64,000 nucleotides of DNA from an uncultured Actinomycetes bacterium. GTDB taxonomy: Bacteria > Actinomycetota > Thermoleophilia > RBG-16-64-13. The notes below the pieces were generated by a model. The model did no database searches. It had not been told where the DNA came from and saw only the letters and a program-made list of their open reading frames with translations. Shown piece by piece: positions 1 to 64,000 of the stretch; position 1 is the stretch's first letter; every line of letters begins with the position of its first letter. The stretch spans positions 302,486 through 366,485 of the forward strand of contig CAWFJE010000010.1 in NCBI GenBank assembly GCA_963816155.1, written 5' to 3'. Made by a program: the position numbers and the translations under genes.

Positions 1-641
1 GACGGCCAGAGGCAGTTCGGTGTGTCGCCTCAGCCGGGCTAAGAAGGCGGGCAGGGCGGTGTTCAGTTCGGCCCGCGCCCCCGTGACTCCGGTGGTCGAC
101 ACGCAGTAGATGAAGCCCGAAGCGACCGCGGCTATACGGGCCAGTCTAGCCTCGGTGCTGGTCGGCGCCGCCAGGAAGATGAGGGCTACACCTCCCATCT
201 GGGCCGCGCCATGCAGTTGCGACGCTTCCTCAGGGGGTAGATCGGGCACCACCACGCCCAACACGCCCTGCTCACGGCAAGTCGCGAAGAAACGAGCGGG
301 ACCGAACGCGAGGATCGTGTTGAGGTAGCTGAGAAGGACTACCGACACCCCTTCGGCGGCGATCTGTCCGGCGACGTCGAGGACATCGCTGGGGCGCACG
401 CCCCCTCTCAGCGCCACCTGCGACGCGGCCTGTATGACTGGCCCGTCGGCAAGAGGATCCGAGAAGGGTATGCCCAACTCCACCAGTCGTGCTCCGGAAG
501 CCCTGTAGGCGCGCAGTATCTCCAGACAAGAGGCGGGATCGGGATAGCCGCCCACGGCATAGGGCATGAGCAGAGGCCCATCCGCCTCCCGAAAGAGCCG
601 CCCCAGCCCGTCGGCACCGGCGATCACGTGATCGAGCGCGC

Positions 642-645
<4 letters not shown>
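1..645 (-). CDS. trpA: tryptophan synthase alpha subunit (partial; C-terminus runs off the window start, about 215 aa visible)
   Basis: Minus-strand translation from GTG at 645 gives [37 protein letters not shown]...[19 protein letters not shown]...[13 protein letters not shown], which carries canonical TrpA motifs. The start overlaps the trpB stop (GTGA). It is absent from the ORF track because no stop codon lies inside the window. Confidence 0.85.
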
Positions 646-1820
<1,175 letters not shown>

Positions 1821-1841
1821 TGCCTCGATCCCTCCTGTGCT

Positions 1842-2675
1842 CTACCGGGGCTTGCTTTCGCCCCGGGCCTGCCGGACTTCGTCGATGTTCACCATCAGAG
1901 TCTTGAAGGCCTCTCTCTCCTTGATACCGGGAGCGCTTTCCACCCCACTCGACACATCCACCCCCCAGGCGCCGGACACATCCATAGCCTCGCGCACGTT
2001 GTCGGGACGGATGCCGCCGGCCAGAAGGAAGCGCCTGCCTGCCGCCGCTTCTCGCACCAGATCCCACGGCACCTGCCGTCCGGTACCCCCGGTGCAGCCC
2101 GCCACGCTTGCGTCGACGAGCGGGAGCGCATCCTGCTCGATGGCCTCTCGCAGCCGAAGGCGCAGAGCGGCTGCGTCGCCCTCGTCTTCGGCGACTCCGA
2201 CCGCCCGTATGATCAGGAGCTCGACCGGGAGCTTCCGGTCGTCTTCGCCTCCATCGTGGGCGAGGGTAGGGTCGGCGAGCCTGTGCGGAGGCGCCCATCC
2301 CCCCAGAGCCTCCTTGACCTCCGCGGGCGCAGGCCCGGAGGCGCCGTGCAGCTGGACGGCATCCAGACCCACGTGACGGACCACAGCCGCGATCTCCTCA
2401 GGACTCACTTCGCCGAAGACACCCACCGTGAGAGGACTACGGTCCGCGACCGTTCGGCGAGACCCCGCTGCATCGGCGCCGATGCCGGCGAGCGCCACTT
2501 CCTTTCGCGCCTGCTCCAGTAGCCGACGCGCGTCTCCCGGAGTCAGGCGACGGGCGCTGGGTGCGAAGATGAAGCCTACCGCCCACACGCCCGCCAAGCC
2601 GGCGAGGACCACATCCTCCACCCGGGTTAGACCGCAGAGCTTGACCACCGGTCCCCGCGGAAGACGGGCCTCCAC
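1842..2675 (-). CDS. trpF: phosphoribosylanthranilate isomerase (start uncertain; the ORF-track start at 2825 is probably an over-extension)
   Basis: ...VVKLCGLTRVEDV...VGFIFAPS...AVQLHG... is PRAI-like. Its position between trpC and trpB fits. The likely true start is a GTG around 2648-2675, which would not overlap the corA stop at 2750. Confidence 0.75.
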   Translation of the reverse strand: MEARLPRGPVVKLCGLTRVEDVVLAGLAGVWAVGFIFAPSARRLTPGDARRLLEQARKEVALAGIGADAAGSRRTVADRSPLTVGVFGEVSPEEIAAVVRHVGLDAVQLHGASGPAPAEVKEALGGWAPPHRLADPTLAHDGGEDDRKLPVELLIIRAVGVAEDEGDAAALRLRLREAIEQDALPLVDASVAGCTGGTGRQVPWDLVREAAAGRRFLLAGGIRPDNVREAMDVSGAWGVDVSSGVESAPGIKEREAFKTLMVNIDEVRQARGESKPR

Positions 2676-2749
2676 CGCGTCGGCCGGCACGGCGCCGAAG
2701 GACGCGGCCCGACTCCCCCAGCCGGTGCCCCTCTGCTCCGTGCTCGAGC

Positions 2750-3805
2750 TCACGTTCGCCTCCGGGTGTACACCAGCATCACCACCAGTGCCGCCGCCAG
2801 CATAAGGAACATGACCATGAACCACCAGCCGCTGCGGAAGGGCATGCCGGTGAAGTTGGTTCCGAACAGGCCGACGATGAAGGACAGCGGCATGAAGATG
2901 GTGGCGACGACCGTAAGCTGCTTCATCACCCCGTTGAGGCGCGTGGACACGCTGGTGAGATGGAGATCGAGCGCTGAAGACAGTATGTCGCGGTAGGTGT
3001 CCAACAGTTCGATGACGCGGACCACGTCGTCGTGCACATCCCTGAAGTAGACATCGGCTTCGGGTTCTACATACGGGACCCCATGAGTGCCTAGCCTCTG
3101 CATGACATCACGCAAAGGAGCCACGCGCCGGCGAAGTTCGACGAGTTCCCGCTTGAGTCCGAATAGTTCCTGGATGGGAGCCTGGCCACTGGCCAGCACA
3201 ACCTCATCCTCGAGCGAATCGATGCGATCATCCAGGTATTCCACCATGGGCTGCAGGCCTTCCACCAGCCACTCGCAGATGTGGTAGGTCATGAAGCTCG
3301 GCCCCCGCTCCCTCGACAACACCTGGCGTCGCATCCGTCCGGCCAACATCTCGTAGTCGTCGGCGTGGATGACACCGACGGAGATCAACCACCGAGGGCC
3401 CAAGAAGAGCCTGAGTTGACGCAGAAGGGGGAGTCGCAGATACCGAAGGGAGGAAGACGCTCCCGAGCCGAGGCTCTCCTTCCCGTTCGGATCCGGCTGG
3501 GCGGTCACCGCCGGTGAGAGCAGCGAGATATAGACGTGATCCGCGAACTCTTCCACTCGGGGGCGCTCGGGACCATCGCGGAGGCTCTTGACCACGATCT
3601 CGTCAAGACCCATGTCATCCAGCGCCTGCGCCACAGCGGGATCGGGGTCCGCGTGGACCCAGACGACAGGTCCCGTCGGATCGGAGAGGCTGGAAAGCAG
3701 CGACGGCAGCTCCGACAGGGTCACCTGCCAGTCTCTCTCGGCGGTCAGAGCTCGTATCCGTACATCCTTGCCTTCTCCTGCAAGAGCAACAACCTCGTCC
3801 ATCAC
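2750..3805 (-). CDS. corA: CorA-family divalent cation transporter with a variant G-T-N signature (GTNF in place of GMNF)
   Basis: 351 aa, with two C-terminal transmembrane helices and the motif ...FIVGLFGTNFTGMPF... at the position of the canonical YGMNF. The ATG overlaps the trpC stop (ATGA). Confidence 0.8.
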   Translation of the reverse strand: MMDEVVALAGEGKDVRIRALTAERDWQVTLSELPSLLSSLSDPTGPVVWVHADPDPAVAQALDDMGLDEIVVKSLRDGPERPRVEEFADHVYISLLSPAVTAQPDPNGKESLGSGASSSLRYLRLPLLRQLRLFLGPRWLISVGVIHADDYEMLAGRMRRQVLSRERGPSFMTYHICEWLVEGLQPMVEYLDDRIDSLEDEVVLASGQAPIQELFGLKRELVELRRRVAPLRDVMQRLGTHGVPYVEPEADVYFRDVHDDVVRVIELLDTYRDILSSALDLHLTSVSTRLNGVMKQLTVVATIFMPLSFIVGLFGTNFTGMPFRSGWWFMVMFLMLAAALVVMLVYTRRRT

Positions 3806-4716
3806 CCCTCCTCAGTCGGCCCAGGACCTTCCTCCAGTTTGTCCTCCGCATGGGACTCTCCCGCTACAAGCAGTTCTCGAGCCGCCGTCTCCACGTCGGG
3901 CTTCCGCAGCAGGCTCTCTCCCACCAGCACACCGTCCACACCGTAGGCTTCGAGCCGCTCCACGTCGGCTCGCGTGGCGATGCCGCTCTCCCCCACGAGC
4001 AATCGTCCGGGAGGCACGAGCGACGCGAGACGGACCGTCGTCTCCAGAGACACCTCGAACGTACGCAGATCGCGGTTGTTGACGCCGATGATCGCCGTCT
4101 CGACTGCAAGGGCCCGGCCGAGTTCGTCCCGATCGTGGACCTCCAGGAGCACGTCCAAGCCGAGAGACGCAGCCAGCGAAGCCAGGATCTCGAGCCGCCG
4201 GTCGGGCAACAGGCCCGCGATGAGGAGCACGGCCGAAGCACCGAAGACATCGGCTTCGTATATCTGGTACTCATCGACCACGAAGTCCTTGCGGAGCACG
4301 GGAAGCGACCCGGTGGAGACGGCCCGCTGGAGGTCGTCCAGACCGCCTCGAAAATGATCCTCTTCCGTGAGTACCGATATGGCGCGCGCGCCGCCGCGCT
4401 CGTAGGCCCCCACGATGTCGCTCACATCCAGCAGAGGCCGGATGGGTCCCTTGCTCGGCGACGCACGCTTGATCTCGGCGATGAGAGACATGCCGGGCGC
4501 TCGAATGGCCTCGACGAAGGATGCGCGGCTGGCAGGTCGCGGCAGACCTTCGAGGGTAGACAGCGGCAGAGCCAGCTTGCGCGCTTCGAGCCTTCCTATC
4601 ACCGACGGCACGATGCGGTCCAGATACGTGCCCGTTTCCCTGGAGAGGCCCGGGTCGGTTCCGCCCGCGTCGGTGCCACCCCCGCCCGACGCGCTCACGC
4701 TCCGTCCACCGCTCAT
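3802..4716 (-). CDS. trpC: indole-3-glycerol phosphate synthase
   Basis: ...LIAEIKRASPSKG...VLTEEDHFRGGLDDL...LRKDFVVDEYQIYEA...LLIAGLL... preceded by a low-complexity G/S-rich N-terminus. ATG at 4716 overlaps the trpD stop (ATGA). The track's longer ORF (4746) starts inside trpD. Confidence 0.85.
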   Translation of the reverse strand: MSGGRSVSASGGGGTDAGGTDPGLSRETGTYLDRIVPSVIGRLEARKLALPLSTLEGLPRPASRASFVEAIRAPGMSLIAEIKRASPSKGPIRPLLDVSDIVGAYERGGARAISVLTEEDHFRGGLDDLQRAVSTGSLPVLRKDFVVDEYQIYEADVFGASAVLLIAGLLPDRRLEILASLAASLGLDVLLEVHDRDELGRALAVETAIIGVNNRDLRTFEVSLETTVRLASLVPPGRLLVGESGIATRADVERLEAYGVDGVLVGESLLRKPDVETAARELLVAGESHAEDKLEEGPGPTEEG

Positions 4717-5826
4717 GACCGTCCCGCCGCCACTGCGTTGCTGCATTCCACCAAGCGGTGCAGAATGCGCGAGGCACTACCCGAATCAAGCGAGTGACGG
4801 GCCAACGCCACCCCGTCGGGGATGCCGGGCGCGGCACCGCCCACGTAGAGGGCGGCGCCGGCATTGAGGAGTACAGCCTCCCGAGGGCCGCCACCCGCTC
4901 CGGCCAAGACCTCGCTCGTGATAGCTGCGTTCCGGGCCGGCCCCTCTCCCGCCAGCGCGGCCAGAGGATGTGCGGACACGCCACATTCTTCGGGCGTGAG
5001 CGTGCGTGCCGGGCCCACCCCTTCCCGAGAGACTTCCAGGACCGTGCTAGGACCGACCACCGACAACTCGTCCATGCCTTCGGCGCCGCACACGAGGAGT
5101 GCGCGCTCGCAGCCGGTGCGTGCGAGCGCACCCGCCAGCACCTCCAAGTACTCCGGCACGCTCACGCCCACGAGCATGCGACCGGCGCCGGCGGGATTCG
5201 TGAGCGGACCCAGGAAGTTGAAGACCGTTCTGATGCCCAGCGCACGTCTGACCTGCCCCACCCGCATCATCGAGCTATGAAAGAGGGGGGCGAACATGAA
5301 GCCGATGCCCACTTTGTCGATACAAGAGGCCACTTCCTCCGGACCCAGATCGATGCGCACGCCCAGTTCTTGGAGCACGTCGGCCGAGCCGCAGCGCGAT
5401 GATGCCGCCCTGTTGCCGTGCTTGGCCACCTTGACACCGGCCCCGGCCACCACAAGAGCGGCGGTGGTAGAGATGTTGAACGTGCCTAGACCGTCCCCGC
5501 CGGTCCCGACTATGTCCACCAACGACTCCGGCGACCGAGTCTCCACCCGGACGGCCAGCGAGCGCATGACGTCGGCCAAGCCGGCGATCTCCTCGGCCGT
5601 CTCCCCTTTGCACCTCAAGCCCCATGAGGAAGGCGGCCGCCCGCGCTTCTCCGGCGCTGCCGTCCACTATCTCGCCGAGAGCCGCGGCCGCTTCCGCCCG
5701 GGTCAGGTCGTGTCCCTCAGCCAGGCGCTGCAGAACGGCGCCGAACAGACCCTCCTGTCCGGGCGGCCTCTCAGCGGGCCACGCCTGTCCGGGCGGCGCG
5801 ACGCCCGGTAGCCTCACTTCACTCAT
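4713..5826 (-). CDS. trpD: anthranilate phosphoribosyltransferase, split by an apparent +1 frameshift near 5616
   Basis: The N-terminal 70 aa (frame of 5826: ...LTRAEAAAALGEIVDGSAGEARAAAFLMGL) and the remainder (frame of 5618: RCKGETAEEIAGLADVMRSL...GTGGDG...) together make a canonical TrpD. They are separated by one extra nucleotide in CTTGAGG. ATG at 5826 overlaps the trpG stop. Confidence 0.8.
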
Positions 5827-6533
5827 GGCTTAGCCCCGCGGCGCTCCCCCGCATCGTCCCAGCGCGCGCCCCGACGGCTCAGGAAGTTGCACAAGAGGTC
5901 CTTGCCGACCACCGTGAGCAGACTCTCGGGGTGGAACTGCACTCCCTCGACCACGTACTCGCGGTGCCTGATGCCCATGACCACCCCGTCGACGGTCCAG
6001 GCGGAGCGTTCGAGCACCGGTGGCAGTTCCGGATGCACCACAAGCGAGTGGTAACGGGTGGCCAGGAAAGGATCGGGTAGGCCGGCGAAGATGCTGTGAC
6101 CATCGTGATAGATGAGGGAGGTCTTCCCGTGCACTGGAGCCTCGCCCCGCACCACCCGGCCACCATACACCTGGCCTATCGATTGATGGCCGAGACAGAC
6201 GCCCAAGATGGGGCAGAAGCCGGCCAGGAAGTGGATCGTGTCCAGGCTGATCCCGGCCTCGTTGGGAGTGCACGGACCGGGCGAGATGACCAGATGGGTG
6301 GGGTCTTCCTCACGGACCCCCTTGACCGTGATCTGGTCGTTCCGGAAGACGCGGATCTCCGCCCCTGATATCTCTCCCAGGTACTGCACCAGGTTGTACG
6401 TGAAAGAGTCGTAGTTGTCCACGACCAGGATGCGCAGGTCACTCAGGCCCGGGGTCGGGAACCGAGCTGGATCGGGGCCGGCCAAGCTCTGCTTCACATC
6501 GATGCGCGCGGAAGCTGTGGTCATCATCATCAT
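5823..6533 (-). CDS. trpG: anthranilate synthase component II (glutamine amidotransferase)
   Basis: ...LRILVVDNYDSFTYNLVQYL...GVCLGHQSIG...VQFHPES... is a class-I GATase triad region. There is a roughly 35-aa N-terminal extension. It starts 4 nt after the trpE stop. Confidence 0.9.
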   Translation of the reverse strand: MMMMTTASARIDVKQSLAGPDPARFPTPGLSDLRILVVDNYDSFTYNLVQYLGEISGAEIRVFRNDQITVKGVREEDPTHLVISPGPCTPNEAGISLDTIHFLAGFCPILGVCLGHQSIGQVYGGRVVRGEAPVHGKTSLIYHDGHSIFAGLPDPFLATRYHSLVVHPELPPVLERSAWTVDGVVMGIRHREYVVEGVQFHPESLLTVVGKDLLCNFLSRRGARWDDAGERRGAKP

Positions 6534-6536
6534 GGC

Positions 6537-8060
6537 TCACTCCCAATCCTCTTGGCTCGAGGCCACCTCAATGGCCCGGAAGAGCGCTCGGGCCTTGTTC
6601 TCTGTCTCCACGAACTCACTGGCGGGGTCGGAATCAGCGACGATACCGGCACCTGCCTGCACGTAGGCCCGACCGTCACGGACCAAGATGGTGCGGATGT
6701 AGATGCAGGAGTCCAACTCGCCCGAATAGCTCAGATAGCCTATGGCACCCGCGTACGGGCCCCTGCGGGTCGGCTCCAGTTCATCGATGATCTCCATGGC
6801 GCGCACTTTGGGAGCGCCCGACACCGTGCCGGCCGGGAAGACAGCCCGCAGCGCATCGGCAGCCGACACACCCTCGGAGAGCTCACCGGTGACCGACGAC
6901 ACCATATGCATCACGTGACTGTAGCGCTCGACCTCCATGAACTCGTTCGTACGCACGGTACCGGGACGGCAGACACGCCCGAGGTCGTTGCGGCCTAGGT
7001 CGACGAGCATGAGATGTTCGGCCCGCTCCTTCTCGTCCGCCAGCATCTCGGCAGCCAGCGCAGCGTCCTCTTCCGGGGTCGCTCCCCGGGGACGCGTTCC
7101 CGCGATGGGACGGGTCTCGGCCTTCCCTCCGACTACCGTCACCAGGGGCTCAGGACTGGAGCCCACGATCTCGAAGTCGCGGAACGACATGTAGTACATG
7201 TACGGACTGGGATTCACGGCGCGAAGGCCGCGGTAGATGGAGAAGCCGCTGGTGCCCACCGGGCGTTCGAAGCGCTGCGAAAGGACCACCTGGAAGGCAT
7301 CGCCCGCGTGGATGTACTCCCTGATCCGCTCGACGCCCTGCTCGAAACGCTGCCGCTCGAAGTTCGACCGCACCTCCGCGTGCACCGCCCTCTGCGAGCG
7401 ACCCAGGCTCCAACCCGGAGCGGGCAACGGCCCCCGTAGGCGGGCCTTGACCTCTGTCAGGCGGGCCACGGCCGCCGAATAGGCCCTGTCCAGGTCGGGC
7501 TCCTCGTCACAGAAGATGTTGGTGAGCAACATGATGGTGTGGCGGAGGTGGTCGAAGACGACGATGACATCGGTCAGAAGGAAGGCCATATCGGGCAAAC
7601 CCATGTCGTCGGGGGGCGCGTCCGGCAACCTCTCCACATGCCGAACACAGTCGTAACCGAAGTAGCCCACGGCGCCGCCTACGAACGGAGGCACGTCCTC
7701 CAGCGGCGGCACGCGATAGCGGCGGAGGTGGGCGGCCACGAAAGCAAAGGGGTCCCCCCCCTGCTCACCAAGGTCATAGTGCGTGTCGGCGCCACCGCGA
7801 CGCACGGTGACCGTGGTCCCCTTAAGGCGGATGCTCTCCCAGGCTTTGATGCCCAAGAAGGAGTAGCGGCCCAGACGCATGCCCTGCTCGGCACTCTCCA
7901 GCAGGAAGCAGCCAGCGGTCTGCCGCAACTTGAGAAAGGCCGAGACCGGCGTCTCGGTGTCGTCCAGAAAGCGGTGCACCAGGGGGATGACGTTATAGCT
8001 GTGGCTGAGCCCTCGCGCCTCTTCCAGCGAGGGCGCGATGGCGATACTGCCGGGTGTCAT
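6537..8060 (-). CDS. trpE: anthranilate synthase component I
   Basis: 507 aa with ...NVIPLVHRFLDDTETPVSAF... and ...SPEPLV...GTVSGAPKVRAMEII...RGPYAGAIGY... chorismate-binding-domain motifs. Confidence 0.95.
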   Translation of the reverse strand: MTPGSIAIAPSLEEARGLSHSYNVIPLVHRFLDDTETPVSAFLKLRQTAGCFLLESAEQGMRLGRYSFLGIKAWESIRLKGTTVTVRRGGADTHYDLGEQGGDPFAFVAAHLRRYRVPPLEDVPPFVGGAVGYFGYDCVRHVERLPDAPPDDMGLPDMAFLLTDVIVVFDHLRHTIMLLTNIFCDEEPDLDRAYSAAVARLTEVKARLRGPLPAPGWSLGRSQRAVHAEVRSNFERQRFEQGVERIREYIHAGDAFQVVLSQRFERPVGTSGFSIYRGLRAVNPSPYMYYMSFRDFEIVGSSPEPLVTVVGGKAETRPIAGTRPRGATPEEDAALAAEMLADEKERAEHLMLVDLGRNDLGRVCRPGTVRTNEFMEVERYSHVMHMVSSVTGELSEGVSAADALRAVFPAGTVSGAPKVRAMEIIDELEPTRRGPYAGAIGYLSYSGELDSCIYIRTILVRDGRAYVQAGAGIVADSDPASEFVETENKARALFRAIEVASSQEDWE

Positions 8061-8066
8061 GGCCGC

Positions 8067-8438
8067 CTACCCTTCTCGACGCGCGAGGAAGGGAGGCTGC
8101 TCTCCGGCCGGCGGACTGAGCCATCGACGGTCGAAGCAGGTGAAATCCCCTGTGTGGCAGGCGACGCCCGTCTGTTCCACGAGGGCGAGCAGGGTGTCGC
8201 AGTCGCAGTCGTAGCGCAACTCGCGGACCTTCTGCAGGTGCCCCGAGGTGGCTCCCTTGTTCCAGAGTTCCTGCCGCGAGCGGCTGTAGAACCATGTGAA
8301 ACCGGTCTCGAGAGTCTTGCCGAGCGACTCCTCGTTCATGTAGGCGAGCATGAGGACCTCTCCGCTCGTCCACTCTTGGACGATGCACGGTATGAGCCCT
8401 TGGGAATCGAACTTCACACAGGAAGGATCAGAGGCCAT
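8067..8438 (-). CDS. hisI: phosphoribosyl-AMP cyclohydrolase
   Basis: ...[33 protein letters not shown]...[17 protein letters not shown]...CDCDTLL...CHTG... is the HisI signature. The likely start is the ATG at 8438 (MASDPSC...); the track ORF extends to a TTG at 8543. It lies directly upstream of trpE. Confidence 0.85.
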
Positions 8439-8581
8439 GGTCTCTGCGGGAGCGGCCGTCTGATCTTGCGGCTTGTCAGCTTGTGGTTGCACGTTGTCCC
8501 CTTCGTGGTCAGTTCCCAGTCGACTGGTGTGAGATCGCACCAAACGTAGCCCGGCGGCGAGGCCACCCGGCTGCTGGAGGC

Positions 8582-8603
8582 GCCCCTCGCGCTAGCGAGG
8601 GGC
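8582..8603 (-). promoter_or_regulatory. perfect 9-bp stem / 4-nt loop hairpin (GCCCCTCGC-GCTA-GCGAGGGGC) abutting the leader-ORF stop; candidate attenuator element
   Basis: The inverted repeat is seen directly in the sequence. The stop codon 8603-8605 overlaps the first stem nucleotide. Confidence 0.35.
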
Positions 8604-8725
8604 TAGAACCACGAGTGCTGCCTGTGGGCGGCGGCGGGGGGCAGAAGATGGGCCCAGTAATGGGCGACGCGGGCGCGAAGCTCACGCCTGCCCGTCTCGT
8701 CACCGTATCTCCTGTGGCCGCTCAT
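8603..8725 (-). CDS. candidate leader peptide, about 40 aa (MSGHRRYGDETGRRELRARVAHYWAHLLPPAAAHRQHSWF)
   Basis: GGAGA lies 9 nt before the third of three consecutive ATGs. The peptide is His/Trp-containing near its C-terminus. Its TAG stop directly abuts a perfect hairpin, and it sits about 165 nt upstream of hisI-trpE. Confidence 0.3.
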   Translation of the reverse strand: MSGHRRYGDETGRRELRARVAHYWAHLLPPAAAHRQHSWF

Positions 8726-8926
8726 CTTCATCATTCTCCATGACCATGCACTGCGTCTGGGCAGCAGACCCGGTAGGTCCGGCCGCTGATCGAGAGGGTA
8801 TGATACACGGTCGGGAAGTACATGAGAAGGACCCGAGGGGACCGACGCGCCACGCCGCAGACCACCGCCTGCGGGCGGTGCCACCGGCCGGCGCTTCACC
8901 GATGCCTCAGCTGATGGGCGAACGGA

Positions 8927-10192
8927 GTGAGCATGGACAACACTGCCGAGATGATCTTTACGGGCGACGAGTTGCTGCGCGGAGAGACGGTCAACACCAA
9001 CCAGGCCTTCCTCGGCGAGAGACTGCTCGAGCTGGGAGTCTTCCCCGCGCGCTCCGTCACCGTGAGGGACGACCTGGCTGAGATCGTGGCGACCATCCGC
9101 GAGGGCCTGGCGCGCAGACCACTTGTGCTCATCCTGTCCGGCGGGCTCGGCCCCACCGAGGACGACCTCACCCGAGAAGCCGTCTCCACGGCGCTCGGGC
9201 GCCCGCTAGAGCACCACGAAGAGCTTCTGGACGAGATCCGCCGCCGCTTCGCGGCCCTTGAATACGTCATGACGGACAGCAACCTCAAACAGGCCCAACT
9301 CCCCCGCGGTGCAGCCGCCATCCCCATCTCCGGGACCGCCCCCGGCTTCACCATCGACGAGGGCAGCACGCTGGTGGTGGCGCTCCCCGGCGTCCCCTGG
9401 GAACTCAAAGAGATGTGGGCGGGCACCTTGGAACCCCTCCTGCGCACCCGTCTCCTGGCCCTGGGCTCGTCTGGGCATGTGGTGCGCCGCGTGAGGACGT
9501 TCGGCATAGGTGAATCGCTGGTGGCCGACCTCCTTTCCGAACTAGAGTGGAGAGACGGTCCGGTCGAGATCGGCACCAGGGCGCATCCGGAGAGCCTCTT
9601 CATCATCCTGCGCGCTGTGGATTCCCCCGAAGGGCTGCGAGAGCTGGAAGTGGTGCAGTCCAGGGTGTGCGAACTACTGGGCGAGAAGGTGCTCGGCATA
9701 GACTCCCCCGGGCTCCCCGAGATAGTCGGTGGCCTGCTGGCCCGGGCGGGGCTCAAAGTGGCCACGGCGGAATCGTGCACCGGAGGCCTGGCCGCCAAGT
9801 ACCTCACCGACGTCCCCGGTAGCAGCGAGTATTTCGTGGGTGGCGTGGTGGCCTACGACAACGACGTGAAGACCAGACTCCTGGGCGTCGACGAGAACAC
9901 TCTCACCACCCACGGAGCCGTGAGCCACCAAGTGGCCGAACAGATGGCGCTCGGCGCGATCCGGGCCTTCGACGCCGGATGTGCGCTTTCGACCACGGGC
10001 GTCGCCGGGCCCGCAGGGGGCACGGAGGAGAAGCCGGTGGGTCTCGTCTACATCGGTACCGTCGTTGAGGGGATCGCGCGGGTCGAGCGCATGCGCCTGT
10101 TCGGGCGACGCGGACAGATCCGGGAGCGCGCGGCTCTGAGCGCGCTCGACCAACTCCGGCGCCGCCTGCTCCAGGAGGCTGCTGAACAATGA
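8927..10192 (+). CDS. cinA: CinA-family competence/damage-inducible protein (MoeA-like N-terminal domain plus nicotinamide-nucleotide amidase domain)
   Basis: 421 aa with ...VLILSGGLGPTEDDLTREAV... and a C-terminal ...ATAESCTGGLAAKYLTDVPGSS...VVAYDNDVK... CinA_C motif. Confidence 0.9.
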   Translation: MSMDNTAEMIFTGDELLRGETVNTNQAFLGERLLELGVFPARSVTVRDDLAEIVATIREGLARRPLVLILSGGLGPTEDDLTREAVSTALGRPLEHHEELLDEIRRRFAALEYVMTDSNLKQAQLPRGAAAIPISGTAPGFTIDEGSTLVVALPGVPWELKEMWAGTLEPLLRTRLLALGSSGHVVRRVRTFGIGESLVADLLSELEWRDGPVEIGTRAHPESLFIILRAVDSPEGLRELEVVQSRVCELLGEKVLGIDSPGLPEIVGGLLARAGLKVATAESCTGGLAAKYLTDVPGSSEYFVGGVVAYDNDVKTRLLGVDENTLTTHGAVSHQVAEQMALGAIRAFDAGCALSTTGVAGPAGGTEEKPVGLVYIGTVVEGIARVERMRLFGRRGQIRERAALSALDQLRRRLLQEAAEQ

Positions 10193-10362
10193 CGCTTCGC
10201 CGCATGAGTGCGCCTGCCGCGGGCGAGACAAGGAGGCAGGAAGCGCGAATAGCAGCGCTATTCGCGCGACCGACGACGAAGTATCGCCCCGGAAGGTGCG
10301 CCCAGGCGGCCAAGGCTTCGCTTTTCAGCAGCCTGCCAGGCCCGCTCGGCCGCTGCCCAGGA

Positions 10363-11682
10363 TCAGTAGTATACGTCCACCGAAAAACCCAGGGGGAGTT
10401 CACGGTAGAGATCGTCGGTAACCCACATCGGCGTTCGCACACATCCGTGACTGGCCGGGTAGGGGGGCACACTCTTGGATCCGTGAATGGCGATATGGGG
10501 CATGATATAGGACGGTGAGTACATCCAGCCCACCGGGACCTCGATCCAACCCCGGTCCTTGTGATAGACCTTCCCGTGACCGGTGGGCGTCCCGTCTTTG
10601 CCCGTGGATACATGGATGATCTTGACCACGAGGTTGTCCTGGATTATGAAGAGGACCTGCCGTTTCAGATCCACCTCCGCCCGGCCACCCGGTGAGTCGA
10701 GACGAGGCGACGGCGTGCTCGTCGAGAAGAGTCGCTGCCAGACCTCCTGATCCACGATCCCGTTCCTGGGAAGCCGCTCCACCTTCTCGAACGCCATGAC
10801 CGCATCCTTCGTCCGATAGTCGTAGACTCCGTCCTCGGGGCCGCAGGGATAGTGCAACGCGGTCAATCGGGCTTCGAGTATCTGCACAAGCATGCCCCGG
10901 CTTCCCGACGATTGTTTGGGATACCACTCGGAAGCCACTTCCACCGGGTACGCGGTCTTCGCCACCAGAGGCTCGTAGAAGGCTCGATATATGAGCACCA
11001 CCATCTGGGCTCGGTTCAGTGGAAGAGTGGGATAGAGCCATCCATCCGCCGACCCCTGCATGACGTTCAGCCGGTAGACATCGGCGAGGGCGCGGGCATG
11101 CTCGGGGGCTACCGTTCCTCTATCGCGAAATGCAGCCAGCCAGGGGCCGGTGGGGTCGGAGGGCCCGAGAAGGGTTAGATCCGAATCGGGTGCCTCCTCG
11201 ATCCTGCGGGCTAAGACGGCGACGATCATCCGCGCCGCCTGCTGACGACTCACGACCGTGTCCGGAAGGAAGCGACCCTGGGCATCACCGGAGATCAATC
11301 CCGCCCAGTAGAGGGCTGCCACATACCCGTACGACCAGTGAAGACTGGTGATGTCGGTGAAAGGAATGGTCGCGGACGGCGGCAGCGAAAGAGTTCGGCA
11401 AAGGAGGGCGGCCAGTTGGCTTCTGGTGACCGCCGCTTGCGGTCCGAAGCTACCGTCACTTCGTCCCTGGACCACCCCTTGGTCCGACAACGACTCCAAC
11501 GCCGGAGCGAAATACTCGTCCCCGGCGACGTCCGTGAAACCCTGTGCCTGTGCGATGCCGGGCAGGCAGAAGAGAAAAAGCAGAAGGACGACTGCCACCG
11601 CAAAGGCGACGGGGACAGAAAGGGCGGTCCTTGGACTGCGGGCCGCCGGCCGCTCATACTGTGTTCTGACCTTCATCTCCAT
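10363..11682 (-). CDS. secreted L,D-transpeptidase with N-terminal SLH (S-layer homology) repeats and a PG_binding_1 domain
   Basis: Signal peptide MEMKVRTQYERPAARSPRTALSVPVAFAVAVVLLLFLF...AQA. Three SLH-like repeats (FTDVAGDEYFAPALESL..., FTDITSLHWSYGYVAALYWAGLISG...). A PG-binding segment (YDYRTKDAVMAFEKVERLPRNGIVDQEVWQRL). The YkuD catalytic motif HGSKSVPPYPASHGCVRTP. Confidence 0.8.
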   Translation of the reverse strand: MEMKVRTQYERPAARSPRTALSVPVAFAVAVVLLLFLFCLPGIAQAQGFTDVAGDEYFAPALESLSDQGVVQGRSDGSFGPQAAVTRSQLAALLCRTLSLPPSATIPFTDITSLHWSYGYVAALYWAGLISGDAQGRFLPDTVVSRQQAARMIVAVLARRIEEAPDSDLTLLGPSDPTGPWLAAFRDRGTVAPEHARALADVYRLNVMQGSADGWLYPTLPLNRAQMVVLIYRAFYEPLVAKTAYPVEVASEWYPKQSSGSRGMLVQILEARLTALHYPCGPEDGVYDYRTKDAVMAFEKVERLPRNGIVDQEVWQRLFSTSTPSPRLDSPGGRAEVDLKRQVLFIIQDNLVVKIIHVSTGKDGTPTGHGKVYHKDRGWIEVPVGWMYSPSYIMPHIAIHGSKSVPPYPASHGCVRTPMWVTDDLYRELPLGFSVDVYY

Positions 11683-11863
11683 CCTCTCCGCGCGCGGACA
11701 CCGCTGTACCAACGGATCGCGTACCACCAGCCCGGCGACCGCCCCCCAGTCGGACACGCTCCTGCTTTCTTCTCCCGGCCGCATATTCCTCCGGACCTAA
11801 GGGTAGACGTACTACAATCGGCTAATCGGAGAGCCACTGTGGCCCCATGAGAAAGGCGAAACA

Positions 11864-12118
11864 ATGGATCAACCAGAAGTGTTCATCTACGCTCTCAGCA
11901 CCTGCGGACATTGCAGGAATGCCAAGCGACTGCTTGATGACAAGGGAGTCAAGTACGACTTCATAGACGTTGACCTCCTGCCCAAGGACGAACTCAACAA
12001 GGTGCTGGACGAGGTTCGCAAGATCAACCCCTCCACCTCCTTCCCCACCATCAAGATCGGGGACAAGGTGATCGTGGGCTATCAGGAAGTGGCCATCTTG
12101 GAGGCGTTGGGGCAGTGA
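11864..12118 (+). CDS. glutaredoxin-like / thioredoxin-fold small redox protein (CGHC active site)
   Basis: 84 aa: ...FIYALSTCGHCRNAKRLLDDKGVKYDFIDVD...FPTIKIGDKVIVGY... follows the Grx/NrdH fold pattern. The gene has noticeably lower GC (about 54%) than its neighbours. Confidence 0.75.
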   Translation: MDQPEVFIYALSTCGHCRNAKRLLDDKGVKYDFIDVDLLPKDELNKVLDEVRKINPSTSFPTIKIGDKVIVGYQEVAILEALGQ

Positions 12119-12447
12119 ACGCTGAGGAACTCTACGAGCGTTTGCAGAAGGTCAACGAGCCCAAAGGCTACTTCTTCAGCAAGGATCGCGCCATGGTGAT
12201 GCAGTTGCTCGAAGGACTGCTCACCAACAAGGACAGGTACGGCTACATGTGTTGCCCTTGCCGGCTGGCATCGGGGGATCGTATGGCCGACCGCGACATC
12301 ACCTGCCCCTGCGACTATCGCGCGCCGGACGTCGAGGAATACGGCGCCTGCTACTGCGCCCTCTATGTTTCCGAGGACTGGAACGAGGAGCACATCGAGC
12401 ACCAAGCTGTGCCGGAACGACGTCCCCGGGAGCGCATGCCTTACTGA
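12115..12447 (+). CDS. ferredoxin:thioredoxin reductase catalytic-subunit-like protein (FTR-like)
   Basis: 110 aa with CPC...CPC...CYC cysteine pairs (MCCPCRLASG...ITCPCDYRAP...GACYCALYV), as in FtrC/FeThRed_B. Its GTG/ATG start overlaps the upstream stop (translational coupling). Confidence 0.6.
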   Translation: MNAEELYERLQKVNEPKGYFFSKDRAMVMQLLEGLLTNKDRYGYMCCPCRLASGDRMADRDITCPCDYRAPDVEEYGACYCALYVSEDWNEEHIEHQAVPERRPRERMPY

Positions 12448-12475
12448 GCGACTGGGCGCGAGTCCACTGTGCCTG

Positions 12476-12510
12476 GCCTGCGGGCGGCGGTCTTCGACCG
12501 CCGCCCGTTC
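12476..12510 (+). terminator. GC-rich hairpin (GGGCGGCGGTC-TTC-GACCGCCGCCC) followed by a T-rich GTTCTGCTAT
   Basis: Perfect 11-bp inverted repeat directly after the FTR-like gene. Confidence 0.5.
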
Positions 12511-12599
12511 TGCTATAGAACCTGCCATTGTCGGTGTGTTAGCCTAGGCGTCCCGGAGAAGCGACCGGCGCCGATGACGTGCGCGCCGAGGAGGCTGGC

Positions 12600-14213
12600 T
12601 TGAGCGACCCCGCAGACTTCAAGGTCCTAGTGGCCGAACTCATGGACGAGAGTTCTATCGCGCGACTCTCTGAGGCCTGCACCGTGGACACCAAGTACGG
12701 CCTGAGTCATGACGAGATGTGTGCCGTCATTGCCGACTACGACGGCATCGTCGTCCGTAGCGAGACACAGGTGAACCGTGAGTTCCTGGATGCCGCTACG
12801 AAGCTGCGCATCGTGGGGCGGGCAGGTTCCGGTCTCGACAACATCGATGTGGCCTACGCTACCCAGAAGGGTGTGATCGTCTGCAACACTCCCGAGAGCA
12901 ACATCGTGTCGGCTGCAGAGCACACCATCGCCCTCCTCCTGGCCAGCAGTCGCAACGTCCCCTGGGCCGACCGCTTCATCAAGAGCGGCAAATGGGGACG
13001 AAAGCAGTTCGAGGGGAGTGAACTGTACGGCAAGACCCTGGGGATCATCGGCTTGGGCCGCATCGGGGGGTTGGTGTCTCAGCGGGCGCGGGGTCTTTCC
13101 ATGAAGGTCATCGCCTACGATCCCTACGTCACCGACGGCCGCTTCGACAACCTCAGCGTGGAGAAGCGGGACACGCTCGAAGAACTGCTGCAAGAGGCGG
13201 ACTTCATCAGCATACACACACCCCGCACCAAGGAGACTCTCAACATCATCGATGCTCCCCAGATCGCGCTGATGAAGCCGGGGGTACGGCTCGTCAACTG
13301 TGCTCGGGGCGGCCTCTACAACGAGGAGGCCCTCTACGACGGTCTGAAATCGGGCCACGTAGCATCTCTGGGAGTGGACACCTGGGTGAGCGAGCCTCAG
13401 GAGAGCCATCCCCTCTACGAGTTCGACAACGTGGTGGGCACGCCTCATCTGGGCGCGTCCACATACGAAGCCTCTGCCCGAGTGGGACAGGAGGTCGTGG
13501 AAGAGGTCATCGGAGGATTGCGGGGAGAGATCGTCAAGAACGCGGTCAACATCCCCGCGCTCTCAGAGGAGGTCCTGAACAAGCTGCGGACCTTCGTCAA
13601 AGTGGCCGAGCAGATGGGCATCCTCTATCGGGAGATACGAGGACGCAAGGTGAGCCGCATAGAGATCTTGTTCGCCGGCAAGGAGATCGACCGGCCGGAG
13701 GATGCCAGGATCCTGTCCCTGGTGGCTCTCAAGGGCATCCTGGAGGGCCGCATGGCTTCGGGCGTGGTCAATTTCGTCAACGCCGTCTACCTGGCCGAAC
13801 AGGTGGGCATAGAGGTCAGCGAGAGCATAACCCTGGACAGCGGCGACTACCGCAACCTCATGCGCATGCGCGTCACGGAAGGCAGCGGTGAGGTCTTCGA
13901 GATCGCGGGTACCGTGCTGGAGCACAAACATCCGCGCATCGTGGGGCTCGGAGGCTACTCACTCACCTTCATACCCGAGGGCATCTGGGCCTATGTGCCG
14001 CACCGCAACGTGCCCGGGGTCATCGGTCGCGTGGCCACCATCATGGGTGAGTTCGAGGTCAATATCTCCCGGATGGTCACCTCCACCATAGTGATCGATG
14101 GAAACGAAGAGTCAATCATGATGCTCGGCCTCGATGCCGACGTGCCCAGGACCGCTATCGACAAGTGCTTGGAGGCCAGCGATATCCACGAGATGAGGAT
14201 AGTCCATCTGTGA
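12600..14213 (+). CDS. serA: D-3-phosphoglycerate dehydrogenase with C-terminal ACT domain
   Basis: ...IVGRAGSGLDNIDV...GKTLGIIGLGRIG...HTPRTKET...VNCARGGL... 2-hydroxyacid dehydrogenase motifs plus a C-terminal regulatory domain. The start is set at TTG 12600 (GAGGAGG lies 5 nt upstream) rather than the track's GTG at 12579. Confidence 0.85.
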   Translation: MSDPADFKVLVAELMDESSIARLSEACTVDTKYGLSHDEMCAVIADYDGIVVRSETQVNREFLDAATKLRIVGRAGSGLDNIDVAYATQKGVIVCNTPESNIVSAAEHTIALLLASSRNVPWADRFIKSGKWGRKQFEGSELYGKTLGIIGLGRIGGLVSQRARGLSMKVIAYDPYVTDGRFDNLSVEKRDTLEELLQEADFISIHTPRTKETLNIIDAPQIALMKPGVRLVNCARGGLYNEEALYDGLKSGHVASLGVDTWVSEPQESHPLYEFDNVVGTPHLGASTYEASARVGQEVVEEVIGGLRGEIVKNAVNIPALSEEVLNKLRTFVKVAEQMGILYREIRGRKVSRIEILFAGKEIDRPEDARILSLVALKGILEGRMASGVVNFVNAVYLAEQVGIEVSESITLDSGDYRNLMRMRVTEGSGEVFEIAGTVLEHKHPRIVGLGGYSLTFIPEGIWAYVPHRNVPGVIGRVATIMGEFEVNISRMVTSTIVIDGNEESIMMLGLDADVPRTAIDKCLEASDIHEMRIVHL

Positions 14214-14347
14214 TCGCCGCCCGGAAGGACTCAGGCTGCGAAAGGAGGTCTGTGCGACCATCAGATCAGAACCCGTCCCCCATGGTGTTCCACGAGGCAC
14301 ACCGAGACAAGCCCGTACCAGAACCAGACTGTGAGGTGCACTGCCCT

Positions 14348-15670
14348 ATGCTCAGAACCAGGCCTTCCCGCGTACTCGTAGCGGGCCTGCTCGTGACCCT
14401 TCTCCTCGCCTTCGGCTTCGTCTTGGCCGCCTGCGGTGGAGACGAGGAGACCACGACCACCGCCGCACCCGAAAGCACCACCACCACCGCCGCCGTTAGT
14501 ACCTCGACGTCCGAGGCGGCAGAGACCACCACCACCGCCGCTGCCGCACCCGCCGACGAGGAATTCATCCTCGGCATGCTGTTCGTCGGGCCGTACAACG
14601 ACCACGGCTGGAGCCAGGCGAACTTCGACGGCGGTGCCTACGTGGAAGCGAAGATGCCCGGGGCGAAGATGATCTACGTCGATAAGGTCAACAGCGCCGA
14701 CCGGCCGGGCACCACGCCTGAGCAGTTGGCCGAAGACCTGGTCAGCCAGGGCGCGCAGATGGTCTTCTTCACCTCCGATGACATGAAAGACGGCGCCTAC
14801 GCCTTCGCGAAGGCACACCCCGACATCCCAGTGATGCATACGTCCGGTGACGGAGCCTGGAAAGACGGCAAGGATTACCAGAACCTGCCCAATCTGAGCA
14901 ATGTCATGGGCAAGATGGAATACGGCAAGATGATCGCCGGAGCTGCTGCCGCCCTTACCAGCAAGTCGGGCAAGATCGGCTACCTTGGACCCCTGATCAA
15001 TGACGAGACCCGCCGCCTGGCCGCCTCCGCCTACCTGGGCGCCCGCTATGCTTGGACCGAATACCTGGGCAAAGACCCGGCCCAGTTGCAGTTCAGCGTC
15101 AACTGGATCGGCTTCTGGTTCAACATCCCCGGCGTGACCTCCGACCCCACGCAGGTGGCCGACAACTTCTTCAACCAGGGCTTCGATGTGGTCATCTCTG
15201 GGATCGACACCACTGAAGCATTGGTGGAAGCCGGCAAGATGTCTGAGGCCGGCAAAGACGCCTGGGCCATCCCCTACGATTTCATCGGTTCCCTCGAAGA
15301 GGCCCCGACCGTCGCGCTTGGTGTCCCCTATTTCAACTGGGGCCCCAGCTATCTTGCAGCTGTCGCCGCGGCCCGCGAGGGGCAGTGGACCAGCTTCTGG
15401 GATTGGACTGGACCTGATTGGGCCGACATCAACGACCCGGATTCTTCCATCGTAGGTTTCCAGAAGGGTCAGGGTCTCTCCGCCGATGCCGCTGCCAAAG
15501 TGGATGAGTTCATAGCCGCTCTGGCCGGGGGTCTGAACCTCTGGACGGGACCGCTGAACCTCCAGGACGGAAGTGCGTTCCTGGCCGACGGCGAGGTAGG
15601 CACCGACCAGCAGATCTGGTATCTGCCCCAGTTGCTTGAAGGCATGGAAGGTCAGAGCGTATCCGAATAG
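14348..15670 (+). CDS. BMP-family (PnrA/Med-like) ABC transporter substrate-binding lipoprotein with Thr/Ala-rich linker
   Basis: Lipoprotein signal MLRTRPSRVLVAGLLVTLLLAFGFVLAACGG, then a TTTTAA linker, then ...YVDKVNSADRPGT... BMP-domain motifs. Its position upstream of the ABC ATPase and permeases fits. The start is moved from the track's 14165 to ATG 14348. Confidence 0.8.
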   Translation: MLRTRPSRVLVAGLLVTLLLAFGFVLAACGGDEETTTTAAPESTTTTAAVSTSTSEAAETTTTAAAAPADEEFILGMLFVGPYNDHGWSQANFDGGAYVEAKMPGAKMIYVDKVNSADRPGTTPEQLAEDLVSQGAQMVFFTSDDMKDGAYAFAKAHPDIPVMHTSGDGAWKDGKDYQNLPNLSNVMGKMEYGKMIAGAAAALTSKSGKIGYLGPLINDETRRLAASAYLGARYAWTEYLGKDPAQLQFSVNWIGFWFNIPGVTSDPTQVADNFFNQGFDVVISGIDTTEALVEAGKMSEAGKDAWAIPYDFIGSLEEAPTVALGVPYFNWGPSYLAAVAAAREGQWTSFWDWTGPDWADINDPDSSIVGFQKGQGLSADAAAKVDEFIAALAGGLNLWTGPLNLQDGSAFLADGEVGTDQQIWYLPQLLEGMEGQSVSE

Positions 15671-15677
15671 GAACTGA

Positions 15678-15796
15678 GAAGCCGGAGCCTCTCTGCTACA
15701 GCTGCGAATCCACGATTCTTTCGCAGAGAGGCTCCGGCTTCACCGCATTGTGTGAAGAGATGAGGGAAGGGAGAGCCCCGCGCTCTCCCTTCCCTC
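15678..15796 (+). promoter_or_regulatory. two perfect hairpins between the binding-protein and ATPase genes (19-bp stem 15678-15741; 14-bp stem 15762-15796). The second sequesters an SD-like GGGAAGGGAGAG and ends at the ATG at 15797
   Basis: Inverted repeats GAAGCCGGAGCCTCTCTGC...GCAGAGAGGCTCCGGCTTC and GAGGGAAGGGAGAG-CCCCGCG-CTCTCCCTTCCCTC are read directly from the sequence. Confidence 0.5.
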
Positions 15797-17308
15797 ATGC
15801 TTCTTGGTACCTTGTTGGCAGACGGCGTCCGGACAAGTGAGCAGATGGAAGTAAGGCTCGTCGATATCCACAAGCACTTCGGGCCCGTCAGAGCCAACGA
15901 CGGAGTGAATCTTCACGTACCCGCGGGGACGGTCCAGGGTATCCTGGGCGAGAACGGTGCCGGCAAGAGCACGCTGATGAAGATCCTTTCGGGTTTTCAG
16001 CCGGCCGACAGGGGACAGATCTTCCTCGACGGTCGGCCGGTCGCTATGAACTCGCCCGCGGACGCTATCAAGCACGGGGTGGGTATGCTGCACCAGGACC
16101 CCCTCGATTTCCCTCCCATGCGCGTCATCGATAACCTGCTCATCGGCGCGCCCGGAGGGCTCATGCCCCGTCGGGCCGAGGCCGCCGCGGCCGTCGCCGA
16201 ACAGGCCCGCTCCTTCGGGTTGACCGTGGACCCCGGGGCCGAGGTGAGCTCGCTGACTGTCGGCGAGCGCCAGCAACTGGAACTCATGAGGTTGCTTTGG
16301 CTGGGGGCCCAGGTCCTCATCTTGGACGAACCCACCACCGGCATCAGCGCGGCACAACGATCCCAGCTCTTCGAGGCGCTGCGCCGTCTGGCCGCAGAGG
16401 GCAAGACCGTCATCTTCGTATCGCACAAGTTGGAGGAGGTCCAGGACCTCTGTACAAGGGTGGCCGTACTGCGCCAGGGACGCCTGGTCGGCGAGGCCGA
16501 ACCACCCTTCAGCGTGAGCGCGTTGGTCTCCATGATGTTCGACCGTGAGGTGACACCGGGTCCTCGGATGACATGCGCTCCCGGCGACCCTTTGGTCGAA
16601 CTGTCCTCCCTCTCGGTCGAGCACGGCCGCATCCGTCTGCAGGATCTGGACCTTCATGTACGTGAGGGCGAGACCATCGGCCTGGCGGGCATGGAAGGCA
16701 GCGGTCAGAGCCTTCTTCTGAGGGCCTGCGCCGGACTGGTACCCTCCACACACGGCCGCATCCGTCTGGCAGGAGAGGACGTCACAGGCAAGGCGTATCG
16801 ACAGTATAAGAGGCGGGGAGTGGCCTACGTGCCCGCCGCCCGCCTGGAACAGGGGCTGATCTCAGGCCTCACCCTTTCTGAACACTTCTTGATCACCCAG
16901 CGCGACCCCGGTCTGTTCATCGACCGTCGCAAAGGCCACCGCATCGCGGAGGAGCGCATCTCGCAGTTCAACATACGGGGCACGGCCGACAGCCCTGTGG
17001 AATCGCTGTCCGGAGGCAACCAGCAGCGCGCCCTGCTCGCGCTCGTCAAGCCTGAGGCGCGGGTCATGCTCCTCGAACACCCCACTCGCGGGCTCGACAT
17101 CGAGTCGATCATCTACTTGTGGGGCAAGCTCAAGGAACGCTGCAACCAGGGCGGAGCCATCATCTTCACCTCCAGCGACCTCGATGAGTTGCTGCGCTAC
17201 AGCGATCGCATCCTGGTCTTCTTCGCCGGGCGCGTGTCCGCCCCGCTCGATGCGACCACGGCGACCGTCGACCAATTGGGGCAACTCATAGGGGGCAGTG
17301 GTGTCTGA
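15797..17308 (+). CDS. ABC transporter ATP-binding protein with duplicated ABC domains (nucleoside/sugar type)
   Basis: Two Walker A motifs (GENGAGKST, GMEGSGQS) and two LSGG signatures (LSGGNQQR). The start is either 15797 or the internal ATG at 15845 (MEVRLVDIHKHFG). Confidence 0.9.
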   Translation: MLLGTLLADGVRTSEQMEVRLVDIHKHFGPVRANDGVNLHVPAGTVQGILGENGAGKSTLMKILSGFQPADRGQIFLDGRPVAMNSPADAIKHGVGMLHQDPLDFPPMRVIDNLLIGAPGGLMPRRAEAAAAVAEQARSFGLTVDPGAEVSSLTVGERQQLELMRLLWLGAQVLILDEPTTGISAAQRSQLFEALRRLAAEGKTVIFVSHKLEEVQDLCTRVAVLRQGRLVGEAEPPFSVSALVSMMFDREVTPGPRMTCAPGDPLVELSSLSVEHGRIRLQDLDLHVREGETIGLAGMEGSGQSLLLRACAGLVPSTHGRIRLAGEDVTGKAYRQYKRRGVAYVPAARLEQGLISGLTLSEHFLITQRDPGLFIDRRKGHRIAEERISQFNIRGTADSPVESLSGGNQQRALLALVKPEARVMLLEHPTRGLDIESIIYLWGKLKERCNQGGAIIFTSSDLDELLRYSDRILVFFAGRVSAPLDATTATVDQLGQLIGGSGV

Positions 17309-18470
17309 GTCGGGGACCGCGGTCAAGGCCAAAGCCGACAGGCGCTCCGCCTCTTCCCGGCAGAAGTGGATCAACGTCGGACTTCAACTGGGAGCCTTGG
17401 CGCTCGCCTTCCTCCTCACCAGCATCATCCTCCTGCTCACGGGGGCGCCGCCCCTTGAGGCCTACAAGCAGATCTTCCTGGGAGCCTTCGGCTCCGTCAA
17501 CAACCTCACCGACGTGCTTGTGGCCTGGGTACCGCTCCTGTTGGCGACCGCAGGCGTGCTCGTCACCTTCGCCGCCGGCCTCTGGAACATCGGGGTGGAG
17601 GGACAGATCGTCCTGGGCGCGGTCCTCACCACCTGGGTGATGCGCCTTCTTCAGGACACGAGCCTCTCCCCCGCCATGATCATCGTGCTGGCCATGATCG
17701 CCGGCATCTTCGGGGGGGCTCTCTGGGCCGCGCTGGCCGGAGTCCTCAAGACCTTCGGCGGGGTGAACGAGATCTTCGGCGGGCTGGGCCTCAATTACGT
17801 GGCTATCGCCCTTACGCTCTGGTTGATATTCGGCCCCTGGAAGCGGCCGGGCATCGGCTCCATGAGTGGCACTGAGCCCTTCCCGGAGCAACTTGCCCTA
17901 CCCATAGTGGGTGGCAGTCGCCTGAGCCTGTGGTCGTTGGGCCTGGGCATACTCGCGGTCATCGTCGTATATGTAGCTCTGGAGCGGACGTACTTCGGGC
18001 TGCGTCTGAAAGCAGTGGGCAAGAACAGTCGCGCCGCTTTCTTGCTGGGTGTACCCACCTGGCAATATGGGCTGCTTGCCTTTCTCTTCTGCGGCGGACT
18101 GGCCGGACTGGCGGGTGCCGTGCAGGTGACGGCCGTCTACCATCGTCTCATCCCCTCCATCTCCAGCGGCTACGGCTTCACGGGGTTGATGATCGCCATG
18201 CTCATCCTCTACCGAGCCATCTGGGTCGCCCCGGTGGCCCTGTTCTTCGCGGCCATCAACATCGGCAGCATCCAACTGCCCATCGTGCTCAAGCTCGACT
18301 CCACTCTGTCTGGGGTGCTGCAGGGGGCCCTCGTGCTCTTTGTCATCCTGGTGGAGGGGGCGCGCCAGCGTTACCTGCGCCGCGCGCGCCTCCGGGCCGC
18401 CGAACCGCCCGCCAACCCCGGCTCCGAGCAGACGGGGTTGCCCGCGACGACTCAAGGAGTCGAAGGCTGA
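17298..18470 (+). CDS. ABC transporter permease (BMP-system permease 1)
   Basis: 390-aa polytopic membrane protein. Its GTG start overlaps the ATPase stop. Confidence 0.85.
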   Translation: MVSESGTAVKAKADRRSASSRQKWINVGLQLGALALAFLLTSIILLLTGAPPLEAYKQIFLGAFGSVNNLTDVLVAWVPLLLATAGVLVTFAAGLWNIGVEGQIVLGAVLTTWVMRLLQDTSLSPAMIIVLAMIAGIFGGALWAALAGVLKTFGGVNEIFGGLGLNYVAIALTLWLIFGPWKRPGIGSMSGTEPFPEQLALPIVGGSRLSLWSLGLGILAVIVVYVALERTYFGLRLKAVGKNSRAAFLLGVPTWQYGLLAFLFCGGLAGLAGAVQVTAVYHRLIPSISSGYGFTGLMIAMLILYRAIWVAPVALFFAAINIGSIQLPIVLKLDSTLSGVLQGALVLFVILVEGARQRYLRRARLRAAEPPANPGSEQTGLPATTQGVEG

Positions 18471-19468
18471 TGGACGCCGAAGCCGTACTCATAGGTCTGA
18501 GCGGGGTCCTGGTCACAGCCGCCCCCATCGTCGTCGCGGTCATCGGCGAGACGCTCACGGAACGAGCCGGGGTCATCAACCTCTCCATCAACGGCTCCAT
18601 CCTGCTCTCGGCCATGGGCAGTTTCGCCGTGGCCGTGACGACCGGCAGCCTGCTCCTCGGCTTCTTGACCGGCTGTCTGATCGGCGCCGCCGTCGCGCTG
18701 GTGGTGGCCTTCGGCAGTATCACGTTGCGCCAATCGCAGGTGGCCGTGGGCTTCGTTCTGGCCCTCTTCTGCCGCGACCTCGCCTATTTCCTAGGGAACC
18801 CCTTCATGGGTGAGAAGGGCCCCATCATCCCGCGCTGGCCCATCCCCGGCCTCGAGGACATACCCATCGTGGGCACCCTCTTCTTCAGTCACGACATCAT
18901 GACCTACCTGAGCTTTGTGCTCATAGGCGTCTCCTGGTGGTGGATATTCCGGACTCGTCCAGGTCTGACGTTGCGGGCGGTGGGAGAAAGGCCAGCCGCG
19001 GCTTTCGCGCGCGGCGCCCGCGTGAACCTCGTCCGCTACGCCTACACCGTGTTGGGCGGAGCCCTGGTGGGACTGGCCGGGCCCATGTTCTCGCTCGGTG
19101 TCAAGGCGGGGTGGAAGGGCACCATATCGGGACTCGACGGGCTGGGCTGGATCGTCCTCGCCATCGTCATCTTCGGCGCTTGGAACCCGGTGCGCGCAGC
19201 TCTGGGTGCCTATCTGTTCGGCCTGCTGCAGTGGTTGAGCGTGGTCTTGCAGCCCCACCTGCAGGGGATCCCCTCACAAGTGCTGCAGGTGGCTCCCTTC
19301 CCCCTCATGATCCTCACTCTGCTCCTCGTCAACATCGGCAACGCCGAGTGGGTGGAGCGAGTACTCGCCTCCTTGCCCGATGAATCCCGACGCGTAGTGG
19401 CACGAGTCTTACGCGCCATGCGTGTGCTACCCCCTGCAGGTCTCGGGGTGCCTTTCGAGAGGGATTGA
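18470..19468 (+). CDS. ABC transporter permease (BMP-system permease 2)
   Basis: ATG at 18470 overlaps the stop of permease 1 (TGATG). MDAEAVLIGLSGVLVTAAPIVVAVIGETLTERAGVINL... is a typical second permease. The track's longer ORF (17930) is an upstream over-extension. Confidence 0.85.
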   Translation: MDAEAVLIGLSGVLVTAAPIVVAVIGETLTERAGVINLSINGSILLSAMGSFAVAVTTGSLLLGFLTGCLIGAAVALVVAFGSITLRQSQVAVGFVLALFCRDLAYFLGNPFMGEKGPIIPRWPIPGLEDIPIVGTLFFSHDIMTYLSFVLIGVSWWWIFRTRPGLTLRAVGERPAAAFARGARVNLVRYAYTVLGGALVGLAGPMFSLGVKAGWKGTISGLDGLGWIVLAIVIFGAWNPVRAALGAYLFGLLQWLSVVLQPHLQGIPSQVLQVAPFPLMILTLLLVNIGNAEWVERVLASLPDESRRVVARVLRAMRVLPPAGLGVPFERD

Positions 19469-19832
19469 GCGCACGGAGCGATTGGTCCGGGCAGGATGTG
19501 CATTGTCCTTTGGTATAATCCTGCGGTCTGAATCTGGGCTCTACGGATAGTCCCAGACGCTCGAGCGTCTGCTATTCTCCGGCCCGTCCGGCGTGGGCCG
19601 GCAGGGATTTGGGTGGCGGACGGGTGGTCGACCTCTCGTTGCGCGTCGCGGTTGCGGCACAGATGTAGTTCCGGCTCTCTGAGCCGTTTCTTGTCTTGGG
19701 GGCGGAACGCGGCTTTTGCATCTCCGTGGTCGGCCCGCTCGGTACGGACGCCAACGGGAAAACATGGGGTGTCGCCGTTCCAACCGTCTCTGACGCTGAC
19801 ATGGGTGCCTTCTAGGGCAGAAGCGTGAGCAT

Positions 19833-22800
19833 ATGAACCGCTTGAACAACAGAGTAGCGGCACGGGGGCATCAAGGTCTCCCACGGGCTCAGGGATTGTA
19901 CGACCCACGTCTTGAGAGAGACGCGTGCGGTGTGGGCTTCGTCTGCAACATCGGGGGACAGGCCTCCCACGAGATCGTCGAGCAGGGCATCGAGGTCCTG
20001 ATCAATCTGCTCCATCGTGGCGCTTCCGGTGCCGACGCGAACACAGGCGACGGTGCCGGCATCATGATCCGCATACCCGACGGCTTCTTCCGCGCGTGCT
20101 GCAAGCCGCTCGGGATCGAGTTGCCTGCTGCCGGAAGCTACGGCGTGGGCATGGTGTTCCTGCCGCTCGAGACCGGCCTGCAAGAGGCCTGCCGAGCCGC
20201 GGTTGAGAACGTCTCGAACCAGGAGGGATTGCACTTCTTGGGTTGGAGAGAGGTGCCCACCGACGAGACGGCGCTCGGCGACTCCGCCCGTGCAACCCGC
20301 CCGTCGGTATGGCAGTGCTTCATCGACGGCGCGGGCCTGGACGGCGACTCCCTGGAGCGAAAGCTCTACGTCGCGCGGCGGCAGTGTGAGCGGGCCGCGG
20401 CGGAGGTGCTCGGGGATAAGGGCACGTTCTACGTGCCCAGCCTCTCGGCACGCACCATCGTGTACAAGGGTCTCATGATGGCCACGCAGGTGCCCGCCTT
20501 CTACCCAGACCTTGGCGACGCGCTCTTCGAGAGTCCGGTCGCTCTTGTGCACCAGCGCTACAGCACCAACACCTTCCCTTCGTGGGAACTGGCTCAACCC
20601 TTCCGCTATCTGGCTCACAACGGTGAGATCAACACCCTGCGCGGGAACATCAATTGGATGCGTTCGCGCGAACAGGGTCTACAGTCCGACGCCTTCGGAC
20701 CCGATATCGCCAAGCTGCCGCCCATCATCGATGAGACGGGCAGCGACTCGGCATGTCTCGACAACGCCCTCGAGTTTCTCACCGCGGCCGGACGCGAGAT
20801 AGACCATGCCATGCTCATGCTCATCCCCCAGGCATGGGGCGCGAAGTACCCCATCGGTCCGGATCTTCGGGGCTTCTTCGAGTATCACGCCGGTCTGATG
20901 GAGCCGTGGGACGGCCCGGCGGCGGTCGGATTCACCGACGGCCGCTTCGTGGGTGCCGTACTCGACCGCAACGGGCTGCGTCCGGCCCGATACACCATCA
21001 GCAAGGACGGCCTCATGGTTCTGGCCTCCGAGGCCGGCGTGATCGACATCCCCCCCGAGAACGTGCAGGAGAGAGGCGCGCTGCGGCCGGGGCAGATGAT
21101 CTTGGTGGATCTTGAAGCCGGTCGACTGCTCAAGGATGTGGAGCTCAAGATGCGTCTGGCGCGGCGCCAGCCCTACCGCCGCTGGGTGGAAGAGAACAAG
21201 ATCGACATCCATGGCTTCTATGGAGCCGTGACCGCGGTCGAGACCGACCCGGCCAGCCTGCTGCGGCGCCAGAAGCTGTTCGGCTACACGCGTGAGGACA
21301 TCAACGTCGTCATCGATCCCATGGCTACCAGCGGCCACGAGCCGGTGGGTTCGATGGGTGCGGACGAGCCCTTGGCTGTGCTGTCAGAACGTCCCCAGCT
21401 TCTCTACTGGTACTTCAAACAACTCTTCGCCCAGGTGACCAACCCTGCCATCGACCCCATCCGGGAAGAGCTGGTCATGTCGCTCACCACCTTCCTGGGC
21501 TCGCCCCAGAACATCCTCGAGGAGACGCCACAAAAAGCACGCACGCTCAAGCTGGGCCATCCCTTCCTGTCCAACGAAGATCTGGAGCGCATCCGCAGTC
21601 TCAACCTCCCCGATTTCAGTTGCACCACAGTGCCCATCGGCTTTGTGGCGGGGGGCGACGGCCAAGATCTTAAGGCGGCGCTGGACGACCTGTGTCGGCT
21701 GGCGGAGGAAGCGGTGGTCGGAGGCACCCGCATCCTCGTGCTCACCGACAAGGACCTCACCGAAGACATGATGGCCATCCCGGCTCTGCTTGCCATATCC
21801 GCGGTGAACCGGCATTTGGTGAATCGTCGCCAACGCACCAGAACGAGCATCATCCTGGAGACGGGCGAGGCGCGCGAGGTCATGCACATGGCCATCCTCC
21901 TCGGCTATGGCGCGTCGGCCATCAACCCCTATCTCGCCTACGAGACCATCAGCCATCTCGCGCAGAGCAAACGCCTGAGTAAGGAGACGGGTGCGGCGCA
22001 GGCCATGGAGCTCTATATCGAGGCCCTGTGCTCGGGCCTGCGCAAGATCATGTCCAAGATGGGCATCTCCACTCTGCGTAGCTACCGTTTCGCGCAGATC
22101 TTCGAAGCCGTGGGCCTGAGCAAAGAGCTGGTCGACGAGTACTTCGAGGGCACTCCCTCGCGTATCGAGGGGATCGGTCTGGATGACGTCGCCCGCGAGA
22201 CTCACGCTCGATATCTCGCGGCGCATGAGACCGCGACGCCGGCACCCGCGGTCCTGCCCAGCGGCGGCCACTACTCGTATCGCAAAGACGGTGAGCGACA
22301 CCTGCTCAGTCCGGAGGCGATCCACTACCTGCAGCAGGCGGCGCGTACGGGTGACGAAGAACTGTACCGCAAGTTCGCGAACCTCATCAACGATCAGGAG
22401 CGGCAGCAAAGCACATTGCGAGGCCTGTTCCGCTTCAAGAAGACCTCCCCCGTCCCCCTCGACGAGGTGGAACCCGAGACGGAGATCGTCAAGCGTTTCG
22501 TGACCGGCGCCATGTCTTTCGGCTCCATCAGCCGAGAGGCGCACGAAGCCCTCGCCATCGCCATGAATCGTCTCGGAGGCATGAGCAACAGCGGGGAAGG
22601 CGGCGAGGACCCAGAACGCTACACCCTCCTCCCCAACGGTGACGACCGCTGCAGTGCCATCAAACAGATCGCCAGCGGGCGCTTCGGCGTGACGGCTGAA
22701 TACCTGGCGCACGCCCGTGACCTGCAGATCAAGATCGCCCAAGGCGCGAAGCCCGGCGAGGGCGGCCAGTTGCCGGGCGCCAAGGTCTATCCCTGGGTGG

Positions 22801-24398
22801 CCAAGACTCGGCACTCCACCCCCTACGTCACACTGATCTCTCCGCCGCCCCATCACGATATCTACTCCATCGAGGACATCAAGCAGTTGATGTACGACCT
22901 GAAGTGCGCCAACCCCGACGCTCGCATCTCGGTGAAGCTGGTGTCGGAAGTGGGCGTGGGAACGGTGGCGGCCGGAGTGGCCAAGGGCCACGCCGACATG
23001 ATCCTCATCAGTGGATACGACGGCGGCACCGGGGCGGCACCGCTCTCCTCCGTACGGCACGCCGGCATGCCCTGGGAGTTGGGGCTGGCTGAGACCCAGC
23101 AGACGCTGGTCATCAACGGCCTACGCAGCAGGGTGAGACTGCAGACCGACGGCGGACTGAAGACAGGACGCGATGTGATCATCGCCGCCATGCTGGGCGC
23201 TGAGGAGTTCGGCTTCGCGACGGCTGTCCTGGTGGTCCTCGGTTGCGTCATGATGCGCTGCTGTCACAAGAACACCTGTCCGGTCGGCATCGCCACACAG
23301 GACCCCGACCTGCGCGACTTCTTCAAAGGCAGGCCGGAGCATGTGGTCAATTATCTGACCATGGTCGCCCGCGAGGCGCGTGGCTACATGGCTGAGCTCG
23401 GCGTCCGTCGCATGGACGACCTGGTGGGACGTTCCGACCTGCTCGAGACGAACGAGGCCATCGACTTCTGGAAGGCCCGCAACCTGGACTTCTCTCGGAT
23501 CTTCCATCGCGTCGACGCTCCCGCGGAGCAGATGCGCCATACCGAGGACCAAGACCACGAGTTGGAGACCTCTCTCGACAACGACATCCTCCCCCTCGTG
23601 GAGGAAGCCATAGCGAATGCCACGCCCACGACCGTCGAACTCCCCATCCGCAATGTGCACCGCGCGACGGGCACCATCGTCTCGGGACGCATCGCACGCA
23701 TGTACGGAGGCGAGGGTCTGCCTCCGGACACCCTCAGCCTCAATTTCAGAGGGTCTGCGGGACAGAGTTTCGCCGCCTTCTGCTCCAGGGGCATGACCCT
23801 CACGTTGGAGGGCGAGGCCAACGACTATCTGGGCAAGGGTCTCTCGGGAGCCAAGGTGGTCGTCAAACCGGCCCCGGGCTCAGACTTCGACCCCGCGCAG
23901 AACATCATCGTCGGCAACGTGGCCCTATACGGAGCCACCGAGGGCGAAGTCTACATCTGCGGACTGGCCGGAGAACGCTTCGCCATCCGCAATAGCGGAG
24001 CACACGCGGTGGTCGAGGGAGTGGGCGACCACGGCTGTGAATACATGACCGGAGGACGCGTGGCCATCCTCGGACCCACGGGCGTCAACTTCGCCGCCGG
24101 CATGAGCGGCGGCATCGCTTACGTCTTCGACGAGACGGGGCTCTTCGACGACCGCTGCAATCTGGGCATGGTGGACCTGGAGCTATTGACCGACCCCACC
24201 GACCAGAATGAACTCCACCAGATGATCGAGGATCATCTGCGCCATACCGGCAGCGGGCGCGCGCAGAGCATCCTCGATGATTGGGACCAATGTCTGGGAC
24301 ATTTCGTGAAGGTCTTCCCCACGGAATACAAGCGGGCCCTTGGTAGGCTCAGCCGGGAAGACGAGGCTGTGGAGAGACAAGAAGCGGTGACGGACTGA
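19833..24398 (+). CDS. gltB: glutamate synthase large subunit
   Basis: 1521 aa with an N-terminal amidotransferase (...RDACGVGFV...) followed by FMN/Fe-S and GXGXG C-terminal domains. Confidence 0.95.
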   Translation: MNRLNNRVAARGHQGLPRAQGLYDPRLERDACGVGFVCNIGGQASHEIVEQGIEVLINLLHRGASGADANTGDGAGIMIRIPDGFFRACCKPLGIELPAAGSYGVGMVFLPLETGLQEACRAAVENVSNQEGLHFLGWREVPTDETALGDSARATRPSVWQCFIDGAGLDGDSLERKLYVARRQCERAAAEVLGDKGTFYVPSLSARTIVYKGLMMATQVPAFYPDLGDALFESPVALVHQRYSTNTFPSWELAQPFRYLAHNGEINTLRGNINWMRSREQGLQSDAFGPDIAKLPPIIDETGSDSACLDNALEFLTAAGREIDHAMLMLIPQAWGAKYPIGPDLRGFFEYHAGLMEPWDGPAAVGFTDGRFVGAVLDRNGLRPARYTISKDGLMVLASEAGVIDIPPENVQERGALRPGQMILVDLEAGRLLKDVELKMRLARRQPYRRWVEENKIDIHGFYGAVTAVETDPASLLRRQKLFGYTREDINVVIDPMATSGHEPVGSMGADEPLAVLSERPQLLYWYFKQLFAQVTNPAIDPIREELVMSLTTFLGSPQNILEETPQKARTLKLGHPFLSNEDLERIRSLNLPDFSCTTVPIGFVAGGDGQDLKAALDDLCRLAEEAVVGGTRILVLTDKDLTEDMMAIPALLAISAVNRHLVNRRQRTRTSIILETGEAREVMHMAILLGYGASAINPYLAYETISHLAQSKRLSKETGAAQAMELYIEALCSGLRKIMSKMGISTLRSYRFAQIFEAVGLSKELVDEYFEGTPSRIEGIGLDDVARETHARYLAAHETATPAPAVLPSGGHYSYRKDGERHLLSPEAIHYLQQAARTGDEELYRKFANLINDQERQQSTLRGLFRFKKTSPVPLDEVEPETEIVKRFVTGAMSFGSISREAHEALAIAMNRLGGMSNSGEGGEDPERYTLLPNGDDRCSAIKQIASGRFGVTAEYLAHARDLQIKIAQGAKPGEGGQLPGAKVYPWVAKTRHSTPYVTLISPPPHHDIYSIEDIKQLMYDLKCANPDARISVKLVSEVGVGTVAAGVAKGHADMILISGYDGGTGAAPLSSVRHAGMPWELGLAETQQTLVINGLRSRVRLQTDGGLKTGRDVIIAAMLGAEEFGFATAVLVVLGCVMMRCCHKNTCPVGIATQDPDLRDFFKGRPEHVVNYLTMVAREARGYMAELGVRRMDDLVGRSDLLETNEAIDFWKARNLDFSRIFHRVDAPAEQMRHTEDQDHELETSLDNDILPLVEEAIANATPTTVELPIRNVHRATGTIVSGRIARMYGGEGLPPDTLSLNFRGSAGQSFAAFCSRGMTLTLEGEANDYLGKGLSGAKVVVKPAPGSDFDPAQNIIVGNVALYGATEGEVYICGLAGERFAIRNSGAHAVVEGVGDHGCEYMTGGRVAILGPTGVNFAAGMSGGIAYVFDETGLFDDRCNLGMVDLELLTDPTDQNELHQMIEDHLRHTGSGRAQSILDDWDQCLGHFVKVFPTEYKRALGRLSREDEAVERQEAVTD

Positions 24399-24401
24399 CA
24401 C

Positions 24402-25844
24402 ATGTCTAGAGAACGTGACTTCCTCGATGTCGAACGACAGGACGTGGCCTACAGGCCCGCGGCCGAGCGGGTGAGCGACTTCAAAGCCGTTGACATCCCG
24501 TTGTCGGAGGCTGAGATCAAGGTCCAGGCTTCCCGATGCATGAACTGCGGCACTCCCTTCTGTCACGCCTCGATCACCGGTTGCCCCTTGGGCAATGTCG
24601 TCCCCGAGTTCAACGCCTGCGTCTACGCCGAGCGATGGAACGAAGCGCTCGATTTACTCCTGCAGACCAATTGCTTCCCAGAATTCACGGGAAGGATCTG
24701 CCCTGCCCCGTGCGAGGGTGCATGTGTGCTGGGAGTCATACGTCCGGCTGTGAACATATGCAAGATCGAACTCGCCATCATCGAGCATGCCTTCCAGAGC
24801 GGTTATATCGCTACGGCGCGCCCGCGCCCGAGCCTGACCGAGCGCGTCGCCGTCATTGGCTCCGGACCGGCTGGGTTGGCCACCGCGCATGTACTCAGTC
24901 AGGCGGGGGTCAACGTCACCGTCTACGAAAAGGCCGCTCAACCGGGGGGGCTTCTGCGCTACGGTATCCCCGACTTCAAGCTCGAGAAGTGGGTCATCGA
25001 CCGGCGTCTGGACCTGATGAAGGAACAGGGAGTGGTGTTCGAGTGCGGGGTGGATGCGGGAGACGATGTTTCCTGCCGCTTCTTGGGCGACCGCTTCGAC
25101 GCCATCGTCCTTGCTACCGGGGCGGGCATCCCGCGCGATCTCAACGTCCCAGGTAGGGAGTTGCAGGGGATCCATTTCGCCATGGACTTCCTGACCCAGC
25201 AGAACCGTCTCGTGGCGGGCGAGTCCGGAGACGATGAGAGGGGCATCTCGGCCCAGGGCAAGAACGTCGTGGTGATCGGCGGTGGCGACACGGGTTCCGA
25301 CTGCATCGGCACCTCCTGGCGCCAGGGTGCCAAGCAGGTGGTCCAGCTGGAGATCCTGTCCGAGCCGCCGGCCGTGCGCGCCGAGTCCACCCCTTGGCCG
25401 CAGTGGCCACTCATGCGCCGCGACTCGAGCAGCCACAAGGAAGGCGATACCCGCCGCTACTGGAGCATCGACACGACCGCCTTCGCAGGCAAGGACGGTC
25501 GGGTGGAGCACGTCCGATGCGCGCAGGTGGAGTGGGTGGAGGGCGACACCCGTGGGCAGGTGTGTCCACGTCGCGTCCAGGGCTCGGATCTCGACTTCGA
25601 GGCCGACCTGGTACTGCTGGCGATGGGCTTCGTCGGCCCCGGTCCCACGTGCCTCATAGATGACCTGGGCGTCGAGAAGGACGGCCGCGGCTTCCTCACC
25701 CGGGACAGTCGGCATATGACCACCGCCCAGGACGTCTTCGTCACGGGCGATATGCAGAGCGGTCCGTCGCTCGTGGTGCGCGCCATAGCCGACGGCATGC
25801 TGACCGCCCGCAGGGTGATGGACCATCTGAACATCGGCTGCTAG
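24402..25844 (+). CDS. gltD: glutamate synthase small subunit (NADPH-dependent)
   Basis: 480 aa with a Cys-rich N-terminus (CMNCGTPFCH...CPAPCEGAC) and an FAD/NAD(P)-binding segment VAVIGSGPAGLA. Confidence 0.95.
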   Translation: MSRERDFLDVERQDVAYRPAAERVSDFKAVDIPLSEAEIKVQASRCMNCGTPFCHASITGCPLGNVVPEFNACVYAERWNEALDLLLQTNCFPEFTGRICPAPCEGACVLGVIRPAVNICKIELAIIEHAFQSGYIATARPRPSLTERVAVIGSGPAGLATAHVLSQAGVNVTVYEKAAQPGGLLRYGIPDFKLEKWVIDRRLDLMKEQGVVFECGVDAGDDVSCRFLGDRFDAIVLATGAGIPRDLNVPGRELQGIHFAMDFLTQQNRLVAGESGDDERGISAQGKNVVVIGGGDTGSDCIGTSWRQGAKQVVQLEILSEPPAVRAESTPWPQWPLMRRDSSSHKEGDTRRYWSIDTTAFAGKDGRVEHVRCAQVEWVEGDTRGQVCPRRVQGSDLDFEADLVLLAMGFVGPGPTCLIDDLGVEKDGRGFLTRDSRHMTTAQDVFVTGDMQSGPSLVVRAIADGMLTARRVMDHLNIGC

Positions 25845-26009
25845 GACCGATTACGGAGCCCCGCCAATCCTTGGCCATCCGTATAGTGGAGTACACATAA
25901 TCTAGGCCAACCGGCTACGTGTGGACAAGATGTCCGCTGCTATGATGCTGGCGACCATACGTCAGCAATCACTCTTGGGACTTACGCAACAGGGAAAGGA
26001 GCCACTGCA

Positions 26010-27341
26010 ATGGCGGAAAAGCTGACCAAGGAGGACGTCCTTCGCATTGTCGAGGACCGGCAGATCAAGTTCGTGCGCTTTTGGTTCACGGACGTCCTCG
26101 GCTCTCTCAAGAGCTTCGCCGTGACCCCGGCCGAGCTAGAGGGTGCTTTTGACGAAGGGATGGGCTTCGACGGGTCCTCTATCCAGGGCTTCTCCCGCAT
26201 CGAGGAATCCGATATGGTCGCGTACCCGGACCCCAGCACCTTCGCTCTGCTGCCCTGGCGTGCAGGAGCGGGCGGAACGGCCCGTATGTTCTGCGAGATC
26301 CGCACCCCGAACGGTGAACCCTACGACGGCGATCCCCGCAACGTCCTCAAGAAGGTAGTGGCGAAAGCCGAGTCCATGGGCTACACCATGAACGTCGGCC
26401 CCGAACTCGAGTTCTTCTACTTCCGCGATAGCTGTGGCACCGAGGTCTTGGATCAGGGTGGTTATTTCGACCTCACCACGCTGGATGCGGGTAGCGACCT
26501 TCGCCGCGACACCATCAACGCGCTGCATGCTCTGGGCATCCAGGTGGAGTATTCTCACCACGAGGTAGCTCCCTCCCAGCACGAGATCGACCTTCGCTAC
26601 AAAGACGTGGCCACCATGGCCGACCAAGTCATGACCTATCGCCTCACGGTGAAAGAGATCGCGGCCGCCCACGGCGTCTACGCGACCTTCATGCCCAAGC
26701 CCATCCACGGTGTGAATGGCTCGGGCATGCACGTGCACCAGTCGCTCTTCGAGGGCAACAAGAACGCCTTCTTCGATGCCAACGACGAGCACAACCTCTC
26801 CAAGGTTGGCAAGGCGTACATCGCCGGACTGCTCAAGTACGTGAAGGATATCTGCCTGATCACCAACCAGTGGGTCAACTCCTACAAGCGGCTCGTCCCC
26901 GGCTACGAAGCGCCCGTCTACATCTGCTGGTCGCGGTCTAACCGCTCCGCCATGGTACGCGTGCCCCTCTACAAGCCCGGCAAGGAGAACGCCACCCGGG
27001 TCGAACTCCGCAATCCCGACCCGTCCTGCAACCCTTACCTCGCTTTCGCCGCCATGCTGGCTGCGGGCCTGAAAGGCATCGAGGAGGGACTCGAACTCCC
27101 AGCGGAGTCGAGCGACAACATCTTCGAGATGACCGAGGCCGAGCGGCTGAAGGCCGGCATTGGCTCCCTGCCCGAGGACCTTTTCCAGGCCATCAAGGAG
27201 TTCGAGAGGTCCGATTTCGTCCGCGAAGCGCTGGGCGACCATGTCTGTGACTACCTCATCCGCAACAAGTGGGCGGAGTGGAACGAGTACAAGGCTCTGG
27301 TCACCGAGTACGAGGTGAAACGCTACCTGCCCGTGCTCTAG
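26010..27341 (+). CDS. glnA: glutamine synthetase, type I (443 aa, short GSI-alpha-like form)
   Basis: ...FDGSSIQGF...MVAYPDPSTF... and ...GMHVHQSLF... are GS catalytic motifs. An AGGGAAAGGAG ribosome-binding site precedes the ATG. Confidence 0.95.
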   Translation: MAEKLTKEDVLRIVEDRQIKFVRFWFTDVLGSLKSFAVTPAELEGAFDEGMGFDGSSIQGFSRIEESDMVAYPDPSTFALLPWRAGAGGTARMFCEIRTPNGEPYDGDPRNVLKKVVAKAESMGYTMNVGPELEFFYFRDSCGTEVLDQGGYFDLTTLDAGSDLRRDTINALHALGIQVEYSHHEVAPSQHEIDLRYKDVATMADQVMTYRLTVKEIAAAHGVYATFMPKPIHGVNGSGMHVHQSLFEGNKNAFFDANDEHNLSKVGKAYIAGLLKYVKDICLITNQWVNSYKRLVPGYEAPVYICWSRSNRSAMVRVPLYKPGKENATRVELRNPDPSCNPYLAFAAMLAAGLKGIEEGLELPAESSDNIFEMTEAERLKAGIGSLPEDLFQAIKEFERSDFVREALGDHVCDYLIRNKWAEWNEYKALVTEYEVKRYLPVL

Positions 27342-27403
27342 ACGGCCACCCTGCTGTGCCCCCGGTGGCCGCTGACGCCGCCGGGGGTCCCCTCTACGGG
27401 GTC

Positions 27404-27440
27404 TGGGCGCCCGGCATCAGCCGGGCGCCCCTTTGTTTCC
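27404..27440 (+). terminator. intrinsic terminator downstream of glnA
   Basis: GGGCGCCCGGC-ATCA-GCCGGGCGCCC (11-bp stem) followed by CTTTGTTTCCC. Confidence 0.65.
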
Positions 27441-27560
27441 CGGTCCTCGTCTCCCTCCCCCGCGAGCCCCACTTCACGCACACGCCGTGAGTAGTGCGAC
27501 CCGCGGCGCGCGCGACGCTATACTGACTTTCGAGTGACCCCTCAAGCCCGAGGAGGAGCG

Positions 27561-27890
27561 ATGGACCACCGTTTGACCACCACCTGCCTCACCCTGCCCG
27601 GCTACAGGGTGATCCAGACTCTCGGCGTAGTGCGCGGCGTGACCGTGCGGGCGCGCTGGATCGGGAGTCAGGTCACCGCCTCCCTGCGCACCTTGGGCGG
27701 GGGACGCATCCCGGAGTACATCGAGCTCTGCGAGCAGACACGGGCCGAGGCCTTCGCCTGGATGGTGCAGCACGCCGAGCAGATGGGGGCTAACGCCGTG
27801 TTGGCCGTGAGGTACGACGCCACCGATTTGGGGAACAACATGACCGAGGTACTCGCCTACGGGACGGCCGCCATCGTCGAGCCGGACTGA
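27561..27890 (+). CDS. YbjQ/UPF0145-family protein
   Basis: MDHRLTTTCLTLPGYRVIQTLGVVRGVTVRAR...GANAVLAVRYD... is typical of the heavy-metal-binding YbjQ family. Confidence 0.7.
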   Translation: MDHRLTTTCLTLPGYRVIQTLGVVRGVTVRARWIGSQVTASLRTLGGGRIPEYIELCEQTRAEAFAWMVQHAEQMGANAVLAVRYDATDLGNNMTEVLAYGTAAIVEPD

Positions 27891-27901
27891 TCACCACCCA
27901 G

Positions 27902-27940
27902 TACCGACAAGACACGAACCCACTACCGACAAGACACGAG
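27902..27940. repeat. direct repeat: two copies of TACCGACAAGACACGA separated by 23 bp, immediately upstream of the amidohydrolase-2 gene
   Basis: Exact 16-mers at 27902-27917 and 27925-27940. Confidence 0.6.
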
Positions 27941-27956
27941 AGTCAAGGAAAGGCCC

Positions 27957-28979
27957 ATGAAGAAGATCGACTTCGAGACCCATTTCATCACCCAGGAGTG
28001 GTACGACACCCTCTCCTCCAACCCCGGCTACCCCCGGTTCGAACGCTCAGATGAAGGGTTTCTCCGCCTGTGTTATCAGCCTGATGCGCGGGAACCCTTC
28101 AGTGAAGCCCTCATCGAGAGGCTCCTCGATGTGGACTCTGGGCGCCTGGCGGCCATGGACGCGGCCGGCATCGACGTGGCCGTGATGTCGCTCACCGCGC
28201 CTGGCGTGGAGCAACTCGAGCCCGGTCTGGGCACGCGACTGGCCCGCAACGCCAATGACGCTCTGGCGGCGGCGATCGACAAGCACCCGGACCGCTTCCA
28301 GGGCTACGCGGCTCTGGCCGTCAAGGACATCGCTGCAGCCGTCGAGGAACTCGAGCGCGCAGTGAAAGAACTGGGCATGATCGGGTGGAAGACGCACAGC
28401 AACTACGGCGACTCCTACCTAGACGAGAAGCGGTACTGGCCAATCTTGCAGAAGTGTGCCGAGTTGGGTGCCCCCATCTACCTGCATCCTACGACACCCA
28501 AGATCCCCGAGTTCTGGACCTACGGCGTGGCCTTGGCGGGTCCTCCCTTCGGCTTCGGGCTGGAGACGGCCCTTGCCGCCATGCGCCTGGTGCTCAGCGG
28601 AGCCTTTGACGCCTTCCCGGGCCTGAAAGTGGTCCTGGGCCATCTCGGAGAGGGGCTGCCCTTCCTGATGCAGCGCATGGACTGGGCCTTTGACCGACCG
28701 CACGCCAAGGCCGACAAGGGCGCGGTGGTGGCGATCGAGCGCAAGCCCAGCCGGTACTTCCTCGATGACTTCATGGTCACCACCAGCGGCAACTATCTGC
28801 CCGCGGCGTTCAGGTGCACTCGGGAGGCGCTGGGTATGGACCGGATAATGTTCGGCACCGACTACCCCTATGAGGACCTGGACGAAGCCTTCGCCTTCCT
28901 CGATGGACTGAAACTGTCGCCCGAGGAGCAGGAGGCCTTGTTCGAGGGCAACGCCCGTCGCTTCGGGTCGACCTTCTGA
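27957..28979 (+). CDS. amidohydrolase-2 (PF04909-like) metal-dependent hydrolase/decarboxylase family protein
   Basis: 340 aa beginning MKKIDFETHFITQEWYD.... Length and His/Asp pattern resemble the ACMSD/LigW-type TIM-barrel family. Substrate unknown. Confidence 0.6.
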   Translation: MKKIDFETHFITQEWYDTLSSNPGYPRFERSDEGFLRLCYQPDAREPFSEALIERLLDVDSGRLAAMDAAGIDVAVMSLTAPGVEQLEPGLGTRLARNANDALAAAIDKHPDRFQGYAALAVKDIAAAVEELERAVKELGMIGWKTHSNYGDSYLDEKRYWPILQKCAELGAPIYLHPTTPKIPEFWTYGVALAGPPFGFGLETALAAMRLVLSGAFDAFPGLKVVLGHLGEGLPFLMQRMDWAFDRPHAKADKGAVVAIERKPSRYFLDDFMVTTSGNYLPAAFRCTREALGMDRIMFGTDYPYEDLDEAFAFLDGLKLSPEEQEALFEGNARRFGSTF

Positions 28980-29013
28980 CCAGAGTCGCGCCCGGACCTG
29001 AGAGCATGAACGG

Positions 29014-29045
29014 CCCCGGGCCCGGCGACATCGCCGGGCCCGGGG
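29014..29045. terminator. bidirectional GC hairpin (CCCCGGGCCCGGCG-ACAT-CGCCGGGCCCGGGG) between convergent genes
   Basis: Perfect 14-bp inverted repeat. No U-tract. Confidence 0.45.
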
Positions 29046-29079
29046 CTTCGAGAAGGGATGTGATTCTGCAGGGGGCAGC

Positions 29080-29421
29080 TCAAGCCAGAGCCGCCACCCC
29101 CGTCTCGCCTGTGCGAATACGCAGGCACTCCTCCATCTCCAAGACGAATATCTTGCCGTCGCCGATGGTGCCCGTGTGTGCACCCCGCGTGATGGCGTCG
29201 ACCGTCTGCCACACCTTGGTGTTGCTCACCGCGATCTCGATCTTGATCTTGTGAAGTAGCCCTCCCCGTTCCACGTGGCTGCGATAGACCTCGGCCACAC
29301 CCTTCTGGCGGCCGCGGCCCATGACGTCGGAGACGGTCATCAGATTGATCTCTTCCTCGGTCAAGGCTTCGATCACAGAGTCCAGCCGGTCGGGTTGAAT
29401 GATTGCGATGACGTATTTCAC
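29080..29421 (-). CDS. glnB: nitrogen regulatory protein P-II family
   Basis: 113 aa: MKYVIAIIQPDRLD...GRGRQKG...VYRS...GDGKIFV...IRTGE. The T-loop Tyr is retained. GTG start with a GGAG ribosome-binding site. Confidence 0.85.
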   Translation of the reverse strand: MKYVIAIIQPDRLDSVIEALTEEEINLMTVSDVMGRGRQKGVAEVYRSHVERGGLLHKIKIEIAVSNTKVWQTVDAITRGAHTGTIGDGKIFVLEMEECLRIRTGETGVAALA

Positions 29422-29766
29422 TCGTGGCTCCTATCTGTTCCCTGCGTGGTGACCCGCGCGCTATCCGCTTCGAAGAGACCTGAGAGTCCACACACAGGCG
29501 CTCTGCCCTGATGCCGATGATAGCAACGTCGGCGAGAGCGACACGCGTGCCGAGCGTGAGTTGATTCTAGAAGAGAGAGGTCGGCCTTGCATCGTCCGGA
29601 AGACAAGACGTGCGGGCCAGCTTCTTCGCCATTTGTCCCAAGCCGGTCTGCGAAGCGTGACCCAGAGAGCACTCGCGACCCCCGTGAATGATGACCCGCA
29701 CGTACCAACTGAACGAGGGAGCTTATGCTAATGGCCAATCAACTGGGGCGGTGATATTCTGACAGC

Positions 29767-31416
29767 ATGCCTGTGACCGTCAGACAGATACTCCAACTGG
29801 ACGTGCTCCAGGATGCCAAGCTCCTCGCCGGTGAGGAGGGGCTGGATCGCCACATGGGATCCGTCACGGTGGGCGAGGTGCCCGACATCGCCGACTGGCT
29901 CTCGGGCGGTGAGATGGTGCTGTCCACCATGTTCGCCGTCAAGGGCGATGTCGGCCGCCAACTGGAGTTCTGTAGGCGAGTCATGTTGGCGGGGGCGGCG
30001 GCTCTTTTCGTCAAGACCACCCGCTTCTTGGAGAGCCTGCCCCCCGAGGTCATCGAACTGGCCGACAAACGGAAGTTCCCCATAGTCGAAGTGCCCCAAG
30101 GTCTTCGCTGGACCAAGCTCATGCAGGATGCCACTGAGGTGATCATCAACCAACAGGCTACGCAGTTGGAGAAGTCGCAGGAGATCCATCGGAACCTTCT
30201 CGGGGTGGTAATACGCGGCGGAGGCTGGCAAGAGTTGGCCGGGGAATCGTCGCGGTTACTGGAGGCGCCCGTGATCTTCCTGGACGTATCGCTGGAGGAA
30301 CTCTCCTCGGCGTCTCCCGGCGAGGGCACACTGAACCTCCAGGAATCCTTCCGCCGGCCCGACATCCGGGACAGGTTTCGGACACTGGGACGTAGTGGCC
30401 GCCTGTTTCACGTGCAAGAGCCCGACTTTGCCGGCATGTACGTCTTGCCCATAATCGCCGGCCACAGAACCCAAGGCTACATGTGCGCCCTCAGTGATCA
30501 TCCTGAACTCACGCGCATGGAGACGATGGTGCTCGAACACGCCGCCACGATCGCCACCCTGGAGATGGCGCAAGATAGGGTGCGATTCGAGACCGAGGTG
30601 CGGCTGAAGGGAGACTTCCTCGATGACCTCGTCAGCGGAGGCGGCGCGACACCAGCCTCCCTACTCAGGCGAGGTTCCTTTCTCGGTTGTGACCTCACGC
30701 AAGGAGCGACGGTCATCATCTTGGCCGTGGATGAGTTCGAGGGCTTCGTCTCCCGACATGGACTGGACCAAGAGGAGCTCGATCGGCGCGTGGAAAGGTT
30801 CTTCTCCCGCTGCTCCCGCTATGTGTCATCCGCCGAGGTGTCCTCGCTCGTGAGCCTCAAGTCGGGACACGTGGTGGTCTTCTTATGTGGCCGCAGCGCG
30901 CAGGAGTCGGCTACGGTGATTCGCATGACCAAAGTCCTCCAAGGCTTCGGTCAGACCGAGGCGGAGGTCAGTGTCTCTGCGGGGATCAGCGGCTTCATGG
31001 CCGACTCCTCCCAACTGGGCAGGGGCTATCAGGAGGCGCTGGTGGCTCTGAAAGTGAGCCGCAAACTCCACGGTCCAGGCACGTCCCTCCACTTCGGCGA
31101 CGTGGGCAGCTACCGCCTGCTGCTCGACATATGGGAGAGGGATCCCGAACAGGTCCGAGCGCTCTACGAGGAGTCCATCGGTCCCGTCGACCGCTACGAC
31201 GAGGCCAACGGCACGCATCTCACCCAGACGCTCATGACCTTTTTCGCCAACAACGAGAGCCTGACCAAGACGGCGTCTGAGCTCTATGCTCACCGCCACA
31301 CCGTCCGCTACCGGTTGGAGAAGATCGCCGAAGTCAGTGGACTGAGCGTATTCCAGACCGAGCACAAGGAGCGTCTGGGTCTGGGCCTCAAGGCCCGCAG
31401 CTTGTTCATCGACTGA
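29767..31416 (+). CDS. PucR/CdaR-family transcriptional regulator
   Basis: 549 aa with a C-terminal PucR-type HTH (...LTKTASELYAHRHTVRYRLEKIAEVSG...) and an N-terminal PucR-like region (LAGAAALFVK). Confidence 0.8.
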   Translation: MPVTVRQILQLDVLQDAKLLAGEEGLDRHMGSVTVGEVPDIADWLSGGEMVLSTMFAVKGDVGRQLEFCRRVMLAGAAALFVKTTRFLESLPPEVIELADKRKFPIVEVPQGLRWTKLMQDATEVIINQQATQLEKSQEIHRNLLGVVIRGGGWQELAGESSRLLEAPVIFLDVSLEELSSASPGEGTLNLQESFRRPDIRDRFRTLGRSGRLFHVQEPDFAGMYVLPIIAGHRTQGYMCALSDHPELTRMETMVLEHAATIATLEMAQDRVRFETEVRLKGDFLDDLVSGGGATPASLLRRGSFLGCDLTQGATVIILAVDEFEGFVSRHGLDQEELDRRVERFFSRCSRYVSSAEVSSLVSLKSGHVVVFLCGRSAQESATVIRMTKVLQGFGQTEAEVSVSAGISGFMADSSQLGRGYQEALVALKVSRKLHGPGTSLHFGDVGSYRLLLDIWERDPEQVRALYEESIGPVDRYDEANGTHLTQTLMTFFANNESLTKTASELYAHRHTVRYRLEKIAEVSGLSVFQTEHKERLGLGLKARSLFID

Positions 31417-31481
31417 TACCGTCTCCCCTCCTCCCCGCTTCCGCCGCCCGCTCTTCCTTGCGATTCCCGCAAAATGCGACC

Positions 31482-31503
31482 TTGTACTTATCCATATGTA
31501 CAA
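31482..31503. promoter_or_regulatory. palindrome TTGTAC-N10-GTACAA in an AT-rich stretch about 130 bp upstream of amt1; candidate operator
   Basis: Read directly from the sequence: cTTGTACttatccatatGTACAAtt. Confidence 0.4.
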
Positions 31504-31635
31504 TTCCGGTTGCCGCGCTTTCATACTGATGTAGGTGACGCCCTCCCTCATCCCAAGCCCTAATTGATTGGCATACCGTGGGCGGGTCGCCTTGCGGCGA
31601 TCGACCCGCACCGACCGCGCACAGGGAGTGTAAAC

Positions 31636-32874
31636 ATGGCAGGTATAGACACAGGAGATACGGCATGGATGCTTGTCAGCACGGCACTTGTCATGCTGAT
31701 GACTCCGGGACTGGCCTTCTTCTACGGAGGCTTGGTCAGGCGTAAGAACATACTCTCCATCATGATGCAGTGCTTCATGTTGATAGGCGTCATCAGCATC
31801 CAGTGGGTCCTGTTCGGCTACAGTCTGGCCTTCGGTCCCGACCACGCAGGATTGATAGGCGGACTGAGTTGGGCCGGGCTAAACGGCGTGGGGCTTGATC
31901 CCAACCCCGACTATGCCGCCACCATCCCCCACCAACTCTTCATGATCTTCCAGATGATGTTCGCCGTCATCACGCCGGCCCTCATCATCGGCGCCTTCGC
32001 CGAGCGGATGAAGTTCAGCGCCTTCCTGGTGTTCTCCTTCCTGTGGGCCACCATCGTCTACGATCCCATGGCCCACTGGGTATGGGGCGTGGGCGGCATC
32101 CTGCGCGAACTGGGCGCTCTCGACTTCGCAGGCGGCATCGTGGTGCACATCAGTGCCGGCATGGGCGCTCTGGCAGCGGCACTGTTTCTGGGAAAGAGAC
32201 GTGGGTATCCCGCCGATATGTCTCCCCCCCACAACCTCCCCTTCGCCATCCTGGGCGCGGCTCTGCTGTGGTTCGGCTGGTTCGGCTTCAACGCCGGTAG
32301 TGCTCTGGGCGCCAACGGCCTCAGCGTCTCCGCCTTCGTGGCCACGCACATGAGCGGGGCTGCAGCGGCGCTCGCCTGGGCCACGGTCGAGTGGGTGCGG
32401 GGCAAACGACCAACCGCGCTCGGCACCATTTCGGGGGCCATCGCCGGTTTGGCATGTATCACGCCCGCATCCGGCTTCGTCACACCCCTTGCGGCCATCG
32501 CCATCGGCCTCATAGCCGGCCTGGTGTGCTACGTGGCCGTGGTGGTCGTCAAAGCCAAGCTGGGCTACGACGACTCCCTCGACGCCTTCGGCGTGCATGG
32601 CATCGGGGGGGTGCTGGGCGTCCTGCTGGTTGGCGTCTTCGCCGCCCAAGCAGTCAACCCCGCCGGCGCCAACGGACTCATCCATGGAGAGGGACGCCAA
32701 CTCCTACTGCAGTTCATCGCCATCGCCGGCTGCACCGCCTATTCCTTCATACTCTCCTTCGGACTCCTCAAGCTCGTGGACAAGGTGGTCGGCCTGCGCG
32801 TCACCCCGCATCAGGAGAACATCGGTCTCGACCTGACGCAGCACAGCGAGTCCGCCTACACACTCGTGGGCTGA
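31636..32874 (+). CDS. amt: ammonium transporter, copy 1
   Basis: MAGIDTGDTAWMLVSTALVMLMTPGLAFFYGGLVRRKN... and ...GAFAERMKFSAF...DFAGG.VVHI.AG... are Amt/MEP signatures. The track ORF (31564) is over-extended at the 5-prime end. Confidence 0.95.
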   Translation: MAGIDTGDTAWMLVSTALVMLMTPGLAFFYGGLVRRKNILSIMMQCFMLIGVISIQWVLFGYSLAFGPDHAGLIGGLSWAGLNGVGLDPNPDYAATIPHQLFMIFQMMFAVITPALIIGAFAERMKFSAFLVFSFLWATIVYDPMAHWVWGVGGILRELGALDFAGGIVVHISAGMGALAAALFLGKRRGYPADMSPPHNLPFAILGAALLWFGWFGFNAGSALGANGLSVSAFVATHMSGAAAALAWATVEWVRGKRPTALGTISGAIAGLACITPASGFVTPLAAIAIGLIAGLVCYVAVVVVKAKLGYDDSLDAFGVHGIGGVLGVLLVGVFAAQAVNPAGANGLIHGEGRQLLLQFIAIAGCTAYSFILSFGLLKLVDKVVGLRVTPHQENIGLDLTQHSESAYTLVG

Positions 32875-33010
32875 CGATCCTACGAATGTACAAAATAGAC
32901 GTCCCGAGCTTGGATGTTGGGACATCGCCGCGAGCTTCCTTTGCGGGTGTAATAGTGCTGTCGCACGCGCCGTCGACAGGGGCCCAAGCCCCTCGGCAGT
33001 GCGACAGACA

Positions 33011-33538
33011 GCACCGACCGCGCACAGGGAGTGTAAACATGGCAGGTATAGACACAGGAGATACGGCATGGATGCTTGTCAGCACGGCACTTGTCATGCT
33101 GATGACTCCGGGACTGGCCTTCTTCTACGGAGGCTTGGTCAGGCGTAAGAACATACTCTCCATCATGATGCAGTGCTTCATGTTGATAGGCGTCATCAGC
33201 ATCCAGTGGGTCCTGTTCGGCTACAGTCTGGCCTTCGGTCCCGACCACGCAGGATTGATAGGCGGACTGAGTTGGGCCGGGCTAAACGGCGTGGGGCTTG
33301 ATCCCAACCCCGACTATGCCGCCACCATCCCCCACCAACTCTTCATGATCTTCCAGATGATGTTCGCCGTCATCACGCCGGCCCTCATCATCGGCGCCTT
33401 CGCCGAGCGGATGAAGTTCAGCGCCTTCCTGGTGTTCTCCTTCCTGTGGGCCACCATCGTCTACGATCCCATGGCCCACTGGGTATGGGGCGTGGGCGGC
33501 ATCCTGCGCGAACTGGGCGCTCTCGACTTCGCAGGCGG
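33011..33538. repeat. 528-bp tract 100% identical to 31608-32135 (5-prime UTR plus the first third of amt). Further identical blocks of about 110-130 bp alternate with diverged blocks through the gene
   Basis: Base-by-base comparison of the two amt loci in the window. Confidence 0.85.
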
Positions 33539-34274
33539 TACCGTGGTGCACATCAACGCCGGTATGGCCGCCCTCGCAGCCGCGCTCGTCATCGGCCGCC
33601 GCAAAGGCTATCCGGACACCTCTCCCCCCCACAACCTCCCCTTCGCCATCCTGGGCGCGGCTCTGCTGTGGTTCGGCTGGTTCGGCTTCAACGCCGGTAG
33701 TGCTCTGGGCGCCAACGGCCTCAGCGTCTCCGCCTTCGTGGCCACGCATCTGGGAGCAGCGGGTGCAGCCGTTGCCTGGGCCACCCTCGAGTGGATAACG
33801 CGCCGCCGGCCCACCGCGCTCGGTATCATCTCCGGCGCCGTGGCCGGCCTCGTCGCCATCACGCCCGCATCCGGCTTCGTCACACCCCTTGCGGCCATCG
33901 CCATCGGCCTCATAGCCGGCCTGGTGTGCTACGTGGCCGTGGTGGTCGTCAAAGCCAAGCTGAGCTACGACGACTCCCTCGACGCCTTCGGCGTGCACGG
34001 CATCGGCGGCATGGTGGGAGCGCTCCTCACAGGTCTCTGGGCTACAACGGTGATCAACCCGGCGGGCGCGGATGGCCTCTTTCACGGAAATCCTAAGCAA
34101 CTCCTGCTGCAGTTCATCGCCATCGCCGGCTGCGCCGCCTACTCCTTCATACTCTCCTTCGGGCTCCTCAAGCTCATCGACAAGGTAGTCGGCCTGCGCG
34201 TGACCACGGATCAGGAGAACATCGGTCTCGACCTGACGCAGCACAGCGAGTCCGCCTACACCATCGTCGCATAG
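33039..34274 (+). CDS. amt: ammonium transporter, copy 2 (tandem paralog)
   Basis: Same N-terminus as copy 1, with diverged middle and C-terminal blocks. The track ORF 32391..34274 is a spurious 5-prime over-extension. Confidence 0.95.
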   Translation: MAGIDTGDTAWMLVSTALVMLMTPGLAFFYGGLVRRKNILSIMMQCFMLIGVISIQWVLFGYSLAFGPDHAGLIGGLSWAGLNGVGLDPNPDYAATIPHQLFMIFQMMFAVITPALIIGAFAERMKFSAFLVFSFLWATIVYDPMAHWVWGVGGILRELGALDFAGGTVVHINAGMAALAAALVIGRRKGYPDTSPPHNLPFAILGAALLWFGWFGFNAGSALGANGLSVSAFVATHLGAAGAAVAWATLEWITRRRPTALGIISGAVAGLVAITPASGFVTPLAAIAIGLIAGLVCYVAVVVVKAKLSYDDSLDAFGVHGIGGMVGALLTGLWATTVINPAGADGLFHGNPKQLLLQFIAIAGCAAYSFILSFGLLKLIDKVVGLRVTTDQENIGLDLTQHSESAYTIVA

Positions 34275-34290
34275 CCGCGAGGAGACGAGA

Positions 34291-34632
34291 ATGAAATACA
34301 TCATCGCCATCATCCAGCCAGACCGTCTCGACGAAGTGATCGAAGCCCTCACCGACGCCGAGGTCAATCTCATGTCCGTGTCGGACATCATGGGGCGCGG
34401 ACGGCAGAAGGGCGTGGCTGAGGTCTACCGCAGCCACGTGGAGCGAGGAGGACTGCTGCGCAAGCTCAAGATCGAGATCGGAGTGAACGACGAGTTCGTC
34501 GACGCCGCCATGGCGGCCATCATCAGGGGCGCGAGGACCGGCAACATCGGCGACGGAAAGATCTTCGTCCTCGACCTCGACGATTGTGTGCGCATCCGCA
34601 CAGGCGAAACCGGTCCCGTCGCGATAGGATAG
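34291..34632 (+). CDS. glnK: P-II family protein directly downstream of amt (GlnK-type arrangement)
   Basis: MKYIIAIIQPDRLDEVIEALTDAEV...GRGRQKGVAEVYRSHVERGG...GDGKIFV...IRTGETG. GAGGAG ribosome-binding site. Confidence 0.9.
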   Translation: MKYIIAIIQPDRLDEVIEALTDAEVNLMSVSDIMGRGRQKGVAEVYRSHVERGGLLRKLKIEIGVNDEFVDAAMAAIIRGARTGNIGDGKIFVLDLDDCVRIRTGETGPVAIG

Positions 34633-34699
34633 CTACGTCAGTCAGCATCGGCGCGCGGAGTCGCATACTACTGAGACAGCAGGTCCGTCTCTGACCGCT

Positions 34700-34733
34700 G
34701 AGGCGGACCCGGCCGACCGGCCGGGTCCGCCTC
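34700..34733 (+). terminator. GC hairpin (15-bp stem GAGGCGGACCCGGCC-GACC-GGCCGGGTCCGCCTC) after glnK
   Basis: Perfect inverted repeat. No U-tract. Confidence 0.45.
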
Positions 34734-34763
34734 CCTCGCGGCGCTTCTGTGGGAGGTAAGGCC

Positions 34764-36095
34764 TTGAGCTCCGAACTCGGTCACGAACTGGAACTGTGGA
34801 CACTGGTACCTTTCGTACTGATGCTCCTGAGCATCGCCATACTTCCCCTGGTCGCCGGTCACTGGTTCCACAGCAACCGCAACAAGGCCATCATCTCAGC
34901 GGTCCTGGGTGTGCCCACGCTCATCTACCTGTTCGCCCAGTACGGGTCGCTGGGGATGGAGGTGGCCGCGGGAACCGCTGAGGAGTATGTGGCCTTCATC
35001 ATCCTGCTCCTGGCTCTCTTCACTATCTCAGGGGGTATCTACCTCACCGGTAACCTGGTCGCGACTCCCCGGGTCAACCTCACCTTTCTGGTCACCGGCG
35101 CAGTCTTGGCGAGCTTCGTGGGCACCATGGGTGCCTCCATGCTGCTCATCCGTCCCCTGCTCCGGGCGAACTCCGAGCGCAAACATGCGCGCCATACGGT
35201 TGTGTTCTTCATCTTCGCCGTCTCCAACATGGGTGGCATGCTGACGCCTCTCGGAGACCCCCCGCTCTTCCTGGGCTTCTTGCGCGGGGTTCCTTTCGCT
35301 TGGACACTCCAACTGTGGCCCCAGTGGCTTCTGGGAATCGGATTGGTCCTCCTCGTGTACGCCTTCGTCGAGGTCTTTCAGTACAGGCGCGAGCCCGCCC
35401 AGGCACGCCGTTGGGACGAGGCCGACTACGTCCCCATGCGCCTCAAAGGAGCTTTGAATATCGCCTTGTTCGCAGCAGTCATAGTGACTGTGGTTCTCTC
35501 GGGTCAACTCGGTGACATCGGGGAGGGCATCCACTTCCCCTTCGTACGCGAGGTCATACTCATAGTGTTGGTCGTCCTGTCGCTGAAGCTGGGGCCGCGA
35601 GGGCCCCGGGCGGCCAACCACTTCAGTTGGGCGCCAATGGTCGAGGTGGCCGTGCTCTTCGCCGGCATCTTCGCCACCATGATCCCCGCGCTGGCTCTTC
35701 TGGAGGCGAAGGGAGAGACGATTGGCATCACCGAGCCCTGGCAGTACTTCTGGCTCACCGGGGGACTATCATCGTTCCTCGACAACGCCCCCACGTACCT
35801 CGCTTTCACCTCCGTTGCCCAAGGCCAGGTGGGAGTCGCCACCATCGGGGGACTGACGTCCACGCAGCTCATTCCGGGACTCGGCCTCGCACCGGCCGAC
35901 TTCTTGGCGGCGATATCCGTGGGCGCTGTGATGATGGGCGCCAACACCTACATCGGGAACGCCCCCAATCTGACGGTCCGATGCATCGCGGAAGATTCCG
36001 GCCTGCGTATGCCCTCGTTCCTGGGCTACATGGCCTGGTCGATGGGAATCCTCATCCCGGTCTTCGCCATCGTCAGCTTGGTGTTCTTCCTCTAG
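34764..36095 (+). CDS. ArsB/NhaD-superfamily (CitMHS-like) ion/anion permease
   Basis: 444-aa polytopic membrane protein with an internal repeat architecture and a central hydrophilic loop. A TTG start sits 7 nt after GGGAGG. Family assignment is from overall pattern only. Confidence 0.5.
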   Translation: MSSELGHELELWTLVPFVLMLLSIAILPLVAGHWFHSNRNKAIISAVLGVPTLIYLFAQYGSLGMEVAAGTAEEYVAFIILLLALFTISGGIYLTGNLVATPRVNLTFLVTGAVLASFVGTMGASMLLIRPLLRANSERKHARHTVVFFIFAVSNMGGMLTPLGDPPLFLGFLRGVPFAWTLQLWPQWLLGIGLVLLVYAFVEVFQYRREPAQARRWDEADYVPMRLKGALNIALFAAVIVTVVLSGQLGDIGEGIHFPFVREVILIVLVVLSLKLGPRGPRAANHFSWAPMVEVAVLFAGIFATMIPALALLEAKGETIGITEPWQYFWLTGGLSSFLDNAPTYLAFTSVAQGQVGVATIGGLTSTQLIPGLGLAPADFLAAISVGAVMMGANTYIGNAPNLTVRCIAEDSGLRMPSFLGYMAWSMGILIPVFAIVSLVFFL

Positions 36096-36341
36096 ATGAG
36101 AATGCAGCAGCAGAACCCACGGGGCCCCGCGATGCCGGGGTAGTCCGGCCGGATGACGTGGTAACCTATCGAGGTTGCGTTGAAGCTTGGCGGTCAAGCC
36201 GCGGCGACCCCTTGTGGGGCGCATCGAAGCGGCTTCCCGTATGGTACCCACCGCTCGCCCGCATGGCGGCGGAGCCGGGGCTGCGTCCTGGTCGTCGGGA
36301 GACCGGGAACCGCCTTATTGCGGAGGGCTGTTCGAGAGATT

Positions 36342-39300
36342 ATGGCTACGCTTGGGATTGACATCGGCTGCATAAGCGTGAAGATCGCCCTTGTGGGCAC
36401 CACAGCAGAGCGGGACACCTTCACCGAGATAGCTGCATCTACCGATCTTTTTCAGGATCCGAACTGCGAGGGGCGGGTATCCCCCAGCCCTGGTTCGCCA
36501 CCTGTTCTGGCGACGAAGTACCGTCGCATCAAGGGTAGTCCGACGGAGACCGCTCGGGCGCTCCTTGAACAGGTCATCTCGGTCCTCCCTGAAGGGTTCG
36601 TGACCGCCGCGGGCGTCACGGGCACGGGTGGCCGCCTCGCCGGAGTCCTGTTGGACCTCCCCTATGAGAACGAGTTCAAAGCCATCGCCAGAGCCGTAGG
36701 CACGCTACATCCTGATATCAGCACCGTCTTCGAGATGGGCGGCGAGACCTCCAAATTCATCCGTTTGGAGACCGATGCGGCTTCCGGTCGCGTAGGCATC
36801 GCCGACTACGGCACCAACGGAGACTGCGCGGCTGGGACCGGCTCCTTCATGGACCAGCAGGCCAATCGCCTCCTCTACGACATCGAGGACGTGGGCGACA
36901 TCGTAGGGGGCGCGGGCAAGGCCGCCTCTATCGCGGGACGTTGCTCGGTCTTCGCGAAGTCGGACATGATCCACGCCCAGCAGAAGGGCTACCGGCCCCC
37001 TGAGGTCTTGAAAGGCCTCTGCAACGCGGTGGTGCGTAACTACCGCGGCACCATAACCAAGGGCAAAGACGTCAGCGGACGCGTGGCCTTCATCGGCGGG
37101 GTGGCGGCAAACCAAGGTGCCGTGGTCGCCCTGCGCGAGGCCTTCGAGATGGACGAAGAGAGCCTGGTCATCCCCGCCTACTACGCCTGGATGGGAGCCA
37201 TCGGCTCGGCCCTCACCGCGGCCGACGAGATGGCCGGCGTGGAGATGGTCACCATCAACGCCGACCGGCTGGCCCAGGGTCAGGCCGCGGAGTTCGAGAC
37301 CAGCGAAGCTCTGTCCATGGAGCGCGTGATCTTACTGCGTGACCGCGTGAAACCGTACGAGTTCCCGTCCGAGGGTAAGGTCGGGGTCTACATGGGCATC
37401 GACGTCGGCTCGGTCTCCACGAATCTCGTGCTCCTCGACGAAGCCGGTGAGGTGGTCAAAGAGATCTATGTCAAGACCGACGGCCGCCCCGTCGAAGTGG
37501 TCAACAAGGGTCTGGCGGACATCTGGAACGAGATGGGACCACGGCTGGACATCTTGGGCGTCGCCACCACCGGATCGGGCCGCGAACTCATCGGTGAACT
37601 TCTGGGCGCGGACACCGTCAACGACGAGATCACCGCGCACAAGACGGGAGCGACCTTCATCGGGCGCAAGCTCATCGACCGAGTCCCCGACACCATCTTT
37701 GAGATCGGTGGACAGGACTCCAAGTTCATCAGTCTGCAGGACGGTATCGTAGTCGACTTCGCCATGAACGAGGCCTGCGCCGCCGGCACGGGCTCCTTCC
37801 TCGAAGAGCAGGCGGAGAAGCTGGGCATCAGCATCATCGGGGAGTTCGCCGAACTGGCCCTGTCATCGCCGGCGCCCGTGCGCCTTGGCGAACGCTGCAC
37901 CGTCTTCATGGAGCGCGACGTCAACTCCTACCTGCAGCGAGGAGCGAACAAAGAGGCCCTGGTGGCCGGACTCGCCTACTCCATCGCCTACAACTACCTC
38001 AACCGTCTCGTGGGGCAGCGACACATCGGTGACACCATCTACTTCCAGGGTGGTACGGCCTACAACGACGCCGTGGCTGCGGCCTTCAGCATGATCTTGG
38101 GCAAAGATATCGTCGTACCTCCCCACAACGGCGTGGTGGGAGCCATAGGGGTGGCGCTTCTGGCTCGCGAGAAGATGTCGGCCACGGGTGCGCCCTCCCG
38201 GTTCCGGGGATGGGATATCGAACAGGTCGACTACAAAGTGCGCGAGTTCACCTGCAAGGGTTGCAGCAACGAGTGTGACATCCGCCAGTTCACCATCGGC
38301 GAGGAGAAGACCTACTGGGGCGACAAATGCTCCGACCGCTACCGCAAACGAGCCAAGGTCGACAAGGAGCCCGTCATTCGGGACCTTGTCGCTTTCAGGG
38401 ACGCCCTCTTCTGCTCCTACGTCACCGAGTCGGAGGACACCTCGCTCCTGCTGCGCAGCGGCGCGGACGCCCCCAGGGGCACCATGGGCATCCCACGGAC
38501 CATGTATACGTATGACCGCCTGCCTTTCTGGGCCACCTTCTTCAAGACCTGCGGGTTCGACATCGCGCTCTCACGTCAGACCGACAAGAACATCCGGAGC
38601 ATGGGCATCGAGCACACGGTGGCCGAGCCTTGCTTCCCCATCCGAGTGGCCCACGGCCACGTGGTCGAACTCCTGGAAGCGGGTGTGGACCATGTGTTCG
38701 TCCCCAACCAGTTGAACGAAGAGACCGATGACCCCGGCATCGAGTCCCACGCCTGCCCCTGGGGACAGACCCTCCCCCACGTGATGCGTTTGGCCCCGCG
38801 CTTCGAGGACCAGGGCTCTCGCTTCTTCACCCCCACCATCCATTTCCGGCGCGGACCTGAGTATGTACGCCGGACCCTGCAGGCCGACATGCGAAGGTTC
38901 GGAGTCCCCGGGCACTTGGTCGAACAGGCCCTCAAGGAAGCGTACGAGGCCCAGGCCGACTTCCGTGCCCGGTTGCTGAGCGCAGGAGCCGACGCTCTGT
39001 CGACCCTTGAAGAGCACGACGAACTCGGCATCGTCCTTGTCGGACGTCCGTACAACATCTACGACGCGGGCGTCAACATGGATATCCCCGCCAAGCTGCG
39101 CAATTACTACGGGGTGAACATCATCCCCCTGGAGTTCCTCCCCATCTGGGGCAGGGACACTCGGGAGGTCACCCCCAACATGTTCTGGAACTACGGGCGC
39201 AAGATCCTGCAGACGGCTCAGGTGGTGGCTGATCACCCCAAACTGCACATCATCTACATGACCAACTTCAAGTGCGGGCCGGACTCATATGTGAAGCACT

Positions 39301-39467
39301 TCATGGGTGCCGCCTCCTCCGAGCCCTTCCTTGTGCTCCAATTCGATGAGCACACCAATGACGCCGGTGCCATGACCCGTTGCGAGGCCTATCTCGACAG
39401 CAAGGGATTCCTGCGCTGGTGGGCCCGAGGAGACAAGGCGACGAGGGAAACGGTGAGGGAGACCTAG
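36342..39467 (+). CDS. large fusion protein: two BadF/BadG/BcrA/BcrD (HgdC-like) ATPase 'activase' domains plus a C-terminal Cys-rich dehydratase-component-like domain
   Basis: Two ASKHA ATPase starts (LGIDIGCISVKIALVG; MGIDVGSVSTNLVLLD). Each carries the HgdC cluster-helix motif CAAGTGSF and a second Cys (RCSVFAKSD / RCTVFMERD). The C-terminal region carries FTCKGCSNECD...KCSDRYRK. The true start is the ATG at 36342 (MATLGIDIG); the track start at 36180 is over-extended. Confidence 0.8.
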   Translation: MATLGIDIGCISVKIALVGTTAERDTFTEIAASTDLFQDPNCEGRVSPSPGSPPVLATKYRRIKGSPTETARALLEQVISVLPEGFVTAAGVTGTGGRLAGVLLDLPYENEFKAIARAVGTLHPDISTVFEMGGETSKFIRLETDAASGRVGIADYGTNGDCAAGTGSFMDQQANRLLYDIEDVGDIVGGAGKAASIAGRCSVFAKSDMIHAQQKGYRPPEVLKGLCNAVVRNYRGTITKGKDVSGRVAFIGGVAANQGAVVALREAFEMDEESLVIPAYYAWMGAIGSALTAADEMAGVEMVTINADRLAQGQAAEFETSEALSMERVILLRDRVKPYEFPSEGKVGVYMGIDVGSVSTNLVLLDEAGEVVKEIYVKTDGRPVEVVNKGLADIWNEMGPRLDILGVATTGSGRELIGELLGADTVNDEITAHKTGATFIGRKLIDRVPDTIFEIGGQDSKFISLQDGIVVDFAMNEACAAGTGSFLEEQAEKLGISIIGEFAELALSSPAPVRLGERCTVFMERDVNSYLQRGANKEALVAGLAYSIAYNYLNRLVGQRHIGDTIYFQGGTAYNDAVAAAFSMILGKDIVVPPHNGVVGAIGVALLAREKMSATGAPSRFRGWDIEQVDYKVREFTCKGCSNECDIRQFTIGEEKTYWGDKCSDRYRKRAKVDKEPVIRDLVAFRDALFCSYVTESEDTSLLLRSGADAPRGTMGIPRTMYTYDRLPFWATFFKTCGFDIALSRQTDKNIRSMGIEHTVAEPCFPIRVAHGHVVELLEAGVDHVFVPNQLNEETDDPGIESHACPWGQTLPHVMRLAPRFEDQGSRFFTPTIHFRRGPEYVRRTLQADMRRFGVPGHLVEQALKEAYEAQADFRARLLSAGADALSTLEEHDELGIVLVGRPYNIYDAGVNMDIPAKLRNYYGVNIIPLEFLPIWGRDTREVTPNMFWNYGRKILQTAQVVADHPKLHIIYMTNFKCGPDSYVKHFMGAASSEPFLVLQFDEHTNDAGAMTRCEAYLDSKGFLRWWARGDKATRETVRET

Positions 39468-40835
39468 GTGGATATCGAGACCGCGACCAAGGGCGGCAAC
39501 GGCAAGACCGAGCGGGAAGCTGCTCTGGCCGCCCTGGCAGCCGTTCCCAAACCGGTGGCTGCCCAGGGTGCCGACACAAGCCCGGTCGAGACCAGCATCG
39601 AGGTCAAGGACCGCACCCTCTGGCTCTGCCGCATGCCCTACGGGGGCTCGCGCATGCTGGCCGCCGCTTTCTGCTCCATCGGTCTCGACACCCGAGTGAC
39701 TCCCGAGGAGGATTCCCGCACCCTGGAACTGGGGGGCAAGTACACCTCGGGCGACGAGTGCTACCCCCAGCGCATCGTTCTCGGCGATTACATGAAACTC
39801 CTGGAGGACGAGAGCCTCGACCCCAAAAAGACGGCGTTCCTCCTCCCCACGGCCAACGGCCCCTGCCGTTTCGGCCAGTACGTGGGCCTACTGCGCCGCG
39901 TCCTTGACGAACAGGGCTATGAGGATGTGGCCATCCTTTCGTTCACTTCCGCCGACGGCTACGCCGGCGTCGGCGAGCAGGCCTCGGAACTCATCCGCAC
40001 CGCTTGGCGCGCGGTCTTGGTGCAGGACATCCTCATGAAGTTGTTGCTCATGACCCGACCCTACGAGGTCGAGACCGGAGAGACCGACAGGGTCTACCAC
40101 CAGTCGCTCGACCTCATGGCCGGTATCGTCGCCCGGCAAGGCGTGGGCAAGAAGGAACAGATGGCCGACCTCAAGGCGGGGCTTCTGCGATGCAAGCGCT
40201 CCTTCCTCGACATCCCGATCGAGAAGGAGGATCGCCCTCTTATCGGTATTGTGGGCGAGATCTTCTGCCGCCTCAACACCTTCGCCAACAACGAACTCAT
40301 CCGGCACGTGGAGGCCCAGGGAGGCGAGTGCTGGCTGGCGGGAGTCGGTGAATGGGTGTGGTACACCAACGAGGAGGCCTTCCGGCGCCATCGGGAGGAA
40401 AGAAGCCGTCGCAGCAAGGACTGGCTGAAGACCTACATCACCGCGCGCATCATGCACGGCGATGAGAACGCCCTCATGGCCGACTTCCACGACGTGTTCG
40501 CACACCACCCTGAGCCGCACGTGACCAAGGTGCTCGAATACGCCAAGCCGTACCTGCCTCAGACGGGCGCGCTCGGCGAGATGGTGCTCTCCACCGGGGG
40601 CGCCGTCTACCTCTACAACCAGGGCGCGGACGGTGTCATCGATATCAGCCCCTTCACGTGCATGAACGGCATCGTCACCGAGGCCATCTATCCTCGGGTG
40701 AGCAAGGATCACGACACCATCCCCATCCGGGTCTTCTACTTCGACGGCACTCACAGCGACCTCGATCGCGACGTGGGCATCTTCTTGGAACTGGCGAAGA
40801 CCTACCAGCGCCGCAAGAAGATAGCGCGGCCGTAG
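39468..40835 (+). CDS. DUF2229 / 2-hydroxyacyl-CoA-dehydratase-component-like partner protein of the activase fusion
   Basis: 455 aa. Its GTG start immediately follows the upstream stop (coupled). Conserved Cys/aromatic motifs are present (GDECYPQRI, TANGPCRFGQY, SPFTCMNGI). Assignment is by architecture and pairing, not by alignment. Confidence 0.55.
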   Translation: MDIETATKGGNGKTEREAALAALAAVPKPVAAQGADTSPVETSIEVKDRTLWLCRMPYGGSRMLAAAFCSIGLDTRVTPEEDSRTLELGGKYTSGDECYPQRIVLGDYMKLLEDESLDPKKTAFLLPTANGPCRFGQYVGLLRRVLDEQGYEDVAILSFTSADGYAGVGEQASELIRTAWRAVLVQDILMKLLLMTRPYEVETGETDRVYHQSLDLMAGIVARQGVGKKEQMADLKAGLLRCKRSFLDIPIEKEDRPLIGIVGEIFCRLNTFANNELIRHVEAQGGECWLAGVGEWVWYTNEEAFRRHREERSRRSKDWLKTYITARIMHGDENALMADFHDVFAHHPEPHVTKVLEYAKPYLPQTGALGEMVLSTGGAVYLYNQGADGVIDISPFTCMNGIVTEAIYPRVSKDHDTIPIRVFYFDGTHSDLDRDVGIFLELAKTYQRRKKIARP

Positions 40836-40885
40836 CCCCCGTACCCATGAGGCCGATAGCCATGCCGGACAGGTCTTGATCTAGG

Positions 40886-43525
40886 ATGTTCGCCCGGCTA
40901 GGCTCGTTCGCCGTCCGTTTCCGCTGGCTCATCATCGCCGCCTGGCTGGTGGTGGCCGCGGTCCTCACCGCGGTGGCACCGAACATCAACGACGTGGCCG
41001 TCAGCGACCAGCGCGCTTTTCTCCCCGCTTCCGCGCCCAGCCTCGACGCCAACGAGACGGTCAAGCAGTACTTCCCCGATCGCATCTCGCCCTCCACAGC
41101 GGTGGTGGTGATCGACGCCGGACAGGGAGGGCGGGCCGACGAGGGTGTGGCAGGCTCCTTCGTGAACGACCTGAGCTCGTGGTTGAGCGGTCCCGACGCC
41201 CCCTCCGGAGTCGACCAAGTGCTCTCCCCCACTCTCGGCGACGAACAGACCAAGGCGGGCCTCATCAGTCCCGACGGTCAGGTGGCCTTGATGCTCGTGC
41301 GCTTCAGCGCCGTGGGTACCGACCCGACCACCAAGGAAGCCATCGCGGCCATCAATGATCACTTGGAGCAGGCCGCCCCGGAGGTGAAGGTCTACCTCAC
41401 CGGAGACGGACCCATCCTGGCTGCGTACGATACTGCGTCCAAGAGCAGCCTCGACTCCACCACATGGATCACCATCCTGCTCGTCGTGGCTATCCTGCTT
41501 ATCATCTACCGCTCTCCGGTCAGCCCCATCATCCCTCTGGCCACCATCGGACTGGCGTACGTGATCTCCAGGGGGGTGGTGGCCTTCCTTGGCTCCGGCC
41601 CGCTGACCATCTCCATGTACACGAACGTCTTCTTGATCGTGGTCCTGTTCGGGGCGGGCACGGACTACTGCCTGTTCCTCATCAGCCGCTTCAGGGAGGA
41701 GATGTCCACCGTGGATATCGCCGCCCCCGCGGTCAAGACCACGGTACGCACCGTCGGCGAGACCATCGCTTCGAGCGCGGGCACGGTCATCGTGGGACTG
41801 GCCATGATGGCCGCCGCCGAGTTGGGCCTCTACAACACCACCGGCCCGAGCATAGCCATCGGCGTGGCCATCGCCCTACTGGCCGGGCTGACCTTCACGC
41901 CCGCCCTCCTCACCGTGCTTGGTCACTACGCGTTCTGGCCCCGCAAGCCGCGCCGCATCGGCACGCGTGGTCTGTGGTTCTCCTGGTCGGCGAAGGTGGT
42001 CGGGCGGCCGCTCATCGCCCTCCTCGTGCCGGTGATAGTACTGGTTCCGCTGGCCATCTATGGAACCGGCCTCGCCCGCGACTTCGACCTGCTGGGCGAC
42101 CTGCCCAAGAGCGACGAGACGAGGCAGGGTTTCGACGTGCTGGCCGAGCACTTCGGTCCCGGCCAGATGGCGCCGCTCAACGTGGTGGCCGTGGATGCTG
42201 AGGGCTTCAGCACCCCGCAGGGACTGGCCGACATCGAGGAACTCCAGGCGCTGCTGCAGGCTGTTCCGCACGTGACGGCCGTACGCAGTTTCGCCGGTTC
42301 ACTGCCGGACAAGAGCACCCTCAGCGTCGCCGACCAGTTACAGGTACAGGCCCAAGCGGTCAGACAGGGCCTGACCGCACTCGAGACGGCAACAGCGGCC
42401 TTGGGTTCAGGCGGGGTCGCCGGGGCGGCTGCGGATGACGCCATCACCGCCGCCGCCGCCCAACTCACCGACCTGCACGGATATCTCACCCAGTTGGGCG
42501 CTGCCTACCCAGAGATCCTCACCGATCAAGGCTACACGGACTCCGTGAGGGCTCTCGAGGAACTGGCCGTGCTGGCCGGTGAGGTGAAAGGCGAGCCGGG
42601 AGCGATCGGCGCGGCCGTCACCGCCCGCCTGCAGACCCTGGCGACCGGGCTTGAGTCTCTGCAGCAGAGCTTCGCCGCCCGCCCAGAGGCCGTCCTGCTG
42701 CCCGACCTCTACTTGGACAGCAACGAGGGGCTCAAAGCCTTGCGAGACACCTACATCTCCGCAGACGGAACGGCCACTCGACTCCAGGTTGTACTGGACG
42801 CCGGCCCCTACACCGCGGAAGCCATCGCCGCCACGGAGGCGATCCGCGCGACCCTTGCTACGGCGGGCTTCGATGCTGCAGTAGAGGGTGACTCAGCCGT
42901 GCTGCTCGATCTCCAAAACGCTTCCAGCCGCGATATGAACCGTGCCTTGATCTATGTGCTCGGCGGCATCTTCATCGTCCTCCTGCTGCTCCTGCGGGCC
43001 CTGATCTCGCCCATCTACCTCATCCTCACGATCCTCCTGTCCTACGCAGCCACACTCGGCGTGGTGCGACTCCTTTTCGTAGACATACTGGGCGCGGCGG
43101 GCATAGTCTGGTGGGTGCCCATGTTCATGTTCGTCATGCTCGTGGCGCTGGGCATGGACTACAACATCTTCCTCATCGGCCGCGTGAAGGAGGAGGTGGT
43201 CACCAACGGCACGAGGGCCGGCACCCGATTGGCTCTCGCGCGCACAGGCGGGATCATCACCTCGGCCGGCATCATCATGGCCGGCACGTTCGCCAGTATG
43301 CTGAGCGCCAGTCTGATGGGGCTCCTCCAGATAGGCTTCGCCGTGGCGTTCGGGGTCCTGCTGGACACCTTCGTCGTGCGCACGACACTGGTGCCGGCCA
43401 TCATCGTGCTCTTGGGCCGCTGGAACTGGTGGCCATCGCGACGGGGTGCAGACACAAAGTCCGGTGGAGAACCGCTCGGCGGTGCCACCGAGGAACCCGC
43501 CGGGGACTCACCGCCCATCTCCTGA
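40886..43525 (+). CDS. mmpL: MMPL-family (RND superfamily) membrane transporter
   Basis: 879 aa with two 6-TM bundles plus large periplasmic loops. Motifs ...YRSPVSPIIPLATIG... and ...GAGTDYCLFLISRFREE... are MmpL hallmarks. Confidence 0.85.
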   Translation: MFARLGSFAVRFRWLIIAAWLVVAAVLTAVAPNINDVAVSDQRAFLPASAPSLDANETVKQYFPDRISPSTAVVVIDAGQGGRADEGVAGSFVNDLSSWLSGPDAPSGVDQVLSPTLGDEQTKAGLISPDGQVALMLVRFSAVGTDPTTKEAIAAINDHLEQAAPEVKVYLTGDGPILAAYDTASKSSLDSTTWITILLVVAILLIIYRSPVSPIIPLATIGLAYVISRGVVAFLGSGPLTISMYTNVFLIVVLFGAGTDYCLFLISRFREEMSTVDIAAPAVKTTVRTVGETIASSAGTVIVGLAMMAAAELGLYNTTGPSIAIGVAIALLAGLTFTPALLTVLGHYAFWPRKPRRIGTRGLWFSWSAKVVGRPLIALLVPVIVLVPLAIYGTGLARDFDLLGDLPKSDETRQGFDVLAEHFGPGQMAPLNVVAVDAEGFSTPQGLADIEELQALLQAVPHVTAVRSFAGSLPDKSTLSVADQLQVQAQAVRQGLTALETATAALGSGGVAGAAADDAITAAAAQLTDLHGYLTQLGAAYPEILTDQGYTDSVRALEELAVLAGEVKGEPGAIGAAVTARLQTLATGLESLQQSFAARPEAVLLPDLYLDSNEGLKALRDTYISADGTATRLQVVLDAGPYTAEAIAATEAIRATLATAGFDAAVEGDSAVLLDLQNASSRDMNRALIYVLGGIFIVLLLLLRALISPIYLILTILLSYAATLGVVRLLFVDILGAAGIVWWVPMFMFVMLVALGMDYNIFLIGRVKEEVVTNGTRAGTRLALARTGGIITSAGIIMAGTFASMLSASLMGLLQIGFAVAFGVLLDTFVVRTTLVPAIIVLLGRWNWWPSRRGADTKSGGEPLGGATEEPAGDSPPIS

Positions 43526-43840
43526 GGAGCGAGGCACCTGCTCAACCGTCGACCCGGATTCCTGCTTTTTTAGAGGTTGAACACTTCCCCTTGGCCAATC
43601 TCTCAATAATGGTATTCATATGTAACAAGGTGAGTCTGAGTTCTTCATTTCTCTGGCGTTTGCGGGCCTTCTGTGCTAGCTTCATGGAGTCAGCGCGGCC
43701 TTGGTGAGCCGGGGGGAAAGACCGTTCTTGAGAGTACGACTGACGTGCGCGCCGCTTGCGCGCGCACGGTCCGACCGCTCTGAATCCTCCGCCACCCCGA
43801 GGTGTTGACCGTCATCTCACGCGACCAGAGGGAGTGCAGT

Positions 43841-46483
43841 ATGGCTGAAGAGCAGATGACAGCAGGGGGGCCGGGAGGGCCCAAGTACAAGCCCGACCGC
43901 ACCGTCGTCCGTGCCCTCGCCCTTGGAGGCCTTCTGGGCGGTTGCGACCCGGCGGCCGTGGACGTCTCCGATGGCAAGATCGTGCGCGTCCGCCCCATGC
44001 ACTTCGATTGGAAATACCCCCGCGACAGCTTCCGCTCCTGGAAGTTCGAGCGTGATGGCCATACCCTCGAGTCCAACTACAAGGGCATGCCCTCGCCCTG
44101 GTCACTGTCCTACAAGAAGCGCACCTACTCGCCAAACCGCATCCAGTACCCCATGAAGCGCGTTGATTTCGATCCCGACGGCGAGCGCAATCCCCAGAAC
44201 CGCGGCAAGAGTAAGTACGTCCGTATCTCCTGGGACGAGGCCACCGACCTCATAGCGTCAGAGGTCAGGCGCATCATCGGCACCTACGGTCCTCTGGCCA
44301 TCCTTGCCCAGGGCGACGGCCACGGCGAGTGCAAGACCATCAACACGCCGCACGGGCACCAGGCCCGACTGCTGGAGATGCTGGGCGGCTTCACCCAGCA
44401 GGTGCGGAACCCCGATAGCTGGGAAGGCTTCTACTGGGGCTCTAAGCACGTTTGGGGCCAGGGCATCGTCGGGATGATGGACCCGTCCGACAACTGCATG
44501 AAGGACATCACCGAGAACAGCGAGTTGGTGCTCTTCTGGGGTTGCGACCCCGAGACCACTCCCTGGGGCTTCGTGGGCCAGTTCGCCAGCCGGTTGTGCT
44601 ACTTCTGGACTGAGTGCGGCATCGAGCAGGTGTATGTCTGTCCCGACCTCAACTACGGCGCAGCCGTGCACGCCGACAAGTGGATCCCCGTGTGGCCGAA
44701 CACCGACGCGGCTCTGCAGTTGGCCGTCATCTACACCTGGCTCAAGGAAGACACCTGGGAGAAAGAGTACATCGCGACCCACGCCGTGGGCATGGACCAA
44801 GTCATCGCATACGTGATGGGCGACGAAGACGGCATCCCCAAGACCCCGGAATGGGCGGCCGAGAAGTGCGGGGTCCCTCCCTACACCATCAAGGCCCTCG
44901 CGCGTGACATGGCCAATAAGGTCCACACCTGGGCGCACTACTTCGGCGGTAGCTACGCCCGCGGTCCCTACAGCCACGAGCCCGCCCGCCTGGAATGCAT
45001 CATGCTGGGCATGCAGGGACTGGGCGGCCCCGGCCGCCATCAGGTCCAGATCTCTTACGGTGGCATGCCCAGGCCGGAGTTGATCAGGAGCACCCGCTTC
45101 TTCAATCCGCAACTCTCCGAGCGTCTCACCAAACCCACCCAGACCACCATCCGTGCCTGGGGCAAGCAGCTCATTCCCAAGACCCTCATCCACAAGGCCA
45201 TCCTGGATCCGCCGCTGGTCTTCTACGGCAACGGCGGTATCGAAGAACCGGTATCCGACCAGTTCGTCAAGTACGAGTATCCCCTGCCCAAGGAGAAGGG
45301 CGGCACCGAGATCCACATGATGTGGACCGATACGCCCTGTCGGATCACCTGCTGGAACTGCGGTAATGAGACCATCATGGCCGAGCGTAGTCCCAAGATA
45401 GAGTTCATCGTGGCCCAGCATCCCTGGCTTGAGAACGACTGCCTCTACGCCGATGTCATCCTGCCGACGAACACCAACATGGAAGTCGACGACATAGTCA
45501 CGAACACTCGGCAGGGGACTCAGCACCACAGCGTCATCCTCCTCCATAAGGCCATCGAACCGGTGGGCGAGTCGAAGAGCGACTACGAAGCCGTCCTCGA
45601 AGTGGCCAACAAGCTGGGCAAAGGGCTGGAGTTCAGCGAGGGCAAGAGCATCAGGGACCTCCAGCAAGAGGTCTTCTACAACATGAACCTCGACACCAAG
45701 ATCAGCTGGGACGACTTCGAAGAGAACCAGTACGTGATCCTGCAGACGGTCGAGGGCTGGGAAGACGACGTCGTGGGCCTGCGGCCCTTCTACGACGATC
45801 CCGAGAAGAACCCCCTGCCCACGCCGTCCGGCAAGCTGGAGTTCTTCTCAGCGGACCTCGCCAAGCACTTCCCCTGCGATGACGAGCGTCCGCCCATTCC
45901 CAAGTGGGTCGAAAAAAGCGCCATGCATGACGAGCGGCGTGGCAGTTGGCGCGCCAAGGCCTACCCGCTCCTGCTCATGTCCAACCACGGTCGCTGGCGC
46001 GTCCACTCCCAGGCGGACGACATCCCCTGGAGCCGTGAAGTGGTCACCTGCAAGGTTATGGGTTGGGACGGCTACATGTACGAACCGGTGTGGATCCATC
46101 CCTCCGACGCTGAAGCGCGAGGCATCAAGATGGGCGACATCGTCATGGTTCACAACGAGCGGGGCATCGTGCTCTGCGGTGCGCGCGTCTGGGAGCGTAT
46201 CTTCCCCGGCACAGCCTATGTCGATCACGGCGCCCGGCACGACCCCATCATCCCGGGCAAGGTGGACCGTGGTGGCGCCATCAACACCATCTCCGGCGAC
46301 TGGATATCGTCCAAGAACGCCGTCGGCCAGGCCACCAGTGGTTATCTGGTGGAAGTCAGCGCCTTACCTCCGGGCCTGATGGAACAGTGGAGAAGAGACT
46401 ATCCGGACGCCTTCGAGCGCCCCTATGACCCGGCCGCCGGGTTGCGGTTCGAAGCATGGGTGACCAAAGGGGGTGCCGAGTGA
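43841..46483 (+). CDS. molybdopterin (bis-MGD) oxidoreductase, pyrogallol-hydroxytransferase-like alpha subunit; cytoplasmic, with no TAT signal and no N-terminal Fe-S motif
   Basis: 880 aa. N-terminal ...DGKIVRVRPMHFDW...YPMKRVDFDPDGERNPQNRGKSKYVRISWDEATD...YGPLAIL... follows the transhydroxylase alpha pattern. There is no CxxCxxxC and no RR motif. GGGAG ribosome-binding site. Confidence 0.75.
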   Translation: MAEEQMTAGGPGGPKYKPDRTVVRALALGGLLGGCDPAAVDVSDGKIVRVRPMHFDWKYPRDSFRSWKFERDGHTLESNYKGMPSPWSLSYKKRTYSPNRIQYPMKRVDFDPDGERNPQNRGKSKYVRISWDEATDLIASEVRRIIGTYGPLAILAQGDGHGECKTINTPHGHQARLLEMLGGFTQQVRNPDSWEGFYWGSKHVWGQGIVGMMDPSDNCMKDITENSELVLFWGCDPETTPWGFVGQFASRLCYFWTECGIEQVYVCPDLNYGAAVHADKWIPVWPNTDAALQLAVIYTWLKEDTWEKEYIATHAVGMDQVIAYVMGDEDGIPKTPEWAAEKCGVPPYTIKALARDMANKVHTWAHYFGGSYARGPYSHEPARLECIMLGMQGLGGPGRHQVQISYGGMPRPELIRSTRFFNPQLSERLTKPTQTTIRAWGKQLIPKTLIHKAILDPPLVFYGNGGIEEPVSDQFVKYEYPLPKEKGGTEIHMMWTDTPCRITCWNCGNETIMAERSPKIEFIVAQHPWLENDCLYADVILPTNTNMEVDDIVTNTRQGTQHHSVILLHKAIEPVGESKSDYEAVLEVANKLGKGLEFSEGKSIRDLQQEVFYNMNLDTKISWDDFEENQYVILQTVEGWEDDVVGLRPFYDDPEKNPLPTPSGKLEFFSADLAKHFPCDDERPPIPKWVEKSAMHDERRGSWRAKAYPLLLMSNHGRWRVHSQADDIPWSREVVTCKVMGWDGYMYEPVWIHPSDAEARGIKMGDIVMVHNERGIVLCGARVWERIFPGTAYVDHGARHDPIIPGKVDRGGAINTISGDWISSKNAVGQATSGYLVEVSALPPGLMEQWRRDYPDAFERPYDPAAGLRFEAWVTKGGAE

Positions 46484-47307
46484 AAGCCTTCGCCATCGAC
46501 CTCTCCATCTGCAACGGCTGCTACTGCTGCCAGGTGGCCTGCAAGGACGAGCACTGTGGTCAGGACTGGCTGCCTTACGCTAAGGCTCAGCCCGAGACAG
46601 GTCAGTTCTGGCTCGGTATCAATGAGATGGTGCGCGGCCAGGTGCCCAAGGTGAAGATCACCTACGTGCCCAACATCTGCCAGCACTGCGCCGACGCGCC
46701 CTGCATCGCAGCCTGCCCCGTGGAAGGCGCCGTATACCAGCGCGATGACGGCATGGTCATCATCGACCCGGAGAAGTGCACCGGCTGCAAGCTGTGCGTG
46801 GACGTATGCCCCACGAAGTCCATCTTCTTTAGCGACAACTTCGGCATCGCCCAGAAGTGCACCGCCTGCTCGCACCTGCGTGACAACGACCCCGAGACTT
46901 GGGCGAACACCACGCGCTGCGCGGACGCCTGCCCCACCGGGGCGCTGCGCTTCGGCGACGAGGAGGAGTTCGCGGACTTCATCAAAGAGGCGGAATACCT
47001 TTGCCCTGAGCTAGAGGGCAAGACGCGGGTGTACTACAAGAACCTGCCCAAGAAGTTCGTGGCCGGCACTCTCTTCGACCCCATTGAGAACGAGGTCATC
47101 GTCGGAGCGACCGCCACCCTCACGGACGATGAGTCGGGCGAGACCTTCACGGCCACCACCGACCACTACGGCGACTTCTGGTTCAAGAACCTCAAGGACG
47201 ACCGCACCTTCACCTTGACCCTAGCCAAAGATGGCAAGAGCAAGACCATAGAGGGCGTCTCCACCGCGATCGACCTGAACGTGGGCGACATCCCCTTGGA
47301 GATGTAG
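46480..47307 (+). CDS. 4Fe-4S ferredoxin-type beta subunit of the transhydroxylase-like molybdoenzyme, with C-terminal beta-sandwich domain
   Basis: Its GTG overlaps the alpha-subunit stop. Four Cys clusters (CNGCYCCQVAC; CQHCADAPCIAACP; CTGCKLCVDVCP; CTACSHL...CADACP). ...GAVYQRDDGMVIIDPEKC... and ...TRVYYKNL... match the BthL-like pattern. A C-terminal roughly 90-aa non-FeS domain is present. Confidence 0.75.
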   Translation: MKAFAIDLSICNGCYCCQVACKDEHCGQDWLPYAKAQPETGQFWLGINEMVRGQVPKVKITYVPNICQHCADAPCIAACPVEGAVYQRDDGMVIIDPEKCTGCKLCVDVCPTKSIFFSDNFGIAQKCTACSHLRDNDPETWANTTRCADACPTGALRFGDEEEFADFIKEAEYLCPELEGKTRVYYKNLPKKFVAGTLFDPIENEVIVGATATLTDDESGETFTATTDHYGDFWFKNLKDDRTFTLTLAKDGKSKTIEGVSTAIDLNVGDIPLEM

Positions 47308-47341
47308 TCTGCCGGAAACGGAATCCTCGGAGACGTAGCGA

Positions 47342-47379
47342 AGAAGGCCCCTCTTCCCCGCCGGGAAGAGGGGCCTTCT
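47342..47379. terminator. bidirectional 17-bp perfect hairpin (AGAAGGCCCCTCTTCCC-CGCC-GGGAAGAGGGGCCTTCT) between the convergent beta-subunit and xdhC genes
   Basis: Read directly from the sequence. Confidence 0.55.
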
Positions 47380-47510
47380 CATTCGCGTAGCAGTGACCGT
47401 CAGACGGCCCTGGGGCCGCGCAGGCGATGGGCGGACCGGGTGACCCTGTCGCAGCCGGGGAGGGCTGGTGCAGCCTGAGATGGCCGACCCGGCCGGCGGG
47501 GTCGGACCGA

Positions 47511-48542
47511 TCAGGTGCCCCTGCGCCCCCGTATGAGCTCGGACCTCACCTGTACCAGTTCGGCGGCTATGCTGATGGCTATCTCACCTGGGGTCTCCGC
47601 CCCTATCTCCAGGCCTATGGGCGAATGGACGCGGGCCAGGTCGGCCTCGCTGAAGCCCTCGTCTCTCAACGCCTGGTAGATGGCGGCGATCTTCTTTCTG
47701 CTCCCGATCATGCCGATGTAGCCCGCCTCGGTCCTCAGCGCCTGGGCCAACACGGACCGATCGTGGAGGTGGCCGCGAGTCACGATGACGATGTAACTGT
47801 CGTCGTCTGTGGGGAGCCCATCCATGCCCTGGTCGAACGAATCGAGCACGATCACACGGTCGGCCGTGGGGAAACGACCCCGATGGGCGAACTCAGACCT
47901 GTCATCGAGGATGACAGTGGCGAAGCCGGCCAAACCGAGAACGGGGACCAACTTTTCCCCGCAATGTCCGGCCCCGAACACGTATGCAGTCCCCTCGAAG
48001 CCCACGGGATCGGCGTGTGAGAGCGAACCAGCCCCAAGCGCTGCTGCATCCCCGTCGGCATCCCCGTCGGCCGGTAGACCCATGTCGGCACCGGCCTCCA
48101 CCAGTCTCCTCGTTATTCTCCAACCGTGTTGTTCCGACCCCGATACGGTGGTGACCAGCCAGCCCCGTCGGCCCTCATCGGCCCAGGCTGCAAGCGCCTC
48201 GAGCGACTCCTTTACCTCGTGGTGCGAGGGAGACACCGGCTCCAGGATCATCCGCCCCCGTCCGCCGCACACCATGCCCAGACCGGCCGCGTCCTGCGGC
48301 GTCAATTGGAACTCCTGCACCGACGGCCGGTCCGCCTCGAGGACCGACAGCGCCTGCTTGATAGCCCATGCCTCCAGCCCCCCGCCCCCGACGGTGCCCG
48401 CGATTGAGCCGTCGGCCCGCACCAGCATGCTCGCGCCCCCGTGCCGAGGCGAGGAGCCACGTGTGCCGATGATCCCGGCCCAAGCGAACGTCTCCCCCTC
48501 CTCGAGCAGTTGCAGCGCTACGCGTACCAGATCAATGTCCAT
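47511..48542 (-). CDS. xdhC: XdhC/CoxI-family molybdenum-cofactor insertion chaperone
   Basis: 343 aa with an N-terminal XdhC_CoxI domain (...FAWAGIIGTRGSSPRHGGASMLV...) and a C-terminal Rossmann XdhC_C domain (...AYVFGAGHCGEKLVP...IVIVTRGH...MIGSRKK...). Confidence 0.8.
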   Translation of the reverse strand: MDIDLVRVALQLLEEGETFAWAGIIGTRGSSPRHGGASMLVRADGSIAGTVGGGGLEAWAIKQALSVLEADRPSVQEFQLTPQDAAGLGMVCGGRGRMILEPVSPSHHEVKESLEALAAWADEGRRGWLVTTVSGSEQHGWRITRRLVEAGADMGLPADGDADGDAAALGAGSLSHADPVGFEGTAYVFGAGHCGEKLVPVLGLAGFATVILDDRSEFAHRGRFPTADRVIVLDSFDQGMDGLPTDDDSYIVIVTRGHLHDRSVLAQALRTEAGYIGMIGSRKKIAAIYQALRDEGFSEADLARVHSPIGLEIGAETPGEIAISIAAELVQVRSELIRGRRGT

Positions 48543-48548
48543 GGAGTC

Positions 48549-49910
48549 TCACAGTCTCTCGTCGACATGCTCTCGCTGAACGACGCAGCGGCCGTTCTTG
48601 TACACCATCCACACCGGGTTCATGCCATAGCGGTAGGGGATCTCCACATAGTTACGATACTCGAGGACCAGGAAGTCCGCGCGCTTGCCCACTTCCAAGC
48701 TCCCTACCTCGTGATCCCTGCCCACAGCCGCCGCGGCCTCGATAGTGATGGCCCGTATGACCTCTTCCGCGGACATGCCCAGCATGGAGCCGCCCATGGT
48801 GGCGATGAGCCAGAGGTTCTGTGTGGGGCTCGAACCCGGATTGAAATCGGTGCCCAGGGCCACCCGAACACCCGCATCGAGGAGGGCGCGGGCAGGGGCC
48901 AGACCTCCCTCCCCGAGGAAGAAGGTGGCGCCTGGAAGGAGGACGGCCACCGGGGCGCGCCGGCCACCGGCGGCGCGTACACCACCGGTGTCGGCGACAT
49001 TGCGCCGATCCTCCGCCGAAGCCGCTGCCATCGCCGCTATGCCCTCTTCGCTCACCAGGTCGAGGTGATCGGCAGAGACGGCCCCCAACTCCACGGCCAA
49101 TTCCGCGCCGCCCCCCGGCGTCAATTGATCGGCGTGCAGTTTGGCCAGGAGACCATGCTCCAGTCCTGCCTCCAAGACCCGGCGCGCTTGGGCGGCGTCG
49201 AATCCTCCCTGCTCGTAGAAGGCGTCGCAGAAGGTCGCCAGACCGTGCTTCGCCGCTGCCGGGATCATCTTCTTGATGATGAGATCCACGTAGTCGTCAG
49301 GGCGACCGACATACTCTATGGGCACGGTGTTGGCGGCAAGAAGGGTGGGCACCACGTCGACCGGATGCTCCCCATCCAGTTCCCGATATATCTCCAGCAG
49401 CCTGAGTTCGTGCTCCGGGGTCAGACCGTACCCACTCTTGGCATCGACAGTGGTGATGCCATGGTGCAGAAAGCGGTCGAGCCGCCTGCGTGCAGAGGCC
49501 ATCAGCGTCTCCCTGTCGGCCTCTCTGGTGGCGTAGACGGTCTTCATGATCCCGCCGCCGAAGATCGCTATGTCCTGGTATGACGAGCCGGCGAGACGGA
49601 GTTGGTATTCGTCGGCCCGCTCACCTTCGAAAGCGAGGTGGGTATGAGGATCGATCAGGCCCGGCATGACGATCCGGCCGGCGGCGTCCACACGCTCTCC
49701 CCCGGGTACCACCCGCACCTCTTCCTGGAGTCGGCTACTGGGGCCCACCCAGACGATATGGCCGCCGCTGATGGCCAGCGCGCCTTCTGGTATCCGTCCC
49801 AGTCCGGGGACCGTCTCGTCCGGGCCCGGGTAGGCGGGGCAGACGAGCACTTCGCTCGCACCCGTGATCACCAGGTCTGCCCTGATCATCTCCCCTTCGC
49901 GAGGTTCCAT
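48549..49910 (-). CDS. hutI: imidazolonepropionase-like amidohydrolase (HutI family), with an unusual Gly/Arg-rich insertion
   Basis: ...PGLIDPHTHLAFEG...GITTVDAKSGYGL...LAKLHADQL...VSADHLDLVSEEGIAAMAAA...VAVLLPGATFFL...LGTDFNPGSSP... follows the HutI motif series. The insert EDRRNVADTGGVRAAGGRRAP lies before the LLPGA motif. Confidence 0.7.
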   Translation of the reverse strand: MEPREGEMIRADLVITGASEVLVCPAYPGPDETVPGLGRIPEGALAISGGHIVWVGPSSRLQEEVRVVPGGERVDAAGRIVMPGLIDPHTHLAFEGERADEYQLRLAGSSYQDIAIFGGGIMKTVYATREADRETLMASARRRLDRFLHHGITTVDAKSGYGLTPEHELRLLEIYRELDGEHPVDVVPTLLAANTVPIEYVGRPDDYVDLIIKKMIPAAAKHGLATFCDAFYEQGGFDAAQARRVLEAGLEHGLLAKLHADQLTPGGGAELAVELGAVSADHLDLVSEEGIAAMAAASAEDRRNVADTGGVRAAGGRRAPVAVLLPGATFFLGEGGLAPARALLDAGVRVALGTDFNPGSSPTQNLWLIATMGGSMLGMSAEEVIRAITIEAAAAVGRDHEVGSLEVGKRADFLVLEYRNYVEIPYRYGMNPVWMVYKNGRCVVQREHVDERL

Positions 49911-50059
49911 CTCAAGCCTCCCTCACGCTGTCTGTACGGGCGGCTTTCCGTCCGATTCCACAAAGCAGGGATGGTAGCAGAAAGACCGCCGTCACTCCAC
50001 GGGACGGACGGGGAGTGACGGAGGCGAAGCATTGTGCCCGCTCTTGATATTCTGAACGC

Positions 50060-51409
50060 ATGTACGTGGTTATAGTGGGCGCAGGTGAGGTGGGATTCTA
50101 TATCGCGACCATCCTTAGTCAGGAAGGTCACGATGTGGCCATCGTCGACCGCGACTTTGAGCCCTACCAGAGAGTATCGGAGCAGCTGGACGTTCTCGCC
50201 ATCCAGGGCAACGGCGCCAGCAGAAGGGTGCTCGAGCGGGTCAACATGAGTCGGGCCGACCTGCTCATAGCGGTGACGGACTCCGACGAAGTCAACATGA
50301 TCGCCTGCATGGCGGCCAAGAGAGGCGGCGTCGCCCAGACGATCGCTCGGGTACGCAACCAGGACTACATCGAAGACTTCCAGACCCTGTCGACCGGCTT
50401 CACCGGCGTCGACCATGTGATCCAACCCGAGGCGGCGGTAGCCGACGAGGTGGCCAAGCTCGCTTCCATGCCGGGCGTGCTCGATGTGGAGACCTTCGCC
50501 GGGGGGCAGGTCCTGGTCCTCGAGGCCCTGGTGAGCGCCAAGTCTCCCTGCGCCGGGATCGCATTGCGCGACCTGGGGCTGCCCGAAGGAGCCGTGATCA
50601 CCGCCATCCTGCGCGGGGCGAAGACCACCGTTCCCAGAGGCGACACCACCATCCAGGGTGGGGATCGCGTCTTTGTGGCGGGCAGACCCGAGGTAGCAGC
50701 CCAAGTGGTCTCGCTGCTGACCGGCGAGACCGAAGCGCCCAAGAGGGCCATCCTCCTCGGGTGTGGAGAGATCGGCATGGGCATCGCCCTCGAACTGGAG
50801 AAACGGCGCATCAAGCTCACTGTGTTCGAAAAGGACGCGGCCCGCGCCGCCGAGGCGGCGGGGCTCCTGCGACGTTCGCTCGTCCTGCAGGACGAAGGCA
50901 TCGACGAGCGCATTCTGGCTGAGGAGGGAGTCGGTGCGACCGACCTCTTCATCGCCGCGACCGGGGACGACCGTCTGAATATCATCTCCGCCCTCATGGC
51001 CAAGAATATGGGGGCCAAGCGGACCATCGCCATCGTGGAGCGGAGCGAGTTCTCGCGGGTAGTGGAGAGCGTCGGGGTGGACGTGGCCATCAGTCCTCGA
51101 CGGATGACCGCCTCGGCAGTTCTGAGGTTCGTACGCGCCGGTGAGGTCATGAACGCGGCGGTCCTGGAGAAGTCTGCCGGCGAAGTACTCGAGTTCGTGC
51201 TCAGCGGCACCAGCCCTGCCTGTGGTCCGCCGCTGGCGGAGGTGTCCTTCCCCCGGGGCGTCATCGTCGGTGCGGTGGTGAGGAACAAGGAGGTCTTCGT
51301 CCCTGACGGGCGCTTCCGGCTTGCGGAGGGTGACATCGCGGTGGTGTTCACCCTGCCCGAGTCGGTCCGGGAGGTGGAGAAGCTCTTCGCGTCCCGGACC
51401 CGCGCATGA
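50060..51409 (+). CDS. trkA: Trk potassium uptake system NAD-binding regulatory protein
   Basis: Two RCK_N domains (MYVVIVGAGEVG...; AILLGCGEIGMGIA...), each followed by a TrkA_C domain. Confidence 0.9.
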   Translation: MYVVIVGAGEVGFYIATILSQEGHDVAIVDRDFEPYQRVSEQLDVLAIQGNGASRRVLERVNMSRADLLIAVTDSDEVNMIACMAAKRGGVAQTIARVRNQDYIEDFQTLSTGFTGVDHVIQPEAAVADEVAKLASMPGVLDVETFAGGQVLVLEALVSAKSPCAGIALRDLGLPEGAVITAILRGAKTTVPRGDTTIQGGDRVFVAGRPEVAAQVVSLLTGETEAPKRAILLGCGEIGMGIALELEKRRIKLTVFEKDAARAAEAAGLLRRSLVLQDEGIDERILAEEGVGATDLFIAATGDDRLNIISALMAKNMGAKRTIAIVERSEFSRVVESVGVDVAISPRRMTASAVLRFVRAGEVMNAAVLEKSAGEVLEFVLSGTSPACGPPLAEVSFPRGVIVGAVVRNKEVFVPDGRFRLAEGDIAVVFTLPESVREVEKLFASRTRA

Positions 51410-52851
51410 ACCTACGCTTCCTGGGTTATCTGACCGGACTGGTCGTGGTGGCCATAGGAGCCGGCATCCTGGTCTCCGCCGGGGTCTCTGCGGCGTATGG
51501 CGATGAGGACTTCGCCATGCTGCTGGTGTCGGGCTTGATCTGTTTGGCGGTGGGCCTGCCGGTCTACTGGGTGAGCAGAGGGGCCGCACGGGCGTATGTG
51601 GGCTTCCGCGAGGCCTTTGTGGCGGTCGTCGCGGCTTGGGTCGTCGCGACGGTCTTCGGCGCGCTTCCCTACGTGATGGTAGGACTGTTCTCCCCCGTGG
51701 ACGCTCTGTTCGAGTCGATGTCGGGCTTCACCACCACGGGAGCCAGTGTCCTCATCGACTACAACCAGCCTCACGGCATCATGTTCTGGAGGAGCCTCAC
51801 CCACTGGTACGGGGGGATGGGGATCGTGGTCCTGTTCTTGGCCCTCCTTCCCTCTGTCGGCGGGGGCGCCATCCGCCTGTTCGCAGCCGAGTCCCCGGGG
51901 CCCACCGCGGAGAGGCTCACCCCTCGTCTCAAGGACACGGCCAAGCATCTGTGGCTCATCTACGTGGGCTTGAGCGTCCTGGAGACCATCGTCCTCCTGG
52001 CGCTGGGCATGACGCCCTTTTTCGCCGTCACCCACACCTTCGGCACTATGGCCACCGGTGGCTTCTCCCCCCTGGCCGGTTCTGTCGGAGCCTTCGACAG
52101 CTGGTCGATCGAACTCGCCATCACCGTGTTCACCATTCTGGCCGGAGGCAATTTCGCCCTCTACTTCCTGTTCGTCTCCGGACGGCGGAGGGAACTGCTG
52201 CGCGACCGCGAGTTCAGGCTTTACCTGGGCATCATCTTCGTGAGTGTGCTGGCCGTCGCGACGAGCCTGATCATCGCCCGCTCCCATTTCGGCCTTCTCC
52301 ACGCCCTCCGAGAAGCGCTGTTCCAGGTGGTGTCATTGCAGACCACCACAGGCTACGTCACCGCCGACTTCGACCAGTGGAACAGCTTCGCCAAGACCCT
52401 CCTCCTCCTCCTCATGTTCATCGGCGGCTGCGCGGGCTCGACCGCGGGGGGCATCAAGGTCATCCGCTTCCTGGTCCTCTCCAAGAACGCGTCGCGCACC
52501 CTTTCCCAGGCCGCGCATCCTCACGCGGTGGTGCCGGTACGGATAGGCAGGCGCATCATCCCAGACCGCGTGGTCTCGTCCGTCCTAGCCTTCTTCTTCC
52601 TTTGGATGACCGTGTTCGCCGTCGGTACACTGCTGCTGGCCATGTCGAACGTATCCCTGGTGACGGCGGCCTCGGCGGTGGCGGCCACTCTCAACAACGT
52701 TGGGCCCGGGCTGGAACTGGTGGGCGCCACCCTCAACTACGCCCCCATCGCGGGCTTCGGCAAGGCGGTCCTCATGGTCATGATGCTTCTGGGCAGGCTG
52801 GAACTCATGGCCGTCATGCTGCTCTTCACGCGGCTCTTCTGGTCGCGCTGA
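51406..52851 (+). CDS. trkH: TrkH/KtrB-family potassium transporter membrane subunit
   Basis: 481-aa polytopic protein with repeated selectivity-filter-like TTTGA/TGGFS/TTTGY segments. Its ATG overlaps the trkA stop (ATGA). Confidence 0.9.
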   Translation: MNLRFLGYLTGLVVVAIGAGILVSAGVSAAYGDEDFAMLLVSGLICLAVGLPVYWVSRGAARAYVGFREAFVAVVAAWVVATVFGALPYVMVGLFSPVDALFESMSGFTTTGASVLIDYNQPHGIMFWRSLTHWYGGMGIVVLFLALLPSVGGGAIRLFAAESPGPTAERLTPRLKDTAKHLWLIYVGLSVLETIVLLALGMTPFFAVTHTFGTMATGGFSPLAGSVGAFDSWSIELAITVFTILAGGNFALYFLFVSGRRRELLRDREFRLYLGIIFVSVLAVATSLIIARSHFGLLHALREALFQVVSLQTTTGYVTADFDQWNSFAKTLLLLLMFIGGCAGSTAGGIKVIRFLVLSKNASRTLSQAAHPHAVVPVRIGRRIIPDRVVSSVLAFFFLWMTVFAVGTLLLAMSNVSLVTAASAVAATLNNVGPGLELVGATLNYAPIAGFGKAVLMVMMLLGRLELMAVMLLFTRLFWSR

Positions 52852-52899
52852 CGGGCTCCTCTCCCCTGCTGGGGTCGGCTCCAGTGGTTCTCAGTGGTT

Positions 52900-54768
52900 C
52901 TAGTAGTCGCCCGTCTCCGGGGAGGCGATGTGGAGCGGGACGCTGATGACCACCACCCAGGGCAGAGACCGCAGGGCGGTACGCAGGCGGAACGCGTTCT
53001 GGTTGTGCAGGAAGTTCTCCCACCAGTGCACTACCACGAACTCCGGGACTATGACTGTGACGGTATGTCCGGGACCCGGATCGAGCGAACGGACGTATTC
53101 CACGGCCGGGCGAGTGAACTCCCGGTAGGGAGAATCGACCACGGCCAGGGGTATGTCGATGCCCATCTCCTCCCAGGTGTGCTGCAGGGCGGCCACCGCC
53201 TCGGGATCACTCGCGATGGTCACAGCGTGGAAGTCATCGGGAGACAGCCCGCGCCCCAACGCCAGCGAGCGGGCGGTCAGCGAATTCACCTTGGAGACGA
53301 ACAGCACCACGGTGGTCTTGGGACGCGAGGTCGCCAGCCGGCCCAGACTCTCCAACTCCTGCGGGTTCTGGGGTTCAAGGAAGCGGGCCACCCGTTGGTA
53401 GTGCCGTTGCACGACGTAGAAGATGGTCACGAGCACGATGACGGCGATGATCACCAGATAGGCCCCGTGAGTGAACTTGATGCCCATGACCACCACGGTG
53501 ACGATCCCCGTCAGTAGGGCCCCGAACCCGTTCATGGCCGCGCGGTGGCGCCACCCGTCCTCCCGGAGGCGCCGCCAGCGCACCACCATGCCCAGTTGAG
53601 ACAGGGTGAAGCTCGTGAACACTCCTACCGCGTACAGGGGAATGAGACTGTGCACCTCGGCCGCGTAGACCACGAGCACCACGATCGCGGCGATGGTCAG
53701 CCCGACGATACCGTTGGAGAACACGAGCTTGTCTCCCCTGTTCATGAACTGGCGAGGCATGAGTCCGTCACGCGCCAAGACCGAAGCCAGACGGGGGAAT
53801 CCGTTGTAGCTCGTGTTCGCCGCCAGGATGAGGATGGCCATGGTGGCGATCTGGAGGGCGTAGTAGAAGAAGCCCCCTCCATAGACCGCGTGGCCGATCT
53901 GACCCAAGACCGTGGTCGAGTCTTCAGGGACGACATGCAGTACCTGCGCGAGGGCAGTCACGCCGAGCAGGAGAAAGGCCAGGACACCGGCCATGATCCC
54001 CAGAGTGACGGATGCGTTCTTGCTCTCAGGTGGCTTGAAGGCCGGGACGGCGTTGGAGATGGCCTCGGTGCCGGTCATCGCGGAGCACCCGCCGGCGAAC
54101 GCCCTCAGCACGACCCACATGAGCGCAAGTCCCTGTAGACTGGGGTCGCCCTCCACAGCCGCCAGTGGCTGCAGGTCGCCAGCGATCCAGCGCACGAAGC
54201 CCACCACCACCAAACCACCGCACAAGAGTATGAACGCGAACGTGGGGATGGCGAAGAAACGCCCTGACTCCCTGACCCCGCGGAGGTTGGCAACGGCGAC
54301 CAGGATGATCAGTGCCACGCAGATCCAGACGCGGTACTGGGTGAGCGCGGGAAAGGCCGCCGATATAGCCGCCACGCCCGCCGCCACGCTCACGGCCACG
54401 GTCATCACGTAGTCCACCAGCAGCGATGCTGCCGCCACCATGCCCGGCCACAAGCCCAAGTTCTCTCGGCTCACCACATACGATCCGCCGCCGTTGGGAT
54501 AGGCGTGGATGGTCTGCTGGTAAGACAGCGCCACGAACACCAGGAGGACCACCACAGCGATGGCCACGTAGATGGAGAGGGTGACCGCCGCCACGCCGGC
54601 CAGCACGAGAGCAAGCAGGATCTCCTCCGTGGCATAGGCGGTGGAAGAGATGGCATCCGAAGCGAAGACCGGGAGTGCGAACTTCTTGGGCAGACGCTCC
54701 TGCATCTCCTGATCCGTCGCCAAGGGACGGCCGAGCACCGCCCGCTTGACCCCCGAACCTCTGCTCAT
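52900..54768 (-). CDS. kimA: KimA-like APC-superfamily K+ transporter with cytoplasmic C-terminal domain
   Basis: 622 aa. ...SYQQTIHAYPNGGGSYVVSRENLG...SLLVDYVMTVAVSVAAG... and the C-terminal ...VTVIVPEFVVVHWWENFLHNQNAFRLRTAL... match the KimA/YdaO pattern, as distinct from amino-acid permeases. It lies adjacent to trkAH. Confidence 0.7.
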   Translation of the reverse strand: MSRGSGVKRAVLGRPLATDQEMQERLPKKFALPVFASDAISSTAYATEEILLALVLAGVAAVTLSIYVAIAVVVLLVFVALSYQQTIHAYPNGGGSYVVSRENLGLWPGMVAAASLLVDYVMTVAVSVAAGVAAISAAFPALTQYRVWICVALIILVAVANLRGVRESGRFFAIPTFAFILLCGGLVVVGFVRWIAGDLQPLAAVEGDPSLQGLALMWVVLRAFAGGCSAMTGTEAISNAVPAFKPPESKNASVTLGIMAGVLAFLLLGVTALAQVLHVVPEDSTTVLGQIGHAVYGGGFFYYALQIATMAILILAANTSYNGFPRLASVLARDGLMPRQFMNRGDKLVFSNGIVGLTIAAIVVLVVYAAEVHSLIPLYAVGVFTSFTLSQLGMVVRWRRLREDGWRHRAAMNGFGALLTGIVTVVVMGIKFTHGAYLVIIAVIVLVTIFYVVQRHYQRVARFLEPQNPQELESLGRLATSRPKTTVVLFVSKVNSLTARSLALGRGLSPDDFHAVTIASDPEAVAALQHTWEEMGIDIPLAVVDSPYREFTRPAVEYVRSLDPGPGHTVTVIVPEFVVVHWWENFLHNQNAFRLRTALRSLPWVVVISVPLHIASPETGDY

Positions 54769-54869
54769 CCTGCGACCCCGCGCCCTTCAGTCAAGTCCAC
54801 GCTTGCATGCCGCGCAACAATCACATATCCGCCCGGAGAGCGACGCACTGGAGGCCCATATGAAGACGT

Positions 54870-54945
54870 CGCCTGCCGCACTATAGCGCGGCAGGCGACG
54901 CCCCGTAAGGCCGCGGGGCGCGGCGGCTGCGCCGCCGCGCCCCGA
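54870..54945 (-). terminator. two tandem perfect hairpins (12-bp stem 54870-54901; 13-bp stem GGGGCGCGGCGGC-TGC-GCCGCCGCGCCCC 54917-54945). They lie between the hppA stop and the kimA start and act as the hppA terminator and/or the kimA 5-prime UTR structure
   Basis: Inverted repeats read directly from the sequence. Confidence 0.5.
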
Positions 54946-54961
54946 TGTCACTTCGTGGTCC

Positions 54962-57445
54962 CTACTCGGCAGTCTGCTTCTGGATGCGCATGCCGTAGAA
55001 AGAGCGGAACACGAAGGTCAGGGATATCAGGAAGAACACCGCGGCCAGGATGTACGTGAGCCAATCGTTGCCCGCGTCGTTGGTGATGCTGACGGCGAGT
55101 TCAACCGCCAACAGGCCGAACAGAGTGGTGAACTTGATGATGGGGTTCAGCGCCACCGAAGAGGTGTCTTTGAAGGGGTCGCCGACCGTGTCGCCCACGA
55201 CCGTGGCCGCGTGCAGTTCGGTGCCCTTCTCCTTCAGATCCACCTCGACGATCTTCTTGGCGTTGTCCCAGGCTCCACCGGCGTTGGCCATGAAGATGGC
55301 CTGGAACAGACCGAACACAGCGATGGAGATGAGGTAGCCGATGAAGAAGAACGGCTCGAGGAAGGCGAAAGCCAGGGTGCCGAAGAAGACGGCCAGGAAG
55401 ATGTTGATCATGCCCTTCTGCGCGTACTGCGTGCAGATGGCCACCACCTTCTTGCTGTCTTCAACGGAGGCCTTGGTCACACCCGCATCGAGGTTGATGT
55501 TGGCCTTGATGAACTCCACCGCCCGGTAGGCGCCGGTGGTCACGGCCTGAGTGGCGGCGCCGGTGAACCAGTAGATCATGGCGCCACCCATGACGATGCC
55601 GAGCAGGAACGGCGGATGCAGGAGCGAGAGCTTGTCGATGTTGGTCTCCAAGCCCTCAGTGAGAGCCATGATGATGGAGAAGATCATGGTGGTGGCGCCG
55701 ACGACGGCCGTACCGATGAGAACCGGCTTGGCTGTGGCCTTGAAGGTGTTACCGGCCCCGTCGTTCTCTTCCAGGTTGTGCTTGGCAACGTCGAAGTTGG
55801 GTTCGAAGCCGAAGTCACCCTTGATCTCGGCGGCCACGTTGGGGATCTCCTCGATCTGGGAGAGTTCGTAGACCGACTGAGCGTTGTCCGTGACCGGACC
55901 GTAGGAATCGACGGCGATGGTCACCGGACCCATGCCCAAGAAGCCGAACGCCACCAGGCCGAAGGCGAAGACGGCGGGCGCCAGCATGATGTCACCCAGG
56001 CCCTGGGTGCTGACGAGGTAGCCGACACCCATGAGCACCATGATGGTGAAGCCGAGGTAGTACGCGCTGAAGTTACCAGCCACAAATCCGGACAGGATGT
56101 TGAGAGAGGCCCCGCCTTCCCTCGAAGAAGAAACCACCTCTTTGACGTGCGCGGACTTGGTGGAGGTGAAGACCTTCACCAGTTCGGGGATGACGGCCCC
56201 GGCCAGAGTGCCCATGCTGATGATGATGGACAGCATCCACCAGTAGTCAGGGTGGAGTTGCCCCACATCAGTGCTACCACCGATGAGGAGGTAGGAGACC
56301 ACGAAGGTGAGCACCATGGAGATGATGGAGGTGAGCCAGACCAGTGAGGTCAGGGGTGCCTCGAAATTCATCTTGTCGACGTTCTTGTAGCGAGCCTTGG
56401 CGAAAGCGGCATTGATGAAGTAGGAGCCGCCGCTGGACACGATCATCATCACGCGCATGGCGAAGATCCAGACCAGCAGAGAGATCTGGATGGCCGGCTC
56501 GGTCACAGCCAAGAGGATGAAGGTGATGAGGGCCACGCCGGTGACACCGTAGGTCTCGAAACCGTCGGCGCTGGGGCCCACAGAGTCGCCCGCGTTGTCG
56601 CCGGTACAGTCGGCGATGACGCCGGGGTTGCGGGCGTCGTCTTCTTTGATGTTGAAGACGATCTTCATGAGGTCGGAGCCGATGTCGGCGATCTTGGTGA
56701 AGATACCGCCCGCGATCCTCAGAGCGGCCGCGCCCAGCGACTCACCTATGGCGAAGCCGATGAAACACGCGCCGGCATATTCACGCGGGATCCACAGCAG
56801 GATGATGAGCATGATGATGAGTTCGACGCTGATGAGCATCATGCCCACGCTCATGCCTGAGCGCAGAGGGATGGTGTGGATCTCGTAGGGCTTGCCTCTC
56901 AGGCTGGCGAAAGCCGTACGCGAGTTGGCCTGCGTGTTGACGCGAATGCCGAACCAGGCCACCCCGTAGCTGCCCAGGATCCCCACCACGCTGAAGAGCA
57001 GGATGGTGATGAGCCGCACGCCGGTGCTTCCGGTCTCCGGAGTACTGAGGATGCCGAAATAAACCCCGATGACGACGGCGATGAAGACCCAGAGGATGAT
57101 CAGGAACTGTCCCTGCTTGAGCAGATATGTCTTGCAGGTCTGCCAGATGATCTCCGAGATCTCGCGCATCGATCGGTGTGTGGGCAGGCTGCGGATCTGA
57201 AAGTAGGCGACGATGCCAAAGACCAGCCCGAGAGCACAGACGATGAGGCCGAGAGCGAGGAGTAGTTGCCCGCTGATGCCATGAAACGAAACGTCACTCA
57301 GATCGGGGAGGACGAGGTTGGCCTCTCCTCCTCCCGCTGCCAACGCGGTCGACGCGAAGGCCAGAGTGGAGACCACCAACGCGCTCAGAAAGAGTACGGG
57401 CCTCCTCCAGCGACGCGTCGGCTTTTTACACGACTTAGCTTCCAT
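54962..57445 (-). CDS. hppA: membrane-bound proton/sodium-translocating pyrophosphatase (V-PPase)
   Basis: ...[20 protein letters not shown]... and ...[15 protein letters not shown]... are V-PPase signatures. The start is set at ATG 57445 (MEAKSCKK...; AGGAAGG lies 9 nt upstream); the track start at 57652 is over-extended. There is an extra N-terminal signal-like transmembrane segment. Confidence 0.9.
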
Positions 57446-57883
57446 GCAGCAATCCTTCCTGTATCGGGCCGCAAGGCGGTTAATGAACGGAACAAGCCCC
57501 AGACCCGGGCACACATGGCTGCCATCGGAAGCTTCAGGAAGAATGCAACTCCTCCAGCGGGGCGGTCGGAACAACCGCCTGACCCGCGCTCCGAATGGGT
57601 CGCCTCCCGCTCGCACCAAGGGTGTCCGCTCAGGCTCAATCCAAGCCCTCATCCTACCGAAGGCAGGGTGTCCGCGTCAAGAAAAAAGAACGCAAACTCG
57701 CCATCAAACGTACTCGGTATTACGGTGAACACACCTCGGCTTATTATCTGGCGATACTCAATCCCCTCCCGCCGCGAACGCGCGCGTCTGACCGCAGGTG
57801 GGCGCATTGATTCCGGCACCGATTCAAGGTACAAAGGCCTTGGCAGCCCGGCCTGCGCCGGCAACGACCAAAAAGGAGCGGCA

Positions 57884-58048
57884 ATGGACAAGTGGCAATG
57901 TCTGCTGTGCGGGTACGTGTACGACCCCGAGGAGGGCGACCCCACACAGGGCATACCGCCCGGTACTGCTTTCGAAGACCTGCCCAGTGACTGGGAATGC
58001 CCAGACTGCGGCGCCAGCAAAGAAGAATTCGAGAAGATGGCGGACTAG
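57884..58048 (+). CDS. rub: rubredoxin
   Basis: 54 aa: [20 protein letters not shown]...[19 protein letters not shown] carries both CxxC knuckles. AAGGAG ribosome-binding site. It is embedded in a longer spurious track ORF (57266..58048). Confidence 0.9.
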
Positions 58049-59256
58049 GACCGCGCCCCGCACGCGTCCGCGAGGAACCGCTGCATGAGTAGGTGGCCCG
58101 GCGCCACGGCGAAGCCCGTGGCCCGGGCCTCCGCCTCAGTGAAGGCCACTGCTCCGTTCGCGGCCACGCCCGCGCCCCACATGAGAAACGGCACCGGCTC
58201 GGCCACGTGGGTCTTGAGGGCCACCGGGGTGGGGTGATCCGGCATCACCAGCAGACGGAGGTCCTCCCCGTCACCTCGGCGCGCCACGACCTGACTCACC
58301 ATGAGCGCGTCGATGCTCTCCAAAGCGAACACTTTGCCGGCAGCGTCTCCCGCGTGCGCTTCCTCGTCCGGCGCCTCCACGTGCACGAACACCACGTCGT
58401 AGTCCTGCAGGGCGGAGAGTGCCGCGGCCATCTGCCCCTCGTAGTCGTTGTCGACTCCGTCGGTCACCCCGGGGATGGTGAGGACGTCGACGCCCGTCTG
58501 GATGGCCAGTCCCCGCAAGAGGTCGACCCCTGAGGTCAACACAGCCGAACGATCGTAGAGAGAGGAGAAGGTGGGCATGGCCCCCGGACGCATCCCCGGC
58601 CAGAAGAGCCATATCTGCGTAGCCGGAGGGAGTCCACGAGCTACCCGCGCCCGGTTGACGGGGTGCTTACCGAGTATCCCCTTCGACCTCTCCATGAGCG
58701 CCGACGCCAACGCCGCCCCCTGTCCCTTCGGACACGCGCCGGCTATAGGACGATCGGCGGTGTCGTGCGGCGCGGTGAAGCTGCCTGTCAGAAGCTCGGC
58801 ACCACTCTTCACGGTCACGATCTGACGGAAGCCCACGCCGGGGTGGAAACACACCCGGTCGTCACCCAACTCTTCCTGCAGGGCCGCCACGAGCGGGGCG
58901 GCCTCAGCGGAGGTGATATTGCCCGCCGAGTAGCTGACCATGACACCGTCGGTCACGGTCACCAGGTTGCAGCGCATGGCCACCTCTTGCGGCTCGAGCT
59001 CGATGCCCATGGCCATGGCCTCGATGGGACCGCGGCCGGCATAGTAGAGAGCGGGATCGAAACCCAGGAGACTCATGCAGGCCACGGCGCTCGACGGCTC
59101 CATCCCGGAGGGCACGGTGTGGGCCAGTCCCAAGGTGCCCTCAGCGGAGAGACGGTCGAGATGGGGCAGGCCGGCGGTCTCCAGGGAGGTCCGGCCGCCG
59201 AAGGCGTCCACCGGCCATCCAGAGGCACCGTCCATGATGAGGACCACGTATTTCAA
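58045..59256 (-). CDS. apgM: cofactor-independent phosphoglycerate mutase, archaeal type (ApgM family)
   Basis: TTG start ([14 protein letters not shown]...) with a GAAGGGA ribosome-binding site. ...[14 protein letters not shown]... and ...[10 protein letters not shown]... are ApgM/alkaline-phosphatase-superfamily motifs. Confidence 0.75.
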
Positions 59257-59353
59257 TGCTCGTCCCTTCGCACCCGCCCTGATACGCCCCCCATTATAGG
59301 GGCATGAGTAGGAGGTGTGCGCTATCGTGAGGCGAGAAGAAGGAGGCCACATC

Positions 59354-59845
59354 ATGACCGACGAGACACGCGAGCCGTCCTCGCAGCAACGCACCGACGC
59401 GATAGGAGTGCTCCATGCTGCCCCCTTCGCCTGCCTGTCGCTCACCGATGGAGGCCCCTACGTGATCCCTATCTGCTTCGCGTACGAAGCCCTCCAGGGC
59501 GGAGAGGGATGGGGCCGCATCCTCTTGCACACCGGCGAAGGCCGCAAGAGCCGGGCACTGGCGCTCGATCCCCGCGTCTGTCTAGCCGTGGTTGCGGACG
59601 CGGCCTTCGATCGCGGTCCGGAGCCCTGCCGGGACACATTCGCCTTCCGCTCCGTCATCATCGAAGGTGCCGCCACGCGGCTCGAAGACCACGAGGAGCG
59701 AGAGAAGGCCCTACGCCTCATCGTGGCCAAGTATGATCCGGAAGCCAAGGAGCGACCTTTCGCAGAGAAGGACTTCCGAGCCACGCTGCTCTACGCGGTC
59801 ACCATCGCTTCCCTCAGCTACACGGAACGCCGCGCCCGATCTTGA
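59354..59845 (+). CDS. pyridoxamine 5-prime-phosphate oxidase-like (PNPOx-fold) flavin-binding protein
   Basis: 164 aa. ...HAAPFACLSLTDGGPYVIPICFAYE... fits the split-barrel PNPOx family pattern. Confidence 0.55.
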   Translation: MTDETREPSSQQRTDAIGVLHAAPFACLSLTDGGPYVIPICFAYEALQGGEGWGRILLHTGEGRKSRALALDPRVCLAVVADAAFDRGPEPCRDTFAFRSVIIEGAATRLEDHEEREKALRLIVAKYDPEAKERPFAEKDFRATLLYAVTIASLSYTERRARS

Positions 59846-59896
59846 CGGCCTCCTGCCAGGCTGCTGAAGAGCGAAGCCCTGCCCGCCTGGCCGCAC

Positions 59897-61099
59897 CTAG
59901 CGCTTGAGGTACTTGGCCCCCACTTCTTGCAGCACGGGCAGCGCACCTTCCACGATCCGCCTCTCCACGCAGTAGGCGATGCGGAAGAAGCCCGGGAAGC
60001 CGAACCCTGTTCCGGGCGTCACCAGCACGAGCCGTTCGAGCAACTCCGCACAGAAGTCCATGTCGTCTTCCAGCGGCGACTTGGGGAACATGTAGAACGT
60101 GCCCTCGGGCTTGTGGATCTGGTAGCCCACCTCGGTCATGCCCTCGTAGAGCCGGTCCCGGTTGTCCTGGTAGAGGGTCACGTCCACCTCCACGCCCTGT
60201 AGGCGGGCGATCACGCGCTGCATCAACGCGGGGGCGTTGATGAAACCCAGCACCCGGTTGGCGAGGATCAGTGCGGCGACAAGCTGGTCGATCCCTTCGA
60301 TCCGTGGGTTGGCGGCCACGTAGCCGATGCGTTCACCGGCCAGGGAGAGTTCCTTGGAGTAACTCGTGGCGATGAGCGTGTTCTCGTACGCCGCCAGCAC
60401 GGGCGGCACCCGGTTGCCGTCGAACACGATCCTCCGATAGGGCTCGTCGGAGATGAGATAGATGATGCGCCCCATCTCCTCCGACTTTCGCCGGAGCAGA
60501 TCGCCGAGAGCGGCCAGCGTGGAGGCCGGATAGATGCGCCCGGTGGGATTGTTGGGAGAGTTGATGAGCACCGCTCGAGTCGCCGGTCGTATGGCCTGCT
60601 CGATGGCTTCAAGGTCGAGATCGAAGTCCTCAGCGCAGTCCACAGCCACCAGCACGCCGAAGTGATTGCTGAGGTAGTTGCCGTACTCCACGAAGTAGGG
60701 CTTGGCGATGATAACCTCGTCGCCCGGATCGAGTATGGTGCGGAAGATGACGTTGAGCGCGCCGCCGGCCCCCACGGTCATGATCACGTGGTCACAACCG
60801 ATGGGGATGCCCTGGTCCTTGCTGAGGTACCCGGCCACGGCCTCCCGGGCCTCGGTGTAGCCGGCGTTCTGCATGTAGCCGTGCCTGCCCGGCGTCAGCT
60901 CGCAGGCGACTTCCTTGAGCACCCGCTGGAACTCCTCGGGCGGCTCCACGTTGGGATTGCCGATACTGAGGTCGAAGATCTTGTCACGGCCGTGGATGGC
61001 TGCCAGACGCATACCCTCCTCGAACATCTTCCTGATCCAGGAGGCGGTCCCCGTCAGCTCGATCATCCTCTTGGACACCGTCATGTTCTCGGCCGGCAT
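59897..61099 (-). CDS. class I/II pyridoxal-phosphate-dependent aminotransferase (aspartate/aromatic type)
   Basis: ...INSPNNPTGRIY... and ...ATSYSKELSLAGERIGY... include the Lys-containing SxSK motif. Start at ATG 61099 (GGAGGT lies 6 nt upstream). Confidence 0.85.
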   Translation of the reverse strand: MPAENMTVSKRMIELTGTASWIRKMFEEGMRLAAIHGRDKIFDLSIGNPNVEPPEEFQRVLKEVACELTPGRHGYMQNAGYTEAREAVAGYLSKDQGIPIGCDHVIMTVGAGGALNVIFRTILDPGDEVIIAKPYFVEYGNYLSNHFGVLVAVDCAEDFDLDLEAIEQAIRPATRAVLINSPNNPTGRIYPASTLAALGDLLRRKSEEMGRIIYLISDEPYRRIVFDGNRVPPVLAAYENTLIATSYSKELSLAGERIGYVAANPRIEGIDQLVAALILANRVLGFINAPALMQRVIARLQGVEVDVTLYQDNRDRLYEGMTEVGYQIHKPEGTFYMFPKSPLEDDMDFCAELLERLVLVTPGTGFGFPGFFRIAYCVERRIVEGALPVLQEVGAKYLKR

Positions 61100-61282
61100 G
61101 TATCTACCTCCGCTCAAGGGTGAGGAACGACCACGATCCGGAATCCCCTCCGGCACGCACGCAGTATCACCGGGAGCGACGGGCGCGCAACGTGGCCGCA
61201 GAAGTCTAGCACGGCGCGTAACGCGCCCCCCGGGTTCGCGAGGGCGAGCAACGTCCCGCCGCCGCGCCCGGGCGGGCGGCTT

Positions 61283-62083
61283 TCAGTTGTGGTTCATCCC
61301 TCCGTCCACCAGAAGGGTCTGACCGGTCATGAAGTCGCTGTCCGGCGAGGCCAGGAAGTACGCGGGACCGGCAAGGTCGTCCGCCTCCTCGTTACGCTGG
61401 TCCAGGCACTGGGCCCGACGCATCTCGTCCCAGACTCCGGCCATCTCCACCTGGTCGACGTTGACGGCCGTGCGCGTGAGGCCGGGAGCGATGGCGTTCA
61501 CGCGGATGCCCTCGTGCCCCAATTCCCGTGCCAGGGCGCGGGTGAAGCCGATCACCCCTCCCTTGCTCGACACGTAGTGGATGAGGCCCGGCACCCCCTC
61601 CCACACAGTGGAGGAGGTGATGTTGATGATCTTGCCGTAGCCGGCGCCCCGCATGTAGGGATAGACGGCCCGTGCGCAGAACCACATACCGCGCAGATTG
61701 ACGTCCAGCATGTAGTCCCATTCCTCCACCGGCCATTGGTCGAAAGCCTGGCGGGTCTGCTCCGCCAACCTGCCTCGCAGAGCGGCCGCGTTGTTCACCA
61801 GGATGTCGATACGCCCCCCCGACCGCTCACCCAACTGCCGGGCGGCCGCCTCGCACTGTGCGAGATCGGTGACGTCGCACGTCAAGGGGAGGGCTTCCCC
61901 ACCCTGAGTCGCTATCTCGTCCGCCACCCAACGGGCGCTGGGGCCGTCGATGTCGAGCACGCCCACGAGCGCGCCCTCCCGGGCAAGACGCAGGGCGATA
62001 GACCGCCCGATACTGTTGGTCCCGCCCCCGCCCGTCACCAGCGCGACAGTACCCTGTAGACGCCCCTCCGATGCCAGACTCAT
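61283..62083 (-). CDS. short-chain dehydrogenase/reductase (SDR) family oxidoreductase
   Basis: TGGGGTNSIGRSIA glycine motif, NNAA, and the Y-x3-K catalytic motif (YVSSKGGV). Confidence 0.85.
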   Translation of the reverse strand: MSLASEGRLQGTVALVTGGGGTNSIGRSIALRLAREGALVGVLDIDGPSARWVADEIATQGGEALPLTCDVTDLAQCEAAARQLGERSGGRIDILVNNAAALRGRLAEQTRQAFDQWPVEEWDYMLDVNLRGMWFCARAVYPYMRGAGYGKIINITSSTVWEGVPGLIHYVSSKGGVIGFTRALARELGHEGIRVNAIAPGLTRTAVNVDQVEMAGVWDEMRRAQCLDQRNEEADDLAGPAYFLASPDSDFMTGQTLLVDGGMNHN

Positions 62084-62120
62084 AGCTGCTCCTTACACGT
62101 TCGTCAGCGCCGGTATCACG

Positions 62121-62813
62121 TCAGTGCCGGTAGCGACACGTATCGCCCTTGACGCAGTAGTCACAGGGTGAACGCACTTCCTTGGACTCGTAGTCGGGAC
62201 CCGCGCCCACCAGCAGAGAGGCCGACTTCTGGGGCGAGAGCATGCCCGCCTCGGTCACCTCGACGCCGATGGCAGCCACGTCCAGAAGGCTGCAGAGAAG
62301 CTTCTGTTCCCCCACATCCCAGCCCGCCAACTGACCCGGGGCCAACTCCGCCCCCACGCCCCAACCCCGCGCCGCGGCCTGTTCCTCCACCAAGCGATGT
62401 GCACGCTGCATGAGGCCGCCCACCGCGTAGACACCCACCTCGCCCAGGATGAAGCTCTCGAAGGTCTCGCCCTCCGCGGCCAGTTCCCGGGCTCGTTCTT
62501 CCAAGACGGATCCGATGGTGGCCACACACACGAAGGCCTCGCGGGCCGGGAGCATCAGGTCGGCGTGACCTCCGATCTGGAAGAGCACGCCGCCCACGCG
62601 CACCTCTCGCCTCCCCATCACTTCCACAGGCAGCCACTCGTACGCCAGCGCGGGCCGGACCAACCCCCGAGCCTCATCGAGAGCCCGGCCGGCCGCCTCT
62701 TGCGCCCGCGGGTGGCGTAGGGCCTCGCCCTGCGCCTCGAGAAAAGCGCCCAGTTCCATGGTCACTTCGACGCCGCCCAGCACAGCCATCAGAACGTTCC
62801 TCTCTGCCGACAT
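62121..62813 (-). CDS. standalone MetH activation-domain-like protein (Met_synt_B12-like) with C-terminal CxxC...C motif
   Basis: ...LAPGQLAGWDVGEQKLLCSLLDVAAIGVEVTEAGMLSPQKSASLLVG... follows the activation-domain consensus (SPGYGDW...EDQKKLF...IGV.LTESGLM.P.KSVSG). The C-terminus is SPCDYCVKGDTCRYRH. Confidence 0.5.
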   Translation of the reverse strand: MSAERNVLMAVLGGVEVTMELGAFLEAQGEALRHPRAQEAAGRALDEARGLVRPALAYEWLPVEVMGRREVRVGGVLFQIGGHADLMLPAREAFVCVATIGSVLEERARELAAEGETFESFILGEVGVYAVGGLMQRAHRLVEEQAAARGWGVGAELAPGQLAGWDVGEQKLLCSLLDVAAIGVEVTEAGMLSPQKSASLLVGAGPDYESKEVRSPCDYCVKGDTCRYRH

Positions 62814-62965
62814 GATCGTGCGCCAAGCCTATCACGACCACCATATCGCCCCGGCGAAGAACGGTCTCCAGTGGGACGCGACCCGGTGGGTGACTGCTAT
62901 ACTGCACTCATTCACAGAGTCATTCCCCGGAGAGCAGCATGCAACGGGGAAGGAGGCGCGCAACA

Positions 62966-63603
62966 TGGCTTTTCCTGACGATGTCTTCCCCACCGGCGAC
63001 CACTGCGAGATCTGTGGAGCCGAACTGGGGAACGAGGTGGTCATCCAGGAGTTCGCGGACGGCACTTTTGCTCGGCTGTGCCCGGAATGCCACACGGGAG
63101 CGACCTTTGGCAGGGGAGCGGACACAGCCGGCGACCCGTTTGCGGCCGCCGACCGGATGTCGGCGGCTCCGAGCCGTCTGGAGGCGGACATCAGCGAGGA
63201 ACGAGGTCCTCAAGACCCCATCGATGCCTTCGGTCCCCAGGATGCCTACGGTCCTGAGGATGCCTTCGGTTCCGAGGAAGCCTTCGATGTGCAGAGCCCC
63301 ACGCATTCCTCGGGCAGCATAGACAGCATGGACAACATGGATCCTATGGAGATGACCAAGGAGTTACTCATCCCCGTCGCCGACCTGATCGGCCTGCAGG
63401 GCGAGATGCAGATCGCTCTGGAGCGACTGGCCGGCTCGCTCGACCGCTTCGCCTCCCACGTGGTCACCGACTCCATCGACAAGACCACCAGCTTGGAGAA
63501 CCGTATCAAGTCCTTGGAGACCGAGCTCGAGCGGACCCGTGACCGTCTACGTGAGACTGAGTCTCTGCTGATCGTTACCGGCAGCACAGGCGCGATCGCG
63601 TAA
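62966..63603 (+). CDS. hypothetical zinc-ribbon protein with acidic tandem peptide repeats and a C-terminal coiled coil
   Basis: N-terminal CEICGAEL...CPECH zinc ribbon. Repeats DAFGPQDAYGPEDAFGSEEAFD encoded by four 18-nt tandem units (63226-63297). C-terminal heptad-like LENRIKSLETELERTRDRLRETESLL. Strong GGAAGGAGG ribosome-binding site. Confidence 0.6.
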
Positions 63604-63660
63604 ACCGCTCCGGCCGAAGCGGAAGCGATCGCCGTTGCCCCACTCCCGAGCACCGAGTCC

Positions 63661-64000
63661 GCTGTGAGCGAAGCTCCCCCGCCCGTCTTCACGCCCACGG
63701 CCCCCAGCGCACTGCCGGGAGCGGCGGACGACGGGAGGATGGATACCCCGGCAGCCGATGAGGGGATGGACACCATAGCCGACCCGGCGGCGTCTCCCGA
63801 CTCCCTGGAGAAGCTTTCGTCCACCTATGCGGACCTGCAGGCGCTGGCCACCGAGACCGAGGCCGACCTTACCCGGGAGGTCGACATGGCCGGCTACTGG
63901 ACCACGGTGGGCACACCTTCCGTGGAGACTGACCCGGCGCAGCCCGCCCCCCCACCCACTCCGGCAGTCTGCACCGAGGTCTTCGACCTCAGCGATGTGC
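63661..64000 (+). CDS. possible partial ORF of unknown function (acidic, Pro/Ala/Thr-rich), running off the window end
   Basis: Open frame in the same frame as the preceding gene after its TAA stop. Candidate starts are GTG 63661 and ATG 63739. No recognisable family. Confidence 0.2.

Follow-up and report, generated by a model that had tools for sequence, protein, structure and literature searches.

A split, divergent gene pair from a Thermoleophilia-like actinobacterium probably encodes an ether-lipid enzyme of the PlsA/PlsR-Ger family

Introduction

In Clostridium perfringens, plasmalogens are synthesized anaerobically by PlsA/PlsR (CPE1195/CPE1194; UniProt Q8XL48/Q8XL47) (Jackson et al. 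2021, as cited in PMC12838417 and PMC8788747). PlsA/PlsR and Ger work without oxygen, turning ester-linked membrane lipids into ether lipids; they are oxygen-sensitive, and their products have been shown by heterologous expression in E. coli (PMC12838417, PMC13159169, PMC8788747, PMC9702350). A single-gene PlsA is found in Enterococcus faecalis (Q835P9/EF1327), Lactococcus cremoris, and Bifidobacterium longum subsp. suis (PMC12838417). Ger, the glycerol ester reductase or "modified PlsA", has been described in Thermotoga maritima (Tmari_0479; AGL49404) and Desulfatibacillum alkenivorans (SHJ90043) (PMC13159169), and a homolog from the anammox planctomycete Kuenenia was placed with "modified PlsA" (PMC8788747). 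Validated members come from Firmicutes, Actinobacteria, Thermotogae, and Deltaproteobacteria, and all produce sn-1 ethers (PMC12838417, PMC13159169). PlsA and Ger are not yet separable by sequence, and Ger has no diagnostic motif (PMC13274423).

In this study, we analyzed a 64-kb stretch of DNA (the window), whose host is most likely an anaerobic Thermoleophilia-like actinobacterium. Two adjacent genes in the window, ORF A and ORF B, together encode an ATP-driven iron-sulfur radical enzyme of the BCR/HAD type. The pair (A-B) is a divergent actinobacterial version of a known kind of enzyme and not a new kind of system.

Domain organization of ORF A and ORF B

The features of the locus are as follows.

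36342..39467, + strand: ORF A, plsA-like gene, 1041 aa, in the order Act1-Act2-Cys motif-Red1
36342..37232, + strand: activase domain 1 (Act1), aa 1-297, with Cys162 and Cys201; PF01869 / TIGR00241
37389..38180, + strand: activase domain 2 (Act2), aa 350-613, with Cys479 and Cys519; aligns with HgdC
38253..38330, + strand: CxxCxxxC...C motif in the Act2-Red1 linker, Cys638, Cys641, Cys645, and Cys663
38481..39401, + strand: Red1, aa 714-1020, DUF2229 with a BCR/HAD catalytic-subunit fold; Cys764, Cys805, and Cys978
39468..40835, + strand: ORF B, plsR-like gene (Red2), 455 aa, with Cys98, Cys133, and Cys398; disordered leader at aa 1-44
40886..43525, + strand: MMPL-family RND transporter gene, 50 bp past ORF B; PF03176, E 1.6e-120

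The ORF translation showed that ORF A opens with ATG at 36342 and that its stop ends at 39467, and an identical 1041-aa protein was found in a public protein collection (P0001). Pfam searches of ORF A returned PF01869 twice (E 4e-65) and PF09989 (DUF2229) once (E 8e-55), and NCBIfam returned TIGR00241. The translation contains NGDCAAGTGSF and GRCSVF in the first activase domain, NEACAAGTGSF and ERCTVF in the second, and CKGCSNEC...KCSDRYRK past the second activase. Act1 aligned with HadI (4eht) and MbdQ, cluster cysteines included, and Act2 matched HgdC (PDB 1hux) with an E-value of 1.6e-30, placing Cys479 and Cys519 at the positions of the [4Fe-4S] ligands Cys127 and Cys166. Both Cys pairs of ORF A (Cys162/201 and Cys479/519) aligned with these two ligands, and each of the four residues was 100% conserved in 57 family members. 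The four linker cysteines were also invariant in the 57 sequences, Clostridium PlsA and E. faecalis PlsA among them, and may form an additional site for Fe-S or Zn.

The GTG start of ORF B at 39468 directly follows the last base of the TAG stop of ORF A, and AGGGAG, a Shine-Dalgarno-like motif, lies just 5' of it. The same 455-aa product was present in the public protein collection (P0121). Its translation contains GDECYPQ, GPCRFGQY, and SPFTCMNG; Cys98, Cys133, and Cys398 are invariant and are also found in PlsR of C. perfringens str. 13, while the 44-aa N-terminal leader is unconserved. The only Pfam match of ORF B was a sub-threshold one to DUF2229. A sequence profile of ORF B found no real match in the PDB, and its fold was seen by structure comparison only. 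The AF2 models were confident, and the structure comparison of Red1 and Red2, which are paralogs of each other, returned only catalytic subunits of HAD, BCR, or DCCP systems. Homologs of ORF B are frequently the C-terminal part of fusion proteins of ~1400 aa, indicating that A and B are functionally tied.

These results bear out much of a preliminary description of this DNA. It had reported a 1041-aa fusion of two activases of the BadF/BadG/BcrA/BcrD family with a Cys motif toward the C-terminal side, and both PF01869 domains and every quoted motif were present. The cysteines that it had suggested could bridge a [4Fe-4S] cluster within the molecule were all found in the double activase, with the bridge suggested by the alignment to HgdC, and the 455-aa partner was recovered with its three Cys motifs and its coupled start. 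Of the three domains that it had proposed to search for, PF01869 and DUF2229 were present in ORF A, DUF2229 stayed sub-threshold in ORF B, and PF06050 appeared in neither protein. The proposal of an ATP-dependent, activase-driven radical (ketyl-type) enzyme was right in kind.

Relationship to PlsA/PlsR and Ger

We fetched the Clostridium and E. faecalis reference loci with published primers; the published reverse primers had no match in these loci within 1-2 mismatches, and the references were instead validated by the lengths of the genes, the cluster into which they fell, and agreement with published identities. The plsA-plsR span of reference L002 was 4199 bp, matching the published length, and its PlsR clustered at 90% with BAB80900.1 of C. 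perfringens str. 13. The E. faecalis plsA of reference L011 was 4248 bp, again the published length, and its product shared 50% and 41% identity with the Clostridium pair, inside the published ranges (PMC12838417).

BLASTP showed that ORF A is collinear with Clostridium PlsA (28% over aa 54-1020, E 3e-113) and matches E. faecalis PlsA at 29% (E 3e-114). ORF B was 24% identical to Clostridium PlsR (E 6e-32) and 27% identical to the matching part of E. faecalis PlsA. Against both references, the aligned spans were ~980-1000 aa for ORF A and 260-388 aa for ORF B (E ~1e-30). All 14 cysteines that are invariant in the family (57 sequences, including validated enzymes) were present in A and B together. 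The family's tandem activases with ligand cysteines, its CxxCxxxC...C motif followed by DUF2229, and its Red2 gene directly downstream were all found here, and the A-B locus was the only PlsA/PlsR match in the 64-kb window.

C. perfringens PlsA/PlsR, like A-B, is encoded by two genes split at the same junction, with the A-like gene followed by the R-like gene. Both pairs carry the BBD Pfam signature, and in both the weak N-terminal DUF2229 match of the partner covers profile positions 15-67. They differ in the activase-2 motif (CAAGTGSF in ORF A, CSSGCGSF in Clostridium PlsA), in the disordered leader of ORF B, and in the gene after the pair, which is MMPL here and a two-component system in Clostridium. 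PlsA of E. faecalis, Lactococcus, and Bifidobacterium is one polypeptide of ~1415-1640 aa, whereas the present locus has two genes; the domain order of these proteins is the same as in A-B, and so are the conserved cysteines, as seen in E. faecalis PlsA. The BBD core is also common to A-B and Ger, and it was reported as conserved in all alkyl-ether producers (PMC13159169). Scored against PlsA, A-B passed the homolog criterion of that study by a wide margin. Ger is fused, has small PF06050 matches, and forms saturated alkyl ethers, whereas A and B are split and have no PF06050 match. The literature criterion that uses small Pfam matches to tell PlsA from Ger was ambiguous on A/B.

The neighbor-joining tree and the identity comparisons took Clostridium PlsA/PlsR and E. 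faecalis PlsA as validated references. In this tree, Clostridium and E. faecalis lay on a separate long branch. A-B was not part of this Firmicutes PlsA clade, to which its identity was ~26%, and grouped with fused environmental proteins, to which it was 30-41%. Fused proteins from Planctomycetota, Brocadiia, and Acidobacteriota MAGs were nearer to A-B, at 30-43% identity. The identity of 25-29% to validated PlsA/PlsR, together with the place outside the Firmicutes clade, limits the assignment to the family level, short of strict orthology. Further homology searches returned MAG-level names only, with no cultured ether-lipid producer among the matches, and the cluster names of ten fused relatives were uninformative.

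Closer relatives were numerous: more than 100 homologs at 64-88% identity had the same length. The A-B pair was retained in all relatives examined that had a readable B. In L021, B was split into small ORFs; several genes are broken in this assembly, which was made from long reads, suggesting sequencing frameshifts there.

Genomic neighborhood

The gene downstream of the pair, noted earlier as mmpL, was confirmed by its PF03176 match and is probably the third gene of the A-B unit. Among the Thermoleophilia-like relatives of at least 70% identity that were checked, the A-B-MMPL order was kept in L003, L004, L005/6, and L021, while the other flanks differed. That MMPL stays with the pair as other neighbors change points to a lipid, so the earlier statement that the flanking genes give no substrate hint did not hold. 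Relatives at 64-67% identity had no MMPL gene by the pair, indicating that the enzyme does not depend on MMPL. We found no literature report linking an MMPL transporter to a PlsA/PlsR-type pair; a functional tie is suggested by the conserved gene order.

Pfam identified the gene upstream of ORF A as a CitMHS_2 permease. This family is part of the ArsB/NhaD-type ion-transporter superfamily, which makes the earlier label of an ArsB/NhaD-type permease roughly right. The wider flanks carry nitrogen assimilation upstream and a molybdoenzyme downstream. Besides A-B, no lipid-biosynthesis genes were found nearby, and the promoter/terminator and tRNA scans gave nothing informative.

Discussion

Our comparison indicates that A+B is probably a split, divergent member of the PlsA/PlsR-Ger family, whose predicted reaction replaces the sn-1 acyl ester of a membrane glycerolipid by an ether, which may be vinyl or alkyl. 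The fused architecture that the preliminary description had called essentially unstudied is the PlsA/PlsR-Ger layout, for which products have been shown by heterologous expression. A match to a well-characterized enzyme with a known substrate, which it had named as refuting its proposal, was found at the family level only.

Several ATP-driven systems resemble A-B and bear on this assignment. HgdAB+HgdC, HadBC+HadI, BzdNOPQ, MbdONQP, and DCCP/DCCP-R have the same activase fold, cluster ligands, and Red fold, and inject low-potential electrons at the expense of ATP. The activase domains matched HgdC, HadI, and MbdQ at E 1e-29 to 1e-30, the Red domain fold is common to HadBC, BzdNO, and MbdON, and the database names of homologs include "acyl-CoA dehydratase activase" and "2-hydroxyacyl-CoA dehydratase". 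It is nevertheless very unlikely that A-B is an enzyme of the classical 2-hydroxyacyl-CoA dehydratase or benzoyl-CoA reductase type with a soluble CoA thioester as its substrate. PF06050 (HGD-D) had no match in A (E<=0.01) or B (E<=10), and the BcrA/BcrD/BzdQ equivalog models of NCBIfam scored 81-123 bits against cut-offs of 313-578. The solved HAD/BCR catalytic subunits, like those of DCCP, were only 10-13% identical to Red1/Red2, and a profile of B found none of them by sequence; for the 2-hydroxyacyl-CoA dehydratases, the resemblance was confined to the fold, at 10-12% identity. The activator of HAD, BCR, and DCCP systems is a separate homo- or heterodimer, whereas that of A is a fused tandem; these systems act on CoA thioesters or small molecules and lack the CxxCxxxC...C linker motif. 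Among characterized proteins, PlsA and Ger are to our knowledge the only ones with a fused double activase followed by this motif and DUF2229. The neighborhood of A-B holds no genes for a CoA-transferase, a 2-hydroxyacid dehydrogenase, or aromatic degradation.

A third functional BBD+R branch acting on another ester or carbonyl, such as a non-glycerol envelope lipid exported by MMPL or a DCCP-like small molecule, in place of the glycerophospholipid sn-1 ester, is unlikely. A-B branches deeply apart from validated PlsA (26% identity), and its MMPL linkage is peculiar to its clade. In actinobacteria, MMPL proteins are exporters of varied envelope lipids. DCCP, a single catalytic subunit of ~420 aa in which six Cys bind an [8Fe-9S] cluster and whose homodimeric reductase is a separate protein, was among the best structural matches of the Red domains; Red1 and Red2 keep three invariant Cys each, and their reductase is fused. 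Against this reading, the full architecture and every universally conserved Cys are common to A-B and the validated ether-lipid enzymes, which come from four phyla and all carry out one type of reaction (PMC12838417, PMC13159169), and the relatives at 64-67% identity lack MMPL. That the genes are inactive remnants, or their pairing a gene-calling accident, is extremely improbable: the only oddities were the unconserved leader and the fragmented B of L021, where the breaks suggest sequencing frameshifts, while both ORFs are intact with every catalytic Cys, same-length homologs are many, synteny is conserved, and the AF2 models are confident.

For the preferred ether-lipid reading, we propose the following mechanism, including the cluster types, the electron path, and the role of MMPL. 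Act1 and Act2 would form an intramolecular HgdC-like pseudo-dimer holding one [4Fe-4S] cluster on Cys162, Cys201, Cys479, and Cys519, as the alignment suggests. Ferredoxin or flavodoxin would reduce this cluster, and ATP hydrolysis would drive a low-potential electron into the catalytic core, possibly via the four-Cys site. Red1 and Red2 may act as paralogous alpha/beta-like subunits, each with a three-Cys [4Fe-4S] cluster that has one open iron site. The ester carbonyl would become a ketyl-type radical, followed by a second electron and protons. Loss of water would then leave a 1-alkenyl ether (a plasmalogen), the outcome put forward for PlsA/PlsR (PMC8788747), and an extra reduction step would turn this into a 1-alkyl ether, as with Ger. 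The MMPL protein would probably transport the lipid, as substrate or as product, across the membrane or out of it.

A broader possibility, which we offer tentatively and consider doubtful, is that A-B and MMPL form one module making and moving an ether lipid in anaerobic Thermoleophilia-like actinobacteria. If so, this lineage would be an unrecognized bacterial ether-lipid producer, possibly of the alkyl ethers sought as a source of environmental branched ether lipids, and the locus would be the first tie of an RND/MMPL transporter to ether-lipid handling.

The assignment shifts the annotation of the pair, so far an "acyl-CoA dehydratase activase" and a hypothetical protein, to a probable ether-lipid synthase. 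We know of no purified PlsA/PlsR or Ger enzyme and no solved structure, and the naturally split, GC-rich A-B version could give biochemists a useful second system. Conservation of the MMPL neighbor offers a lead on the movement of ether lipids or their precursors. The results predict ether-lipid synthesis in an uncultured lineage of anaerobic actinobacteria, which bears on which anaerobes produce environmental bacterial ether lipids.

Organization of the gene pair

ORF A (plsA-like) and ORF B (plsR-like) were called on one strand:

36342 (ATG)-39467 (stop TAG), + strand: ORF A, 1041 aa
39468 (GTG)-40835, + strand: ORF B, 455 aa, starting at the base right after the TAG of ORF A

A Shine-Dalgarno-like AGGGAG lies immediately 5' of the ORF B start, and GC content was uniform over the window. 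Identical products of both ORFs were present in a public protein collection (P0001 and P0121). In ORF A, Pfam detected DUF2229 (aa 714-931, E 8e-55) behind two BcrAD_BadFG domains (E 4e-65), and NCBIfam assigned it to TIGR00241 'acyl-CoA dehydratase activase'; the sole Pfam match of ORF B was a sub-threshold DUF2229. These results bore out the gene pair and domains of the preliminary description, and all the Cys and other motifs it quoted were found. In both activases, the Cys pair aligned with Cys127 and Cys166, which ligate the [4Fe-4S] cluster of HgdC, and with the HadI equivalents.

The AlphaFold model of ORF B was a confident prediction (pLDDT 87, pTM 0.86), with aa 1-44 disordered; a sequence-profile search found no solved relative of this product. 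Residues 1-44 (39468-39599) form an Ala/Pro-rich, non-conserved leader with predicted disorder, at the same position as the inter-domain linker of fused homologs. The A/B split point is identical in the window and C. perfringens, and this shared junction in distant clades suggests repeated fission or fusion.

Homology to ether-lipid enzymes

According to PMC12838417, the anaerobic plasmalogen synthase of C. perfringens is encoded by the 4,199-bp plsA-plsR operon (CPE1194/1195). Plasmalogens were also formed in E. coli by single-gene fusions, with domains labelled Act1, Act2, Red1 and Red2, of E. faecalis, L. cremoris and B. longum subsp. suis (PMC12838417; PMC9702350). Ger, a 'modified PlsA' from T. 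maritima and D. alkenivorans, produced 1-alkyl glycerol ethers in E. coli under anoxia only, and the conserved core, 'BBD', comprises two PF01869 domains plus PF09989 (PMC13159169). This body of work on PlsA/PlsR, single-gene PlsA and Ger (PMC12838417, PMC9702350, PMC13159169) contradicts the preliminary view that the architecture is essentially unstudied.

Reference sequences were located with the primers published in PMC12838417. The Clostridium sp. locus from the genome collection (L002) encodes plsA (975 aa) and plsR (420 aa), together exactly 4,199 bp, and its PlsR shares a 90% cluster with BAB80900.1 of C. perfringens strain 13. E. faecalis plsA from metagenomes (L011; 4,248 bp, 1415 aa) matched the published size. 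The two references were 50% identical in the PlsA part and 41% in the PlsR part, inside the published ranges. ORF A was collinear with both PlsA references, sharing 28% identity with that of Clostridium (aa 54-1020, E 3e-113) and 29% with that of E. faecalis (E 3e-114). ORF B shared 24% identity across 388 aa with Clostridium PlsR (E 6e-32); in E. faecalis PlsA it matched the C-terminal part (27%, E 1e-29). Like ORF B, Clostridium PlsR gave just a weak Pfam match (DUF2229 profile positions 15-67). No other PlsA- or PlsR-like sequence was found within the 64-kb window. At the family level, the pair matched enzymes of known substrate (PlsA/PlsR-Ger), against the preliminary proposal of an uncharacterised radical (ketyl-type) system.

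Conserved cysteines and position in the family

An exhaustive search with ORF B returned 2,395 representative clusters (E<=1e-3). Many matches were the last ~400 residues of 1,350-1,480-aa proteins, indicating A-B fusion across numerous lineages. The alignment covered 57 sequences, namely 54 fused representatives and E. faecalis PlsA together with the concatenated pairs of the window (A+B) and of Clostridium (PlsA+PlsR). Conservation was 100% (57/57) at fourteen Cys:

A162 and A201: first activase
A479 and A519: second activase
A638, A641, A645 and A663: CxxCxxxC...C motif
A764, A805 and A978: Red1
B98, B133 and B398: Red2

The three Red2 Cys were also invariant among 30 stand-alone PlsR-like proteins, including strain 13 PlsR. 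Red1 and Red2 are paralogs by profile-profile comparison (96.7%, E 4.5e-10), which also aligned the three Cys of each.

After trimming, the joined A+B sequence shared 26% identity with each of the two validated PlsA proteins, against 30-41% with the fused representatives. In an NJ tree, the Firmicutes pair (Clostridium, E. faecalis) formed a separate long branch, and A+B branched as sister to a single large fused-protein clade. Named relatives of the fused clades were MAG proteins of Planctomycetota/Phycisphaerae, Candidatus Brocadiia, Acidobacteriota, Aminicenantia and one of Actinobacteria; they shared 34-43% identity with ORF A and 26-30% with Clostridium PlsA. A Kuenenia (anammox) homolog has been placed with the 'modified PlsA' type (PMC8788747), and by this analogy the pair leans weakly towards Ger. 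Since PlsA and Ger are at present inseparable by sequence (PMC13274423) and the references compared here were of PlsA, the product may be either a vinyl or an alkyl ether.

Genomic neighbourhood

The flanking features were as follows:

19833-34632: nitrogen-assimilation block (GOGAT large and small subunits, glutamine synthetase, PucR-type regulator, Amt, P-II)
40886-43525, + strand: MMPL-family RND transporter gene (PF03176, E 1.6e-120), 50 bp after ORF B
43802-48542: DMSO-reductase-family molybdoenzyme (893 aa), then 4Fe-4S dicluster subunit and XdhC-type maturation gene (- strand)
49886-51589, - strand: 567-aa ORF without Pfam/NCBIfam match

The closest homologs (66-88% identity) were, by name, Thermoleophilia or Actinobacteria MAG proteins, and the A-B pair was kept in every examined relative with a readable ORF B. 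The MMPL gene was retained behind the pair at 82%, 74%, 71% and 70% identity, in loci L003, L004, L005/L006 and L021 (L021 being a 71% relative), with other flanks differing among these relatives; it was missing next to the pair in relatives at 64-67%. Our literature search found no paper linking MmpL with plsA or Ger, or Thermoleophilia with ether lipids.

The nitrogen-assimilation genes and the DMSO-reductase-family enzyme look unrelated to the pair. The Amt domain spans only aa 226-623 of its 627-aa ORF, which probably puts the true start downstream of the listed one. The dicluster subunit carries a CarboxypepD_reg-like domain, and the molybdoenzyme and this subunit also lie behind the MMPL gene in L003. 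The 567-aa ORF is overlapped by a 449-aa opposite-strand ORF (50060-51409), and either of these candidates may be the real gene. In L021 (71% relative; 8166-11291), small ORFs stand in place of an intact plsR-like gene and the MMPL gene is cut short, which looks like frameshift errors of long-read metagenome assembly, not real decay. A 66% relative (L009/L010) has a radical SAM/SPASM gene (460 aa, 695-2077, + strand) ~4 kb upstream of the pair, with no specific NCBIfam family matched.

Alternative functions and proposed mechanism

The pair is unlikely to act as a dehydratase or reductase of CoA thioesters: HGD-D was not matched, the BCR models scored well under their cut-offs, and pathway genes were absent nearby. 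Dehydratase-like homology itself was not lacking, and in this respect the preliminary proposal stood. The deep divergence of the pair and the MMPL link would fit a branch of the PlsA/PlsR-Ger family acting on a different substrate, to which we give a small chance.

[quoted passage not shown] From the observed domains, conserved Cys, folds and homology we infer that the fused activases would share one bridging [4Fe-4S] cluster, with ATP hydrolysis pushing an electron to the Red1/Red2 core. The three-Cys clusters of Red1 and Red2 may keep an iron available to the ester carbonyl, whose ketyl-type reduction, followed by a second electron and by protonation with dehydration, would give the sn-1 ether; the MMPL protein might handle the lipid. 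The conserved MMPL neighbour is the sole feature for which we found no earlier report, the enzyme family itself being already known. Judged by its sequence, the pair is real and intact: a divergent member, split over two genes, of the PlsA/PlsR-Ger family and a probable ether-lipid synthase.
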